Positions 1-64,000 of a stretch of DNA of 64,000 nt are shown here, one piece after another. Made by a program: the position numbers and the translations under genes. Source of the DNA: Candidatus Omnitrophota bacterium. Lineage in GTDB: Bacteria; Omnitrophota; Gorgyraeia; VGKH01; JBHPFN01. The stretch is taken from assembly GCA_042571725.1 (NCBI GenBank), contig JBHPFN010000005.1, positions 1,196-65,195 of the forward strand, in the 5' to 3' direction. Within the stretch, counting starts at the first letter, position 1. The number at the start of each line of letters is the position of its first letter. The notes beneath the pieces are model-generated. The model was given only the letters and a program-made list of their open reading frames with translations, was not told the origin of the DNA and did no database searches.

Positions 1-1
1 C

Positions 2-3000
2 TGGCAAGAGAATCGTCAGAAATTCGATCCGTTCTACTTTATGTCAAAACATGCTGAGGCAATCGGTACTGTTGCACAAGAACACCTGCAGGCGATGAGC
101 AGAAGGTATCCTGAGTTTGCAGAAAAGTATTTTGCAATCGAAGATTCTATCTGGCCGTATTGGTGGATGTTGCCGGAACAGATCAAGCAAGGCGGAAGAG
201 TATTAGACAAATCACAAATCTGGGATGCTCTTGCCGCTGCATCGCAAAGGCTTGTTAATCTTGTCTATGAATTAAGTGGTGTCAGGCTCCGTGAGGATAG
301 GCCCATTATTGCCACTGCGAGACGTTGGATCGACTATAAACTGAATCTATACTTTAGCCTTATACCAGGGCTCGATCCATCTTTTAGAGGCTTCCATTAT
401 CTTACTGCGACTCCGGAAGAAGGAGGCTTAGGGTTTAACATCGTATTGGGCGGTAAGGCACACCGCAAAGATGACCTGGCACAAAGTTGGGTTGCAGAAG
501 CCAAAGAGCTTGTCAGCGACCCTGAGTTGGCAGGGCGCGCTGCCTACGTTGCCTATCATACTGATATCGCGCGTTACTTTTGGCAAGGAGCTGCCTGTAG
601 CATGCAGACTTCTTTGCCTCCGTTTGAAGCAGCAGGGGTTGCTGACAAAAAGGCAATGATTGCTTACAGCATGCTTATCTCAAGCTACACCGGGCTTCCC
701 ACACAGACCGTATTAAATATTCTGTTCCATGGCACAAGAGGAAGCGGATATCTGTTTGAGCCGTTCTCGCCGCGCAGGTTACAGATTGTATTAGAGGAAG
801 CTTCGGCACGCTGGTATGCGTACCACTATTCCCTGCAAGGAATTTCACCCGAAGAGGTTCCTGATAAAAATGTACGCTGGGCAGGACTTGTGCGTAAGTA
901 CATGGAAAGCCCAGAGGATATTTTAGAGCAGATGCAAAACGCAGGCCGGATTCTGCCGGTAGTGGATAGCCGCACCGCAGCGCTTAAATTCGCCCAGGTG
1001 TATGGAAAAGTAAAAGGAATCGAGATCGATAATTCAGTCCAGGCGCCGATTATACAGAGACTGGTTGGAGAATTTACTGAGCAGTTCCACAAGGATACCG
1101 ATAGCGGAACCGGCGAAGCCGCATGCTTTACAGGGTTTGGTATGTTTGGCGCCGAGTTTGTAAGTGTAGTTAAAAGCATTGCTTCTATGGTAGGAAGCTT
1201 GGTCAGCGCACCGATCGTGTTAGGTGTAGCGGTTGATGGGTCAGAAGGATTGCTCTTCTGGCCAAAGTATAGGTTTACTCAAGGAAAGCCGCTTGAATCC
1301 GGTATAATCCGTACCACACGTAGCGCGCAAGAGGTACGAGAGCTTATCGGCCAAGCAGTGTTAGCTATTACCGCTCACTTACGCGGCGCCGACGGTGCGG
1401 GTTCAAGCTTAGACTTGCCAGAATTCCAGATTGTGTTGACCCCCGAAGGAGCTCTACGAATTGAAGAATTGCCTTCTACCCCAACCATTGCAAGTGAATT
1501 TACCGTAAAAATTCGATTTGAAAAATCAGATGATCCAGAGGTAATTGAATATATTGCTGAGGATTATGGCATTACCGTAGAGGCACCTTACCGAGTCGAA
1601 GGCGAGACTATTCTTACTCCGGAAGGCAGAACTCCCAACGGTCAGAAAGATGGCCCTGCCTATATATTCAAGAATATCTTTGGCCTTAAGGGAATAAAGA
1701 TTACCTGTGAAGGAATTTCACCGATGGCGTTAGCCGGTGGCATGGAATCATCTAATGCATTTAACGTTGCCCTGATTGCTGCAGCAAGTATGCTCAGCGG
1801 GGCAGGGCTGTCCTATGCCGATATCTTTAGCTTAGCGGTAAAACTCGAAAACGATGAGTTCGGTGGGTTAACTGGAGGACAGGGGCATTTAAGTTCTACC
1901 GTCGGAGGTGCCTACAGACACGTGTGGCTTTCAGGTGTACGAGATAGATCCGGTGATTTATCCAATCCTTACGCCGCACTTTCCGTTCCGCTGTTGACTG
2001 AAGAAGGTCTTGCGTTGGTAGAAGAACACATGATGCTTGTACAGGCGGGTAAAGAGTATCGCGATGGTAAAGCTATGGTAGGAAGAGCCGCTGCACTTAC
2101 CAATAACATGTGGACAGATCTTCTAAGAGACAGAGATGAAGTTGGCTTTGCCCTACATCAAGAAAAACTAGGTTTAACCGCACGCTACACCCAGGCGCTT
2201 CAAGAAGGTGACTTCGCCACCGCAGCAAAGATCATCATTCGATATGTTGAGATACGCGATACGCTCTGCAAGAGATGGATTAGTTTAATGCTCGATGCTC
2301 ATCAGGGACAATCAGTGCCCGAGTATGCACATGCATACGCTGACAAAGTGTTTAACGAAGACAATGCTGAGTACGATGATTATGCGCTCGTAAAAGAGAT
2401 GTATGAACAACACGCCGATGCATTGAGAGATATGAGCTTATATACGCTAGAGCCGATTGCAAGCTTAGTAGAGAAGGCAAAACAACAAGGTATTGCGATT
2501 ATGCCATTGGGTGCCGGTGGTCCGGGTGCAAACTTGATTGCGATATCCGCAGAAGGCACAGAGCACCTAGGGAGATTTTTTGAATCTGTTGGTTTGGCAG
2601 AGTTAAGCGAAGAGGACGCCAGAAGCATTATTCGCGGCACCGGCACCTTAAAAGGCTACATGCCATTTAAGGTTGGAAGGAAACCTATTGAAATTGAAGG
2701 GGCTACAGAAATAGGCCTTGAGCTTCCAGCGCAGCCACCTGTTGTTTCAACACGATCCCTACCTACTTTGAACTCAGCAACAGTCAAAGGCGAAACTCAA
2801 CACGTACCCGTTGATTTGATATTACAAGCAGTTTCAAAATATCACCAACGTCTGGATGTACGCGAACGGGCGCGTTTAGAGCGGATCAGAGTAACAATAA
2901 AAATTACAGATGATGTTGACGGTTTAGGTCGACGCAAGTTAGGTAGCGCGCGGCAGGAAAACAACGATGCGGTCTATATTACCCCAGAGTACTTCAAGAA

Positions 3001-6000
3001 GACACAATATAATTCACCTGAGGCGCTGCAGGCAGGGCTTGAGTTCTCAGTATTCCATCAGCTCAATCGCATTCTGAATCCGGAATTAGATCATGATCAG
3101 ATCCTTGAGCGCGACATCGCCTACTTCACAGAAGGATTAGAAAGAGTAGAAAAATATTTTTCAATGCTTACCAAAGATATTGGTAGTGTAAGGATGCATA
3201 AATTAGTTGAACGGCGAGGAATCAATGTCACAGATCCATTGCATCGACAAAATCTTCTCCTAAGATTGTTTGAATATAGAAATCCCCACAGGATCGATGT
3301 TGGGGATTACCACAGTCAACTGCGAGCCTCAATTCCAATACATATAATTCATGCGGTTTCAGTGCTCGGTGTGATTCTTAGCGATATCGATGGAACCTTT
3401 CTTGAAGAACCCACGGACGTGAAGCATTGTGCAAGCCTTGATTCCCGACCAGAAAGCGGCAAGGCCATGGACAGGCTCCTCTTAAGAGGTTTTTTCGTCG
3501 ATTTGATCACTGGCAACTGGTCTCGAAGAGCGTTCGGCAGAATTGTGCCGTATCTACGCAGGATTACTGTTGGGTCGCAAGCCCCTCAGGCAATAGAGAA
3601 TTTTTCTTATGCCGCAAACGGAGGATCTACACGATATCAATTTACTCACTACGGACTAGAAGAGGAAGACTTGGTGTTTAGAGCTGAGCAGGCAATCTTC
3701 CGGGAGGATGCAGAGGTTATCCTGGCAATCATTGATGAAGAAATTGAGAATTTTAGAAATGCATACGAACAAAATCCTCGGAGATGGCAAGCACGATATC
3801 CTGATTTTGTTTTCGAAGACGAACACGCAGAGTTTCAACCGCCTTTGGTAGAGCTTCGCGGATTACAGCAAGACGGTTCCATTACTCAGATCGCGGTGGT
3901 GTTGATTCCTTCTTGGTTTTTCTCAAGAGGACAGCTTACCGCTAAAAGTCCTGATGAGGAGCGCGAGCGATTTCTGCGCGAACTTAAGAGAAAGCTTGAC
4001 GCGCGGTTACCCGGCTGGAGAAGGCAATATAAGGTTAAGGCCGGAGGCGAGACATCTATCGACATCAATCGAGACGTCATCAGTAAGTGGAGAGCATTGT
4101 TCTATAAGATGAATCAACTTTCTCTATTTCTTAAGCAAGCGATTTATTTCGGCAATGAATTTCAGGCAGAAAGATCTACTTCCGAAAAATTGAGTCGTGG
4201 CGATACCGCGGTATTGAAAGGAAATATGTTTGCAGTTGCCGTAGACGATAGACAGGGTCAACCCGGATACGACGTTGATGAAATAGCCTTTATGGGAGGA
4301 CCCGGCATAGATCGAACCGTATACTGGTGGAATAAGATTTCTGATGTTTACGATAGAAACGTTGACGAGACAAGCGATGGACCCATTCGTCCTGCAATTG
4401 AAGTAGTAAAAGAAATGGTGCGCGCAAATGACAAAGAAGCCCGCGCAATAATTGCTGAATCCCGCGAAGGCGCTGGCAACGAAACACCTTCGATGTTCAC
4501 CGGCCTTAACATTTTCAGCGGAATAGATATTCTCAAACTACTTGGTCAGCTCTTCAGTTTACCGCTGGTATTAGGTGTGGCTTCCTCAGGAGGTGCAACA
4601 CCAGGCTCAAGGGGAAATCAGCGGTTCAGAGACGTGCAGAGAACACTGCGCAGAAGCATTTCACACCATAATCTTCCCTACGTAGACAGAAGTGACTTCA
4701 GAAATGATCCTCTGGGTATCTTAAGAAGCCGCATGGAGTTCTTCTTAAAGATCGACTCAGAACGACGCGCAGAACCATTGCGAGAATACCAGCGTTTTAT
4801 CGAACGACACCGCGAATTCAATAGAAGGTTATTAGGCGATGAAAGAGAAGAAGAATTCTACAATGCAGTGCAGTGGCTTCTCTCAGCACGATCAAAGAGT
4901 TCATACTTGCCTGAAGAAGTACTCGAGGTCCGCTATATCCAGATGTTTCACGCCAGAACCCTGGAAGACGAGATCTCCTGGCTCCAGCATGAGATGCCGG
5001 TATTAGACGAACATCTTGACCACGATGAACTATATGACGTAATCGACACTGCTATCAAGAAGTTACTTATTAAGGTAGGTATTATTGCCAACCGCTATGG
5101 TCCTTATTTAACTGATGCAGAGATCGATGAAAAAATAGAAGAGGACCTTGACCCGGTAAAGCAGGAACTGCGCATGATATTCGAACATGCGCTTATAGCA
5201 AGAGAAAATACACCCACAAGGATTGTTGAAGCGGGTGATACCACCGTACGCGACGGCGAGCAGTCTAACATCGGAACCACGGGTAAGATACGCCACCTGC
5301 TTCAAATCTTTAAGAAAGCCATTAAAACACTTATTGGTTTTCGTAAAGAGATCTGGGGCGGGGCTACCATTCAGAGTGTACTTTTGAATGGAGTACATAA
5401 GAATAAGCCGGAAGAGCCCTTTAACAACCTGCGCCGCTATGTAGAGCTTCTCAGTGATGAACTGCACGCGCTCGTTGATCCATTTGTACAAGCCACCCCA
5501 GGAGAAAGCGATATCAGTGAAGACGACCTTGCATTATTGTTCGATCGCTATGAAGTCAAAGAGGACAGACGCATCTTAACCAGAGAAGAATTAACCGATC
5601 TGCTATCCAAGTATCCTCGTATCGCCCCTGAGACCGCAATCGGTCAAAAGATTATCGCCCTCTACACCATCCGCCAAGAGATGCTCTTGCGCGGCCAGTA
5701 TATCGTAGGGCTCATTCCCTATCCTGACAGCTTCTTAGAACTGTTTGTAAAGGTTGCCTATAGAGACGGTATAGATACCTTCCGTATCTTTGACGCCTTT
5801 GATGATAACCGCAACATTGTTAAGGCAATTGAATACATCAGAAAGCTCAACGAGAAGGGTGCTACCGCATTCCTGCAGCCCTGCATTCACTACACCACCA
5901 ATTTCCCCAGAGGCAATGACGGGTTCGTTACCTTAGCCAAAGAGCTTATTGAGGCAAGCGGTGATGCGCTCGATGCGTTAGTAATCAAAGATGCCGGTGG

Positions 6001-9000
6001 CGTCTTAACACCACGAGCGGCGTATTATTTGATTAGGGCGTTACGCGAAAGCGGCATAACCGTACCGCTGTATCTGCATACCCACGATACACGCGGCAAC
6101 CGGCAGCTGGTCTTATTAGAGGCGATCCGCGCGAATGGTCCGGACTACCCGATTATTGTTGATGTTGCTATCGGAAAAGGCAATCTCTCCGCACCCTTTG
6201 CCCAGCCTGATATGAGAGACTTCTTCTCTCTTGTCGAGGGAACCAATTGGCAGGGAACCCTGGAGATAGACAAGGCCGCATTACTCGAAACCGAAGAACA
6301 GATCGACGAGATCATGCCTGACTATGTACGACCACCGGCGTTAGGCTGGCGCCTAAGAAAGAAGATCGCTGATGCAGGCCTACCGGGAGGCATGAAGACT
6401 AATTTTGATAGGCAGATCGCAGACAATCTACCGGGGGTCCAGAAGGCAATCAAAGAGAGATTCGGTATTACCCTCTATGAGGCTGAAGGTACATTAACTG
6501 TTGAGGGTACTGAGTTCGTAGAGGCCATAATGGATTTAGTCTATGAAGAGATACGCTGGGTTAAAAAGGATATGGGAGAGATCTCTCTGGTAACACCTAC
6601 AAGCCAATGGGTAGGAGATCAGGCATTTAAGAATGTTATGTATGTCTGGATGGGTAAGGGCTGGCTTGATCTAGAAACAACCGAAGAAGGTCGTCTGGTA
6701 CTTAAGAAAAACAATAGTTTCCCGCTTGAGAGAGTCAAGCAATACTATACCGCACCTCTGCACCCAGATCTTCAGAATTATCTGTTTATGTGGGCTCAGG
6801 ATGAGCATCTGCAGTGGTGGTATCCAGAGGTCGATCGCTCACTCGTCCTCAAGGCATTTGAACTGGTACTTAAAAATGACCATGACTTTGATCTGGAGGC
6901 GGTGAAACATGGTTTAGGTCTGAATGAGGCACACCCGGTTGCCGCAGTAGATATTGATATGATCAATCAGGCATTGGTAAACTATCAACCTATTAGAGAG
7001 GTCTTGGATAAGCGGGTAGTGGATGTTTCGGTGGTGAAGGTAAGAGACATCTTCCGACAGAAGGCTAATGAAGGGCTTTCCAGACACGACCCCAGATTTA
7101 CAGTAAAGTTTGAAGAGAGAGAAAAAGCGAATGCTGCATTCGGTTCCGGAGAATATCCGCGAGAGCTTATTATTGAATTTTCTTGGGGTGTAGAGGGGCT
7201 GAATCTGCCGCTTACCCCAGAGGAGCTACAGAGCCGCATCGGTGAATTCAAATTACGCTTCCCTACATTCGATGGCTCTGACGAACACTTATTACTCGCC
7301 GCACTCTTTACCCGACCTGACCAGACACCTAATCTGTTTAATAGTATGCAGGAGTGGCTTGATAGGCTTAGTCAGATAAGAGAGGCCAGAGCAGCACTAA
7401 TTGATATGGGTATTGACCCGGCGGTAATAGACCAAAAGATCCGTGAAGGCCTGCCAGAAGAAAGTTCCGACCCAGAGACCCCATCGATGTTCACCGCCAT
7501 TAATATTTTCGGTATGGGCTTAGGGATTGTGGCGGTTATTGCCGGAGCAATAGACTTTTTCTTCAATGGAAATGCATCTGCCGATACTCTCTTTGCAGCT
7601 GCATCGGTTGCGCCGCTATTGCCAGAAAGCAGAAAGCTTGTAAGTAAAGCGATAGAGAGAGATGGTGCACGATTACGATTCTTAGCTAGTCAGGAGACAG
7701 TTATCGCACTGCTTTCTACAAGAATCAAAACAAATGTCGATACAAACAGCATGTTTGCGCTGCTGCGCAACAATCCTTTGTTGCGTCGTACCTATATTCG
7801 CGTGTGGAACAGAGATATGGATCAGTTAAGAGAAGGTCTTACCGCAGATTCAATCGCGGGTGGTCGATTTGATCAAGAAACAAAGGAAAGAATTGCTAAG
7901 GAGTTCGGGGAGTGGCTTAAAGCAGTGATAAATTTGGCCCTAGAGTTCGAGCAAGGAGAATATGATCATACTGATCCTGCTTACTTTAGGCTGCTCGATC
8001 ATTTTGTTACCACTGCCCGCATCATATCGATGAATTTAACCGGCCAGCAAGACCAGGAAATCGCAGACTACTTAGGATATCCTTGGAAACATGTAGTCTA
8101 CTTCTATCAAAATATAAGAATCCATTTAAGAGAATTGCCTGTCGACAAGCTTGAATATTCTAAGCTTCAAGGATTAAGCCTGCTTGCTGAGAGAGGCATC
8201 ACTCAAAATGTTTTATCTGAAGAAACAAGAAGCGATATCGCATCGATGCTGGAGAGAAAAAGAGGCAGAGCTGCACCTGAAGCTGCAGCGTCAATGTTTA
8301 CCGGATTTCCATTGTTTGATATTTCCATTGTATTGAGCGCTCTCGCTGCTTTATTTATTTTTACCGAGAGGGAAGCGCTTCCTAAAGAATTACCTGCCTG
8401 CCGGCAGGCAGGGCGTATTAAATTACGTAATTTATCAAATATACCGTCGAGAAGATTAAAAACATTTGTGAATAATATGGGGTCGCTGCGGCCGACAGGC
8501 TCTGAGCAAGCCGATGATTCCGATTACCTCTCCGTGGCTGGTGGGGTTGGAATCAGCTTGGCCGCAGCACCCCCCTTAGTAAACAAGGGAGTGCGGCACT
8601 CACTATTTATCATGATGAGTGCAGCGGCCCTGACTTTATTCTTCCCAGACATAGCATTTGCTAAAGGGGAGATAGTACGCTCAGTTGAGGCAATCAGTGA
8701 AGGCCAAAGCTTCGTTTCTTTCCTCTATATAATGGCATCAATAGCGTTACTCTTTGGGTTGTCTGCGCTCTCAGGCCCGCCACGATGCATGACCACCGGC
8801 CAGCCTATCAGTAATTTACCCTTCCGCTGGGTTAACCGGATACGAGCGCTACAATTAGGAATGATTGCCCTTATCAACTATCTCTTCTTTGCGAATAATT
8901 GGCATACCGCTGGTGGCTTAGGCGACCCATTATGGATGTTCCATCCGGCTGATCCTGCGTCAATGTTCGGTGCGTTTAATTTAATGAGCGTAGTGCTTGT

Positions 9001-12000
9001 TGCGGCCTCGCTGGGAACGATGATCCCAATTGCCATTGATTATACACCGAGCCTCTTAAGAAAACTCACAAAACACCCATTGATTGAAACTCTTAGCCTG
9101 CCGATTCTCTTTATTGCCCTTATGGGGATCATCTTCTACAAAAGTCTCTTGCGCAGGTTTATTCCCATAGCCAAGACCACCGTTTTAGGCGTACTCATTG
9201 CCCTCAACTATCTATTCTTTGCCCATGGCGGGCACACCATTGAGCATGGAATGATACTACATCCATATCAGGATTGGAATGTGACTTACCCGCTTATCTT
9301 CGGTAAGTTTAATCTATTATCACTATGTATTGTCCTGCTCTCACTCATTGTTACGGGTGTGATGGTGGGAGAGGATATAGTCACCGCCCTTAAGAAACTC
9401 AAAAAACACCTTTCATTCAACACCTTCATCCTACTGGCTATCTTTGCTGCTCTTGCTGAATTCATATTCTCAGGCCAGGTGAATAATCCTGAGCTTTGCT
9501 TTGCCGCAGCACCAATTGGACCTAGAAAGTCGAAGGCGAAGGCAAAGAAGCCTTCACGTTCTACAGCTTCGTCATCCGGCGGCAGCAGGTCTTCGCGTCC
9601 CGCAAAAGTAGTGGCTAAGGTTGGGGTTACGATCAAAGTTGATACCTATGAGGTTACTGTGCGTCTTAAGCAAGGTAAATTAAGCGATGAAAACTTAGCT
9701 AATCTTGAGGAGGGATTGACATATCTTAGAAGGTTTTACCGCCATGACGCAGCGAAGATTAAAGAAGTAGTGGTGGTTAAAGGAGGGCGTGCGCCGCTTG
9801 AGGTTCAGGTAAAAAGCGGTAGATGGTCTGTGCCGGTGAGGGTCGAGGCATTTTCTGGACATCGCTACATTTTATCTTTGTGTTTAGGAAAACCGTTCTT
9901 GCGAAAACTAATTTATATCTATGCTCGTAAAAAAGAATATAAATATCGGCTTGGAGACTGTGTGTACCCTGCGGCGGTAGAGGTAGCCTTGATGTTTATG
10001 ATGGCATATCGTTTCCTCCTAGTTGACCCTCCTCAAGCGCACCAGGTTATTTTGGATTCTTTTAAAACTTCAGGATTCTCTCGATATCCCGTCAACAGAG
10101 GCATGGCTTCAATCTTAGAACAGGTAGAGAAAAAAGGCGGGTTCGGACTGATATTTGAAAGCCCTGAGATATTTAAGATGATACAAAGGATGTATCCCGG
10201 GGAAGATGTATCAGATAAAGACAGGATACGCAAGGATGCAAAAAGAATAGTGGTATTTATCCAGCAAGTTATTGATACAAGCAGAGAGACTGATATTGAG
10301 GCTATAAAGAAAGACTCTATCGCACCTCAAGATGTTGGAAAGCTTGTCTGGTGCGATGAGCGGGTGCGTGTCAGAAATCTGTACGTGCGCCAGTCAGAGA
10401 TATCCAGACACAGGGTAGAGGCAATGGTTGAGATGATGGATTTGCTTTCTGAGGTTACTAATGTCCCGGTGATAAAAGCCCCAATTGTCGTCTGGGGAAA
10501 TGACCCGGAGAAGAGACACCTCTGCTATTTAGTAGCCGGCAACACTACGGCAATGGCTGTTTTTGAATCAAATATAGCCTGGTGTCCTGTGCACATGGCC
10601 ATGCTTCCTGATGATTCTCCTACCATGAATCGTATACGTAATCCTCTCCATAGCGTATATGACGTCGATCGTGTAGATAGGATGAGGCTCGTAGGGAAAA
10701 GGTGGCGGAAAAAGAGGAGTTTAAGGCAGAGAAGTCAAGCTGAGAGGACAAGAAGTTTAAACAGAGCTACCAGAAAAAAAGGCCAAGCCAAGAGAAAAGG
10801 CTCAGGAGGGAAAGGTGATGTAAGCCTCTTTACCCTCTTTGGTTTCTTCCTGCCATTTACCAGCATTCTTACCTTACTTACCGCGCATCTTTTACCGTTT
10901 GTACTTGGCGTTTCACAATCTACAGATCAATCTTTGGAATTATCTCTCGGTAATCTTTTGATGCTTCAGGTCCATGCGCGAACCGAAGGTGCAAAGAAAA
11001 ATAAGAGAGACAAGGTAAAAAGCGGAGGATTTAAAGCAATTGAGGGACGACTAGAGGAATGGAAAGACCTTGGATTTAGCTGGGTGTATCTTATGGGCAT
11101 TATGCCGTTGAGTAAATTTTCAAGAAAAACAAACCGTGGAGAACGGGGAAGCCGCGATCGAAGAAATAATTGTTACCGGTTAAAGAAATGGGGAAAATCA
11201 GTAATCGTAGTCAACCAAGGGTGGCCGGGCGATCCCGAAAATGACATTGGTTCAATCTTTGCAATTCCTGAGCTGACTGCCGTAGGCAGCGATTTGGGCT
11301 CGCTCGATGATTTCAGAAAGGTAGTAGAAAAGGCGCATGACCCGGAATTGGATATGAAGATTATTATTGATTTCGTGGGCAACCATACTGCAATTGATCA
11401 CCCGTGGGTTTTAGAGCGCACAGAGTATTATAAGCACAGAGTTCTCTCGAGAGGAGAAGAAGATCGAAGTGATTTAGAGCTCCTGAGCAATAATCCTGGA
11501 TATTTCGTTGTGCATTCAAAGTCTTTAGGTAAAAGAGTGCTTGTTCAGCACGGTAGCGATCCTTCTTGTCCGCCACCGTGGTTAGATACCGCTGAATTAG
11601 ATTACAATAATCCTGAAGTCATACGAGAAATGATTGGCGTGCTGAAATTCTGGGCAGCACTTGGCGTGGATGGGGTACGCTGCGATTTGGTTACGCTTGT
11701 ACCTAAGGATTTTTGGGAACAGGCTATTGCAGAGATTAAGGCTGAATATCCTCGATTTACCTTTATTGCAGAGCACTATGGCCCAGAGGGAAGATATGTG
11801 AGGTTAGGGTTTGATTTTGAATATGATAAAACCCTCTATGAGCGCCTGCTGAAAGAAAGTTATCCAGAGCCGGGTATTAGAGATTGGCTGAATTTCTTGG
11901 GTAGGGCAAGAGCCTATCTTGACGGGTCAGTGCGCTTTCCGGGAAATCACGACGATGGTTGGTGGATGGCCGGAGCGCGCGCACGAGCCAATGCGCTTAT

Positions 12001-15000
12001 CGCCAGCACAATTCCGGGGATGTCAATGATGCACCTTGATCAGTTAGAGGGTTACGCGCGTCAGGGGATTACGAGGATTGTAAGAAGCGAAGCATCAGAT
12101 GAAGCACAAGCTGCATTTATGCAAAGAATTGCGCGTATTGCGAGCGACGAGATATTTAGCTACGGTAAGTTTGACGTCTTAGAGACAGACGATGGTAATT
12201 CAACCTTTATCGGGTATACGCTTCCCCATAAGGGGAGGCGGGTAGTAGTTGCGGTAAATTATTCCGATGGCTTTGGTGCGGCTAAGTTTTCAACGTTTCC
12301 TCCAAGGTTCGTTAACTCAGCATTTGCTGGTAAATATATAGTATTGAGAGATGTATTGAATGGAAAAGTGTATGTGAGAAACGCTAAAGAGATTATCACA
12401 GAAGGAATTTATGTCGAGCGCGGTGGTTTTGAGAGTCATATATTCTTTATCGAACCAATTTCTGATGAAGCCGGTACGTCATTGTCTGACAAATTTGGGT
12501 TAGACGCTATAAATCAATCAGTATTCGAAAGGGCTCTTGCAGAAGGCGCAAGCTCTGAAGCGAGTATGTTTGTGTTGCCTGATTTCTTAGGAGTTTCGTC
12601 TTTATATAATCAAATGGGGCCGCTGTGGCAAGGCATCAGAAAAATTCTTGTTTTACCTCTTCCGTGGCTGGTGGGGAGCAAGAATACTGCCACAGCGGCC
12701 CTTCGTTCGTTTACCTCTTCCGTGCCTGCCTGCCGCCTGCCTGCCGGTCAGGCAGGGCAGGCAGGGCTGGTGGGAACGATGGCCGCAGCGGCCCTATTAT
12801 TTACTCCGGGCATCGCTGAAGCAAATGAATTAGATCAATCTACATTTATTCTTGACATGCCTGGTGTTTCCCTAGAGATTACCTTAGTGCCGCTTCTCTT
12901 GCTTGCTATCGGTTTATTACTACTCGTAGGTGCTCTTCGGGAATTCAGAGGTCAGCTAAGATATCATGCAGCCCGAATTGACTTTTGGATATGGCGCCAC
13001 CTATTTCATACCGCAGGAGTTAATTTCTTAAGGCAAGAGAAAAAATTACAGAGCCTCGCAAGAGCATGGGGGCTCACAGATATTGATATCGTTCGATTAT
13101 ATGTAGAGACCTTGCCTGAGCAGTTGCCTGACTATTATGAATTTGACCTAAGAGTTGCATTGCAGGATTTATATGAACATTTTGAAGAAATTCCTCAATA
13201 TTTATTCGGTAAATACCGAATGTTGGGCGAAATGGGAGGCGAGGTGAGTCTGGCCGGAGAAATCAGTCGCTTAGCATTCCAGGGCGTTAGCACGAAATAC
13301 ACAACAGCAGAGGCAATGGCGTGTGATTTCTTAGCTCGCTATCCTCAACTTCAGAATTATATTCCTAAAGATTTTATGCGCCGAGCCCTGAAGCAATACC
13401 CAGGCATCGAGGAAATTCCCGGAGTCTTGCGGCATTGTTTGCGTTCTGCGCTTATTGCTTTGGAATTTACAAAGCTTATGGATTTGCGACCTCGGTATTT
13501 CAGAGAGGCTCTAGTAAAAGCATTCTTTTTACACGACCTAGGAAAGGCGCACGAGAGCCTAAGAGGTACCGCAGCCTCACCGATAATGGTAGAAGAACTT
13601 GAATATGCTAGAGCAAATCAGGAGCATCCACATAAAACGATCGCGATGCTTAAGAAAAAGGTTCGATTAAGTAGCAATGTGAAAGCGGCAAAACTTATTA
13701 CTTATTTAATCGAGCATCACGAAGAAACACCTTCGTGGAAAGTAGGACACGCAAAGGATGTACGAGCATATGCTGCGCGCATCTTCTCTTTAATCGATAC
13801 CCTCGATTCCTTGCGTGATTGCCGAAGACCGCATATGCGAAGAGGAGGTCATTTCCTTTCAGTAGATGATTTGCTCGATATTCACTACAGACTTCTTTTA
13901 AGAGACGGCTCAATCGATAGAGAGATGTTCGAAGCGATTAGGGAGCTTTGCTACCGTGAGCCGGTGAGATCCTTATTAAGAGAAACTGAGCCCTATGTCA
14001 GCCTTAGTAACGTGGTGATGTTGGCAACGGGTGTTGAAGAGATGGCTCAGCGTTGCATTCCTTACTCTCGGCCCGCCACGGGAACGGCTATTCGATTACT
14101 TACCCGTCCGCTTGCAGAATTTAGCACGCGCTTTCGCCGTGACGGAAACTTCCCTGACAGTATCCACTACAGAAAAGGCCGCACCGGCCAGGTTGTTAAA
14201 GCGACGAGACTTGATCCTCTTCTATTAAGGAAGATGGGGGTCAGTATTTGTAGGGGAGAACTAGCTGATGACCGTGAACAGGCAGAGTATTATCAGTTAC
14301 GCAGAGAGTTTACCGCATTTGCCATCGAGCGGCGTTGCAGCAATCCTGATCAGCCTGAGAATGTAATTGAGATAGAAGAGCTTTTAGGCCAGAGTCAAGA
14401 GGAGCGAGAGGTATTTATTACTTGTTTAGTAGAGTACCAAAGCATTTTAGAGCATTATGCTCCTGAAAGGGCAAAGGCCTTGGCACTTTTGTATAAGCCC
14501 CTCTTTTTCCCCGATGAAGAAATGGAAGCAGAGTTGTTCTGGGATAACTTCGGCCCGCGAAAGAGATTAATCGTAGAGCCGCTCTCAAGAGAGGCATTGC
14601 GCGGTCATCTACGAGCAGTACCGACATCTGATACGACCTGTTCAGGCAAGACTACCACAGCACTGAGTCAAGTGCGGCAGCGTCCTGACTTGTTTGGTTT
14701 AATCGTAATCAAAAATGGCAAACCCGAACTGAGCCCGTTCTTTATGGATAACTTCTTTAAGAATAAAATGAAAGCGGGAACACCAAAAACGCCGGAGAAC
14801 GAAAACGAATCCTTCCCGGATATATACGGCCGGCACGATATTGATTCTCCGGATGCCTACCGGTGGGATTTGATTGAAGAGGCACTCACCAATTTATTCT
14901 TATACGGCAGGGCAATGATTCCATCAGACTATGATTTTGTACATAAGCATCGCGGCGAACTTATAGAGGCAACGCTCGAGCCGAATAAGGCCTTGCCCAT

Positions 15001-18000
15001 TGACGGTATTTATGCGGGACATCCGAGGATGCGAGCAATCCTTGAGAGAATTAAACATAGATACGAAACTGAACATTATTCTCCGATGCGAGATGCATTG
15101 ATGAAAATGAAGTCTAGCAACGGGGCACCGTTTAAACCTCGCTTCGAATACAAGTCTGTGTTGCTCGTTTGTGAACCTAGAATCGGGATTCTGCAGCATT
15201 TGTTCGGATGGCTTTTACCTCATATCGATGATGCCAGGCTTGTACGCAGGATCGTAAGAAAAAGAGGTTCTACCGCATTTAATACTATGGATATATGGTT
15301 TGATCCTGATCCTTTTGCAGGAATTTTAGTCATTGAGAAAAAGGACGTGGAACCCCACAGAAAGTATGCAGACATAGTAGTTAATACTCTGGTCAAGAGA
15401 GAGATCCCTCGTCAGAAAGAAAAGCTCTGGCCAGAGCTTGATGAAGCAGAGCGTGATTTCGCAGTGGAGCTTACACTAAGAGGATACTTTCCGCACGCGC
15501 AAGACATACGCGATGCGATTGACCGGCTGCGCATGAAAGCCGAATCCCGCGGCTGGCATGACGATTTGCGCATCTGGCTTATTGGCATACGCAATAAATT
15601 CACACGCGTAAAGGTCTTTGGCGTCGTTATGCTTGCCACCCTCCTTTTTGCTACCCCCGCCATTGCCGATGACGCAACAACTACCTTCAACTTGAAACCT
15701 TTCATAGGGATTTTGATGGCCGCAGGAACTATCGTTTTGATGCTAATCCCGAGATACCAAAGTATAATAAGATCTTTCGACAGAGGTTGGCGAGCTACAC
15801 GATTAATCAGCGAATTTCGTGCCTGCAGGCTTCACATAGTAAAAGATAGCTCAGGCGGCATAGAAGTAGTTGATGACGCAGGAATGCCACGATTTATCTC
15901 TGCGGTTGAGCTACTTGTGGAAATGAAACATGCTGGAAGATTTGAGGTTTTAACTAAGCTGCGTGTTTTCTGTAACGTATTAGATGAGTATCCTGCAGGA
16001 AGCCTTCCGCATCAATGGCATACCAGACTCTCAAATGCAATAGCAGCTATTGAGGAGGATATTGTATCTGAATCTATACTTCCTGGCTCAACAGATGGTG
16101 GCGAGGCAGGCTCTAAGGGCTCACCAGCAAACTTCCTTATGCCGTTTATTGTAATTGTCAGTAGCCTGTTGTTTGTCACCCCCGTCTTTGCAGAGACCGG
16201 CATAGAGAAACTCTACCATTCAATCATAGCTCAACTTTCAACATTTATTTCTTATCATGCTGATGCCCATTTCTGGTTATCAGTGCTTACATGGACTGGA
16301 ATGCTTACAGCGAGCACTATACTATTGGCAATATTGATGGGCATCGCAAGAGGTCTAGAAGAATGCACTGGGATTACGGTATTCAAATATCAAATGGAAG
16401 GATTGGGAAGTGATCCTGGTATTATTGGTACCATGTGGAGTGGTTTGTGGTTTTTAGGATTTTGGGCACTTATTATATTGAAGGAAGACAACGAAACTTT
16501 ATTTCATTGGTGTATTGCGCTTCCATTCTTTACGGTTATAGCTGGCGGCGGTATTGTGTTTCTGATAGCAGCAGGAACATGTGTTTTTATTGGCTTTGCA
16601 TTTATGATAGTTGCGAGCCTGCCGTGTTCTTTAACGGTAATCATGTATCGCGTAGGACGCAAGATTATATCTTTTGTTGTGGATGATTTTATTCCATTTG
16701 TTGAGGACGACTTAATTCCAATATTTTTAATCATAGGTAACGGAATATTCGTTCTTGCCTTGCGAATATTCGTTCCTTCGGCTTGGCGTCAAAAGAGAGC
16801 TGAAAAAGCCATTGCGCAAATTAAGAAGTTTGATAAGAACTGGATTGTAGTTTATGGTGATTCCAAAGATGGGTTCTCGGTAATGAGTGAGGGAGGAGCG
16901 CCAAGATTCGTCCACGAGGCAGAAATTCTTGCAAAATTCAGGCATCCTGGAAGATTTGATGTGTTACCGAAATTGCGAACGGTGCTTGCGGTACTGCCGC
17001 CTGAGGTAAGAAATACCGGGACAAGGCAGGAAGCTGGTATTAATCCTTTGGGAACGAAAGTGTATAGCGTGCATACCAGGCTTTCTAGGGCAATAGCTAC
17101 TATTGAGGCTGATTCAGATTCGGCAGATTCTAGAGCAGCCCTTTTTGGAGCTCCTCAAGGCGAATTGAATTTAGTAGAGTTAGGCTTATTGTCTCCTGAA
17201 CACAGGGCAGCAGGTGGCATATCCGGTGAGGGTAGACATAGAATCCCTAAGCATCTCGCGCAACGCATCCTTCCTATCCTTCAAGCTTACCTTAGAACCC
17301 CCCGGACCTCAGAAGACCTACCTCAACTTAAACAGGAAATTAGAGAAATATTGCTTAGCTACTGGACCATGGTTGAAGGAAAGAAGCTTCCGCAGACCAT
17401 GCTAGGCATTTGCAACCTACCTGAAGTTGGTCCGGTATTAGCAGAATTTGATACCTTAAAAGCCTTTGTCACGGATAAATTCTATCCTAGATCAGTTATT
17501 GTTGAATTTACTTCTATCGGCATCTGTGCCAGCGATAAGGAAAATATAGTGAATCCTTTTGGTGTTGACCATCCCATGGCTGGTGTGCCTTTAGGCCACG
17601 AAGCAGGAGGTATTGTTGTAGGTGTTGGTCCGGGAGCGGATAAGTCTTTATTAGGAAAATATGTAGCCTTAGAATCGCACACTCCTCACAATTGGAGCAG
17701 ACCATGGCATAGATCTAAAACATACGGGATTATCGGGTATGACCCGCTGGGAGGACCAAAGGTAGCAGGCACCTGGAGACAGTTTGGCTGTTTCCCTGAA
17801 GCAAATGTCTATGTGGTTTCGGATGAACTGAGAAGTAATTTAAGCGACAGGTTGTCTCTGCTTGAGCCCAATGGCAATGCGGTATATACCGTGCTTGAGA
17901 CCGCCAATCTCCTTAAGGAAAAAAGGATTGATCCTCAAGGCGCTCACGGTATTATCGTCGGATTAGGCCCTCAGGGACGGATGATGCTGTATATGGCTCA

Positions 18001-21000
18001 GCTTATGGGCATAAATGTAATCGGCGCTGATAAGTTCGAGGCAAGTGTGAGAAAGTGCATCGACGCCGGTATCGGGGATGAGAAAACAGTATTGAGTACA
18101 GAAAAGCCTGGCTGGCAAGATAGAATTCAAGAAGTCTTTGGCGAGGACAAAAAAGCTCAGTTTATACTCGATGCCTGTGGAGCCACAGGGGTAATTAAGG
18201 ATATGGAAGGACTTCTTGAAAATAATGGTTTGTTCCTCTTGTTTGGCTTGATGGATAAAGAGCAGGGAATTCCTGATACTAGTAAGTCACTAGGCGAGTT
18301 TGTCTTGAAGCAACATAAGAAGCTTCGTGCTCGCGTTAAAGGAAGAACTATTGATATCATCGGCCTTTGCGGTAGATCGGATGAATCGTGGCACTGGGTT
18401 GTAGAGGAGCTGAGGAAAACGGATAGTAAGTTTGCAGAACTTTTACTTTCCGGAGTGTATGATTTAGGCTCTATTGAAGGGTTTGTGAGAACGCTCTTTG
18501 CATACAATGATTACAGTAGGGATGCTTTTGAGTCTCTATTTGGAAAAGGCAAGATTACTATGCTTCCATTCTCCGCAGCGTTAGTCGAGGCCTTCCGGAA
18601 TAACGATGCGAATGAGGTTGCTAAAATAGTATTCCCTCAAGAAATTCCTTTCAGTAGAAGATTTGACATTGTGGATGTGCAAGACCAATTCCCTCGAGCC
18701 CCTGTGCTTAGAGTTTTCGCTCCTATAGAAAAAGCCGATAGCAAAATAGGTGTAGCGAGTTCGCTGTTGGGAGCGATATCAACATTTACATCTTTATTCG
18801 GTTTTGGTATGCCGCTGGGTGTAGCAGCAGATGCAGGGGGCAGGAATATCGAAGTATCCGCAGAGCTTGCGATTAGCCGTTATAAAGCACTGCTCGAAGG
18901 TCAGGCTGGAGAGGTTCTTTTAGAAGCAAAGCTCAGATTGTTTTACCAAACGTGGCGCGGTGTTGGCCTTACACCTCCTGCAGGGATACGCTATGTCTTC
19001 TGGGCACTGTTAGGAGATAGAAATCATCCTATGGCAGAGATGGTATTGCGGCATCATCCTCATTTTGATTCGTTGTCAGTAAGAGAAAAATGCGATGCGA
19101 TCGATGCATTAGTAGCCGCAGAACAATTGAACTACGGTTCAATAGAAGAAATTAGACTTCTAAGTTTGGTTATCAGAGGCTTTGCTGCTGATGCGGCCGA
19201 AGGAGAAGTAGCGAACTTTGTTTCAATCGGTTTTGGCAGCATGCTTCCTTTAGGCAAGATTTTTGGATTGATTGCATTCTTGCTTCTTGCACTAACCCCG
19301 ATCGCACAAGCTGATTCCTTGCCGGAAAACAATATCGCCACACAACAAACTAGCACTGATACAAGCGCAACATCTACTCGATCATACACGCGGGTTATCC
19401 ATCCACAGTCAGATCAAGAATATTATTTCTATGAAATACGCAATAAGATAGAACAGAAAGTAGCAGAGGCATACGAGGCGCGTAGGACAAGAGCGTATTG
19501 GGAGAATGTAGAATTAGCAGCTTTGCTTTGGATTGAGCATGTAATCAAGCAGAGAGAATTAGATAATATACTGGTAAGCCTTGTGGATGCGCGTGTACTC
19601 ACCGAAGAATTTTTAGCCTCCCCGGATGCAGAGCGTATTTTGTCTAAACAAGAAGAATTTTTAAGAAGTCGAGAAGCATACGTGGCTATGGAGAGGGCAG
19701 GAGACGTTGACAGCCTCGCACAGAGACGGTTATCCAGAACCGTCCGTCTCAGAGTTCATGATTCTACCGTAGTGAAGCCGCAGGAAATCGATAGCTTAGC
19801 AGCGGTAGCCGATAGTATTCTTGATACGTATCTGGCTGCTACCTGGGTATATCTCGAAGCAGGCGATCCTGAGAAGAAAAAGCAAGAGTTTCTTGCTGAG
19901 CTAATATCCTCAGCGTGTGAATTTTACGGTCGGCCTCTGCCGCCGGCAGATAAAGGATACACACCCGTTGAGCGGATTAAGACTCAAGAAGTAGACGATA
20001 AAAATGATGCTCAACAACCAGAGCCGCAGCCTCGCAACAATCCGCCAATTCCCCCTAAATCCGGCATGGTAGGTTTGTTGTTTGGTAGAATGCTGTCTTC
20101 CTTGCGGCGTAGAAAAAGAGTTTCTAAGCGCGACAGTCAAGTAGCTGAGCCTAAGCAGGTCGCTAAAGGAGCACCACATTTTATTTTAGCCAAAAAGGAA
20201 GCGCTTCCGTCGGGAAGCAGCATTTTTAATCTGAAAGTTGCAATAAGTTTATTGACTTTAGGAATAACAGGACTATTATATAAATTAGGGCTGCTGTGGT
20301 ATGATCTTACGCAGATCATAACTTCGATTACCTCTTCCGTGGCTGGTGGGGTTGAAGTTATTATGACCACAGCAGCCCTATTTGTTTTGCCTATCGCATC
20401 TGAGGTTTCTGACCTCTTCCGTGCCTGCCTGCCGGCAGGCAGGGCTGGTGGGGTTAAAATCACTATAGTTGCAGCGGCCCTCTATTCTTTCTTAATACCT
20501 CTAATAGGGACGTTTCTGACTGCAATCGGAAAACTGTCCCTCGCGGGGACACACTTAGCTTTGATGTCAGAAACGTCCCTAAGAGAGGTAGTAACCTTTT
20601 CTTTCCTCACCCCTGGCCTTGTCTTAGGGGTTTCCGCAGGAAACGATATTTCCGCAAACCATTCAATGGTAACAGTCACTTCACTTTCCGAATTAAGGGA
20701 ACTGTTTGTATCAGGCCGCATCGGTAGACCCGAATGGAAAAGGCTGCTTGATCGCAATCCCCACGGCAAGGAAATTGTGGCAGGGATTCTTGTTGAACTC
20801 ACCAGAAGAGTTACCAAAAAAGAAGATGAACCGTTAGAATTCGCTGACTTTATGCAACTGCGTGACCCTCATTTTAGAGATGCATGGGTAGGCGGACACA
20901 ACCTTTCCGGTTTGCGAGGGGTATTCGACAAAAAATCAGCCGGCAGCGGCAAACCATCGATCGTATTCGGGCTTGAATACACCGGTCTTATAGCGGCGCA

Positions 21001-24000
21001 AAAATCCGCAAAAGATATCTCCAGGCTTGATCAGCTGACTGATCTATTAGCCCGCGGTGTCTACAAGCAGGTTCCCTGGCACATATTATTAGAAGAAAAT
21101 CTTCAACATGGCAAGAGTATCACTGTTCAGATTATCCGCCGTATCGCCTTAGAGGATAACTTAAGAGATCTGGTTATGTTAGATGAAAAAACACACCTTA
21201 GAAAAAAACCAAGAGGTTTCTTAAACGGAGAAACCGCAATTGGTCTTCATAGATACTATCGTAGGCACCATCCCAAGAGAAAAGAAAACGCAGGCAAGAA
21301 GGTAACTCTATTTATGTTAGAAGATCTTGAATTGATCCAATGGATGCCGTCTTTGCGGCAGATCACCTGTTTTGATCAATTGAATAAACTCTTAGCCACC
21401 GGCAGGCTCCAGCAGATTAGCTGGGAAGAGTTGCTGGAGCACAATCCTCACGGTAAAAGGATCATCAGCGAGATAATCGGATTAATTCCCGGTGTCACCA
21501 TTACTGAAACCAAAGAAGTAGTAGGATTAAGCCGTCAGGGCGTAAACGAGCATCTAGACCTATTGGGTAATGAAGCAATCGGTGGTCTGTACGAATATTT
21601 CCAGAGAAAATTCGCGGATAGAGACACTTCTTCCAGGACAGAAGCGCTCATCTTGGGTGCTGTGGCATTTATTCCTACCGTAGCACTTTTGGAAGAAAAT
21701 GCCTGGGATGTTTCAAAGACTGCTCAAGGTTTAGGTATGGATAGAAAGACATTGCGCAATAGGCTTGCACGCTTCGGTTTTGATTCCAAAGAAGAAAGAA
21801 GAAGATTCAGGCAGCAGGTATTAGAACAGGAAAGACCTAGATTGCTAGAAGCGCTTGAGATGGCTGGTTGGAACGCAAGGGCTGCAGCTGAAAGTTTAAG
21901 TATCACCAGAGATGATCTGCGGGAAAAACTGAGGAAGTTAGGTATCGATACAACCCAAGGAAGAGAGGAATATAAAAAGCGTGAGTTGATCAGAAGAAAG
22001 CCGGAGATACTTGCGGTTGTTACAGCCTATCGTTGGAAAATAAGGCCCAGCGCAGGAGCATTGCGAATGGGACGCGTGCGGCTAAGAGAGATCCTCACTG
22101 AGGTCTACGGTTATGACATTGAGGCAGAAAAGGCAAAGATACAAACAGCCTTTACACAGATTAGAAAGGTTATTGCCCGTCTGTATCGAAGCGATTACCG
22201 AAACGGAGCAGTGCTTGATCTGCGCGGTGTATCTGCTGAGACAGAGATTATTTTAGTCGGTGATTTGCACACCCAGCTACACAACCTCGAGGCGATTTTA
22301 GCACATAGAAAGGTACGTACTGTCGGCGGCGTTGAAGAGCTCGATGTTGAGAATATCGAAAAGATACGCGCTAAGAAGGCGGCCCTGGTCATCTTAGGTG
22401 ATGCCGTCAACGCTGATCCTGCAGGCTGTGAGATCGCGAATAATGATGAATCAGAATTTCTTGAGCTTGCCAAAGAAACAGAGCCTTCAGTCAAGATGAT
22501 GCACTTCATCTTTGATTTAATCATTGAGAATCCGGATAATGTTTTCTATGTATTAGGAAACCATGATTATCTGACATATACTCATTACCGTTCAACGCAC
22601 CACAGACAAAGGATATTCCAGGGTATTGCATATCGAGAAAAGCTTACGGAGTTATTCGGAGAAGAGTATGTCATGCTCTATGAGAGGTTTATCAGCGTAA
22701 GTCCTATACTTTTGGTGGCTGATGGATTAGTTGCAACACACGGCGGACCTGTGGTTTCTGCCCGTTCATTAAAAGCGATTGAGCACGTGCCTACAGATGA
22801 TGAAACTCATTCTTTCGTTGCTGAGGCCATATGGGGACGCTATGATACGCAAGGAATAATGTCGCATGGATACAGAGGACCTCAGGTAGTAGAATTCTTA
22901 AGCAACGTTATCGGCCAACCTGATGCGCTGTTTGTGGTAGCGCACTCGCCTCGTCTGATATATCCGGGAGAATTCTGGGCACAGCTTTTCTCCTGCCACT
23001 ATGTGATCTTTGCAGGCAGAAAGCAGAGCGGCTATGCATCATTTGCAAACAATGAGATTGAATTTGTCCCGGTTACCGCACCTGATAGAAGTGGTAGCGT
23101 TACTCCGAGCGCTTCGATGTTCACCGCATTCGATATAGGGATTGCAGCGCTACTCTTTGGCATTGCCTCGGGGGCTGCGAGCGTTATTAAATATCTTTCC
23201 CAAAGAAAACTCCGCGCATACATCAAGAAAAGACTTTCCTTATTAGAAGATTATCCCGCGCCTTTATCCGAACAAGGAAAAGCTGCGGTCGCAAGAATCA
23301 CACGCGATATACAGCTCGGACGCATCTGGTTTATTTCCAAGCGTCAATTAGCCAGACATCAGCTCGTGCTTAGCGATCCTCCCTTTAGCTGGTTCGAGAA
23401 ATATTTCACAGATTTTGATGCAATCGAAGCAATGCGAGTAGCACACCGCAGGGCAGAGTTGGTAAAAGTAGCGGTGACAGAAGGATGTTCTGTGCAATGC
23501 GATTATTGCTCAGCTGATCCTGGGCCGCCTGATTCTATGCCAGATCCGTGGGTAGCTGAAATAATGGATGCATTGGCAGAATATAAAGCGGAGCTTGAGA
23601 ATAGTGTGCGGGAGAGAATGAGGCGAGCAGACTTTTCCGTTGAGCAAAACTATTTTGCCTTTATCTTCGGCTGGCACGACAATAATCCTGTGGTAGATCG
23701 CCACGATCCCCTTTACGATACGGATTACGCTGATATATGTGAGCGTCTCATAGAAACACTGGGTCAAGAGGTGTTTAATCTATCAACCTCAGGCTGGGAG
23801 ATGGGTTCTATCGGCGAGAAGGTAATACGGAAGTTAGGAAAACTAAGCAAGAAATACGGGATTAGAGTTTCTATGCTTTTTCATATTAATACCGAAAGCG
23901 GCTTATTTAATCGGCTTGGCCCTGAAGAATATACTCGTCAGATGACCGCTGCGTTTAATCTGGCAGCTGAGATGTTTGGGGTATCCAAGATTTCCTTTGC

Positions 24001-27000
24001 CTACGGTTCTTCAACCAATGCACACAATACACACTTGATAGAAGCGATTACGAATGGCCAGTTCATGCATGAGACTGAGCCGGGGTCTAATACTCTCTAC
24101 GTGGAAACACGAGGAGAGCGCATTCCTTGTCATTTCTTTGAGCCATGGCGCGCAGAGGGAAGGGCTGCCGATCTTCCTAAGCCATTCGGGTTTGATTCTT
24201 CTGAGGATAGACCTGCTGCACAACGTATTCAGTTCACCATAGATAGAAAGTTAGTCTTAGTGAAGGAATTCAGCCGGCAAGGGACATACACAATAAAACG
24301 AGAGGTGCTGTTGCCAAAGCCGTCTGCAGAGGCTTCGATGTTTAGTGCAGCGGGGATTGGAATGGTGCCTCCTGAAAAACTTATGCGAGACATAACCACC
24401 TTCCTTGATTCTAAAAAAGCACTGCTCCATAGCCTGTTAGGAAAGTCTTTTCCTGGAGTCCTCGGCCCTTGCAAGATATCTTCGGTAGCACTTATCAAGA
24501 TTCTCTCGAAGAAATTTAATCTCCCGGTTGCCGGCGACAGCCCTCTTAGATTAGAAGCAGTAACTGGCATATTCATCGACAAGACACACTTACAAGAGAA
24601 AGAAGGTATCTGGTGGCATGTATGGGTAACGCTTATTGTGGATAATAAAGAAGTATTGTTTATTGATGGTGCCAGTCTTCAAAAGAGAGATGCTATTATT
24701 GTGATGCCCTATGATGAAGCATTACGTAGGTTTTCCTTATCAGAAGTAGATGATGCTCTTATTGAACAATTAATTGGCATGACCGCTTCTCGGCATCATG
24801 ATCTGCTTGGCCGTATCTTTAGAGGTGAATCGATAAGCGATCGAGAAAGACCTCAGCTTAACACAGTTCCTTATGATAGCTTGAAAGAGTTAATGATATT
24901 ACGAGATAGAAATAGAAGAGTTCGCGCAGGAGAATTATATTTTGAAGGGACGCAGGCCGGAGAAAAGATTGTCCGTTTAGTTGAAGCGGTATTGAAGGAT
25001 TCCTTTGAAGAAGAGAGCGTTGGATCCCAAAACTCCGCTCGTGTTGCGGCAGATGCAGGAACTCCTGATGCGGATACAAGTCAGGCAGATGCAGCGATGT
25101 TTACCGCTGGTGGGTTTGGGATGGAGACAGTCCTTTCATCGCTTCAATCGTTGCTGTCAGGGGCATTGAATATGTTTGTGCTTGGCATCTCGACTTCTGA
25201 GAGTAGGGAGCAAGGAGATGGCGACGGGATTGCCATGAGCAAGATAAGTGCATCTGAAGTTGCTGTTTACAGCGAGTTATTAAAACGCTTAATATATCAA
25301 TATCTGGTTGAAAGTCCAGCCTCAAATTTTGCTACTCTTCCAGAAGCGCAGCGCACTCCAATAATAAAGGCTACTCTTTTGAGTATACAGTCTACACTCG
25401 CAGACGGAAGGGGCGAACTAATATTATGTCGATCTCTTCGTAATCCATTCCAGGGAGGGATGATTTACTACTACTGGAGAGAGAGCGACGCGATGATGGT
25501 AGTTCAAATATTTGTCGTAAACGATAGGTTCAAAAGCTTTGGTTTAAGGCCGATACTTTTAGGATCAGCAATAGCGCAAGCACGCAGCAGACAACTTAAT
25601 CTTTTTATGGTTATCGATGAAAGCGATACGTCTTTGAGGACGATTGTTGAAGAAGCCGAGTTCGTGCAAGATAATAGTTATGAGGGAGTCGGGCTCCTAC
25701 ATAGAAGAGGTGAGCAAAATATTTATGTCTTAAGGGCGGCTCATGGCGCTGAAGCAACACGCCCAGCAGCCCAGCCGCAAGCAGAATTACCAGAAGCAGA
25801 AGGTTCTGAAGGCAGGATAGTATCTTTTGCAGGCAAGGCATTTGCTGACTATGTGCTTGGATCCGACCAAGCGCAGAGTAGACAACAACTTATGGAGTTG
25901 ATGCGCCACTGGCTGATTGAGACCGGACAGGTTGCGCCTGATCAGCCCGAGGTTTTAACACAAGAGGCCAACGGACAGCTGATAAAAATGTTAAGTACGG
26001 TCAGCGGACTTAGGGCTGGATGGGTAATGCTTTACTTTGATTCCAATCAGCAGGTTTGCGGCCTGGCGTATTATCGCCTGTACGATATCGAAGATCCGGA
26101 GATGTCAATTAAGGTTGAAGTAGTAGTTGCGCTTCCGGGAAGTGAGGATCAAGTTATACGAAGACGTCTTTTAGTGCAGATTGTTCAAGAGACGCGAAGA
26201 CATACTCTGGATGTGTTTATGCTGGTTGAGCCCGGCCACAATCAATTAGCGCAAGATTTAAGGGAAGCCGGATTCGAACATAATGATGCCCTTGTAAGAG
26301 TTGACCCTGATGAGCGCGGGCTAAGCGATGTGTATGTATTGGAAAAAACCCAGGCTGCTACAGCTCAGAGCCTAGCCGTAGCACCGACCCCTGAAAGCGA
26401 GAGAGTGTCGCACCAACCTTCCCAGGATGCCGGTAGGGCAGGGATACATATATTCTCAGCAGCTGATTTACAGCCTACAACGGCTGGAGGCGTACGACAA
26501 CTTTCATTATTAAAACAATTGATACGCGAATATTTCATTGATACCCCTCGTGTGCCATACTCGGCCGATTCACCTCAGCTTAATGAATCTTGTGCTTATC
26601 GACTGACAAAGATGCGAGACGAACTAGGGGATGGGACCGGTGTGGTTATACTCTATCGTGATCCCCGCCAGCATAATCTCGCAGGGTATGTCTTCTACTC
26701 CTTTAGGCCCTCTACTACTCCCGGAGAAAGCGCGGTCACTATCGATTTATGGGTCAACAAAGAGATGGACGAAGATTCAAGAAGGCGCATCATCAAGACC
26801 CTTCTTACCGTAGCTATGGAGACCGCAGGAAATATGAGTGGGAAATACTTTATAATAAGTATTTCTCCTGATGATGCAGCTCAACAGCAAATCGTAGTAG
26901 GTTTGGGGTTTGCGCCAGTTGAGAGAATTTATATAGAGGGGAATATTCTGGATTCAATTATGTACGAGAAAGAAATTGACCCGTCATCCGCAGCACCGAC

Positions 27001-30000
27001 CTTTGGAAACGAGGCCCTAAAGGGTTGCTCACCGCAAACAGTGCAGCACTCACCATCTGACACGATGAGTGCAGCGAGTGCTGCGGCTCCCGCATCTGAA
27101 CCAGCAGGATCTCTCGGCAATGTTCAAGAAGGCATGCATGAATTGTCGGCTGCTGACTTTGAACCTTCAACGGATCAGCAGCATGAACGTTCTGAATTTT
27201 TAAAGCAATTAATGCATAATTATGCCACTCATTACCCGCTTGTCACGCAGGAAGTTGATTCGCCGGAATTTAATGAATTTCTTACTGAGCGGCGCGCAAC
27301 GATGCAGCAAGGAATTAGAGACGGCTCGGGAGCGGTCATGCTGTATCGTCATCCAGGTGAATCTACCCTTGGAGGATTTATCTTCTTTGTCCATGATTCA
27401 GTACAGGAAGGGTTAGAGGTAGTGGTAGATTTATGGGTCAGTACAGAGATAGAGCAAGAAGAAAGAAACTTAATCATCGCGGCTCTTTTAACAAAGGCTA
27501 TGGAAACTGCACGTGTTCAGGGTCAAAGATATTTTGAAATATATGTTCTGCCTGACGATACGCAGCTGCAGCAGGTAGCTGGTCGCTTTGGGTTTGGGCA
27601 GGGAAGAAGCTACCTTGATCAGTCTGGAAATTTATTTTTGATTGCATATCGTAAAGCAATTAGTTCTCCGTTAACCGAAGAGCGCGCAGCCGATAGGACT
27701 CAAGAAGCTCAGGAGCCGCCTGAGCTTAATCGCTTAGGTTCTATTATTACGGTGCTTGATCCCTCAATTCCTGCGGTAGTGGTACCCGCGCGGTTGGCGA
27801 GTACGCTGGAGGCTGTATTTGGAAATCCACAGGTGGCAATGACCGCAGAGGAGTTCTGGGACTTTATGCAGCATTTACGCACAACCGGCGCATTGCCAGA
27901 ACTCTATAGTATCATATCCGAGGGTCATCAAGCTGCGCAAGAGGTCAGAGAAGAGCTGGCGCGTTGCGAAGGATTAGACGCGATAGAGCAAGAGGACCTG
28001 CTAGGTTCTGCGTATGGAGTTTTTGTCTGGCTTGCCGAGGTAGCCTGGAAGCATACGCTTAATCAGAGACCAGATCTGCGCAGACGCTTATCCGGATCGG
28101 CTACTGACTTTATTGCTCATCTCCCGGAGCATAATCACGTGACAGCGAGGCTGCTAGAAAGAGCGGGGATTTCTCCTCTTTTCTCAGTGGACGAGGCTCA
28201 CTTCTTTTTTCTCCCGTATGTGTTTCCTTTTATGATTGAGGATAATGAAACTTTCAGCGTACGCACTATGTTCTTCAGAAGCACTGAGGAGTCTGTACGC
28301 ACAGGAATGAATTTATTATTTGAGGCTGACGGTGCTTCGCAAAGACCTATTGCAGCCGAGATGTTCGAGACATTCCGTACGCTGCAGCGTGCCGTCTTAT
28401 CCCGTTTTCAGGGAAGCTATAGCGCTGAGTATCGGGAAGAAATGGATGCGTTGCTGCGCAAAATGGCGAAGAATATTGCACTGTTGCGCAACAGGGGAAA
28501 TCAGCCACCTGATGAGCCGCATACTCCAGATTCGCCACGTGGCGGGCCACAGGCTAATTCTCCGGTCTGGATAACCATCTTAGCTGTATTAGTTGGGCTA
28601 GCGATGTATTATCTTGCGGGCGGATCTTCAACTGAAGAGGCGCCACAGGTTTTGATGGGCTTGTCACTTTTCGGTGTAGGCTTAACTCACGGCGACCTTC
28701 CACCATGGCTGGTGAGACTTTTAAAGAAACTTAAGGTAACCGATGATTTGAATGGCACAAAGATATTCCGCGGGGAAATTTCTGCATGGGCAAAGGCCCA
28801 CGGTTTATTCTTAGACCAACCGTGGTATCGCGATGTGCGAGAACATGGCTTATATCTGAGAACGCGGGAAGATGCTTTGCGGCTCTGGACGCTAAGGAGA
28901 ATTGAAACCTATATTCTTGATTACGCTAGAGAAATCGATCGGGAAGCAACAACAAAAAGATGGATGGAGAGTTTAAAGGCAGCGGCACTCAGAGACAGCG
29001 CGCAGATACGCCAGAGGCTGCGAAGAGAACAATTATCTCTCACAGAAGAAAGGCGTGTAAAACGAGCATATCATAACATTCAGAAGAAATATCTTTGCGG
29101 CTTACGGGGCCCGCATCATGGAAGAGAAGCTACTGACGCGCCGTTTATCTGGGCGTTAAAGGGAAGAGTATTTAAGCAGGTACAGCAGAAAAGGGCCGGT
29201 AAGCTTTTTGGCGAAATAGATATAACCGATATGACATTAGCTGATCTTCCTATCTGGCCGGTAGAAGGAGGTAGGATTAGAGAAGATTTGATTGAGTGGA
29301 TGGCAGAGAGAGAAGGTGCGCCTCCTGCGCAATATTATGCAGCGCGCAAACTCTCCATTAATCAAATCCTACAAGAAGAACCCCCGGCCGGCCAACTCGA
29401 ATTACCTTTCGGCAAAACAATCATTCCTTTCATAGTTACAGTACTTTCCGGCGGCATAAGTATGCCGCTTGGGGCAGCGGTAGAGGGTGGAGAATCTGAT
29501 GTCCGTCCATCTTTGTCTCCTATCGAGGATACAGTTACTAGAGACCTTAATAAAGATAATGTAGTGTTAGTCGGATTAGCAGACGAAAGGCTTGCTTTTG
29601 CCGGTGAGACAGCCGGAATCAATGCAATAGCCGGTTATCTAAACCGTGATTGCAAAGATGCAGAGGTTACAATTTTAGACATGCAGCTGGATTCTTTGGA
29701 AGATGTTATAGAGACAATAAGAACAAAGAAACCCGCCATATTGGGTATCGCCGCCAGGATTAATACATTTAACCAATTGCTACAGTTGACTCAGGCAATA
29801 GCAAAGGAGATTCCTCAGGAAGAACAGCCACTTATCGTGCTCGGAAACGCCTTGCCTACTTACATAGGCGATGTGATTCTACAGCGATTCTTGCCTTTTG
29901 CTGTGCTTGGTCTAGGAGAAGGCGAATTGGTAGTAGCTGATCTCTATCGGTATGTGAATGGGCAGATTGAACTATCCGAGGTACGAAATATTGCCTATCA

Positions 30001-33000
30001 ACAGGATGGTGCAATGGTTCGCAATCCAAGAGTCCTGATGCCTGTTGAGGAACATGCACTGCCCGATAGGTCAAGAACAAGAGAGTTTTATGAAAGAGGA
30101 GGCTTGGCGTATTTTGAACAATCACGAGGCTGTCCACGAGCAGCATGCACATTCTGTGCAAGTAAGGAGATTCTTGGGTCGAGAATAGCAGGAAGAGGCT
30201 GGCGACCGCTCCCCTTAGATACCGTCATAGAAGATTTAAATATCTTAGAGCGCATGGGTGTTCAACAGGTACGCGCAGCTGATGAAGAATTTTTACCTAT
30301 CGATCCAAAAAGAATGAAAATAGCCAGAGAATTTGCAGAAAGAAAGATTGCAGTGGGTAATGCAGTTAGATTCGACATCATCACAAGAGTAGATTCAATC
30401 TACAATGAAAATGATACAGAAGAAGAAGGACGGGAAAGGGTAGAAACACTGCATCTTTTAAAGCGCGCCGGGCTTGTGAAGATATCATTAGGCGTAGAGT
30501 CGTTTTCTGAGGGTCAGCTGAAGAGATATAACAAGGGCATCAGCACAAAAGAGATTGAAGAGGCAATAAGAATAGTAAAAGAGTTGGGTGTTGACCTCGA
30601 GATAGGTTTTATTCCTCTCGATCCTTTGGCGAGCTTCGCAGAAGTCAAGGAGACCCTCGCCGGACTCGAGAGGACGGAAACAACATTAGAGGCCTCTACT
30701 GCCTTTAAGGAATTAAGAATTCAGCACGGGGCCACGTATGTTGGGCTTGTACGCAGAGAAGAGCAAAGAAGCGGTATCGCAATTCTTGGCCGTCTCGATC
30801 TTAATTCGTTAAATTATCCCGTGGTTCGTTACGCAGACGAGAGAGTTAATATCATTGCACGTAATATGAGAAGCTGGAACGAAAAAGTGTATCAACTCTT
30901 TTATTTGCTGAGAATATACACACAATACTCTTCGTATGAACAAGGTCAAATAGCTGCATTTAGATATTTTGATGCCGCGTTATTCTTTGATCTCATCAAT
31001 GACCTGCGTTATTTAGAACTTGAATTATTTAAGGCGATTATCGCAGAACTTGAAAGAGACGACGATGTACACACCGCAGATATTCGCATACGAACTATCA
31101 TTGGACAGCATGAAGAAAGAAGATCGGAAAAAATCAGGATGTTTTCGTCTGATCTTGATGCAGCTAGACTGACAAGCGCCACAGGAAAAGAAGGTCTAGG
31201 CGCTGATTTGAGACATGCGATTGCCAATTACTTTAGTTATTTGACTCCCTGGTACCGGCTGGCACAGCGATTCACTGACCAGGCATTAGTACACACCTCA
31301 ACACTAGCAGACTACCAAGAGGCGGTAGATGGGGTGATGAGTAGCTTGCAAACAGCTACCGCAGAGCAACGAACGCGGTTCATCGAGGATCTTTGGCGCA
31401 TGGTATCGACATATGCTATTGAGGTTTTCCCACCAGTTTCTGCTGATGGTTCCCGCGTACTCTTCTACGATTATAATCAGGCGAGCGTATTAGATATGCG
31501 TGTACCTAATCAAGGAGGTCCGATTGGGATACGTAGGATATTGTCCGGTAAGCCCACCACCGCCTTCAGTGCACTACGTTTTTTGGGAGTTCAAGCTCAG
31601 CGCAGCGGTTATCCCCATGAAGAGGCACGAGCTCGATCGGTCATCCACCTAGATCCACGTCGAAGGATTGCGCTCATTGCTCCCTCTAGAGTGACACCTG
31701 AAGACATCGAACAAAGTTTACAGGAGGTATCCGAGACTTTAGAGAATATGCAGCCGGGTAGCATATTTGTATTTGGTGGTTCTATACCGGAGAACTTACC
31801 GCCAGAAAGAATCAGCGATCTCGTTAAGCAAGCAAAGAGAAACAAAATATTTGTTGTTGTTGACTTTAGTTCGAAGTTAACTAAACAGCAAGCATTGGCA
31901 GTTCTTACCGCCACCCCGGATGTGATCAAGCCTAATCTATACGAGTTTGAGATGGTATGTCGCTCTGTTGGTTTGATTGAAGAGGATGCGAGCCTACGTG
32001 CTGATAACGATAGAGGGCGCGCAGAAATACTGCGCTATGCCAGAATTATTGTTGAGCGATTTAGTCTTTCTGCAGCGATCGTTACGTTAGGAAGTTACGG
32101 TGCTCTTGTTTATGCCCGTGACGAGTCATATTATGGAAGTTCTTTAGTTTCTACAGAGGAAATCAGGGGATTAATCGGTGCGGGAGATGCATTTTGCGCG
32201 GGGATAGTGTACGAACTTTTGAGGCAAGGCGTCATGCATACCGAAGAGATCGATTGGAAAGCGGTGCTTTCTATGGGATTAAGAGTCGCCTCAGCTAAAG
32301 TAACGCTACCGGGATTAACCATGCCTTCGATGGATTTAGTGGAAAGGCAAGAGATAAGTGAATTGAGACCCATCTCAACTACTACAGCTTCCGGCGAGAC
32401 TAGTAGTTTTACCTCGGTTGGCATAGGACTTTTTGAAATCGTAGAAATTGTTGTTCGTTGGCTGAGTTCCGGCGGCATAAGTATGCCGCTTGGGGTGGCG
32501 CACGGCAGCTCCGGAAATAAAAAGAAGGGTTCTAAGAGCCCAGAAGCAGAATTGGCACAGTGGCAACGTCAGTATGATGATTTAGAACGCGAGATTGCTG
32601 TTCGATTCCCAACGAACGTTCCAAAGGGTATCTCTGGAAGGATGGAAGAAGCGCAGACAGCCATCGCTTCTGCCGAGAGTGTTATCTTATTTCCCGAGCA
32701 GCTTCGGAAAGGAAGGGGCGGAAAAGTAAAACGCCGACAATTTCGCGCCGCAGGACGACAAGAAGTTTCGGTTACAAGAGAATTCCATGAAAGGTTAGGC
32801 GTAGTCAAGCAGAGGGTCAAGGCGCTTAGAGCTGCGTTGGCCGAATATGACCAAGGACAAAATCCGGAAAGAAAGCGCATTGAAGACAGCACTCAAGAGG
32901 TGCTTACTGAGATCTGGGATCAGGTTGACCGGGCGAAAAGCGAGACCAAGTTTTCTTTCTTGGAAAACTTACGCTTGAAGATTATCCAGTTTACCGCCAG

Positions 33001-36000
33001 AAGGGTAGCATTAAGAAAGAAAGCGATTTGGGTACTTAGAAAAACCAGCGATAGCCAATTGTGGAGAGTAATCTTTGCGCCGTTACTTCCGCTACTTGTT
33101 TGGATGGAGAAAGGCTTTATCGTTACCTCAACCGATGCAAGGAAGGTCGGTAGGGCAATCTTTGATTTACGTGGCCGTCAGATCGGGGTAACGCTTGATA
33201 TCGTAGGAGACGCGGCAGCATCCACACAAGAGGCTGAGGAAAGAGTTCGATTCTATCTTACCATGATGGAATATTGGTCGAACAGTGCGCACGAATGGGA
33301 TGCGGTTGAGCAGCTGGATACATTCCCTCATGTGTTCTGTTCAACAAAGATAAGCGCAATTCACTACGATGCATGGGAGCAGGATGGCGAAGGCGCATTC
33401 ATTCATAAGGAAGCGATAAAGGATACGTTTAAAACGTTGGTACGTAAGGCCGCTGAGGTTGATGCCTTTATCCGGATTGACTTAGAGGAGTACGGCTTCC
33501 GCGATGTGACTATGGAGATTTTCCAAGAGGTCGTGGAGGAACTTATTCAGGAGAATCCACGGTTGGTGATTGATGAGGAGCGTAACGTCTTACGTATCGG
33601 AGTAGTGGTGCAGTTGTATCTTAAGGATTCAGGAAAGACCCTGTTCGACTTACGGAAATGGAAAGCTGAAAAAGAACTCCCCCGCATTCCCGTGCGGCCG
33701 GTAAAGGGTGCATATGAAAAGCCGGAGAAGCGCTGGGCAAAAGGTGAGTATGGAGAGACGGATGAATACCGATTCAACGGAGGTAAACCATATCCCGCTC
33801 CGGTATTTGGTAACAAGGAATCAACCGATGCACACTACGAGCTTATGTTAGAGTATCTTATTATGCATCACGATGATTTTCAAACAGCGGTTGCTTCGCA
33901 GAATCCACGTTCTGTTGCGCGCTCAATCGCCTTAGCTAAACACTACGGTTTAAAGCTTGAAGATATGCTGATTCAGATGCTTTTAGGTATGTTTGACTTC
34001 CTTAAGTATGCGCTGGTGAAAATGGGGCTTGCCGTTATGGCCTATCTGCCTGCAGGAAAAGCAATGCGGGCAAATAAATATGTTGGCCGCCGCTTAGAAG
34101 AGCTCGGTAATGAGAAAGAAAGTGCAGTTGTAATGATGATTCTTGGGGACGAGGAGGGCTTGAGAAAACTGCGCAAGCCTCCGAAGTTCCAGCTTAATGA
34201 TTATCCTACCTTTGTTTCCAATGACGTAAGAGAGATTTTCGAGGACATGAAGGCTGATGGAGAAATCCCAAAGGCTGTTGTTCCGGAGCTTGAAACCGCA
34301 GCAGTAAGCATGTTTGTAAGCGGATTCGGTTTTCCGTTTATGACGTTGGGAGTAACTATAGATGCCGGAGATGATACGCCGGAAGCACCTAAGATGCTTG
34401 TCTTACCGGGTGAATTACGGGTTGAAGGATGGGGTGTACACATAGGCGGCATATCGAATCAGAGCATTACCGTGGCGATTGAGCGTACAGAAACGGGTAA
34501 TTACTTTTTCCGCGTTACCGAAGGCCATGTTACTTCTGATGTGGCGTCATTGCCGTTTATTCTATCGTATGCGCTTACCTGTCAGATCATTGAAGATAAA
34601 AATACGTTGGAACAATGGCTCGGCGAAGAAAATCGGCGGGAGATTGAGATAGCGGTACATGTGAATAGTGATAATGCCTTGGAAGTGGAAGTTGAGCCTG
34701 CAAGGATATCGCTGCATATTGGTCTGTTTTTAATTGATGACCGTGCACACACGCATCATTATGGGCCGGCTGCCAGAAGGCGCAAGAGAAACAGGCGAAA
34801 CTTACGATCCTTCCGCGAATCAGCCGTTGCGATAGCATTAGATATGTTAATTCATCCCCAAGATGAAAACGGCATTAGGCAGAGATTAGCTCAACGTTTC
34901 GCAGCAGATCCCTTGCGGCAAGAAGCCTATGAGATTGTTTTGGATAATACGCCGGTATTTAAGATTGTTAAAGCAAATGATGAACCTTCTGCAGAAATGA
35001 GCATGTTTGTAAGCTTAGGTTTAGGTGAAATTGCTTTGATTATTGCAGGTGGAGCGTTTCTCATCTCATTTTTTGCCGGGATAGGCCCGGTCACATTAGA
35101 AAAAACACGCAGGGCAGCGAGACTTGCCGTCTATCACCGTGCACCGAGGTTACTTTTCTGGAGAGCGGTATTTGCAATGACCCGTGGAATTATTGCTATC
35201 TTCAGTCGGTTCTTTAGCAAAGATAGCTGGTTCCCGCCCGAAAACCACATTACATTTTTTGATCTTATGGAAAGGCCTGATTACCAGCACAAGACTGAAC
35301 CGGAGAGAAGGGATCTAGAAAAAGCATTAGGGTTAATGCGGATTATTCCGATAGCCCGAGAGGACCTTTTGGGTATCGCTAAACCGGAGGTTAAGATGTT
35401 TAGGCCGGGTTCCTTTGAAGAGGTCGCGCAGGAAATTCACACTCCCCGGCTGCTTGAATTCGAATTCATGCGGCATGTCTTCAGAAAAAGAGGCAGGGAT
35501 TCACTGAAAAACATAGAAGGGGGTAAACGCATTATTTGTAATTTTGATACCACCCTTGAGATTGAATACCGAGGTAGAAAGACACGTGTTAATTCCCATA
35601 AAGCATGGGCGGTGTGGTTTAAGATTTTGAATATTATCGGCGGAATGGAAGACGAAGACATAGCGAAATTAACCTTTGTGGCTGCCTCGCGGGGAGTATT
35701 GGCTGAAGCAATCATTACCTTGGCACACTTAGTAGGTGCACGCGCAAGGATTTATATGCCATTTGATAAACTTTCTCGCAAGAGGGCTGGCAGGCTTATA
35801 AAGAAGCTGAGCAGGGAAGGCATTCAATATGCTTTACACTACGACTTTATGTTTGTGGGTGAAGACTACGAGCGACATGCGTATCCTGCTGCAGCCCAAT
35901 ACGCACAAGAGTATGCGCCCCGCACCAGATTTATCTCTGCGGTAAACGACAGGACGATGGTAGAAGGCTATGCGCTTATGGTGGTAAAACTCATTGAGCA

Positions 36001-39000
36001 AATGAGAGCTAAGAGATTGCCCGATCCTTCCATGATTATTACTACCTGTGACGTAGGTGCGTATATTCAGGGATTGATTTTAGGGCTGCATGCATTAGGT
36101 TTGAAGAACACTAAGGTTGTAGGGGTGTTATGCGAGGAAGAACATTCAAAGTTGGTTAATGTGCTGCGCGCCCGGGAACAAGGAATAGATTTACAGGGTG
36201 TCTTGGGTGAGCAGTTCTTTGTGGCCGGTCAAGAGAACATCGATATGTTCATGCAATTGGGGGGTGCTGCGGTAACGGTGGGCAGACGCTCTAATCATGT
36301 TGCGGCAGAACTCTTACGTTTTGCAACAGGAGCAGAAGAAATTAGGGATGCACGTGCTTTGGCAGCTCTGTTTGAAGCAGGACCTACGCTTTTAGAAAAA
36401 TCAGGAAATGGGCCGATTGTATTGGATATCAGCAATGCCGAAGACGATAGCGTCTTGACCGCCGATGCCTTTATGCGCAGATCGTACCTTGCGCTTGTTG
36501 TGAGATTCCTGCTTTACACTTTCACAGTATTATTTAGAAGAGGAAACAATCAGGGTCCGGTTAGCTTTGATGAGTTTATCGAACACCACAGGCCAGAGCC
36601 AAAGAGAAGGATGAATATCTTAGTTGTTGAAGACGATAAGAAAGCCCGTGAATATCTACGTGCTACTCTAAGCGCTGCGGGTCATAACGTTACTTTGCTT
36701 GATCCGATGAAGGGGGATATTGTTGCGAGAGTGCTCTCGACAATAGATAAAAATGGGATTGATGCGATTGTCTCTGATTATGAGTATCCTGACGGTAAAG
36801 GAGGAACAATCGGGGCCGAGGAGGTCATTCGACGCTTGCAGCATGAACAAGGTTTTCCGAGGGAGCGGATTATTCTCTGGTCTTCGGTACGCCAGATCCT
36901 TTCTATCAAAACAGGGCTTGATCGTCCAACCGGGGCTGCTGGTAAGGCACAGGATGATTTTCATGCCCAGCCAACCGGAGTCGTGAAACAAATAGAAGAT
37001 TTAGTCGGATTTATGACTTCTAATAGAGAAGAGCTATTGAAATTCATCAATGCGATTATGGAAGATATTATTGCAGAGGAAGCTGCGGCTGAAGAAGCGG
37101 ACAGTGAGTCGGAGATAGGTTGTTTTACCTCAGGTGCAGGAGTTGCGTTGACGAGCATGCTCAGCAGAGAAAAAAGACATGAAATCTGCGTTGTCTGCAA
37201 CAGCAACATCTTCCGCAGCAGGTTATTGCAGCTCTATCTTCAGACGCAGCTTTCGAGACAAGGCATAAAAATATCTTCAGGCGGCCGCTATGAGACCTCG
37301 TTTGAGTATGTTGGCATGTGCTTTAAGGAGATCATCCAATCGTTACGGTTAGTTATTTCGCCGCTTGCGAGATATTTTGCAGTGAATTTGCATACCGGAC
37401 TCGCCAGAGATTATCATCCGAAGATGATGACTCAAGAGAAAGTAGACGCAGCAGATAGCATGCTGGTTGCAACGCATTCTCTTGTTACATGGCTTAAGGA
37501 AGAATTTAGCAATGTTTCAAAGAAGTTATATCTTATAACTGAATTCCTCGATCCTTTGGATCCAGTTTACGGAAATCTACACGGAAACGATCTGCCTGAT
37601 TTAGGCGAAACGTTTAAAACCGCATATGGAGGGCGCGTTTCGATGGATGCGCGCACCCTGTTAGCGATATACGAGCAGTTAAACATAGAACGCATCTTAT
37701 CCAAATCGCCGTATAGAAAAGACCCCATGTATTATATCCGGATAGCCCTCAGGAGCTTAGCCTCTGGAGTCACAAGTCTATTGAGTGGATTCGGCATGGT
37801 GTTAGGTGTATCCATTGCAGCCCAAGAGGAGCCGCTTCTGTTATCGCCGCGGCGCATCGGAAGCAGGATGCTTACCTCAGCCCACGATTCTGATATGCCA
37901 CCGTACCGCCGGCTAGACAAGGCCTCTGTAATTCAGATTATCGCAGATATGCTGTATGTTGCTGGTCTTGGAAGCTTGCCACTGCGCTTTGCGCAACGCC
38001 ACTACAGCATAGCCCTTTATGAGTTTGAGTCACGAGAAATCGTACTGTTAGAGCCCGCATTTAACCTTATCGGCGCTGGACAGTTTGGTTTATTTGCCAG
38101 TCATGAAATAGGTCATTTAGCATTCTTTAGTGGCTTGACCTGGAGGGATGATGATATTGTAACCCATCTTTATCGATACTTCATGAAGTATGGTGACGCA
38201 GAGATATTTGAGCTTCTAAAAACTGAGCTTGGTGTCTCAGATGAAAGAGCAGTGGAAATGATAGTCTTCTTAAAAACGATGCTCTTATGGGGTATGGAGT
38301 TTAATGCAGATGAAGCTGGATTACGGATCATGCAAGCACTGCGATTCCACGAAGATAGTGCGATTTCTTTGTTTGAACAGTCACCCTCGATTCATCAGAG
38401 ATTGTTTGATCAAGGCTATCTTTTGTCTCAGGCTGAAGATAAATGGGGTGATAGGTTTTTCGGAGTAAGCCTCCATCCACCGGTTGAAGATCGCATTGCA
38501 AGAATGCTACGCTTGGCAGCTGAAGCCGAGGAAGAACGAACCAGCGGCGGCATTATACTTCCTGGCTCACCTGATTTTAGGATCGATAGTTCGGATGCAA
38601 GCTTCTTTACTTCGTTTGGTGGGTTTGATCTGATAGGGAATATCGCGACTATGTTCAGCGGATTTGTCTTAGGCGTGGCTGAGGCAGCAGAAGGAAACAG
38701 TTGTAAAATTCGTACTGTCTGTCGTCAGGGCCTTTTCCGCAGTAGGGTTTTAGCGTCTCACTTACAAGAACAACTTGCTGATACAGATTTAGAAATAATC
38801 TCACTCGCCTGGCCGGGAGACGCCTCGATGGCAGAGGGCTACAGATTATTAAGAAGATTGAAAAAATCAGAGGATCCTCGCCTGCCGCCAGGTTCTGATT
38901 CAGAAGTAATCCCACGCATCGCAACAGCGCAGGATATGCACGAGGCAGATATTATCTTAGTGGCAACACAAAATATTTTGGATGAACTAAGAGCAGAATT

Positions 39001-42000
39001 CAGCTTTGCCGCAGAAAAGATGCATCTTATTACTGAATTTTTACCCGCTCGACACCATCTTTATAGGGAAGATGTGCCAGATTTCGCTCAAGTCTTCATG
39101 GCCGCAGACAGAACATCAACTGTAATGAATGAGGCCAATTTGCTGGAAATATACTCACAGTTAGATATCGAACGCATCGTAAGTATGGCGTCTGCACAGC
39201 CCGAGAACACGGAGTCTTCATCGTTACTAAAGCGCATCAATTGGCCGGTAGTGATAACGTTTGCATTTGCAATTATGTTACTCATCGCTTGGTTCATACG
39301 AGACGTGGTGGGTAATTTTGCATTCGTCCAGAACAGCTGGTTGGTGCAGTTAATGCCCATGGATGACGACGGCACCTTGTGGAGTAAGATTAACGGGCAA
39401 TTCCTAAAGTTCCTTAGAATCCCTATGATGACGGGCGGTCTATATATTTTAACCTACATCGGCTGGCGCCTAGCGGGATACTCTGAATCTGAAAAAGGGT
39501 TTTCTAAAAAAGAAAGGCTATTTTGGGTAGGCCTCTTCTGGGTTTTCATGATACACCACATACTTGATAGGCACTTCGGTTGGGGCGCTGGAAGACGCAT
39601 ACTAGAAGGCGAACACTTATGGATTAATTTCGTCCTGCACTCAGTTTCAGCTGGGCTGATGTATAATGTTATGCGCTATTTGTCTTATGGGCCTTTCATT
39701 AGATCTAAAAAGAGCGTTGATGCCTCCAGAAAGGAAGTAGGGGAATCCCGCAAGGAAAGCAGTCTTGAGGCAGGCGTTGTTTCTCTGCAGCTTGACATGG
39801 AGCGGTTCCTTTATTCTATCACAGCCGAATTTCATGATACTGCAGAGTGGATCTTTCCGCGCTATCCGCGTATAAGCAGGCAGTCGTCGATTGCCTTAGC
39901 TGAGGTGCTCTCAAAGGCTTTCGGGCTACCGATTATCGGAAAAGATCCCGATGCCCAAGACAGTCCTAATAGATTAGAGGTAGTAATCGGCATGAAGCGT
40001 ACTACATCACGCCGCGCAGGAGATATCGTCCCCCATGCGTGGCTGGCGGTAGTCATGGATAATAAAAAGGCGCTGTATATTGATGCAACCCTTGGGCAGC
40101 ATGTTCGCGCATTAGAGGGTAAGGTTGCAGTGTTACCGTACGATGAGGCCTTAGAAGAATTTGAGTTTGTAGAGGTGACCGAGCAATTGATTATACAGGA
40201 GATTCACAAAGTAAAATCCCAGGATCTGCGCACGATGCTTTATTATATGCTGAAAGGCGATGAAATCGACTGGCATGAACGGGACGCCGCTATTGATTCC
40301 CCCCAGTTTTACTACATGCTTGCCTTGCTATCATTAAAAACCGACAACGAAAACGTGCGAGCGGGTAATCTGTATTTTCGACTAGAAGACAGAGATGAAG
40401 AAAGGACCGACACGTTAGTTAGAATACTATCAAGCCGGGTAGCTGCCTCAGCGCCTCAAGAAGGGGCTCCGGCCAACAATGCACCAAAGGGTGATGCTGC
40501 GTTCTTCTTAGGCTTGCCAACGCTTCTGTTCGGTATTGAATCTCTTGGTGAACTATTAAACTCAGTTGATCTGGCACCGATCGGGCTCGCATTTGCGCCT
40601 TTCTGGAAGTGGTGGGGCAAGGGAAGGAAAGAGCCAGAACCATCAGAGGTGCCTAGGCAACCAGCTTCAGATGAACCACAACCTCTAGAAAAACCAGAAC
40701 CGTTTTCTGAGGAATTGATAGCTGACCTCGCGGGAATTTTACGTCTAAGGCCAATGGTAACTACTGCAACTTCTGGCCCGGAGAAATTAGTAGAGCTGCT
40801 TGTTAAAAATCTGGATCTCAGAGGCGAAAAGATTTCTAAAGACAGGCTCCAATACAGACCGGAAATTGAGCAATTTCTTGAGGCACTTCTTACAGTCCTT
40901 CGAGACGGGGTTGAATTAGAACAAAAAACCGCAGCAAGGATATTGCTCGCCTTGCGTCTACATCTCTCGAAAAATCTATGGACGCAGATAGTTATACCTA
41001 TGGCTGATCGCCTAGACGTCTGGGGAGAGGTGTGCGATATTACAGGGGAAATACCGTATTCGCAAGCGCTCGTGACCCAATTAAAGAACATTTTAGGCCT
41101 GGAGACGAAAGCAAAAGAAGCTTTAACCCCAGAGGGATTGGTTGTGTTGCTTTCTGAAGAACTAGAGTTTGGAGAAAAGATTGCAAAGAATAGGAAAAAT
41201 ATTGCACAGGCCATTGAAATAATTCTCACCGCCCTCGGTAGTGAAGATATGGTAGAACGAGATACTGCAGCAATAATATTAAGCGCCTTACGTCTTCATC
41301 TCTCAGAGCATCTATGGGAGGAAGTAGTAATGCCCACGGCGCATAGCTTAGGTGTGTGGTCTCAATTTTTAGTTGCTACTTCAGAACAGGGTGAAGAATC
41401 GCCTGTAGCTGAACCTTCTGCTGAAGCTACTGCTGGGGCTGAAACAACTCTTGATCCTGCAACGAAACATCGTTCCAAGGTAGTAAGAAAGACCCCTGCA
41501 GCAATACGAAATCTCTTAGAAGCCGATCCGTGTGATTTTGATTTAGTGTTTGAACGCCTTGGACAGGTTGAAACAGCTCTTGCAAACCTTCCACCTGCAA
41601 TGGTCACCTCAGAACCCGAAGATATCGCATCTCTTCGAAGACGAGCCGAAGAGGCTCAGCGAGTTCACGAGGCTGAATTAGCCGCAGCTGTACCTGCGCC
41701 TTCGCCAACACCCGAACATGGGGCGCCAACACCTTTACCACCGGTAGATGATGTCCGTACAGCCCGAGAGGCTCAGGAAAGAGATATCGATGCCTTGATA
41801 GAAAGACTGCAAGAGTTGCGACATGAAGCACAAATATTCGCAGAGAGGATATTGAAAAAGACAGCCTTTGAGAATTTATCTACTGTTCATCCAATCTATG
41901 TTGATATGATGGAGGAAATCATAGGTATCGATCGTCAAGACCTCACGGGTGACTTACGAGGAAAGGTAATGGCAGCAATGGATACGCTCATACTTGTATA

Positions 42001-45000
42001 TGCACAACGTCTGGATGCAGGTGTTCCGAGAGAAGATAGGCGATGGGGAGAATGGGCGTCGTTTGGTTCTGTGGGCAGTCTAGTAACACGCGAGCAGGAA
42101 AGCTGGTTTAGAGGCGATGGCTCAACATTCGTTGAAACAGAAGAGAAAGAAACCGCAGACTCTCCAGAGAAAGCCACAGCTATTCAGGAAATCCGCGAAG
42201 CATTAGGTGCTACGATAGAGGCTTTAGACAGATTAGGGTCATCATTCCCTCATGAAGATAACTATTGGCCCCTTAGAGATCGTCTAGAAACGCTTTATGC
42301 TCGGCATGCGAGTGTGCTTTCACCTGCGCAAGAAGAATTTCTTAAGCATATAATCACCTTACTGCTTGGTTCAACTATGCCAGCTGAGATAGCCAAAGAA
42401 ATCAGGGATCAACTTGAACCTTTTTCGCAAGACACTATCGGAGTTAAAAAAGCCGCTGCCCCCGAACAGAAAGCCGCAGCCATCCGGGAAATCCGTGAAA
42501 CATTATACGCTGCTGAAGAGATTTTGCGAGGACTAGGATCTCCCCGCGAAGGTACCTATCGTCGCCTTAGGAACATCCTAGAATTGGTTTACCAACGGCA
42601 TGTAAGCGTGCTTTCACCTGAGCAAAGAGAATTTCTTGAGCAAGTAATCACATTACTACTTAGCTTGACTATGCCAGACGAAATAATCAGATATATCAGG
42701 GATCATCTTACACTCTTTTCTAAAGAGGCTGAAAAAGGAGCGCTTGCCCCGACACCACCGTCGGAATCAGCCCCGACACCGGAGGCATCAGACGAAGACA
42801 TATCTTCTTTAACTCCTCTGGAGAGAATCGAAAAAATAGTAGTGGCAATTAAAGGAAATATAGACAGTTTCCATAAAAAGCTGGGGAACCCTCAAGCAGC
42901 ATTCGAGGAGCTCGATGCCGCAATGGGACAGTGGTATACTCTCGATCCGTTAATACAGGAAGAAGGGTTGACAACTGAAGAGGCCATCGCTGCTTGTATG
43001 GGAGACGAGCTTCGACGCAAAGCCGGTCTTGGCCTACGTCAATTAGCAGACGTACAAGCCAACCTAAGAGGTATTCGCAAAAAAGGCGCATTAAGCGCGG
43101 ATCCAGACCGTTTAGAAGAAGCAATACCAATATATGAAGCTGCATTGTTGTTTAGGCCAATGGAAGATCATAGCTCACGAGCTGACATTAATGCGCATCT
43201 TGGCGAGGTAAGAGCCGCACTTGAAGCATACACGCAACCCCATAGAGCAATTCAGGACGGACTAGGTCGGCTGCATGCTTCGACGGATAGGCTTCAAGGT
43301 GCCTTCAGAGATGTGGTTGGATTAGGCCGGGAAGAGCGTCAAGTCTCGGCTCTTAGCCAAGAGGCTATATGGGCTGTTGAAGACGAATTATCATATCTAA
43401 ACCGTTGTTTGAGAGTATTCCGTCAATACCCTGATGAGGATTGGGAGCTTACGGATGCCGAAGTAGCAGGAAAGAGGATTCTGGAGAAAATACAAATGGA
43501 GGATGATGGCTATCACGATTTGTCTTCATCGCTAAGAGACTATGTGGTTGAAGCGTTTTATAGTTTAGGCCGTGCATTGTGCGGAGATTTTACATGGTTT
43601 GATGAAATAACAGACAGAATAGAGATGGAAACGGAGCCATATAGCGAAGGAGAACTTGATAATTTAGAAAAGGCATATGAATATTTTGGACATGTAGTAA
43701 GACTTGCAACTTCTGGGGATAGTAAAAGAGATGCTGAGCTTGCCATGGACCAGATTAAGATAGTTCTTAGAAAGCTCAGGCCGCGTAGTAAAATTTTAGC
43801 TGATGATGAACCGCCGGCAGACCCGACCCCAACGCCACCGTCGGGACCGGCTCCAGGATCTTTCTTAGGAGTAGGAGGAGGAGCTGCCTCAGCGGCATTG
43901 GATGACTTACTTGAAGAAGAGGGGTCTGCTCCGCACCAAGAAGATGCGGGACCTGCTGCGTCGGCTGGCGAAGTGCAAGAAGACACAGGGCCAGCGGCTA
44001 CGCCGACTGGCGAAGTGCCTGCTACGTCGACCGAAGCCGACCCGGCTGGGGAAGCTCGAGCATTATTAATACGTGTCAGAGACACTTTACAATCATTAGA
44101 GAGGTATGATTACGACACCTATGCTCGACTAGGGCAAGAAATAATAAGTTTCCGTGATGCTCATTCTGGTTTGTTGACAGCGGGACAGCTTGAGGTCTTG
44201 AAGCAAGTGAGTACAGACTTGCGTTTCGATGAACCAGAGTCTTCCATAGTAGGGTATATCGATGGCAACCTTGATCGCTTTCCAGAAGCAGTAGTTTCTG
44301 AGTCTGAACCCGAAAGCGAACCAGGAGAGACTGTTGTTGTTCAAACAGGGCAACCCGACAAGCTTCTTACTGCTATCTTTGGTCAACCTACTTTTGCTGA
44401 AGCGGCTGAAGAAGGGCCGGTTGCTGATGCATCTATAGAGGAGCCTTCGGCCGAGGCTGAGTCAGCAGAAGAAGCACCACCAGCTTCGCCTCGCGACATT
44501 ATGTTCGCCTCACAGGATGTAAACGGATATCTACGCTCAGCAGAAGAAGAGATTGAGGCGCAGCACTACGATGACGCAGAGGGGACTTTAGATTCTGCAA
44601 GAAGAGCCCTTGGACGTTTACGAGAGATGGATGAAACACACCGGTCAATAGCCGGATATGAAACAAGGATTGCAGCCTGTGCTGCGGATATTAGTGCGGG
44701 CCAGGATAGACTCGCTGAATATGATTCAGGTGGAACTGCAGATGACGAATCAGATGATGCAGCGCTCTCCGGCATAGAAGCAACGATCGTAGAAATAGCA
44801 GAGGCAATCGAGGAGAATGTGCAGCTTTTCCGAGACCATCTATCAGGCAATCGGGGAGAAGCCCGTGGCTATCTTGATTTGGCAATGTCCCAGCGGCGCA
44901 GGCTTGTTGATTTTATGCGCCAGGAAGGTCTACAGAGCGAACAAGATATTGCCCGCGAGATAAGAGGAAGCATTCGAGGAAGGATGACTAACGCCTTACG

Positions 45001-48000
45001 CAGCCTCGCAGGTCAAAAAGCTAGAATAGGAAGCCTTAATCGCCATGAAGAGGTGCGTGATGCTCGAGGCTTGAGAGATGGTGTAGCAGTTTATTTAGAT
45101 GCATTGAAGTTTATGCCGGGTGACCTTTCTATCAGTCGAGACCTTAGCTTAGCAAGAGGAGCACTTGGAAAGCTTGGGTTACAGGATGAAGAGCCGCGGG
45201 ATTATGGCCCCAGAAGGAGAAGAAGAGGCAGACAACGCGGAGGAGCAAGGCGAGGGGAACAACAACGAGCCGCTGATTTAGGAAGAACTACCGATGCCCT
45301 CGCACGCCGAGCAGAAGAAGAACGGCAAGCCACAGGTTTTAGCCAAGAGGATAGGTGGGCTGTTGAAGACGCATTAGGCTATCTTAAGAGAAATTTAGAC
45401 ATGTTTCGTTCATTTCATGATAAGGCGAATCTTGAAGAAGCAGAAAGACGTGGGCAAACAATATTGGAAAGAATAACTAAGGCTGATGGTAGTTATCATA
45501 ATTTACCCTCTTCGCGTCGATTTCGAGGCGATGTTGTTGAAGCACTCTTCGACTTAGGCCGCGCCTTGTGCGGTGATTTTGAAAGCTTTAGAGACATAAG
45601 CAGCAGAACAAACGAATATACAGAAGAAGAATTAAATAATCTATCCAAGGCAAAGCAGTATTTTGAGGCGGTAAAAGGTTTATCAGTATCTCATGATTTT
45701 ACATGGGGCGAAGCTGATTTAGCCTTGACTTTGATTGGGGATGTTCTTGCTGTGCGACGAAGCGCAACGCCTACTGATGAACCGTCGGCAGGACCTGCCT
45801 CGGCGCCTTCGTCTGCACCGGAATGTGCGGCATTGGCGAGATTTACAGCGACGCCGACAGATGAAACTGTTGATACAGGAGAGCAGGAAGGCGATAGAGT
45901 AGATTTAGTTATTCTTGCTTCAGATTTTCAACAGGGCGTTGTTAGAATTGATGAATTTAGAAGGTTATTCGAGTCAACATACGTAGCAGAAGAACGGCTC
46001 GATAGCGAAGGAGTTCTCGCCCTTCTATGGCGACACGGAGATGCCCCGGGAGTTATTCAATGTACCTTTGCTTCAATCCAGGCTGTTGTGTCAGAAGGGG
46101 TGATTACAGATGTTGCTGTGGAACTAATGGCAGAGCTAGGGGTTCATATTGGAGGAGGTTTTGATTGGGATTGGGCAGAGAACTTCTTTTCTAGGAAGGG
46201 ATACGGTCTGAATGTTGCCAGGGCAGTGCACCCCATATTAGAGAGAGAATCACATACTTCGCAAAGAGTGGAGAAAGTAGAAGAATTAGTTACCGCCTGG
46301 CCTCTGAAAGATAACCAAAAAAGAGAGCTTAAAAAGGCTATTCGTGAGGCATGGCAAAGACTAGCAAGAATCAGCGAAGAACGGCGAGCATCACGGGATC
46401 CTGACTCAGGTCCGGGCAGCGATTCAGGCTCAGGTGACACCTACTTTGCTATCTTCTTTGCGGTTATGCTGGGTGATATTCTGATGAGATGGTTATTGCC
46501 AGAAGCAGACAGCAAAGCCGCTACTGTCGTATTAGGCACAACGCTTGCTTTCATTCCACCGCCCTGCCTGCCGGCAGGCAGGCCTTCGGGTTCGGTTTCA
46601 GGGAGAGGCGAGAACGCATCCGGATTAGATTTACTAAGATTTAGAGATGTAGTTTCGCACATTACTCACCGCGGAGAGAGAGAGTTCATTCCAACGCTGC
46701 GTCGACTGATTAGAGATGCAGGTGTTCAGAAAATCGAGTTTTTACTTGATGACCCAAGCAAGGTCGCTGAAATAAAAAATAAGATCACAGAGCAGGTTGT
46801 TGACTACGCGGATTGGAAAGATATCTTAGCGCTTATCCGCAGTGTATTGTCAACTGAATACGGAATTGATATGTATGAAGTCTTCAGCGCGATAGGAAGA
46901 ACGGCGCGACGACTAAAGGTTGAATATTTTGAGGTAGATATCATTACAGCGTTGCGTGCATTAGAATTCCAGCTGGCACCTGACGATATGCCGGTGTATC
47001 GCTGCGTTGAAGAGCGATATGCAGGGCTACCCGGACTGGATGTATTCAATGGATCAAATTGGGGTATTTCTATGGTAGGCCGCCAACTTGCTGAAAACAA
47101 TGCGAAGGGAGAAAACGTCGTCATGATCGAATCGACTGTCGGCGAATTACGACAGAGAGGTGTGATCATACCTGAATTTGGTTATTCAATTGCTTTGGTT
47201 CAAAAAGAGGGTGAGGCAGGTAAAGTCAATCATAGAGTCGTAAAGAGATTTCCGAACAGTGGCATAGGCGGCGGAGCCGGCGCTGTGGTGTTTGTTGCGC
47301 TCGCGCTGGGTGAGTTATTGAAATGGATATTCCCAGAGACAGCACTGACTACTTTTAGTTGGTGCGGTACTGTTAGCGATAGCAACCCTTTTAGGGCCTC
47401 GTTTACAGATGCCAGTGCTGATTCAGCTCCGATTCAGCTTGCCGCCGGCGGAGGGATAATCAGATTTTTAGCAGGAGATTGGAAACTAAAGAAGAGACGG
47501 AAGCCAAGAAAGACAAAAAGAAAAGCTAAAGAAAAAACTCCCTCTGCTGAATTAAATAAACGCCAACAAAAGGAAAAAGACAAAGGGTTAAGGGCTGTCG
47601 CTGAATTGCTCGAAAGAGGCACGGGACTGGCAGAGCAGGATAATGTTAAAGAAGCTCAAGACAGGTACGAGAGGGCCCAAAGTAAAAAGAACGCTTTAGT
47701 TAAAGCTCATTTGTTAACAGCAGATGAACAAAGAGAATTAGGGGAAGGAATTATAGAGTTGAGCAGAGCCATTGGCAGAGCAAAAAAGAGAGAGCACAAA
47801 CAACGCACAGGTGCTGTTGCAGAGGTGCGCGAGAAATTTTTAGCTGAATTTACCGGAGCATGGGAGGCGGCTCCTACCGTAACAGATAAGTGGCATGTGT
47901 TAAACAATGTACCCAGAGACCATCAGCGCATGGCTGGGGTCCGCGAAAAAGTTGCTCAGCTAACCGAAGATATTGCACAAGCGCAGACACGCCTGGGAGA

Positions 48001-51000
48001 AGCTGAGCGTGAGTTCAGCGCGGCTGAAAGTTCATCTTTTATTCCTGAACAGCAGGTTCATCGTGAGGTTGGTTCAGCACTGACCGCAGGTATAAAGACG
48101 CTCCACCCCTCCTTATTCACCGCCAGAGAAGCAATTGATAGATTATTAATGAGAATTCAAAAGTTAGCAGACACTAGAGAGCAACGAAGACAGCAAGAGG
48201 CCCGGGAACTCCGAGAGTTCTGGGGTGATTTTGACCTGACCTGGCAGGCAGCAGAATCATTAACAGAAAGATTTCAGCTTCTCGATAACGTACCAGACAA
48301 ATATATATCCCCTGAGTGGGGACAAAGGTTACGAGAGTTCATAGATCAAATTGGTGAGGTGAGAAGATTAATTGAGGAATATAAGCGCAAACACAGCCAT
48401 GGGTTAGGATTAGGTGTGGAGTATGTAAGGGTATTTGTAACACAGGTGGGAGAGGGTGTTTCCGAGCAGAAAAACCCAGATGAATTCTTAACTGAAGCCA
48501 GGGGAGATATCAATAGCTTATTGACACGGGCTCAGGCCTTGGTTAGCAGGGCAGAAGAGTTAGAGGCAAGGGAGGATGTTAGAGACGAAGCACGTTATCA
48601 GGAAGCTATAAGAGAACTTGAAAGATGTGAAGTTTATATTGAGAGCGCATTGCGCTTAGCTGCCTGGGCTTATCAAGAATTTTCTGAAAGTAGATACTCT
48701 GAAAAACAGCGTAGAATTGATTCTCTGCTTGATGAACATTTCAGATTGAATTGGCCTGACGTAGACCCTGTTGAAGCGAGGGAAGAATTTAAAGTTATTA
48801 TAAGAGGGTTAGGTCAATCGGGGCTTCAAGAACATATTGAATCATTTTTAACCGCTCAAGATCAGAAACAAGTGCTCTATGAAGATGCTGTGCACGGCTC
48901 ACGCATCAGCCGAGTTGTCGAGGATGTTGCAGACTGTATGATGCCACACGAAGATGCGGTGCTGATGCTTAGAAGAGGAAGTAAAATGACGGTCGTTACA
49001 GAGCTCACCAGGATTGCCAACGACGAATATGCTTATGAGACAGAACGCGCAAGCGCTATTACACTGTTGGCAGCAAAGTCATTTTCAACAGCTGCTCGAT
49101 TATTAATAACAAGAGCTTCAATAGAAGACCTCTCTTTACTCGATAAGATTATGTATGCAAAGGGCACGCATACGGAAGAAGAACGCGTAATCGCAATTAG
49201 ACTTATGGGTGCGTTTTCAGCAGAAGAGACAGGAGGTTTAAGAGAAGCAGCTATAGATTATTTAATAAAGGTGCGTATTGATGAGGTCCGTGATGTAGCC
49301 AGGCAGGTTGAGGCAAACAGAATCGTAAGCAATCATGTCAGACTCGCAGAGACAAGAAGGGTTCCGCAGCCTATGCGTACTAAAAGAGAGGTGGAAATAA
49401 TTGAGGAGAGCCTTGCAGGATATGGTAATGCCTTTGTTGAGCGCTGTGAGGCTGAAGACATGTTAAGCTGGGTACCGCAGCCAGAACACAAAGCAACATA
49501 TTTTGTTGTTTTGAGGCGAATAATAGAGCGCATAGGCACTCATCAGGCAGGCAGCCTTCTGAGCGAACTAAACAGATTAACTCCGTGTCTATTGCCAATT
49601 ATCTTTGTCTTAGGGTTGGGCATGGAGATGTGGCAGCCCGGCTTTGGCATTGAGTCAATCTTAAGTCAACTTACCTCAGATAATCAAATGCTCGCTCCAC
49701 CCGCAATGGGCTCTATTCCTGCCGACTCCCTACCACTTTTTGCCTTCCTGATTTCTCCTAAAATAATTGATTGGTTTGTAAGAATGTTCCAGCGCTTGAG
49801 AAGAACTCCAGCGCCCCAAACAGATGGACGCAAGATTCACAATTTAGACGGTGAATACGAGTATTGGAAACGCCGCATTGCCCTACTGGAGCAACAAATT
49901 GCAGAGTTCCAGGAAGCAGATGATCCGGCTACTGCTATCAAAGAAGCCAAACTGGATGAGATGAAGCAAATCCTAACACTTCTCGAACAGCTTCAGGATA
50001 TGTGCGTGGTTGAGCTTATAGATTACATCAAGAAAAATCAGGCCACACCTACACCGGAGCAAGATTCCCGGGCAAGAAGTATTACTAATATCTTAAACTC
50101 AAATACCCGATTCAGGCCGTTTAACCGCGATAATATTATCTTTATCGATTATAAAAGCAGACTCGGTAGAGCCTTGGGCTTGGATGATCCTTTAGCGGGT
50201 GGACATTTCAAGCGGTTCGTCGATGTCTTAAGGGATAGAAGAAACCTGTATTTTGTAGCCAGCAATACGACGGACATCGTTGACTTCACGAATGCCATTC
50301 TTCATGAGCGCTACCATGCATTGCATGTAGGGGTTGATAAGCTTCTACAGCAGAGGTTTAGGATTCCTTATGATGTAGCAATTATTTTTATCGAAGCTAT
50401 AACCGAATTTCGTGCCTGGCAGAAGATTGAAAGGATGCTTTTGGAAGATAAGGCCCCGATTCCTATTACTGTTGAAAAAGAATTTATCAGTGACTTACGC
50501 TGGGCCTTAAGGAGAAGATTTAAAAAGGCATATGACCGCTCCGCGAGGAGTGTAGAAGAGCTTTTCAGATTCGGAAGAACCGAATGCGGATGGTATGTGC
50601 TTGAAAGAGAGTTTCTCGTGTTTGTTGTTAAGGTCTTTGGCAACGATTACGATAGGCCTTTTGAGCGGTTTGTTTTTGAAGGACATATCGATGAGCTCGT
50701 TGAGCAGCTTTCTCCTAAGGCCATCGAAGTGCTGTATGGATTAGCACGCTATCGCTCGCAGGAGCATGTCGATCAAGAGGAACTAATCTTCAGGGCAATG
50801 AAGAAGACGGTTGAGAACGATAATTTTAGGGCTATCCTTCGTTTTGAATTTGAGGCTATGACTCAAGACTATGAAGTAGAACAATTGATGGCTCATCTCG
50901 ATATCTTACTCGATGCCTTTGAGGTAAAGCAATACGCATTGATGGCAGCAATTGCCAGGAAAGAAGAGGTACTTGAGGAGTACGCATATGGCGAAAAGGC

Positions 51001-54000
51001 AGCTGCGCGCAGAAAAGATCAGGGTAGAGACGTTAAAGCCTTAGACGTAGCACTAGCAGTGGATAGAAAGTTGATAGCCTTAGGGATTTTGCCCCAGACT
51101 GTTAAGGATTTAGGTTATGGTGCGGTGCCTGCCGTTGTTGAGCGGCTCATCCATGAAGAAGAAGATCGCCAAATGCACGAAGGCCATCCGTCGAAGCAAG
51201 GAGATGGTTCTAGTTCGGCAGAGACCGCCCACTTTATAGGCTTAGCACCTGGAATTTCTTTTGTGTCTGTCCTCGCACTCGGTGCGTTGGCGCTGGAGTG
51301 GTTGTGGCCGGGTGCGGGTATCGGCTCAGTTGCTTTTGCAGCACCAACTCTCCTGGATATGTTTTTAAAGGAAGTTGGTACTGCACCCATATATGTTGAA
51401 TTGAGTGGGTGCTGCACTGCCTTGCTTACAAGTTTCGGTGCTGCACTGACTATCTGGGAAAGTTGGTGCAGTACTGCCTCGTTTACCAGTGTCAGTGCTG
51501 CGGTGCCGCCGTCGATGAGAGCGGTGAGTAATCCGCATGAAGATATAATTGGATATATGAGAGAGAAAATTTCAGCGCTCCCAGATAATGAAAAAACTGC
51601 GTTGCGTAGAGAGCTTTGGGAAACAGCCATCGCCGATCCTCACAACCCTGTCATGTTAAGCCTCGCTGTCTTGATAGAAGGGGGAGTAAGAATTCAGACC
51701 TTGCAACGTCTTATAAATGTTTTAATCGGCTTAAGATTTGATCCTACTAACTCATTGTCAATAAGCTACCATATATCCGATATTGTTACCTATATGTCAG
51801 AAGAATTGCTGGGTGAAGATTTAAGCATGTTCAGATCTGATATTAGAAAAATGCGGGCGTCTAATGTTGTTACGGTAGTGAGGCGAAAAGCTTTGCCTGT
51901 TGTTTCTTTGGATAGAGATGCATCTTTAGCTGAATTAAGAAGCCAATACCTTATGCTTTCGAGTGCCCAAAAAGAATTGATTTGTTCAGATGACAATTTT
52001 CTTTCGATCGCGAGAGAAGTGAATGATAGCTTAAGGCAGCATATTAGACAGTTAGTAGAAATATTATTACCTCGAGTCTGGAGAGAGTTGGGAATTCCTC
52101 TTGATTCAGATGCGTTCTTCTATTTCCGTGGAGTAAAGGTATTTGCTTCAGATCTGGATTGTTTCTATCGGGGACCTCGCGCAGAAGAGGTAATGCGCAG
52201 GATGGCGGTATTGTTATCTCATTTTGGATTTAAGGTAGATTTAAAGGAATATTTTCTTATGAGCGAAAGGATTGAAAGTGGAAATCTTAACCGCGGCGTA
52301 TATTTCCATTTCTTTGATGGAGACGCAGTGGAATTTAATAATGCTTCTTTCGATAAATTTTATCAGGCAGAAATTGCAACACAGGTAAATACGCAGGAGA
52401 TTTGGCTCACGGCAGTCCATCCTTACCTCTCCAGACAATTGTCATTCTGGAATGGACAGGACGGACCAACACCTCAGACACACCTAAAAAGAACAGATTT
52501 CAAAAAATTATATTATCAGGTCGTCACGCATCTGGTTTTTGGTCTTGCTTCTAAATTTGGCGTAAGGGGATTTGAGCTTAATGACGGTTCCTTTTGGGTT
52601 AATTTGGCTCAACATATAGATCCTGAAGAAATAACTGCTCTGCAAGAAGGATTTGCTTTTGCTCATCAATCAAGGAATATTTGGCAGGTGATTAGTGAGA
52701 GGAGATGGGAAGATAGTGTTGAGCCAGCGGATATAGATGCAATGCGTGGCATATTTGCGCAGCAGGGCATAAGTGATTACGATGGCTTTGTCGCTGAGTT
52801 AGGCCAGAGATTAGAAGATATTAGAGCAAGGTATTTTGGATCGCCTGATTTTGATAGGTGTAAACATCATGGTAAAGATGGAGGGGAATCTACCGCATGG
52901 AGAAGAACAGCTCAAGCCTATCGCAAGACAACAGAGGAATGTTTTAGTGGAGCGATTGGCGAAGCCGCCTGCTTTACGGGCGTAGAGTTTGGCCTCCTTC
53001 TCGATCCCATTCTTGAACTTGGCAGTGCAATGGTTGAGTGGTTGTGGCCGGGAACGGGGCTTCTGACTTTGGTTCCGCCAGGTTCGACTTCGGACAGAGG
53101 TGAAGAAAAAACAAGCACAACTGTTGACACTAAGGAAAGCTCTTCCCGCCCGTCCTCGACAACTGTTGATTTTCAACCGACATACGAGACGTTAGCTTCC
53201 ATACAAAGAAATAGTACAAGAGTGAATGCGAGAAACGTCATGTCGGTGGCGGGTATTTGGATAAAAGAAGTTATTGCTCGTCTATGGGGTTTTCTGGCTC
53301 AACATCCATCCTTGTACCTCTCAGTTGCTCGTTGTGATGGAGCAAAACCCTTACGCTTCAATAGTATGGAATCTTACCGAGGAGAGCCCCTCGTAGTCAT
53401 TAGGACAGGATGGTCGATTCCTCGGATGCCGGGGGCTGGTTTGCGTTCACAAATAAGAAAGTATGCCCAATACCTTGATTTAAAACTTACCAATAGAGAA
53501 GTCCATTATTTAGTGAAAGAGATTGCCGCGCGCAATGATGGAATTTTTTATGGATTTGGTGATTTTCGTCCCAGCGACTTATGCGTTATCAGTATTGTTC
53601 ATCACTATCTCTTATTCCGGGAAATTTTATCCACCGGTCGTATTATTACCGTACAAGAGTTATCGAATCTGCAACGGGTTTATTTTATGAGTCATACTTC
53701 TAATCCTTATTCAGGTGATTATTTAGGATATTGTTTTGATATGGCTATTATTCTAAACGCTAATACGCTTATGCGAAGATTGAGACGACTACGGGAACAA
53801 GTGGGGTCAGAAAAGCTCCCCACGGCAGTAAGCAACTATGTACAGGAGATCTTGGATGGTGGTGGAGTTAATGCCTTTATCATGCTTGCGAAAGACGCCT
53901 TGTACCATGAGATAGCGCATCAGGCACTCTTCGATGTTGAAAAGAAGGAAGAATTACTCGATATGTTATCACGGTTACCAGTTTCTCAAGCCGTACGAGA

Positions 54001-57000
54001 AAAAATCGGACATGAATGTGGGGCCGATCTTGGGAAAATGGCATTTAGCACAAAACCGAAACTCCTTCTCTTCAGCAAGACCGCAGGCGCTGTTCGTGAC
54101 AAAGAAGAACGTCCCGAGACTGTATATGGGTTACGATTGATCATCAAGTTGATGTTTGAGCGCTTGGGATATGGCAACGATATTGACTTATCAGATGACA
54201 ATCAATGGCGTGAACGCAGACAATCATATACCGATTTTATCGCCAACTGTTCTGATAAGGATATTAATGAGGCAGCAGGAGCTGCTTTTGAGCACTTCTA
54301 CGCTGAGCTCCCATCTTTTGATTTAGTTGAACTGCCAGAAGAATTTATTGATCATTATCGTACTTCTTCAGATTATTCAAGCGGCAGTGCAGCCTGCTTT
54401 ATGGGCTTTGGTTTTGACATTCCTTTTGCATCGATCTTTGTGCTAGGCAGCGCATTACTCGAATGGTTATGGCCGGGTTCTGGAGTAGGAGTAGTTGCAT
54501 TTGCTATGGTACCCCCGCCGCCAGGCGGGGGCGAGAAAAAAGATCCGGCTTCTTTGGATGAATTAGACGTGGCTCGATTTGCGATTGCTGATCGGCGTAT
54601 GCGAGAGTTCCTGGCAGAAAATGGAACAACTGCTACTGCAGATTCACTCGAGAGAGAGTTCTGGCAATGGCATGCAATTCTTATGGGGTATGAAGAACCA
54701 AGACCGATTCGATACCGTGACGAAGAAACTCAGCGGGAGATGAGGGAGCTCTTTAGTTTTATTGCAGAAAGCGTTGATCTACCTGCACAAACGTTAATCG
54801 CAGCTATGATGAATAACAGAGTCGTAGAGATTCATCCTTTTGAAGAAGGAGGGAATCATAGACTTGCTTTATTGCTGGGCAATTTCGTATTGTTACGTGC
54901 GGGTAAGACACCGTTACCTGTATTTATGGGTCCCGCAGGAGAAATCTATGGAAGGTTTACCCGTCGTGCAACCATACAAAAGGCAGCTCCGTTTGCGTGG
55001 CTAGATACTGTTCGCCTTATGAAAGCTGTTGATGATCACGGACTCAATCCTCAGGAGCCAGGAGAAGATGATAGCGCTCAGACCAGCGATGAGGGAGAAG
55101 CTGATTCTGGCTCTAGCGGCGAAGCGGCTTTCTTTGCCGGGTCTTCTGGAGTTCCTGCGCAAGGATTGATCGACAGCATCAAGACATTGCTTGCTTCTAT
55201 CCAGGCTAAGCATCATGAGTATTTAAGCCAGGAGTTTACCAGGGATTATCCTTTTGTGTGTGAGCGCTCCTCAATCGTACTTGCCAAAGTCCTCTCTGAG
55301 CTCTTTGGTATACCGATAGGCGCAGACAACGGTAATCCGGCAATGATAGAAGTTATATTGGGAGTTAAGCGTGATCAATTTGAGGTAAATGATAGAGATA
55401 GACAAATTCCACGGCAGAACTGGGTAAAGCTTACCCTTACAAACGGAGAACAGTGGTATATCGACGGCCTGCTTAAACTTTTCTATCCTGAAATTGGAGA
55501 TTCAATTGTAGTCATGCCTTATGACGAGGCGTTAGCGAAATACGACTTAGCTGAGGTTAGCAGGGATTTCTTTATTGAGCAGATCGGAAAGACGCCTCCT
55601 GCCTATCATGATCTTTTTGGTCTCGTATTACGAGGAGAAGAAGGCCGATCAGAACAAGCAGATTTGTTAGAATTACCTCTTGGTCAAAGAATGCTCGAGC
55701 TAAGAGGATTAATGGCAATGCATGTAAGGGTGCGCAGAGACCCTCACACGTATTTCTCAAGAAGGCCGGAGGCAGAAGGGATGCAGCGGGTAGTTAGAAA
55801 GTTATTGGATCATATAGCTTCGAGTGAAGGTGGCAGCGTCTCTTGCTTTACGGGCTTGGCAGTTGGTGGTTATTCACCGGTGATTCTTGCTTTATTGGTG
55901 GTTATGGCATTCATATTTGTTGATCAGATTGTTATGCAGCTTAAGCGATTCGAGCGGTGGGAGAAGATTCAAGCGTTTGTCGTGGTTGCATATATTGTTG
56001 CGTTTTTTGCGTTCTTATCGTGGCTAGCAGGTTTGGGATCACAAGAAGATCCCATCCCTGCAGCAAAATGGCTGGTCGAGCTCAACAACGCTCAAGGCGC
56101 TGAATGGATTCCATTAACCCTGGCTATGGCGGTGCCGCCGATACGCAGTAGAGCCAGAGCCATTGATTGGATGTTGGATGTGATGAGGATCGGGGAAATA
56201 AATGGCCAACCAGTGATTATTTTATGGAAGTACAGAAATATCTTCCATTGGGTTAAATTTTATGGAAGGCCTGCAAATGCTCCGAAACAAAGCACTCTTC
56301 GAGCGGCCCATGAATTGATACAAGATATTACTTCTGCGCTACCTTATAATTTTGGAGTTTACGTTGAAAGATCTTCAGCTGGGCCATCTTCTGGCGGTCG
56401 TTATATCACCGCACTAGGCATTACCAGAACCGATTATAGTGACCTTCAAGAGCTTTATGAAGAAATCAGAGGGTATCTGCAGACGCGCATGCAAGAAGAG
56501 TCGCGCGCGCTCAGCAATGCTCCTAGACAGGTTGGTGATTCCATTGGAATGGCTATGTGGCAGATTTATTCAGCCTTGTATGGGAGGCGGTATTCTCTGA
56601 TTTTTGAAGACTATCTTTTGCAAGCACGCGTGCGTTCGGACGGATCACTTTTTCAGCGCAGACAAAGAAGGATGGAACTTGATTTTATGAGGCGAATTTT
56701 CTTTATTGAAAGGTGTGCGCGACCGCACTCGCAATACTTTGTATTTTCTGCTTGGGTAACACAATTGACACGAGAGGAGTTTAGAAGGTTAACCCAATTG
56801 CCCGCTCTGCAGAAAAGAATCACGAGGGTCTTCCAAGCGGATGTGCAACAAGCCGAATCAGAAATTAGTGGTGAATTGGAATATTTGCGAAGAGTAAGGC
56901 CAAAAGGCCCTCGATCTGGTGGGGGTCCTGGCGTTGGCGGCGGTGCGATGGTTTCTCTGTGGTGGTTGCTTACCGTATTTTCAGGATTGTTCTCCGGCGG

Positions 57001-60000
57001 GATGGTATTAGGCGTGGCTGCAGATGCTGAAAGCGAAATGGGAGATCTTGCTATTGAGATTTCTCCTAAGATTGCGAATCCAAAAGTGCGTCAAGACCTC
57101 GAGGCGCTGATCATTCAACATAAAGGTATACTCTCAACTCTTGCCCCTGCTGTATACATCGAAACGGGCAAGGGCGAGCCTGAAATCGCGCTGAGCCGCG
57201 ATAGAACACAGCTGACGCTTTTACTTCCTGTAAGAAAAACGAGGGATATGAAATGGCTTGAGCGGGAGAAGATCATTGAAGGCTTGGTTGCCAAAATGAA
57301 TGCCTATCTGGAAAGTCCGGAAGCCGGCCTTATTACCATTGTTCCGATACGCCATGAAATTGCGGAGCATTTTACAGAGGTAGAGCCTTACATGGAGGAA
57401 CGATTAGAGAAAGCCAAGGTTAAAGGTCGAAGGCTCGGCATTATCGAAGAGCTGGGTGGCTGGATGAGTTTGCCTAAATTCAAACAGCACCATGAAACAA
57501 TGCGGCGCCTTGCCAGTGATTTCCCTTCACCGCAAGACCTTTTGTTTGACCCCGCTCATGAAGGTGTGTGGATTACGTTTTGGGAAGGCGTCAAGGAACA
57601 CGGGCAAGATTTGAAGAGACGGCTGGAGCAAGCTATTGCCGGTGGGCACGTTTCTGAGATTGAGACGTTAATTAGGCCTGGTTTTTTTGGCTGTGCCTTC
57701 AAGAGTTGGCTGGCCCGACATCGGTTGGTCCCTGTTTTGTCTGAAGTTCCTTATCCGGATGTTGAGCAACTCAACAAACAACATGATTGGTTAAAAGATG
57801 AACCCTGGGGAAGAGGGCCTTTTGCAATCAGCGGAGGACCCCGTGAATTCAATGAGGCGGCTTTGGCTATACTTGAGCAACGCTATTTCTTGGGAGAGGT
57901 TAAAGAAGCAAAGCAGATGGTCATTCGTAACCGTCGTAAGGAGCAACTTCTTGAAACACTACCGCTGAATCCTGATGTGGAATATTTGTTTATCGTGGGA
58001 GGCGGTCACGTAAGGGGCATTCGAAAACCTTTCCCAATTTGTGTCGCTTTCACGATGGAGTCGCCCGAAGGCTTGAAAAGATTGCCAGTTCTGGAATGGC
58101 GCACCGGCGGCCCCTATGAGGCGGAGCGGAAGATTACAGAGTCGTTGCAAGCATTGATCGAAGAGGAACACTCAGAAGCACTTGAAGATCCACAATATGG
58201 CTCTGAGGGCATTAATCAATTGATCAATGCTGAGGTTGCAATGACAGATGAGTGGCGTCGGTCGCTTGACCACATGATCTTTTCTATGTTTTTTGCTTCT
58301 CTGAGGCTTCAAGACAGTGAAGCTACAGGTCTTGACTGGACGCCGGATGATCAAGGCAGAGCGATTAAAATTATACACGCTGCCACCGATGATTTGCCAG
58401 ACGATGAGTTTAGACAATTAATCATAGGGTTAATGCAAGTAAAACCAGATGTGCACCACGCATTTCGAGAGCGCTGTCAGGCGGTGCTTAATGATGAGGA
58501 CAATACTTTTGTGCAAGGGCTCTTCCTTCCTTCGAGAAATAAGAGAGATGGTGGTTCCGGCTCTAGCGCAGGCGCTGCCAACTTTATAGGCTTAGGGCTT
58601 GATATTCCTTTTGAATCTATCTTTTCACTTGTCAGCGCATTGTTCGAGTGGTTGTGGTCGGGTGTTGGCTCAGTTGCTCTTGCGATGGTGCCGCCGGGTC
58701 AGATTTCGGGGAGTGGAGAGAATCGAGGCGTCGATCTCTATAACCGGGATGGACTGACGCAGCTGGCGCGTGAAATCGTCACCCAAGCTATTCGCGAAAC
58801 AGGGGTGGAGGATTATGACATCCGTCTCTTTGGAAGTGCGGTATGGGGAGTTCCGCCCTTTGAAGATATCGATCTCTTCATCGATGGTCCTGGAGGAGAA
58901 ACTGGTGTACTACGTTTGCGAGAGCATTTGATATCTCTCGCTGCGCAACGAGGTGTGAAGGTGGACGTTACAGCAAGAAGGGTTTTTGAAAAGGGTTTCG
59001 ATCCTGATTTCGGCGTAAGGCCGGAATCTAACTGGTCCTCGATACTCAACGTACCTAGGATTCGCAAAGAAGGCCTCATTGTGTGCTTAAAAGCGACAAA
59101 AGACCCGGACATTTCTCTAGATAAAAGGAACAATGATACAGCGGGGGATGAGGGAGATCATAATCTCGGCCCAGGCGGAGGCGCGGCACACTTTATAGGC
59201 TTTCGATTTGAAATTCTTTTTGCATCATTCGTCCTCCGCTGGGCAATGATTGCGGTAATACTTCTATTATTACTCGGCGCGCCGCCGAAAGCTACAGCCA
59301 ATGTGCCTGAAGATCACAAGACGCAGGAGCTTCCTAGAGAGCTTGTTGCAGAAGCCGCAAAGTACGAGTATCAATGGGCCACACCGGAGATGGAGGCGCT
59401 GCTTGATGGTATTGTAGCCTTAGCAGAATTTTATGGAGAAGATTGGGATTCAGGAAAGGTATTCCCTGTGCCTATTCAATTAGATGTAGACCTAAAAGTG
59501 GCTGCGGTAATCATGGCATCCCGCGCTGAACAAGAATCCACCGCTATCCCTCAGACCACACTTACCGATACAACAACCTTCACCTACCACAATGAAACAG
59601 TAGCTCAAGAGGCAATAGAGCAAGAAGCGTCAGAACAGGAAGTGTCAGAATCACAGTCATTCATGTATAGATGGCGTCACATTTTGCGCGGTCTTGGGGC
59701 TGTTGTCGTAGTATTGTTAGCTCTTTCAATACGCAGGAAGAAGGCGCAGGCAGCAGGAATGATTGTAGCTGGACTTGTTCTGTTCGGCGAAGTTTCTTCT
59801 GCCTATGCTGAAGTTCTTGGAAACGAAGACATGAGAGCTATGCGCGCAGATCCTTTTGGGGACTTATTTGGTCTCTTAATCTTTATAGCATGGATACTTT
59901 TAATAAAGAAATTCATTGCATCGTCAGCCAGCAACTCTGATGCTCAAGCTTCGAGAAATAGGGATGTATGGGATCAAGATAGAGCAATACGCGAGTATAC

Positions 60001-63000
60001 TCAATCAATGCGAGGATCATTCGAAGAAGTCAGTAATAAAATGGTAGAATCAGGCCGCTGGTACGACGAAAGACTCTATGAGTTAGATTTTCTATTTCAG
60101 TTAGTTACCGCTTCCTATGGGCTTGAAAGGATAGAGAAGAAGCGCGGACCGACGATTTGCTGTGCGGTTATTGTTCAATTACGACGCGAGTTTTTAGGGA
60201 GTGATTTCAGAACTTTATTCCTTAATGAATTACGCGGAAAGTCTCTTCCCGAAAGGATTGATACGCTCGCTGTCTATATTACTTCAGGAACATTCGATGA
60301 GTCAGATCTTGAAGAAGCGGTGCGTAGGGCTATCCCTGATGGCTCTGAAGAAGATAGGCGAGAAGGAATATATAGAGCTGCCTCGATATATGTCACACTC
60401 TTTTCACGTTACGTTGGTGAGGCAGAGCTTAATGGAGAACCGCCACCCGAGGAAAATCATGACCAGGCCAGCCACTTTACCTTGTTTGGGTTGGGGATGT
60501 TTGAAATAACAGAGATAGCCGTGGTGGTAGGGGCGATAGTAGGATTCTTATTTATGCGAGGCCGAAGAAGCCTGGATGATCCTAGGACCGATTGGTTAAT
60601 ACAGCACTATTCCACAAAAGCAAAAAGTTTATTGAAAGAGGTCACCGATACCCTCATGGCATTAGATCAAAAATGGGAAGTTGAAAAGCTCGAAGAATTA
60701 GAGGCATTGTTTACATATCTGTACTTAACCTACTTTCTTCAAGATGTGGAAGAAGAACACGGCCAGGAGATTAGCGCGGGTGTTATCGAATGCCTTACAG
60801 ACAGCTATAGTCGCGGCTGGGGGCTCGCAGGCGGTTTTGGTGATCTCTTCGAAGAAATAAGAGGAAAGTCACTTGATGAAAGGGTTGCAAAGCTTACTGA
60901 ACATATCCTTACGGCACGATATCCAGTAGGACTACAGAATGTTTTAAGAATAGTTATAGCGCGGCAAGGGGGACTTCAAAGGGTAACGAGGTTATTCAGA
61001 GAATGTTTTCCTCATATCAGAGTCGATGCTTCCACTCCTGAAGATGAGTCTGTTTCTCCTGGTTCGGGAGAGGTCAGCCACTTTACCTCGTTAGGGCTTG
61101 GTGGGTTTGAGATATCAGCAGCCTTCCGCCAAAAAGCAGCCAGGATTTCTCTGGCGTTTATAGGGATTATTATTCTGACAAGCTTCTTCGTCACTGGTAA
61201 GAATCCGAAAGAATTTGAGCACGTTCGAGAGAAGAACAGGATTGTCTTTACGATTACCGAACCTGGCCTGTCTCGCGATGGCATGATGTTTATTACACAA
61301 GAGGTTGAAAACGATATTGCTGATAACAGCCACATCCCAGTAAAAGCTATTAACTCAACTACCCACGCAGGCCGGGCAATAGTTGTTGCCAAGGTCAGAG
61401 ATGATGAGACAAGGGCAACCATTGCGCAATTTATTAATGAGCGCCGCGCTTTTATTGATGATGAGTTGGATTTATCCGATCAGGCGAGAAGAACCATTAC
61501 GCAAGAGACTTTTAGGATGCCTATCGCAACCATTCTTTTAACCGGCTTTGAAGATTATTCAGACCTGCAGCATGCAGGAGAGGCTCTTAGAAAAGAGCTC
61601 AAGGCCTCCCCGAGTACAAAAGACGTAAAAACAACGAGCCTTACACGTCCAGAGATTGAAGTGGGGGTTAGACCTACCTATGTGCGCCTGTTTGGTAACG
61701 TGGTTGAGACGGCAAGGTCAGCAAAGGGTATAAGTTTCTCGACCATTTTAGAAAGAAAATCTGACGAGATACCTCTTGCAACTAAAGATAGACGTTTCAA
61801 TCTTGATGCCCTAAGAGGCCTGCCTATCGGCACCGGTACATTAGAAGATATGGCTGATGTCGAAGAGGTATTTGATAACAGGGCGACCACGGTAGATATC
61901 GACGGACAGCGCGCGGTTAAATTGATTATCGAGAAAGCCGATGGATATGATCTAGAAGAGTCAATGCAAGAGATAAAAGCACTCATTGCACAATTTGAGC
62001 AAAAGAATCCTGAGGCAGAGATTATATTCACTCAGGATAGCTCACAAGCACCGCTTAAGATGCTTAAGGAGTTCTTGCGTGCCTTCTTTGTGGGCGCAAT
62101 AGTAATTCTGGTGCTTCTCTATTTCGTCTTCAGAAATAAAAGAGATACCTCACTTGTAGAGTTGGGCGTAGTGGCACCGATTGCGGTAACCTTAATTGCA
62201 CTGTACTATTTAGGCATTCCTATTAGTGTAATCAGTCTTACCGGCCTCATTTTAGTGTTGGGTATGGTAGTTGATGACAGCCTGGTGATCGCCGAAAGCC
62301 GCCGACGGTTCTTAGAGCAAAGGTTTTCGCCTTTTAAGGCCACGGTAATGGCTGTAAAAGAAATGGGCATACCGGTTACGTTCTCGAGTCTGACCACGGT
62401 TGTATTTATGGCACCGCTTCTGCTTGAAACCAGCTATATGCAAAGCAACTTCCAGACTCTTGCAACGGTGGTAAGCGTAACACTTTTAAGTTCTCTGGTA
62501 TTCGCGCTTACGCTTATACCAATGATTTATGCCAGCGCGCCTGAAGGCAAGGGTAAGTCCTCTCCGAAGCCATCCGTTGCTATGGAAAGGCTAGGCACGG
62601 GCTACGCAAGACTGATTACACGACTTTCTCGATTCAGATGGTTAATCGTTCCGGTGGGCATTGTTGGTTGTTTCGCGCTAATCATCGCCGGTTTTGTAAA
62701 ACAACCGTTTCAATTCATTCATCAAGAGGAGATTAGCTACTTTAAGATTAATCTTACCGCGCACGATACGAATATCAACGATGAAGAGATGGCCAGATTC
62801 GCACTGGCTGCAAAGGAATATGTTCCACAGGAACACGTGAATGTTATCTTTACAGAGATAGGAGATGAAAATAATGCATCGAATACCGCCACTGTCTTCG
62901 TTAAAATCGAGGACGGCTTTCGCCGCAACGGCAGAGAGATCAAACAAGAAACACAAGCTGCTATTGCTCAGGCGCAAAGAAGCAGCCTTAGGTTACATGA

Positions 63001-64000
63001 TGTGGAAATAAGCTTTGAAGAAAGCGCGCTTGGTGAGCAAGGACGTTCTATAGAGGTGGGTTTCTTTGGCAAGACCACAGAGGGCCTTCAGCAGGGTGTT
63101 GCTAAAGATTTTACCGATTTTGCAGCAAACATCCCCGAAGTTGAAAGCGTTACCTCTAATTTTGATCAGGGACGACCGACATTGACCATTGACATAGATG
63201 AAAAGAAAGCAAATCACTTTCATCTTGATGAGGCTGAGGTAAGAAGGCAGTTGTTTGCCTTTAGAGAGGGTGTAAAGGTATTCGACTTCCATGAAGGTGC
63301 TGAAAAAATCGGCGTCCGGGTTATTGGTGGCAAGGACATTAGAAATAATATTGAGGTAATAAGATCGTTCACCGTTCCCAATAAAGAGGGCGAAAGCATA
63401 CCGCTGGAAAGTTTTGCCAGCATCACCAGGGATTGGCAGCATACCTCAGAGTTGCGTCAAGACAGAAACTACGCGGTAACCTTCCAGATTATTCCTGAGC
63501 CACAGGCAGACCACCGTGCTATTCAAGATGCCATCAATACGTGGTGGCAGGATAACCAACAGCAGTTTCCCGGCGCTCACCAGATGCGCTTTGGAGAAGC
63601 AGAGCGCGAAGAGTCTGAGTCTATGAACAAGCTGGGAGTTAATTATTTCTGGGCGCTGTTGGTCGCCTGGTTTATGATATTGGTTCCTCTCGGGGGGCGG
63701 ATATCGCAGACCTTTGTGGTATTAGGCAGTATTCTTTTTGCACCTGCAGGTATTTTTGCGGTTGCGCTTTTGACCGACTCCGGTTTTGAAATCGCCTCGA
63801 TAATCGTTATGGTTGTTCTTCCGGGATTGGTGATTAATATTGGTTTGATGTTATTACATGCCTACAACAGGTTGCGAGAACAAGGGTTTAATGAGTCTGA
63901 TGCCATCGAACAGGCCTGTAAATTACGCTTACGGCCGATTCTTTTGACGTCTGTGACTACCATTGTGACATTAGTGATATTGGATGTATTTACCACTGGG
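2..64000 (+). CDS. Single uninterrupted giant ORF in frame +2, truncated by both window edges (21,333 codons in window); mosaic multi-domain, multi-pass membrane protein, possibly a polyprotein
   Basis: Codon-by-codon reading of frame +2 (codons start at 2,5,8...) found no TAA/TAG/TGA. All recognised domains fall in this one frame; phase was checked at 11369 (GH13 DFVGNH), 54833 (Fic HPF) and 62213 (RND). The ORF track has no frame +2 entry and the other five frames are <=257 aa. Confidence 0.9.
1121..1231 (+). other. Inter-domain junction cassette J01
   Basis: DSGTGEA-ACFTGFGMFGAEFVSVVKSIASMVGSLVSAPIVLGVA-VDGSEG. Confidence 0.6.
1400..2700 (+). other. GHMP-kinase-like domain (HddA/fucokinase-like subgroup)
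   Basis: ISPMALAGGMESSNAF (GHMP motif II-like), LTGGQGHLSSTVGGAY, and C-terminal MPLGAGGPGANLIAIS (motif III-like). Confidence 0.65.
3362..4330 (+). other. HAD-superfamily phosphatase-like domain (Cof/IIB-like)
   Basis: VILSDIDGTFL (motif I DxDGT), VDLITGNW (motif II Thr), SIDINRDVISKW (motif III Lys), FGNEF...GDTAVL (motif IV-like). Confidence 0.55.
4490..4582 (+). other. Junction cassette J02
   Basis: EGAGNETP-SMFTGLNIFSGIDILKLLGQLFSLPLVLGVA-SSGG. Confidence 0.65.
5222..6800 (+). other. Carboxyltransferase domain of the pyruvate carboxylase subunit B / oxaloacetate decarboxylase alpha type (HMGL-like barrel plus conserved C-terminal region)
   Basis: DTTVRDGEQS, EIWGGAT, GIDTFRIFDAFDDNRN, LVIKDAGGVLTP, LYLHTHDTRGN, GLPGGMKTNF, LVTPTSQWVGDQAFKNV, all in canonical order. 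Confidence 0.8.
7484..7564 (+). other. Junction cassette J03
   Basis: ESSDPETP-SMFTAINIFGMGLGIVAVIAGAIDFFF. Confidence 0.65.
8015..8137 (+). other. Possible sigma-70 region 4 / LuxR-type helix-turn-helix
   Basis: ARIISMNLTGQQDQEIADYLGYPWKHVVYFYQNIRIHLREL resembles the l.l.g.s..EIA..lg.s..tV......r..Lr pattern; weak. Confidence 0.3.
8291..8365 (+). other. Junction cassette J04
   Basis: APEAAA-SMFTGFPLFDISIVLSALAALFIFT. Confidence 0.65.
8393..8412. repeat. Perfect 20-nt palindrome CCTGCCTGCCGGCAGGCAGG, copy A
   Basis: Self-complementary over all 20 nt; translated PACRQAG (first C in codon position 1). Confidence 0.95.
8479..8630 (+). repeat. Structured nucleotide element, copy A: inverted repeat enclosing the 22-nt motif, plus a downstream GCAGCGGCCC box
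   Basis: GGGGTCGCTGCGGCC (8479-8493) pairs with GGCCGCAGCACCCC (8560-8573): 14 bp and one bulge. The loop holds ACCTCT-CCGTGGCTGGTGGGG (8526-8546). GCAGCGGCCC lies at 8621-8630. Confidence 0.75.
8960..9040 (+). other. Junction-like cassette J05 (inside the membrane region)
   Basis: HPADPA-SMFGAFNLMSVVLVAASLGTMIPIAI. Confidence 0.5.
10823..10915 (+). other. Junction cassette J06
   Basis: GSGGKGDV-SLFTLFGFFLPFTSILTLLTAHLLPFVLGVS-QSTDQS. Confidence 0.6.
11024..12465 (+). other. Glycoside hydrolase family 13 (alpha-amylase superfamily) catalytic domain
   Basis: Four GH13 signature regions in order: IIDFVGNHTA (I), GVDGVRCDLV (II), FTFIAEHY (III), FPGNHDD (IV); preceded by WVYLMGIMP. Confidence 0.8.
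12563..12823 (+). other. Junction cassette J07 (contains structured element B; ends in a signal-peptide-like AEA site)
   Basis: EGASSEA-SMFVLPDFLGVSSLY...TMAAAALLFTPGIAEA-NELDQ. Confidence 0.6.
12617..12794 (+). repeat. Structured nucleotide element, copy B (most complete)
   Basis: GGGCCGCTGTGGCA (12617-12630) pairs with TGCCACAGCGGCCC (12688-12701), 14/14 bp. The loop holds ACCTCTTCCGTGGCTGGTGGGG (12655-12676). A second motif copy (12713-12775) is split by a 41-nt expanded imperfect palindrome (12725-12765). GCAGCGGCCC lies at 12785-12794. Confidence 0.8.
13427..13880 (+). other. HD-domain metal-dependent phosphohydrolase (HD-GYP-like order, GYP motif not seen)
   Basis: LRHCL...AFFLHDLGK...QEHPHKT...YLIEHHEE...FSLIDTLDSLRDCRRPH. 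Confidence 0.6.
15611..15667 (+). other. Internal signal-peptide-like segment with an AxA site
   Basis: KVFGVVMLATLLFATPAIA followed by DDATT: basic n-region, hydrophobic core, TPAIA c-region. Confidence 0.55.
15794..16072 (+). repeat. Paralogous module P1 (unknown function), copy 1 of 2
   Basis: GMPRFISAVELLVEMKHAGRFEVLTKLRVF...HTRLSNAIAAIEED aligns with copy 2. Confidence 0.6.
16127..16192 (+). other. Junction cassette J08
   Basis: GSKGSP-ANFLMPFIVIVSSLLFVTPVFA-ETG. Confidence 0.6.
16200..16790 (+). other. Polytopic membrane region (about 5-6 helices)
   Basis: FWLSVLTWTGMLTASTILLAILMGIA, MWSGLWFLGFWALIIL, WCIALPFFTVIAGGGIVFLIAAGTCVFIGFAFMIVASLPCSLTVIM, LIPIFLIIGNGIFVLALRIFV. Confidence 0.6.
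16799..17125 (+). repeat. Paralogous module P2, copy 2 of 2
   Basis: GAPRFVHEAEILAKFRHPGRFDVLPKLRTV...HTRLSRAIATIEAD aligns with 15794-16072. Confidence 0.6.
17492..18570 (+). other. Medium-chain (zinc-type) alcohol/threonine dehydrogenase-like (MDR) domain
   Basis: SIGICASD, VPLGHEAGGIVVGVG, GKYVALE, Rossmann GIIVGLGPQGRMMLYMAQLMG, ILDACGATG. Confidence 0.7.
18782..18826 (+). other. Junction cassette J09 (short)
   Basis: LLGAIS-TFTSLFGFGMPLGVA-ADAGG. Confidence 0.5.
19211..19312 (+). other. Junction cassette J10
   Basis: ADAAEGEV-ANFVSIGFGSMLPLGKIFGLIAFLLLALTPIAQA-DSLPENN. Confidence 0.6.
20171..20635 (+). other. Junction cassette J11 (extended; contains structured element C)
   Basis: KG-APHFILAKK...VAISLLTLGITGLLYKLGLLW...IVAAALYSFLIPLIGTFLTAIG...FSFLTPGLVLGVS-AGNDIS. 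Confidence 0.5.
20288..20480 (+). repeat. Structured nucleotide element, copy C
   Basis: GGGCTGCTGTGGT (20288-20300) pairs with ACCACAGCAGCCC (20366-20378), 13/13 bp. The loop holds ACCTCTTCCGTGGCTGGTGGGG (20330-20351). A second motif copy (20412-20453) is split by the perfect 20-nt palindrome (20424-20443). GCAGCGGCCC lies at 20471-20480. Confidence 0.8.
20720..21495 (+). repeat. Three roughly 110-aa repeats sharing a W..LL..N.HGK.I motif
   Basis: RPEWKRLLDRNPHGKEIVAGIL (about 20720-20810), VPWHILLEENLQHGKSITVQII (about 21055-21160), ISWEELLEHNPHGKRIISEII (about 21400-21495). Confidence 0.45.
21701..22113 (+). other. Three consecutive Fis-type (HTH_8-like) helix-turn-helix motifs
   Basis: AWDVSKTAQGLGMDRKTLRNRLARFGF (21701-21781), LEMAGWNARAAAESLSITRDDLREKLRKLGI (21842-21946), YRWKIRPSAGALRMGRVRLREILTEVYGY (22007-22113). 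All resemble the sigma-54 activator C-terminal HTH pattern GN...AA..LGisR.tL.rKl.k.g. Confidence 0.55.
22196..23030 (+). other. Calcineurin-like metallophosphoesterase (PPP Ser/Thr phosphatase-like)
   Basis: IILVGDLHT (GDxH), LVILGDAVN (GDxx[DN]), YVLGNHD (GNH[DE]), VATHGGP, VVAHSP. Confidence 0.7.
23114..23197 (+). other. Junction cassette J12
   Basis: GSVTPSA-SMFTAFDIGIAALLFGIASGAASVIKYL-SQRKLRAYIKKR. Confidence 0.65.
23450..24240 (+). other. Radical-SAM-like module
   Basis: VAVTEGCSVQCDYCSA gives a CX3CX2C cluster at 23486-23509; the rest of the barrel was not confidently recognised. Confidence 0.4.
24335..24373 (+). other. Junction cassette J13 (short, no long hydrophobic arm)
   Basis: PKPSAEA-SMFSAAGIGMVPP. 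Confidence 0.5.
24380..24860 (+). other. Transglutaminase-like / papain-fold cysteine protease-like domain, paralog 1 (Cys-His-Asp intact)
   Basis: GPCKISSVALIKILSKKFNLPVAG (Cys 24470-24472), WWHVWVTLIV (His 24617-24619), LFIDGA, VMPYDEAL. Order matches the G.C..fa.l...l.R..GiPaR / HaW.ev / D pattern. Confidence 0.45.
25094..25195 (+). other. Junction cassette J14
   Basis: DTSQADA-AMFTAGGFGMETVLSSLQSLLSGALNMFVLGIST-SESREQGDGD. Confidence 0.6.
25245..27660 (+). other. Four tandem GNAT-like acetyltransferase-fold modules
   Basis: Copies at about 25245-25745, 25811-26350, 26441-26975 and 27131-27660. Each has a beta-rich core then ...R(R)xL(L/I)xxxxxxA/TR...FxxV/I, ending in GF and a (Y/I)V/L..K strand. 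Examples: VVILYRDPRQHNLAGYVFYSF...RRRIIKTLLTVAMETAG...GLGFAPV versus AVMLYRHPGESTLGGFIFFVH...ERNLIIAALLTKAMETAR...RFGFGQG. Confidence 0.5.
29402..29479 (+). other. Junction cassette J15 (no F-T-G signature; LGAA end)
   Basis: LPFGKTIIPFIVTVLSGGISMPLGAA-VEGGESD. Confidence 0.5.
29446..29474 (+). repeat. 29-nt perfect direct repeat, left copy
   Basis: TTCCGGCGGCATAAGTATGCCGCTTGGGG, encodes SGGISMPLG of junction J15. Confidence 0.9.
29558..30960 (+). other. B12-binding-domain radical SAM enzyme (class B-like)
   Basis: N-terminal Rossmann-like NVVLVGLADE...KPAILGIAARINTF...LIVLGNALPT...LGLGEGE. Core YFEQSRGCPRAACTFCAS (Cys cluster 30131-30157, spacing CX4CX2C), ISLGVESFSEGQLKRYNKG, GFIPLDP. Confidence 0.75.
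31641..32335 (+). other. PfkB/ribokinase-family carbohydrate kinase domain
   Basis: IFVFGGSIPENLP, IFVVVDFS, DVIKPNLYEFEMV, AAIVTLGSYGALVY, LIGAGDAFCAGIVYEL (GAGDAF about 32176-32195). Confidence 0.7.
32402..32500 (+). other. Junction cassette J16
   Basis: TTASGET-SSFTSVGIGLFEIVEIVVRWLSSGGISMPLGVA-HGSSG. Confidence 0.6.
32467..32495 (+). repeat. 29-nt perfect direct repeat, right copy
   Basis: Identical 29-mer 3,021 nt (1,007 codons) downstream in the same phase; encodes SGGISMPLG of junction J16. Confidence 0.9.
33150..34120 (+). other. Proline dehydrogenase (PutA-type TIM barrel) domain
   Basis: LDIVGDAA, FIRIDLEEY, VVVQLYLKDS, IPVRPVKGAYEKPE, KESTDAHYELM, AVASQNPRS, IQMLLGMFD, AYLPAGK...YVGRRLEE. 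Confidence 0.7.
34307..34357 (+). other. Junction cassette J17
   Basis: ELETAAV-SMFVSGFGFPFMTLGVT-IDAGDD. Confidence 0.6.
35000..35092 (+). other. Junction cassette J18
   Basis: DEPSAEM-SMFVSLGLGEIALIIAGGAFLISFFAGIGPV-TLEKTRRAAR. Confidence 0.65.
35530..36440 (+). other. PLP-dependent fold-type II (Trp-synthase-beta/threonine dehydratase-like) module
   Basis: VNSHKAWAV (compare tgSfKdRga), FVAASRGVLAEAIITLAHLVGARARIYMP (compare aSsGNhg.a.A..a...G....i.mP), ITTCDVGAYIQGLILG. Confidence 0.45.
36611..36960 (+). other. Response-regulator receiver (REC) domain
   Basis: MNILVVEDDKKAREYL...IDAIVSDYEYPDG...RIILWSS; starts at an in-frame Met exactly where free-standing receivers start. Confidence 0.75.
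37121..37162 (+). other. Junction cassette J19 (short)
   Basis: ADSESEIG-CFTSGAGVALTSML-SREKRHE. Confidence 0.5.
37178..37700 (+). other. Low-molecular-weight protein tyrosine phosphatase / ArsC-like domain, copy 1
   Basis: EICVVCNSNIFRS: CX5R(S) P-loop at 37196-37219; ...ADSMLVATHS...LYLITEFL. Confidence 0.65.
37778..37813 (+). other. Junction-like LGVS element J20
   Basis: LLSGFGMVLGVS-IAAQEE. Confidence 0.4.
37920..38530 (+). other. M48-like zinc metalloprotease module
   Basis: LFASHEIGHLAF (HExxH at 38102-38116) plus downstream GMEFNADEAGLRIM (E..AD..g third-ligand region). Confidence 0.55.
38600..38680 (+). other. Junction cassette J21
   Basis: RIDSSDA-SFFTSFGGFDLIGNIATMFSGFVLGVA-EAAEG. 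Confidence 0.65.
38700..39190 (+). other. Low-molecular-weight protein tyrosine phosphatase-like domain, copy 2
   Basis: IRTVCRQGLFRS: CX5R(S) P-loop at 38720-38743; ...ADIILVATQN...MHLITEFL; paralogous to 37178-37700. Confidence 0.65.
39230..39680 (+). other. Membrane region (about 4 helices)
   Basis: WPVVITFAFAIMLLIAWFI, MMTGGLYILTYIGWRLAGY, LFWVGLFWVFMIHHIL, WINFVLHSVSAGLMYNVM. Confidence 0.55.
39797..40290 (+). other. Transglutaminase-like / papain-fold domain, paralog 2 (nucleophile position is Ser)
   Basis: ISRQSSIALAEVLSKAFGLPIIG (Ser 39875-39877 where the Cys sits in paralog 1), PHAWLAVV (His 40034-40036), LYIDAT, VLPYDEAL. Confidence 0.45.
40499..40615 (+). other. Junction cassette J22
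   Basis: NNAPKGDA-AFFLGLPTLLFGIESLGELLNSVDLAPIGLAFAPFWKWW-GKGRKE. Confidence 0.55.
40781..41365 (+). repeat. Two roughly 80-aa HEAT/armadillo-like helical repeats
   Basis: EKLVELLVKNLDLRGEKISK...EQKTAARILLALRLHLSKNLWTQIVIPMADRLDVW (40781-41032) versus EGLVVLLSEELEFGEKIAKN...ERDTAAIILSALRLHLSEHLWEEVVMPTAHSLGVW (41132-41365). Confidence 0.6.
42170..42769 (+). repeat. Tandem duplication with an exact 300-nt (100-codon) period
   Basis: KATAIQEIREALGATIEALDRLGS...YARHASVLSPAQEEFLKHIITLLLGSTMPAEIAKEIRDQL starts at 42170. KAAAIREIRETLYAAEEILRGLGS...YQRHVSVLSPEQREFLEQVITLLLSLTMPDEIIRYIRDHL starts at 42470. A diverged third copy lies at about 44050-44290. Confidence 0.75.
43361..43760 (+). repeat. 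Large helical repeat core L1 (paralog of 45347-45750)
   Basis: EAIWAVEDELSYLNRCLRVFRQ...GKRILEKIQMEDDGYHDLSSSLRDYVVEAFYSLGRALCGDFTWF...GELDNLEKAYEYF. Confidence 0.7.
43790..44050 (+). other. Pro/Ala/Glu/Gly-rich low-complexity linker
   Basis: DDEPPADPTPTPPSGPAPGSFLGVGGGAASAALDDLLEEEGSAPHQEDAGPAASAGEVQEDTGPAATPTGEVPATSTEADPAGEA. Confidence 0.7.
45347..45750 (+). repeat. Large helical repeat core L2 (paralog of 43361-43760)
   Basis: EDRWAVEDALGYLKRNLDMFRS...GQTILERITKADGSYHNLPSSRRFRGDVVEALFDLGRALCGDFESF...EELNNLSKAKQYF. Confidence 0.7.
46439..46582 (+). other. Junction cassette J23 (ends in palindrome copy D)
   Basis: GSDSGSGD-TYFAIFFAVMLGDILMRWLLPEADSKAATVVLGTTLAFIPPPCLPAGR. Confidence 0.5.
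46563..46582. repeat. Perfect 20-nt palindrome CCTGCCTGCCGGCAGGCAGG, copy D (solo)
   Basis: Identical 20-mer; translated in a different phase (PCLPAGR) from copy A. Confidence 0.95.
47282..47332 (+). other. Junction cassette J24
   Basis: NSGIGGGAG-AVVFVALALGELLKWIF. Confidence 0.45.
47480..48700 (+). other. Basic cluster followed by a long coiled-coil-like region
   Basis: KLKKRRKPRKTKRKAKEK, then E/K/R/Q/L/A-rich sequence with two related segments (REKFLAEFTGAWEAAPTVTDKWHVLNNVP versus LREFWGDFDLTWQAAESLTERFQLLDNVP). Confidence 0.4.
50100..50650 (+). other. Putative zincin-like metallopeptidase module
   Basis: FTNAILHERYHALHVG (HExxH at 50303-50317) with Glu residues about 25 aa downstream (IFIEAITEF); the rest of the fold was not recognised. 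Confidence 0.35.
51227..51346 (+). other. Junction cassette J25 (EWLWPG subtype)
   Basis: GDGSSSAET-AHFIGLAPGISFVSVLALGALALEWLWPGAGIGSVAFAAP. Confidence 0.65.
51377..51507 (+). repeat. Five copies of a roughly 14-nt GC-rich motif at about 29-nt spacing
   Basis: GGTACTGCACCC (51377), GGTGCTGCACTGCC (51408), GGTGCTGCACTGAC (51437), GGTGCAGTACTGCC (51465), AGTGCTGCGGTGCC (51494). Spacings are 31/29/28/29 nt, so copies fall in different codon phases. 51378-51387 and 51466-51475 are reverse complements. Confidence 0.6.
52967..53083 (+). other. Junction cassette J26 (EWLWPG subtype)
   Basis: SGAIGEA-ACFTGVEFGLLLDPILELGSAMVEWLWPGTGLLTLVPPG. Confidence 0.65.
53200..54380 (+). other. Unknown module containing a second HExxH motif
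   Basis: KDALYHEIAHQALFDVEKKEE (HExxH at 53906-53920). Confidence 0.3.
54389..54529 (+). other. Junction cassette J27 (EWLWPG subtype)
   Basis: SDYSSGS-AACFMGFGFDIPFASIFVLGSALLEWLWPGSGVGVVAFAMVPPPPGG. Confidence 0.65.
54560..55010 (+). other. Fic/DOC-family-like domain with a degenerate active-site motif
   Basis: RVVEIHPFEEGGNHRLALLLGNFVLL (54833-54862) versus canonical HPFx[DE]GNGRxxR; the Gly-Asn-Gly-Arg core reads Gly-Gly-Asn-His-Arg. Confidence 0.5.
55124..55165 (+). other. Degenerate junction signature J28 (no hydrophobic arm)
   Basis: EADSGSSGE-AAFFAGSSGVPAQG. Confidence 0.4.
55200..55690 (+). other. Transglutaminase-like / papain-fold domain, paralog 3 (His position is Asn)
   Basis: FVCERSSIVLAKVLSELFGIPIG (Cys 55259-55261), RQNWVKLTL (Asn 55418-55420 at the His position), WYIDGL, VMPYDEAL. 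Confidence 0.45.
55841..55921 (+). other. Junction cassette J29
   Basis: SSEGGSV-SCFTGLAVGGYSPVILALLVVMAFIFV. Confidence 0.6.
56945..57019 (+). other. Junction cassette J30 (LGVA end; weak signature)
   Basis: GGGPGVGGG-AMVSLWWLLTVFSGLFSGGMVLGVA-ADAESE. Confidence 0.5.
58577..58699 (+). other. Junction cassette J31 (EWLWPG subtype)
   Basis: GGSGSSAGA-ANFIGLGLDIPFESIFSLVSALFEWLWSGVGSVALAMVPPG. Confidence 0.65.
58720..59130 (+). other. Minimal nucleotidyltransferase (Pol-beta-like NTase fold) domain
   Basis: DIRLFGSAVWGVPPFEDIDLFIDG (G-S ... D-x-D signature, about 58826-58885). Confidence 0.55.
59186..59299 (+). other. Junction cassette J32
   Basis: LGPGGGA-AHFIGFRFEILFASFVLRWAMIAVILLLLLGAPPKATA-NVPED. 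Confidence 0.6.
60053..60469 (+). repeat. Paralogous module Q1 (unknown function), ends in an SHFT junction
   Basis: GRWYDERLYELDFLFQLVTASYGLERIEKKRGPTICCAVIVQL...LRGKSLPERIDTLAVYI. Confidence 0.55.
60470..60556 (+). other. Junction cassette J33
   Basis: EENHDQA-SHFTLFGLGMFEITEIAVVVGAIVGFLFM-RGRRS. Confidence 0.65.
60667..61075 (+). repeat. Paralogous module Q2, ends in an SHFT junction
   Basis: QKWEVEKLEELEALFTYLYLTYFLQDVEEEHGQEISAGVIECL...IRGKSLDERVAKLTEHI aligns with Q1. Confidence 0.55.
61076..61198 (+). other. Junction cassette J34 (its helix doubles as TM1 of the RND module)
   Basis: SPGSGEV-SHFTSLGLGGFEISAAFRQKAARISLAFIGIIILTSFFVTG. Confidence 0.6.
61130..64000 (+). other. AcrB/HAE-type RND transporter module embedded in the giant ORF (runs off the right edge)
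   Basis: TM1 ISLAFIGIIILTSFFV, then periplasmic loop 1, then the TM2-6 bundle with LTGLILVLGMVVDDSLVIAE and GIPVTFSSLTTVVFMAPLL...SLVFALTLIPMIYA. Then TM7 WLIVPVGIVGCFALIIAGF, periplasmic loop 2, and the TM8+ bundle with ...LRLRPILLTSVTTIVTLV. Confidence 0.85.

What the first reader, a model, noticed from the sequence alone, without database searches (positions are those of the whole stretch)
61076..64000. A complete-looking AcrB-type RND transporter module is embedded in the giant ORF
After junction J34 the sequence follows the RND layout. TM1 is followed by a large periplasmic loop, then a TM bundle with the conserved GMVVDDSLV and SSLTTVVFMAPL motifs. Then come TM7, a second large loop and a second TM bundle, which runs off the window. 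RND pumps normally work as free-standing homotrimers of about 1,000 aa. One tethered at its N-terminus, and possibly its C-terminus, to a chain of more than 20,000 aa could not trimerise conventionally unless it is excised. The junction helix doubles as RND TM1, so cassette and module are physically integrated.
Basis: partly seen in the sequence, partly recalled or inferred. Interest (0 to 1): 0.65.

Follow-up and report, generated by a model that had tools for sequence, protein, structure and literature searches.

The report
RND pump module inside giant ORF
The last 2.9 kb of this window really do encode an almost complete AcrB-type membrane pump that is fused in-frame to the end of an uninterrupted reading frame of more than 21,000 codons, an unusual setting for a protein that is normally a free-standing gene, although the pump copy is heavily diverged and has no visible partner proteins.

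Summary
Confirmed. Frame +2 of the window (nt 2-64000) is a single open frame of 21,333 codons with no stop. Its last 975 codons (nt 61076-64000) are a collinear RND permease module: Pfam PF00873 E=2e-84, AlphaFold pLDDT 83.5, TM-score about 0.85 to AcrB. TM1-TM11, both periplasmic loops and all porter and docking subdomains are present. TM12 lies beyond the window.

The module begins seamlessly at a recurrent junction motif of the giant ORF and has no in-frame start codon of its own. The TM4 Asp-Asp pair and the TM11 Arg and Thr are kept. The TM10 Lys is Asn, as in all its nearest free-standing homologues.

The module is an outlier. It is at most 24-27% identical to anything in 5.8 billion clusters and scores 284 bits, against 655-907 for its nearest relatives. 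It keeps only 52% of the family's near-invariant residues (AcrB keeps 78%), and the conserved residues of the trimer-contact loop are lost. No MFP or OMF partner is detectable in the 61 kb upstream.

The architecture matches the multi-enzyme, TM-rich giant ORFs described for Omnitrophota, but lineage and 3' extension could not be established. The claim that tethering precludes trimerisation is not supported.

The parts
2..64000 (+). Giant open reading frame: 21,333 codons, open at both ends of the window. It carries many unrelated enzyme modules and about 62 hydrophobic segments.
   Evidence: There are 0 stops in this frame against 658-1,656 in the other frames. Pfam domains are listed. The hydrophobic-segment scan is.
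59972..60454 (+). Helical cassette copy 1 (aa 19991-20151), a paralogue of copy 2.
   Evidence: Self-BLAST and HMM give 28-30% identity. No homologues were found among 1.84 billion representatives except two spurious repeat-protein hits.
60455..60583 (+). Junction element before cassette 2: NHDQASHFTLFGLGMFEIT, then a hydrophobic helix, then RGRR.
   Evidence: The junction HMM gives E=1.2e-13. The KD hydrophobicity peak is 2.08.
60584..61075 (+). Helical cassette copy 2 (aa 20195-20358), ending in an acidic Ser/Gly/Pro-rich linker.
   Evidence: AlphaFold2 gives pLDDT 77.6 with seven helices. Foldseek finds no PDB match with E<1. Pfam and NCBIfam find nothing.
61076..61117 (+). Junction motif SHFTSLGLGGFEIS. 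Its tail overlaps the first residues of the RND module.
   Evidence: The junction HMM gives E=1.1e-11. The alignment to AcrB and to the N-termini of 12 homologues is. No in-frame start codon lies nearby.
61130..61201 (+). RND TM1, preceded by the basic stretch RQKAAR on the cytoplasmic side.
   Evidence: This is helix 10-33 of the AlphaFold2 model. It aligns to AcrB residues 8-30.
61202..62047 (+). Periplasmic loop 1, comprising the PN1, PN2 and DN subdomains. The eroded inter-subunit loop lies at nt 61730-61795.
   Evidence: The loop is collinear with AcrB residues 33-329. DN has 76 residues against 92 in AcrB and 86 in P0001. Loop residues are compared. pLDDT is below 50 at model residues 210-231.
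62048..62536 (+). TM2-TM6 bundle. The TM4 motif GMVVDDSLV holds the Asp-Asp pair at nt 62273-62278.
   Evidence: D407=D20758 and D408=D20759; N415 is replaced by Ser. Identity to P0001 is 30.2% here.
62537..62701 (+). Cytoplasmic I-alpha helix and TM7.
   Evidence: These are helices 492-510 and 512-533 of the model.
62702..63595 (+). Periplasmic loop 2, comprising the PC1, PC2 and DC subdomains.
   Evidence: The loop is collinear with AcrB residues 567-868. DC has 89 residues, the same as AcrB.
63596..64000 (+). TM8-TM11. TM10 carries Asn-Ile (nt 63836-63841) in place of AcrB's Lys940-Asn941. TM11 keeps Arg (nt 63926-63928) and Thr (nt 63947-63949). The module is cut by the window end before TM12.
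   Evidence: Alignments are, coordinates. The N-half and C-half TM repeat is detectable at E=1.9e-7.

Best explanation
An AcrB/HAE-type RND permease gene has been captured as one module of a giant, multi-module, membrane-anchored ORF. The fusion is seamless and in-frame at the permease's N-terminus.

Shown:
- The module is translated, if at all, only as part of the giant frame. It has no start codon of its own.
- It keeps the full RND architecture: TM1-11, two periplasmic loops with all six subdomains, and the internal N/C repeat.
- It keeps the proton-coupling core: the TM4 Asp-Asp pair and the TM11 Arg and Thr. The TM10 Asn is typical of its subfamily.

Inferred:
- The module inserts with its N-terminus in the cytoplasm, so the two helical cassettes upstream of it are cytoplasmic.
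- It still couples proton flux in the TM bundle to movements of the periplasmic porter domain.
- It does not work as a canonical tripartite AcrAB-TolC-like pump. This inference rests on four findings: it has lost about half of the family's near-invariant residues, including the trimer-loop residues and the TM8/TM9 prolines; DN carries two module-specific deletions; no adaptor or outer-membrane partner is encoded upstream; and it evolves as a sequence singleton.

The most likely role is an inner-membrane exporter or translocation engine. It would act either tethered to the giant polypeptide or after release at the junction, under constraints different from those on free-standing pumps.
For: - The frame is open for 21,333 codons.
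- PF00873 gives E=2.3e-84. The module is collinear with AcrB through every subdomain, with few indels.
- AlphaFold2 gives pLDDT 83.5 and TM-score about 0.85 to AcrB.
- D407, D408, R971 and T978 are conserved. K940 is Asn, and 11 of the 12 nearest free-standing homologues aligned also have Asn there (one has Ser).
- The N/C internal repeat is detected at E=1.9e-7, comparable to 6e-9 for AcrB.
- TM-bundle identity to P0001 (30% and 28%) equals or exceeds the AcrB-P0001 values.
- Codon usage lies within 1 sd of other 975-codon stretches of the ORF.
- The junction motif upstream is the same element that recurs about 23 times in the ORF. It is conserved at the peptide level despite synonymous divergence: 18 of 34 identical residues use different codons, and nucleotide differences by codon position are 11/12/27.
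- Divergence is marked. The module scores 284 bits against 655-907 for its nearest homologues and 1,466 for AcrB. It keeps 26 of 50 near-invariant columns, against at least 78% for every family member and 78% for AcrB as outgroup.
- No MFP or OMF was found, whereas the best free-standing homologue P0001 has an MFP gene 14 nt upstream.
Against: - No orthologue exists in any collection, so purifying selection on the module itself could not be measured.
- The high AlphaFold confidence partly reflects the homologue alignment rather than the query.
- Loss of the conserved Gly and Pro residues, of the TM4 Asn (N415 to S) and of the residue after the TM10 Asn (Ile instead of D/N/S) could mean the engine no longer works.
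- TM12 and the C-terminus are unseen.
- Nothing here shows that the ORF is expressed.
Confidence: 0.5

Rival explanations
1. Non-transporting relic. The RND fold is retained only as a large membrane anchor or scaffold for the giant protein, and proton coupling and substrate transport are lost.
For: - Only 52% of near-invariant family residues are kept, against 78% for AcrB and at least 78% for every family member.
- The Pfam score is less than half that of the nearest homologues, and all NCBIfam subfamily cut-offs are missed by a wide margin.
- The trimer-loop consensus and the TM8/TM9 prolines are lost.
- N415 is Ser, and TM10 reads N-I instead of N-[DNS].
- No partner genes were found.
Against: - The 975 codons carry no stop or frameshift and almost no indels relative to homologues.
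- The charged TM4 and TM11 residues, which a mere anchor would have no reason to keep, are retained.
- The TM bundles are as similar to P0001 as AcrB is.
- The whole periplasmic domain (about 580 aa) is retained and confidently modelled.
Confidence: 0.3
2. Polyprotein. The giant ORF is cut at the recurrent junction elements, for example before the conserved Phe. This would release a free-standing RND of about 1,000 aa that trimerises and works conventionally with partners encoded elsewhere.
For: - About 23 junction elements share the pattern small-x-F-[TIV]-G/S-[FL]. Each is preceded by an acidic Ser/Gly/Pro-rich linker, and they separate the Pfam-recognisable modules.
- The junction peptide is under purifying selection.
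- The RND N-terminus starts about 10 residues after the motif's Phe.
- The literature on Omnitrophota giant proteins proposes post-translational cleavage (10.1101/2023.11.21.568195).
- The two paralogous cassettes would lie on opposite sides of the membrane if the helix between them were a normal single-span TM in an uncleaved chain (inference).
Against: - No peptidase domain was found in the window.
- The residues flanking the conserved Phe vary: M/H/C/N/L/S before it and T/I/V/M/S/G after it.
- The motif matches no known cleavage or sorting signal that I could test. Gly at -1 of class III signal peptides is absent.
- The hydrophobic junctions are equally well explained as membrane anchors or re-entrant hairpins.
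- The eroded trimer loop argues against a conventional trimer even if the module is released.
Confidence: 0.25
3. Artefact. A free-standing RND gene appears fused because of a mis-assembly, a sequencing error that removed a stop codon, or a chimeric join.
For: No second copy of this sequence exists in any collection searched, so the join is not independently confirmed.
Against: - The module is in the same frame as 61 kb of stop-free upstream sequence.
- No in-frame ATG, GTG or TTG lies near the RND N-terminus.
- The sequence immediately upstream is the ORF's own recurrent junction motif, most similar to the junction 202 codons earlier.
- There is no compositional or codon-usage break.
Confidence: 0.05

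Closest known systems
AcrB/MexB/MdtB-type RND permeases (Pfam PF00873, HAE-1-like)
   Same: The topology and all subdomains are shared (TM1-11, PN1, PN2, DN, PC1, PC2, DC). The predicted fold has TM-score about 0.85 to AcrB. The TM4 Asp-Asp pair, the TM11 Arg and Thr, and the internal N/C repeat are present.
   Different: Identity to AcrB is 17%. The TM10 Lys is replaced by Asn, the inter-subunit loop is 6 residues shorter, and DN is 16 residues shorter. The module is not a free-standing gene, and no adjacent acrA-like or tolC-like partner is present.
Free-standing RND permeases of the subfamily nearest to NCBIfam NF033617 (for example P0001, P0003, P0010; Nitrospinota, Firmicutes and Acidobacteriota MAGs)
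   Same: These are the best sequence matches (E down to 4e-58). They share the TM10 Asn in place of Lys, the same length of the inter-subunit loop, and the TM4 VVDD motif.
   Different: Identity is only 22-27%. These proteins are 1,015-1,070 aa with their own start codons. P0001 has an MFP gene 14 nt upstream. They score 655-907 bits on PF00873 against 284, and they keep at least 78% of near-invariant residues against 52%.
Giant multi-enzyme, TM-rich ORFs of Omnitrophota (West-Roberts et al. 2023, bioRxiv 10.1101/2023.11.21.568195; Nielsen & Lui 2026, bioRxiv 10.64898/2026.06.07.730766; Seymour et al. 2023, PMC10066038)
   Same: The ORF is uninterrupted for more than 20,000 codons. Many unrelated Pfam families tile one polypeptide. 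There is roughly one hydrophobic helix per 340-370 residues. Sequence conservation is poor and large stretches are unannotated.
   Different: The lineage of this window could not be determined. The flanks (T2SS/T4P genes), the SecA-like domains and the C39/S8 peptidase domains reported for those giants are not visible here. An RND/PF00873 module is not mentioned in the text of these papers.
Engineered covalently linked AcrB trimer (Nikaido laboratory, as summarised in PMC3925222)
   Same: RND protomers are tethered through both cytoplasmic termini to more polypeptide, and the construct is reported as fully functional.
   Different: That construct links three RND copies with short linkers. Here a single visible copy is tethered to more than 20,000 unrelated residues, and its trimer loop is eroded.

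Membership tests
RND permease, Pfam PF00873 (AcrB/AcrD/AcrF) | Score above the Pfam gathering threshold over most of the model | tested here: met
   The module scores 284 bits against a cut-off of 28, E=2.3e-84, covering profile positions 254-976 of 1021. NCBIfam alignment extends coverage to positions 59-965 of 1009.
RND permease, Pfam PF00873 (AcrB/AcrD/AcrF) | 12-TM topology with large periplasmic loops between TM1/2 and TM7/8 | tested here: inconclusive
   TM1-TM11 and both loops are present and collinear with AcrB. TM12 lies beyond the window end.
RND permease, Pfam PF00873 (AcrB/AcrD/AcrF) | RND fold | tested here: met
   The AlphaFold2 model has pLDDT 83.5 and pTM 0.79. Foldseek matches AcrB chains at E about 4e-48 with TMq 0.84-0.86.
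RND permease, Pfam PF00873 (AcrB/AcrD/AcrF) | Internal duplication (N-half homologous to C-half) | tested here: met
   phmmer of the N-half against the C-half gives E=1.9e-7 over TM2-5 versus TM8-11. AcrB as control gives 6e-9.
RND permease, Pfam PF00873 (AcrB/AcrD/AcrF) | TM4 Asp-Asp pair (AcrB D407/D408) | tested here: met
   D20758 and D20759 lie in GMVVDDSLV.
RND permease, Pfam PF00873 (AcrB/AcrD/AcrF) | TM10 Lys (AcrB K940) | tested here: not met
   The residue is N21279. Of the 12 nearest free-standing homologues, 11 also have Asn and one has Ser, so this is a subfamily trait and not decay. The next residue is Ile instead of D/N/S.
RND permease, Pfam PF00873 (AcrB/AcrD/AcrF) | TM11 Arg and Thr (AcrB R971, T978) | tested here: met
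   R21309 and T21316 lie in RLRPILLTSVTT.
RND permease, Pfam PF00873 (AcrB/AcrD/AcrF) | Homotrimer held by the DN inter-subunit loop (AcrB 211-227) | tested here: inconclusive
   The loop is present with the subfamily's length (11 aa). The conserved N-x-N-x-P-x-G and R-T residues are lost, DN carries two extra deletions, and pLDDT is below 50. Oligomeric state cannot be computed here.
RND permease, Pfam PF00873 (AcrB/AcrD/AcrF) | Free-standing gene of about 1,000 codons with its own start | tested here: not met
   No stop codon occurs in the 61 kb upstream. No in-frame ATG, GTG or TTG lies between nt 61040 and 61160.
Tripartite RND efflux system (RND + MFP + OMF) | Adjacent membrane-fusion-protein and/or outer-membrane-factor genes | tested here: not met
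   - Pfam finds no HlyD/MFP or OEP family in any part of the ORF.
- Pfam at E<=5 and NCBIfam at E<=1 find none in the 5,300 aa upstream.
- phmmer with AcrA and with the P0001-linked MFP against the whole ORF gives no hit at E<=100.
- The cassette fold is all-helical and orphan.
- The downstream flank is not available.
NCBIfam RND subfamilies (NF033617, NF000282, TIGR00915 and others) | Score above the curated subfamily cut-off | tested here: not met
   The best score is 257 bits against a cut-off of 1,250.
Omnitrophota-type giant multi-enzyme ORF | Uninterrupted ORF of at least 10,000 codons with many TM helices and many distinct Pfam families | tested here: met
   The frame has at least 21,333 codons and 62 hydrophobic segments. 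At least 15 Pfam families are present, including Pro_dh, Radical_SAM, B12-binding, PfkB, PALP, ADH, Metallophos, HD, alpha-amylase and ACR_tran.
Omnitrophota-type giant multi-enzyme ORF | Omnitrophota genome with flanking T2SS/T4P genes | not testable with these tools
   The window holds no sequence outside the ORF. No identical or related contig was found. No rRNA or tRNA is present.
Omnitrophota-type giant multi-enzyme ORF | SecA DEAD-like and/or C39/S8 peptidase domains | tested here: inconclusive
   None was found in these 21,333 residues at E<=0.001. The ORF is open at both ends.
Class III (prepilin-type) signal peptide, considered for the junction motif | Gly at -1 and Phe/Met at +1, followed by a hydrophobic helix with Glu at +5 | tested here: not met
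   Position -1 is M/H/C/N/L/S and never Gly. The acidic residue sits at a variable position, +5 to +11.

The most novel reading that the evidence does not exclude
The giant ORF is a bacterial polyprotein or membrane-tethered assembly line. Its approximately 23 selected junction elements would be processing or membrane-insertion signals. The RND permease would then be made either as a released unit with a new N-terminus at the conserved Phe, or as a protomer that works while covalently tethered to more than 20,000 residues of enzymes. It could export their products or, SecDF-like, help translocate parts of the giant protein itself. Either outcome would be a mode of RND biogenesis and operation not described so far.
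Probability: 0.2. Interest if true: 0.85.

Novelty: new variant of a known kind. Interest (0 to 1): 0.5.

Why it matters
RND permeases have strict requirements: N-in/C-in topology with 12 TM helices, and usually a trimer docking to periplasmic and outer-membrane partners. Finding one as an internal or terminal module of a polypeptide of more than 21,000 aa gives a built-in reporter for the main open question about bacterial giant ORFs: are they cleaved into working units, or do they function as one membrane-tethered chain?

If the module is active, it shows that an RND engine can be produced and operate without being a free-standing gene. If it is a relic, it documents how captured genes decay inside giant ORFs. 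The recurrent junction element, which is under selection, is a concrete candidate for the unknown processing or anchoring signal.

Tried and rejected
- **3' extension.** The last 60 nt of the window were searched as an exact string in genome contigs, metagenome contigs and viral contigs. There were no matches, so the 'does the ORF continue past TM12' test could not be run.
- **Relatives of the module.** A homologue search with the RND module found only free-standing RNDs at 24-27% identity or less. The Pro_dh module found only hits at 28% identity. The module at aa 18187-18607 found nothing.
- **Cassette pair.** An exhaustive HMMER search of 1.84 billion representatives returned two hits (P0123, P0124). 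Both are tandem-repeat surface proteins whose scores come from 11-16 weak repeated stretches, and I rejected them as spurious.
- **Junction type B.** An alignment of the type B junction (LEWLWPG) was scanned in genome and metagenome contigs. The pattern matched, but no hit was confirmed by tblastn.
- **Internal expression signals.** Promoter-like and terminator-like sites around the module are no more frequent than in shuffled sequence, so an internal promoter or terminator was rejected. No in-frame start codon is present, so independent translation was rejected.
- **Other features.** Rfam and tRNA scans found nothing. Antisense ORFs over the module are short, at most 149 aa.
- **Recent transfer.** Recent horizontal insertion of the module is not supported by codon usage.
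- **Unavailable library.** The afdb50 fold library was not available.
- **Prepilin-type cleavage signal.** This reading of the junction was rejected because Gly at -1 is absent.
Full report
**Observation.**
The window is one open reading frame. Frame +2 (nt 2-64000) has no stop codon in 21,333 codons, while the other five frames carry 658-1,656 stops. The sequence contains no N. GC content (0.43-0.49) and a positive GC skew are uniform across the window.

The last 975 codons (nt 61076-64000) are an RND permease.
- Pfam PF00873 gives E=2.3e-84 and 284 bits.
- NCBIfam RND_permease_2 aligns over positions 59-965 of 1009.
- PDB sequence matches to MdtB, MexK and MexB reach E about 4e-31.

**Anatomy of the module.**
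I aligned the module with E. coli AcrB (taken from NC_000913) and with 12 of the best free-standing homologues. It is collinear with AcrB residues 1 to about 995 through TM1, PN1, PN2, DN, TM2-6, the I-alpha helix, TM7, PC1, PC2, DC and TM8-11, with very few indels.

An AlphaFold2 model built on 62 homologues has mean pLDDT 83.5 and pTM 0.79. It shows eleven TM helices and two beta-rich periplasmic domains. Foldseek places it on AcrB chains with TM-score 0.84-0.86. The N-half/C-half repeat typical of RND proteins is detectable at E=1.9e-7, against 6e-9 for AcrB. The window ends in the loop after TM11, so TM12 and the C-terminus (roughly 40-70 codons) are unseen.

**The proton relay.**
- AcrB D407 and D408 correspond to D20758 and D20759 (nt 62273-62278).
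- R971 corresponds to R21309 and T978 to T21316.
- K940 is N21279.

Of the 12 nearest free-standing homologues, 11 also carry Asn and one carries Ser at the K940 position (motif VVN[DNS]). The missing Lys is therefore a subfamily trait and not evidence of decay. Two differences are specific to this module: Ile instead of D/N/S at the next position, and Ser instead of the TM4 Asn (AcrB N415).

**How it is joined to the giant ORF.**
The 14 residues at nt 61076-61117 (SHFTSLGLGGFEIS) belong to a motif that recurs through the ORF. The pattern is small-x-F-[TIVM]-[GSA]-[FL], Gly-rich, followed by a hydrophobic or amphipathic stretch. It is usually preceded by an acidic Ser/Gly/Pro-rich linker. An HMM finds 20 strong and 3 weak copies.

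AcrB Met1 and the Met1 of the homologues align about 10-11 residues after the motif's Phe. The motif's tail (FEIS) overlaps the RND's first residues, and no separate junction helix precedes RND TM1. No in-frame ATG, GTG or TTG lies between nt 61040 and 61160. Promoter-like and terminator-like sites are not enriched. Codon usage of the module lies within one standard deviation of other stretches of the ORF. The fusion is therefore seamless and old, not a read-through accident.

Two junction copies that are 65% identical as peptides differ at 27 third positions against 11-12 first or second positions, and 18 of 34 identical residues use different codons. The junction peptide itself is therefore under selection.

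**What lies upstream.**
Immediately upstream are two paralogous helical cassettes of about 165 aa (28-30% identity), separated by another junction with a hydrophobic helix and an RGRR cluster.
- Cassette 2 models as a seven-helix domain with pLDDT 77.6.
- It has no PDB fold match.
- It has no Pfam or NCBIfam match.
- It has no true homologue among 1.84 billion representative proteins. The two hits returned are repeat-protein artefacts.

The rest of the ORF carries unrelated enzyme modules: alpha-amylase, PYC_OADA, HD, Zn-ADH, Fis-type HTH, metallophosphatase, B12-binding plus radical SAM, PfkB kinase, proline dehydrogenase and a PLP enzyme. About 5,000 residues have no Pfam match at all.

No membrane-fusion protein or outer-membrane factor is detectable anywhere in the ORF.
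- Pfam finds none.
- NCBIfam finds none.
- phmmer with AcrA and with the MFP that sits 14 nt upstream of the best free-standing homologue P0001 finds none at E<=100.

**How diverged the module is.**
The best match among 5.8 billion protein clusters is 24-27% identical, and all hits are free-standing proteins of about 1,000-1,350 aa.

| Protein | PF00873 score (bits) |
|---|---|
| This module | 284 |
| P0001 | 656 |
| P0003 | 655 |
| P0010 | 907 |
| AcrB | 1,466 |

At the 50 alignment columns that are at least 90% conserved in 62 homologues, the module keeps the consensus residue in 26 (52%). Every family member keeps at least 78% (median 98%), and AcrB, used as an outgroup, keeps 78%. Overall identity in the TM bundles is nevertheless as high as between AcrB and P0001.

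The losses include many Gly and Pro residues, both prolines of the TM8/TM9 motif, and the conserved residues of the DN inter-subunit loop. DN also has two module-specific deletions, and its loop is the only low-confidence part of the model. In AcrB, deleting residues 211-227 of this loop gives a folded but monomeric, inactive protein (PMC3925222).

**Interpretation.**
The module is a genuine RND permease domain, seamlessly integrated into a giant ORF. It keeps the fold and the charged core of the proton pathway but evolves under altered constraints.

I consider it most likely (about 0.5) that it is still a membrane-inserted, proton-coupled engine that no longer behaves as a canonical tripartite pump. 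A non-transporting relic or anchor (about 0.3) cannot be excluded without orthologues or experiments. Whether it is released at the junction (polyprotein reading, about 0.25) is open. The junction is selected and well placed, but no protease domain is present and no known cleavage signal matches. The junctions may equally be membrane anchors. An assembly artefact is unlikely (about 0.05).

Both termini are cytoplasmic, and a covalently linked AcrB trimer is reported as fully functional (PMC3925222). The eroded trimer loop is the better reason for doubt.

**Comparison with what is known.**
Giant ORFs that are rich in TM helices, poorly conserved and tiled with many unrelated enzyme domains have been described in Omnitrophota.
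- West-Roberts et al. 2023 propose cleavage into products.
- Seymour et al. 2023 report few annotated domains and poor conservation.

The present ORF fits that description: at least 21,333 codons, about one hydrophobic segment per 344 residues, and at least 15 Pfam families. None of these texts mentions RND, AcrB, efflux or PF00873.

I could not place the window taxonomically or find any related locus. Membership in that group therefore rests on architecture only. I rate the finding as a new variant of a known kind: a known transporter family in a setting known for other domains.

**Limits.**
- There is no 3' extension, no orthologue and no expression evidence.
- AlphaFold confidence leans on the homologue alignment.
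- The conservation test uses a family chosen by similarity to the query, with a single outgroup (AcrB).

Noticed in passing
window 2-64000 (+); junction elements start at nt 1103, 4475, 7469, 8273, 8942, 10805, 18794, 19196, 23099, 24317, 25079, 32387, 34298, 34982, 38594, 51209, 52952, 54377, 55823, 58559, 59168, 60455, 61061: A recurrent junction element occurs about 23 times (20 strong, 3 weak). It consists of an acidic Ser/Gly/Pro linker, then small-x-F-[TIVM]-[GSA]-[FL], Gly-rich, then a hydrophobic stretch. Two tail variants exist: one ends in P-[LI]-V-L-G-V-[AS] and the other in L-E-W-L-W-P-G. The element is conserved at peptide level despite synonymous divergence. It matches no known sorting or cleavage signal that I could test.
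   Followed up: partly
window 1-45000 (+): Housekeeping-type enzyme modules are fused into the same frame: alpha-amylase (aa ~3754), HD (aa 4475-4602), Zn-ADH (aa 5829-6091), Fis-type HTH_8 (aa ~7275), metallophosphatase (aa 7416-7627), B12-binding plus radical SAM (aa 9866-10217), PfkB kinase (aa 10571-10774), proline dehydrogenase (aa 11053-11369, E=5e-48) and a PLP enzyme (aa 11865-12102). The Pro_dh module is only 28% identical to its best database match.
   Followed up: partly
window 59972-61075 (+): Two paralogous seven-helix cassettes of about 165 aa lie directly before the RND. They have no sequence or structure relatives. If the single helix between them is a normal TM span in an uncleaved chain, the two paralogues would sit on opposite sides of the membrane. 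That paradox would be resolved by cleavage or by a re-entrant hairpin.
   Followed up: partly
window 45002-60001 (+): About 5,000 consecutive residues have no Pfam family at E<=0.001. The only signal is a faint Fic/DOC-like match around aa 18,194-18,306 (Pfam E=0.006; NCBIfam 'mobile mystery protein B' E=0.009).
   Followed up: no
window ~8600-9430, ~15600-16700, ~19200-20460 (+): There are three clusters of 5-8 closely spaced hydrophobic helices (aa 2868-3142, 5200-5567, 6406-6820) with no Pfam match. They may be further polytopic membrane modules in the same ORF.
   Followed up: no
window aa 8108-8249, 13262-13484, 18372-18608 (nt ~24320, ~39790, ~55110): A domain of about 140-220 aa is present in three diverged copies (30-38% identity) scattered over 30 kb of the ORF. 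Several other old internal duplications exist, for example aa 8814-8992 against 9044-9220 at 39% identity.
   Followed up: no
L002 4872-9123: The closest free-standing RND homologue (P0001, JGI metagenome) sits in a standard MFP-RND operon, with the adaptor gene ending 14 nt before the permease start. The Nitrospinota homologue P0003 (L003, L004) has no adjacent adaptor.
   Followed up: yes
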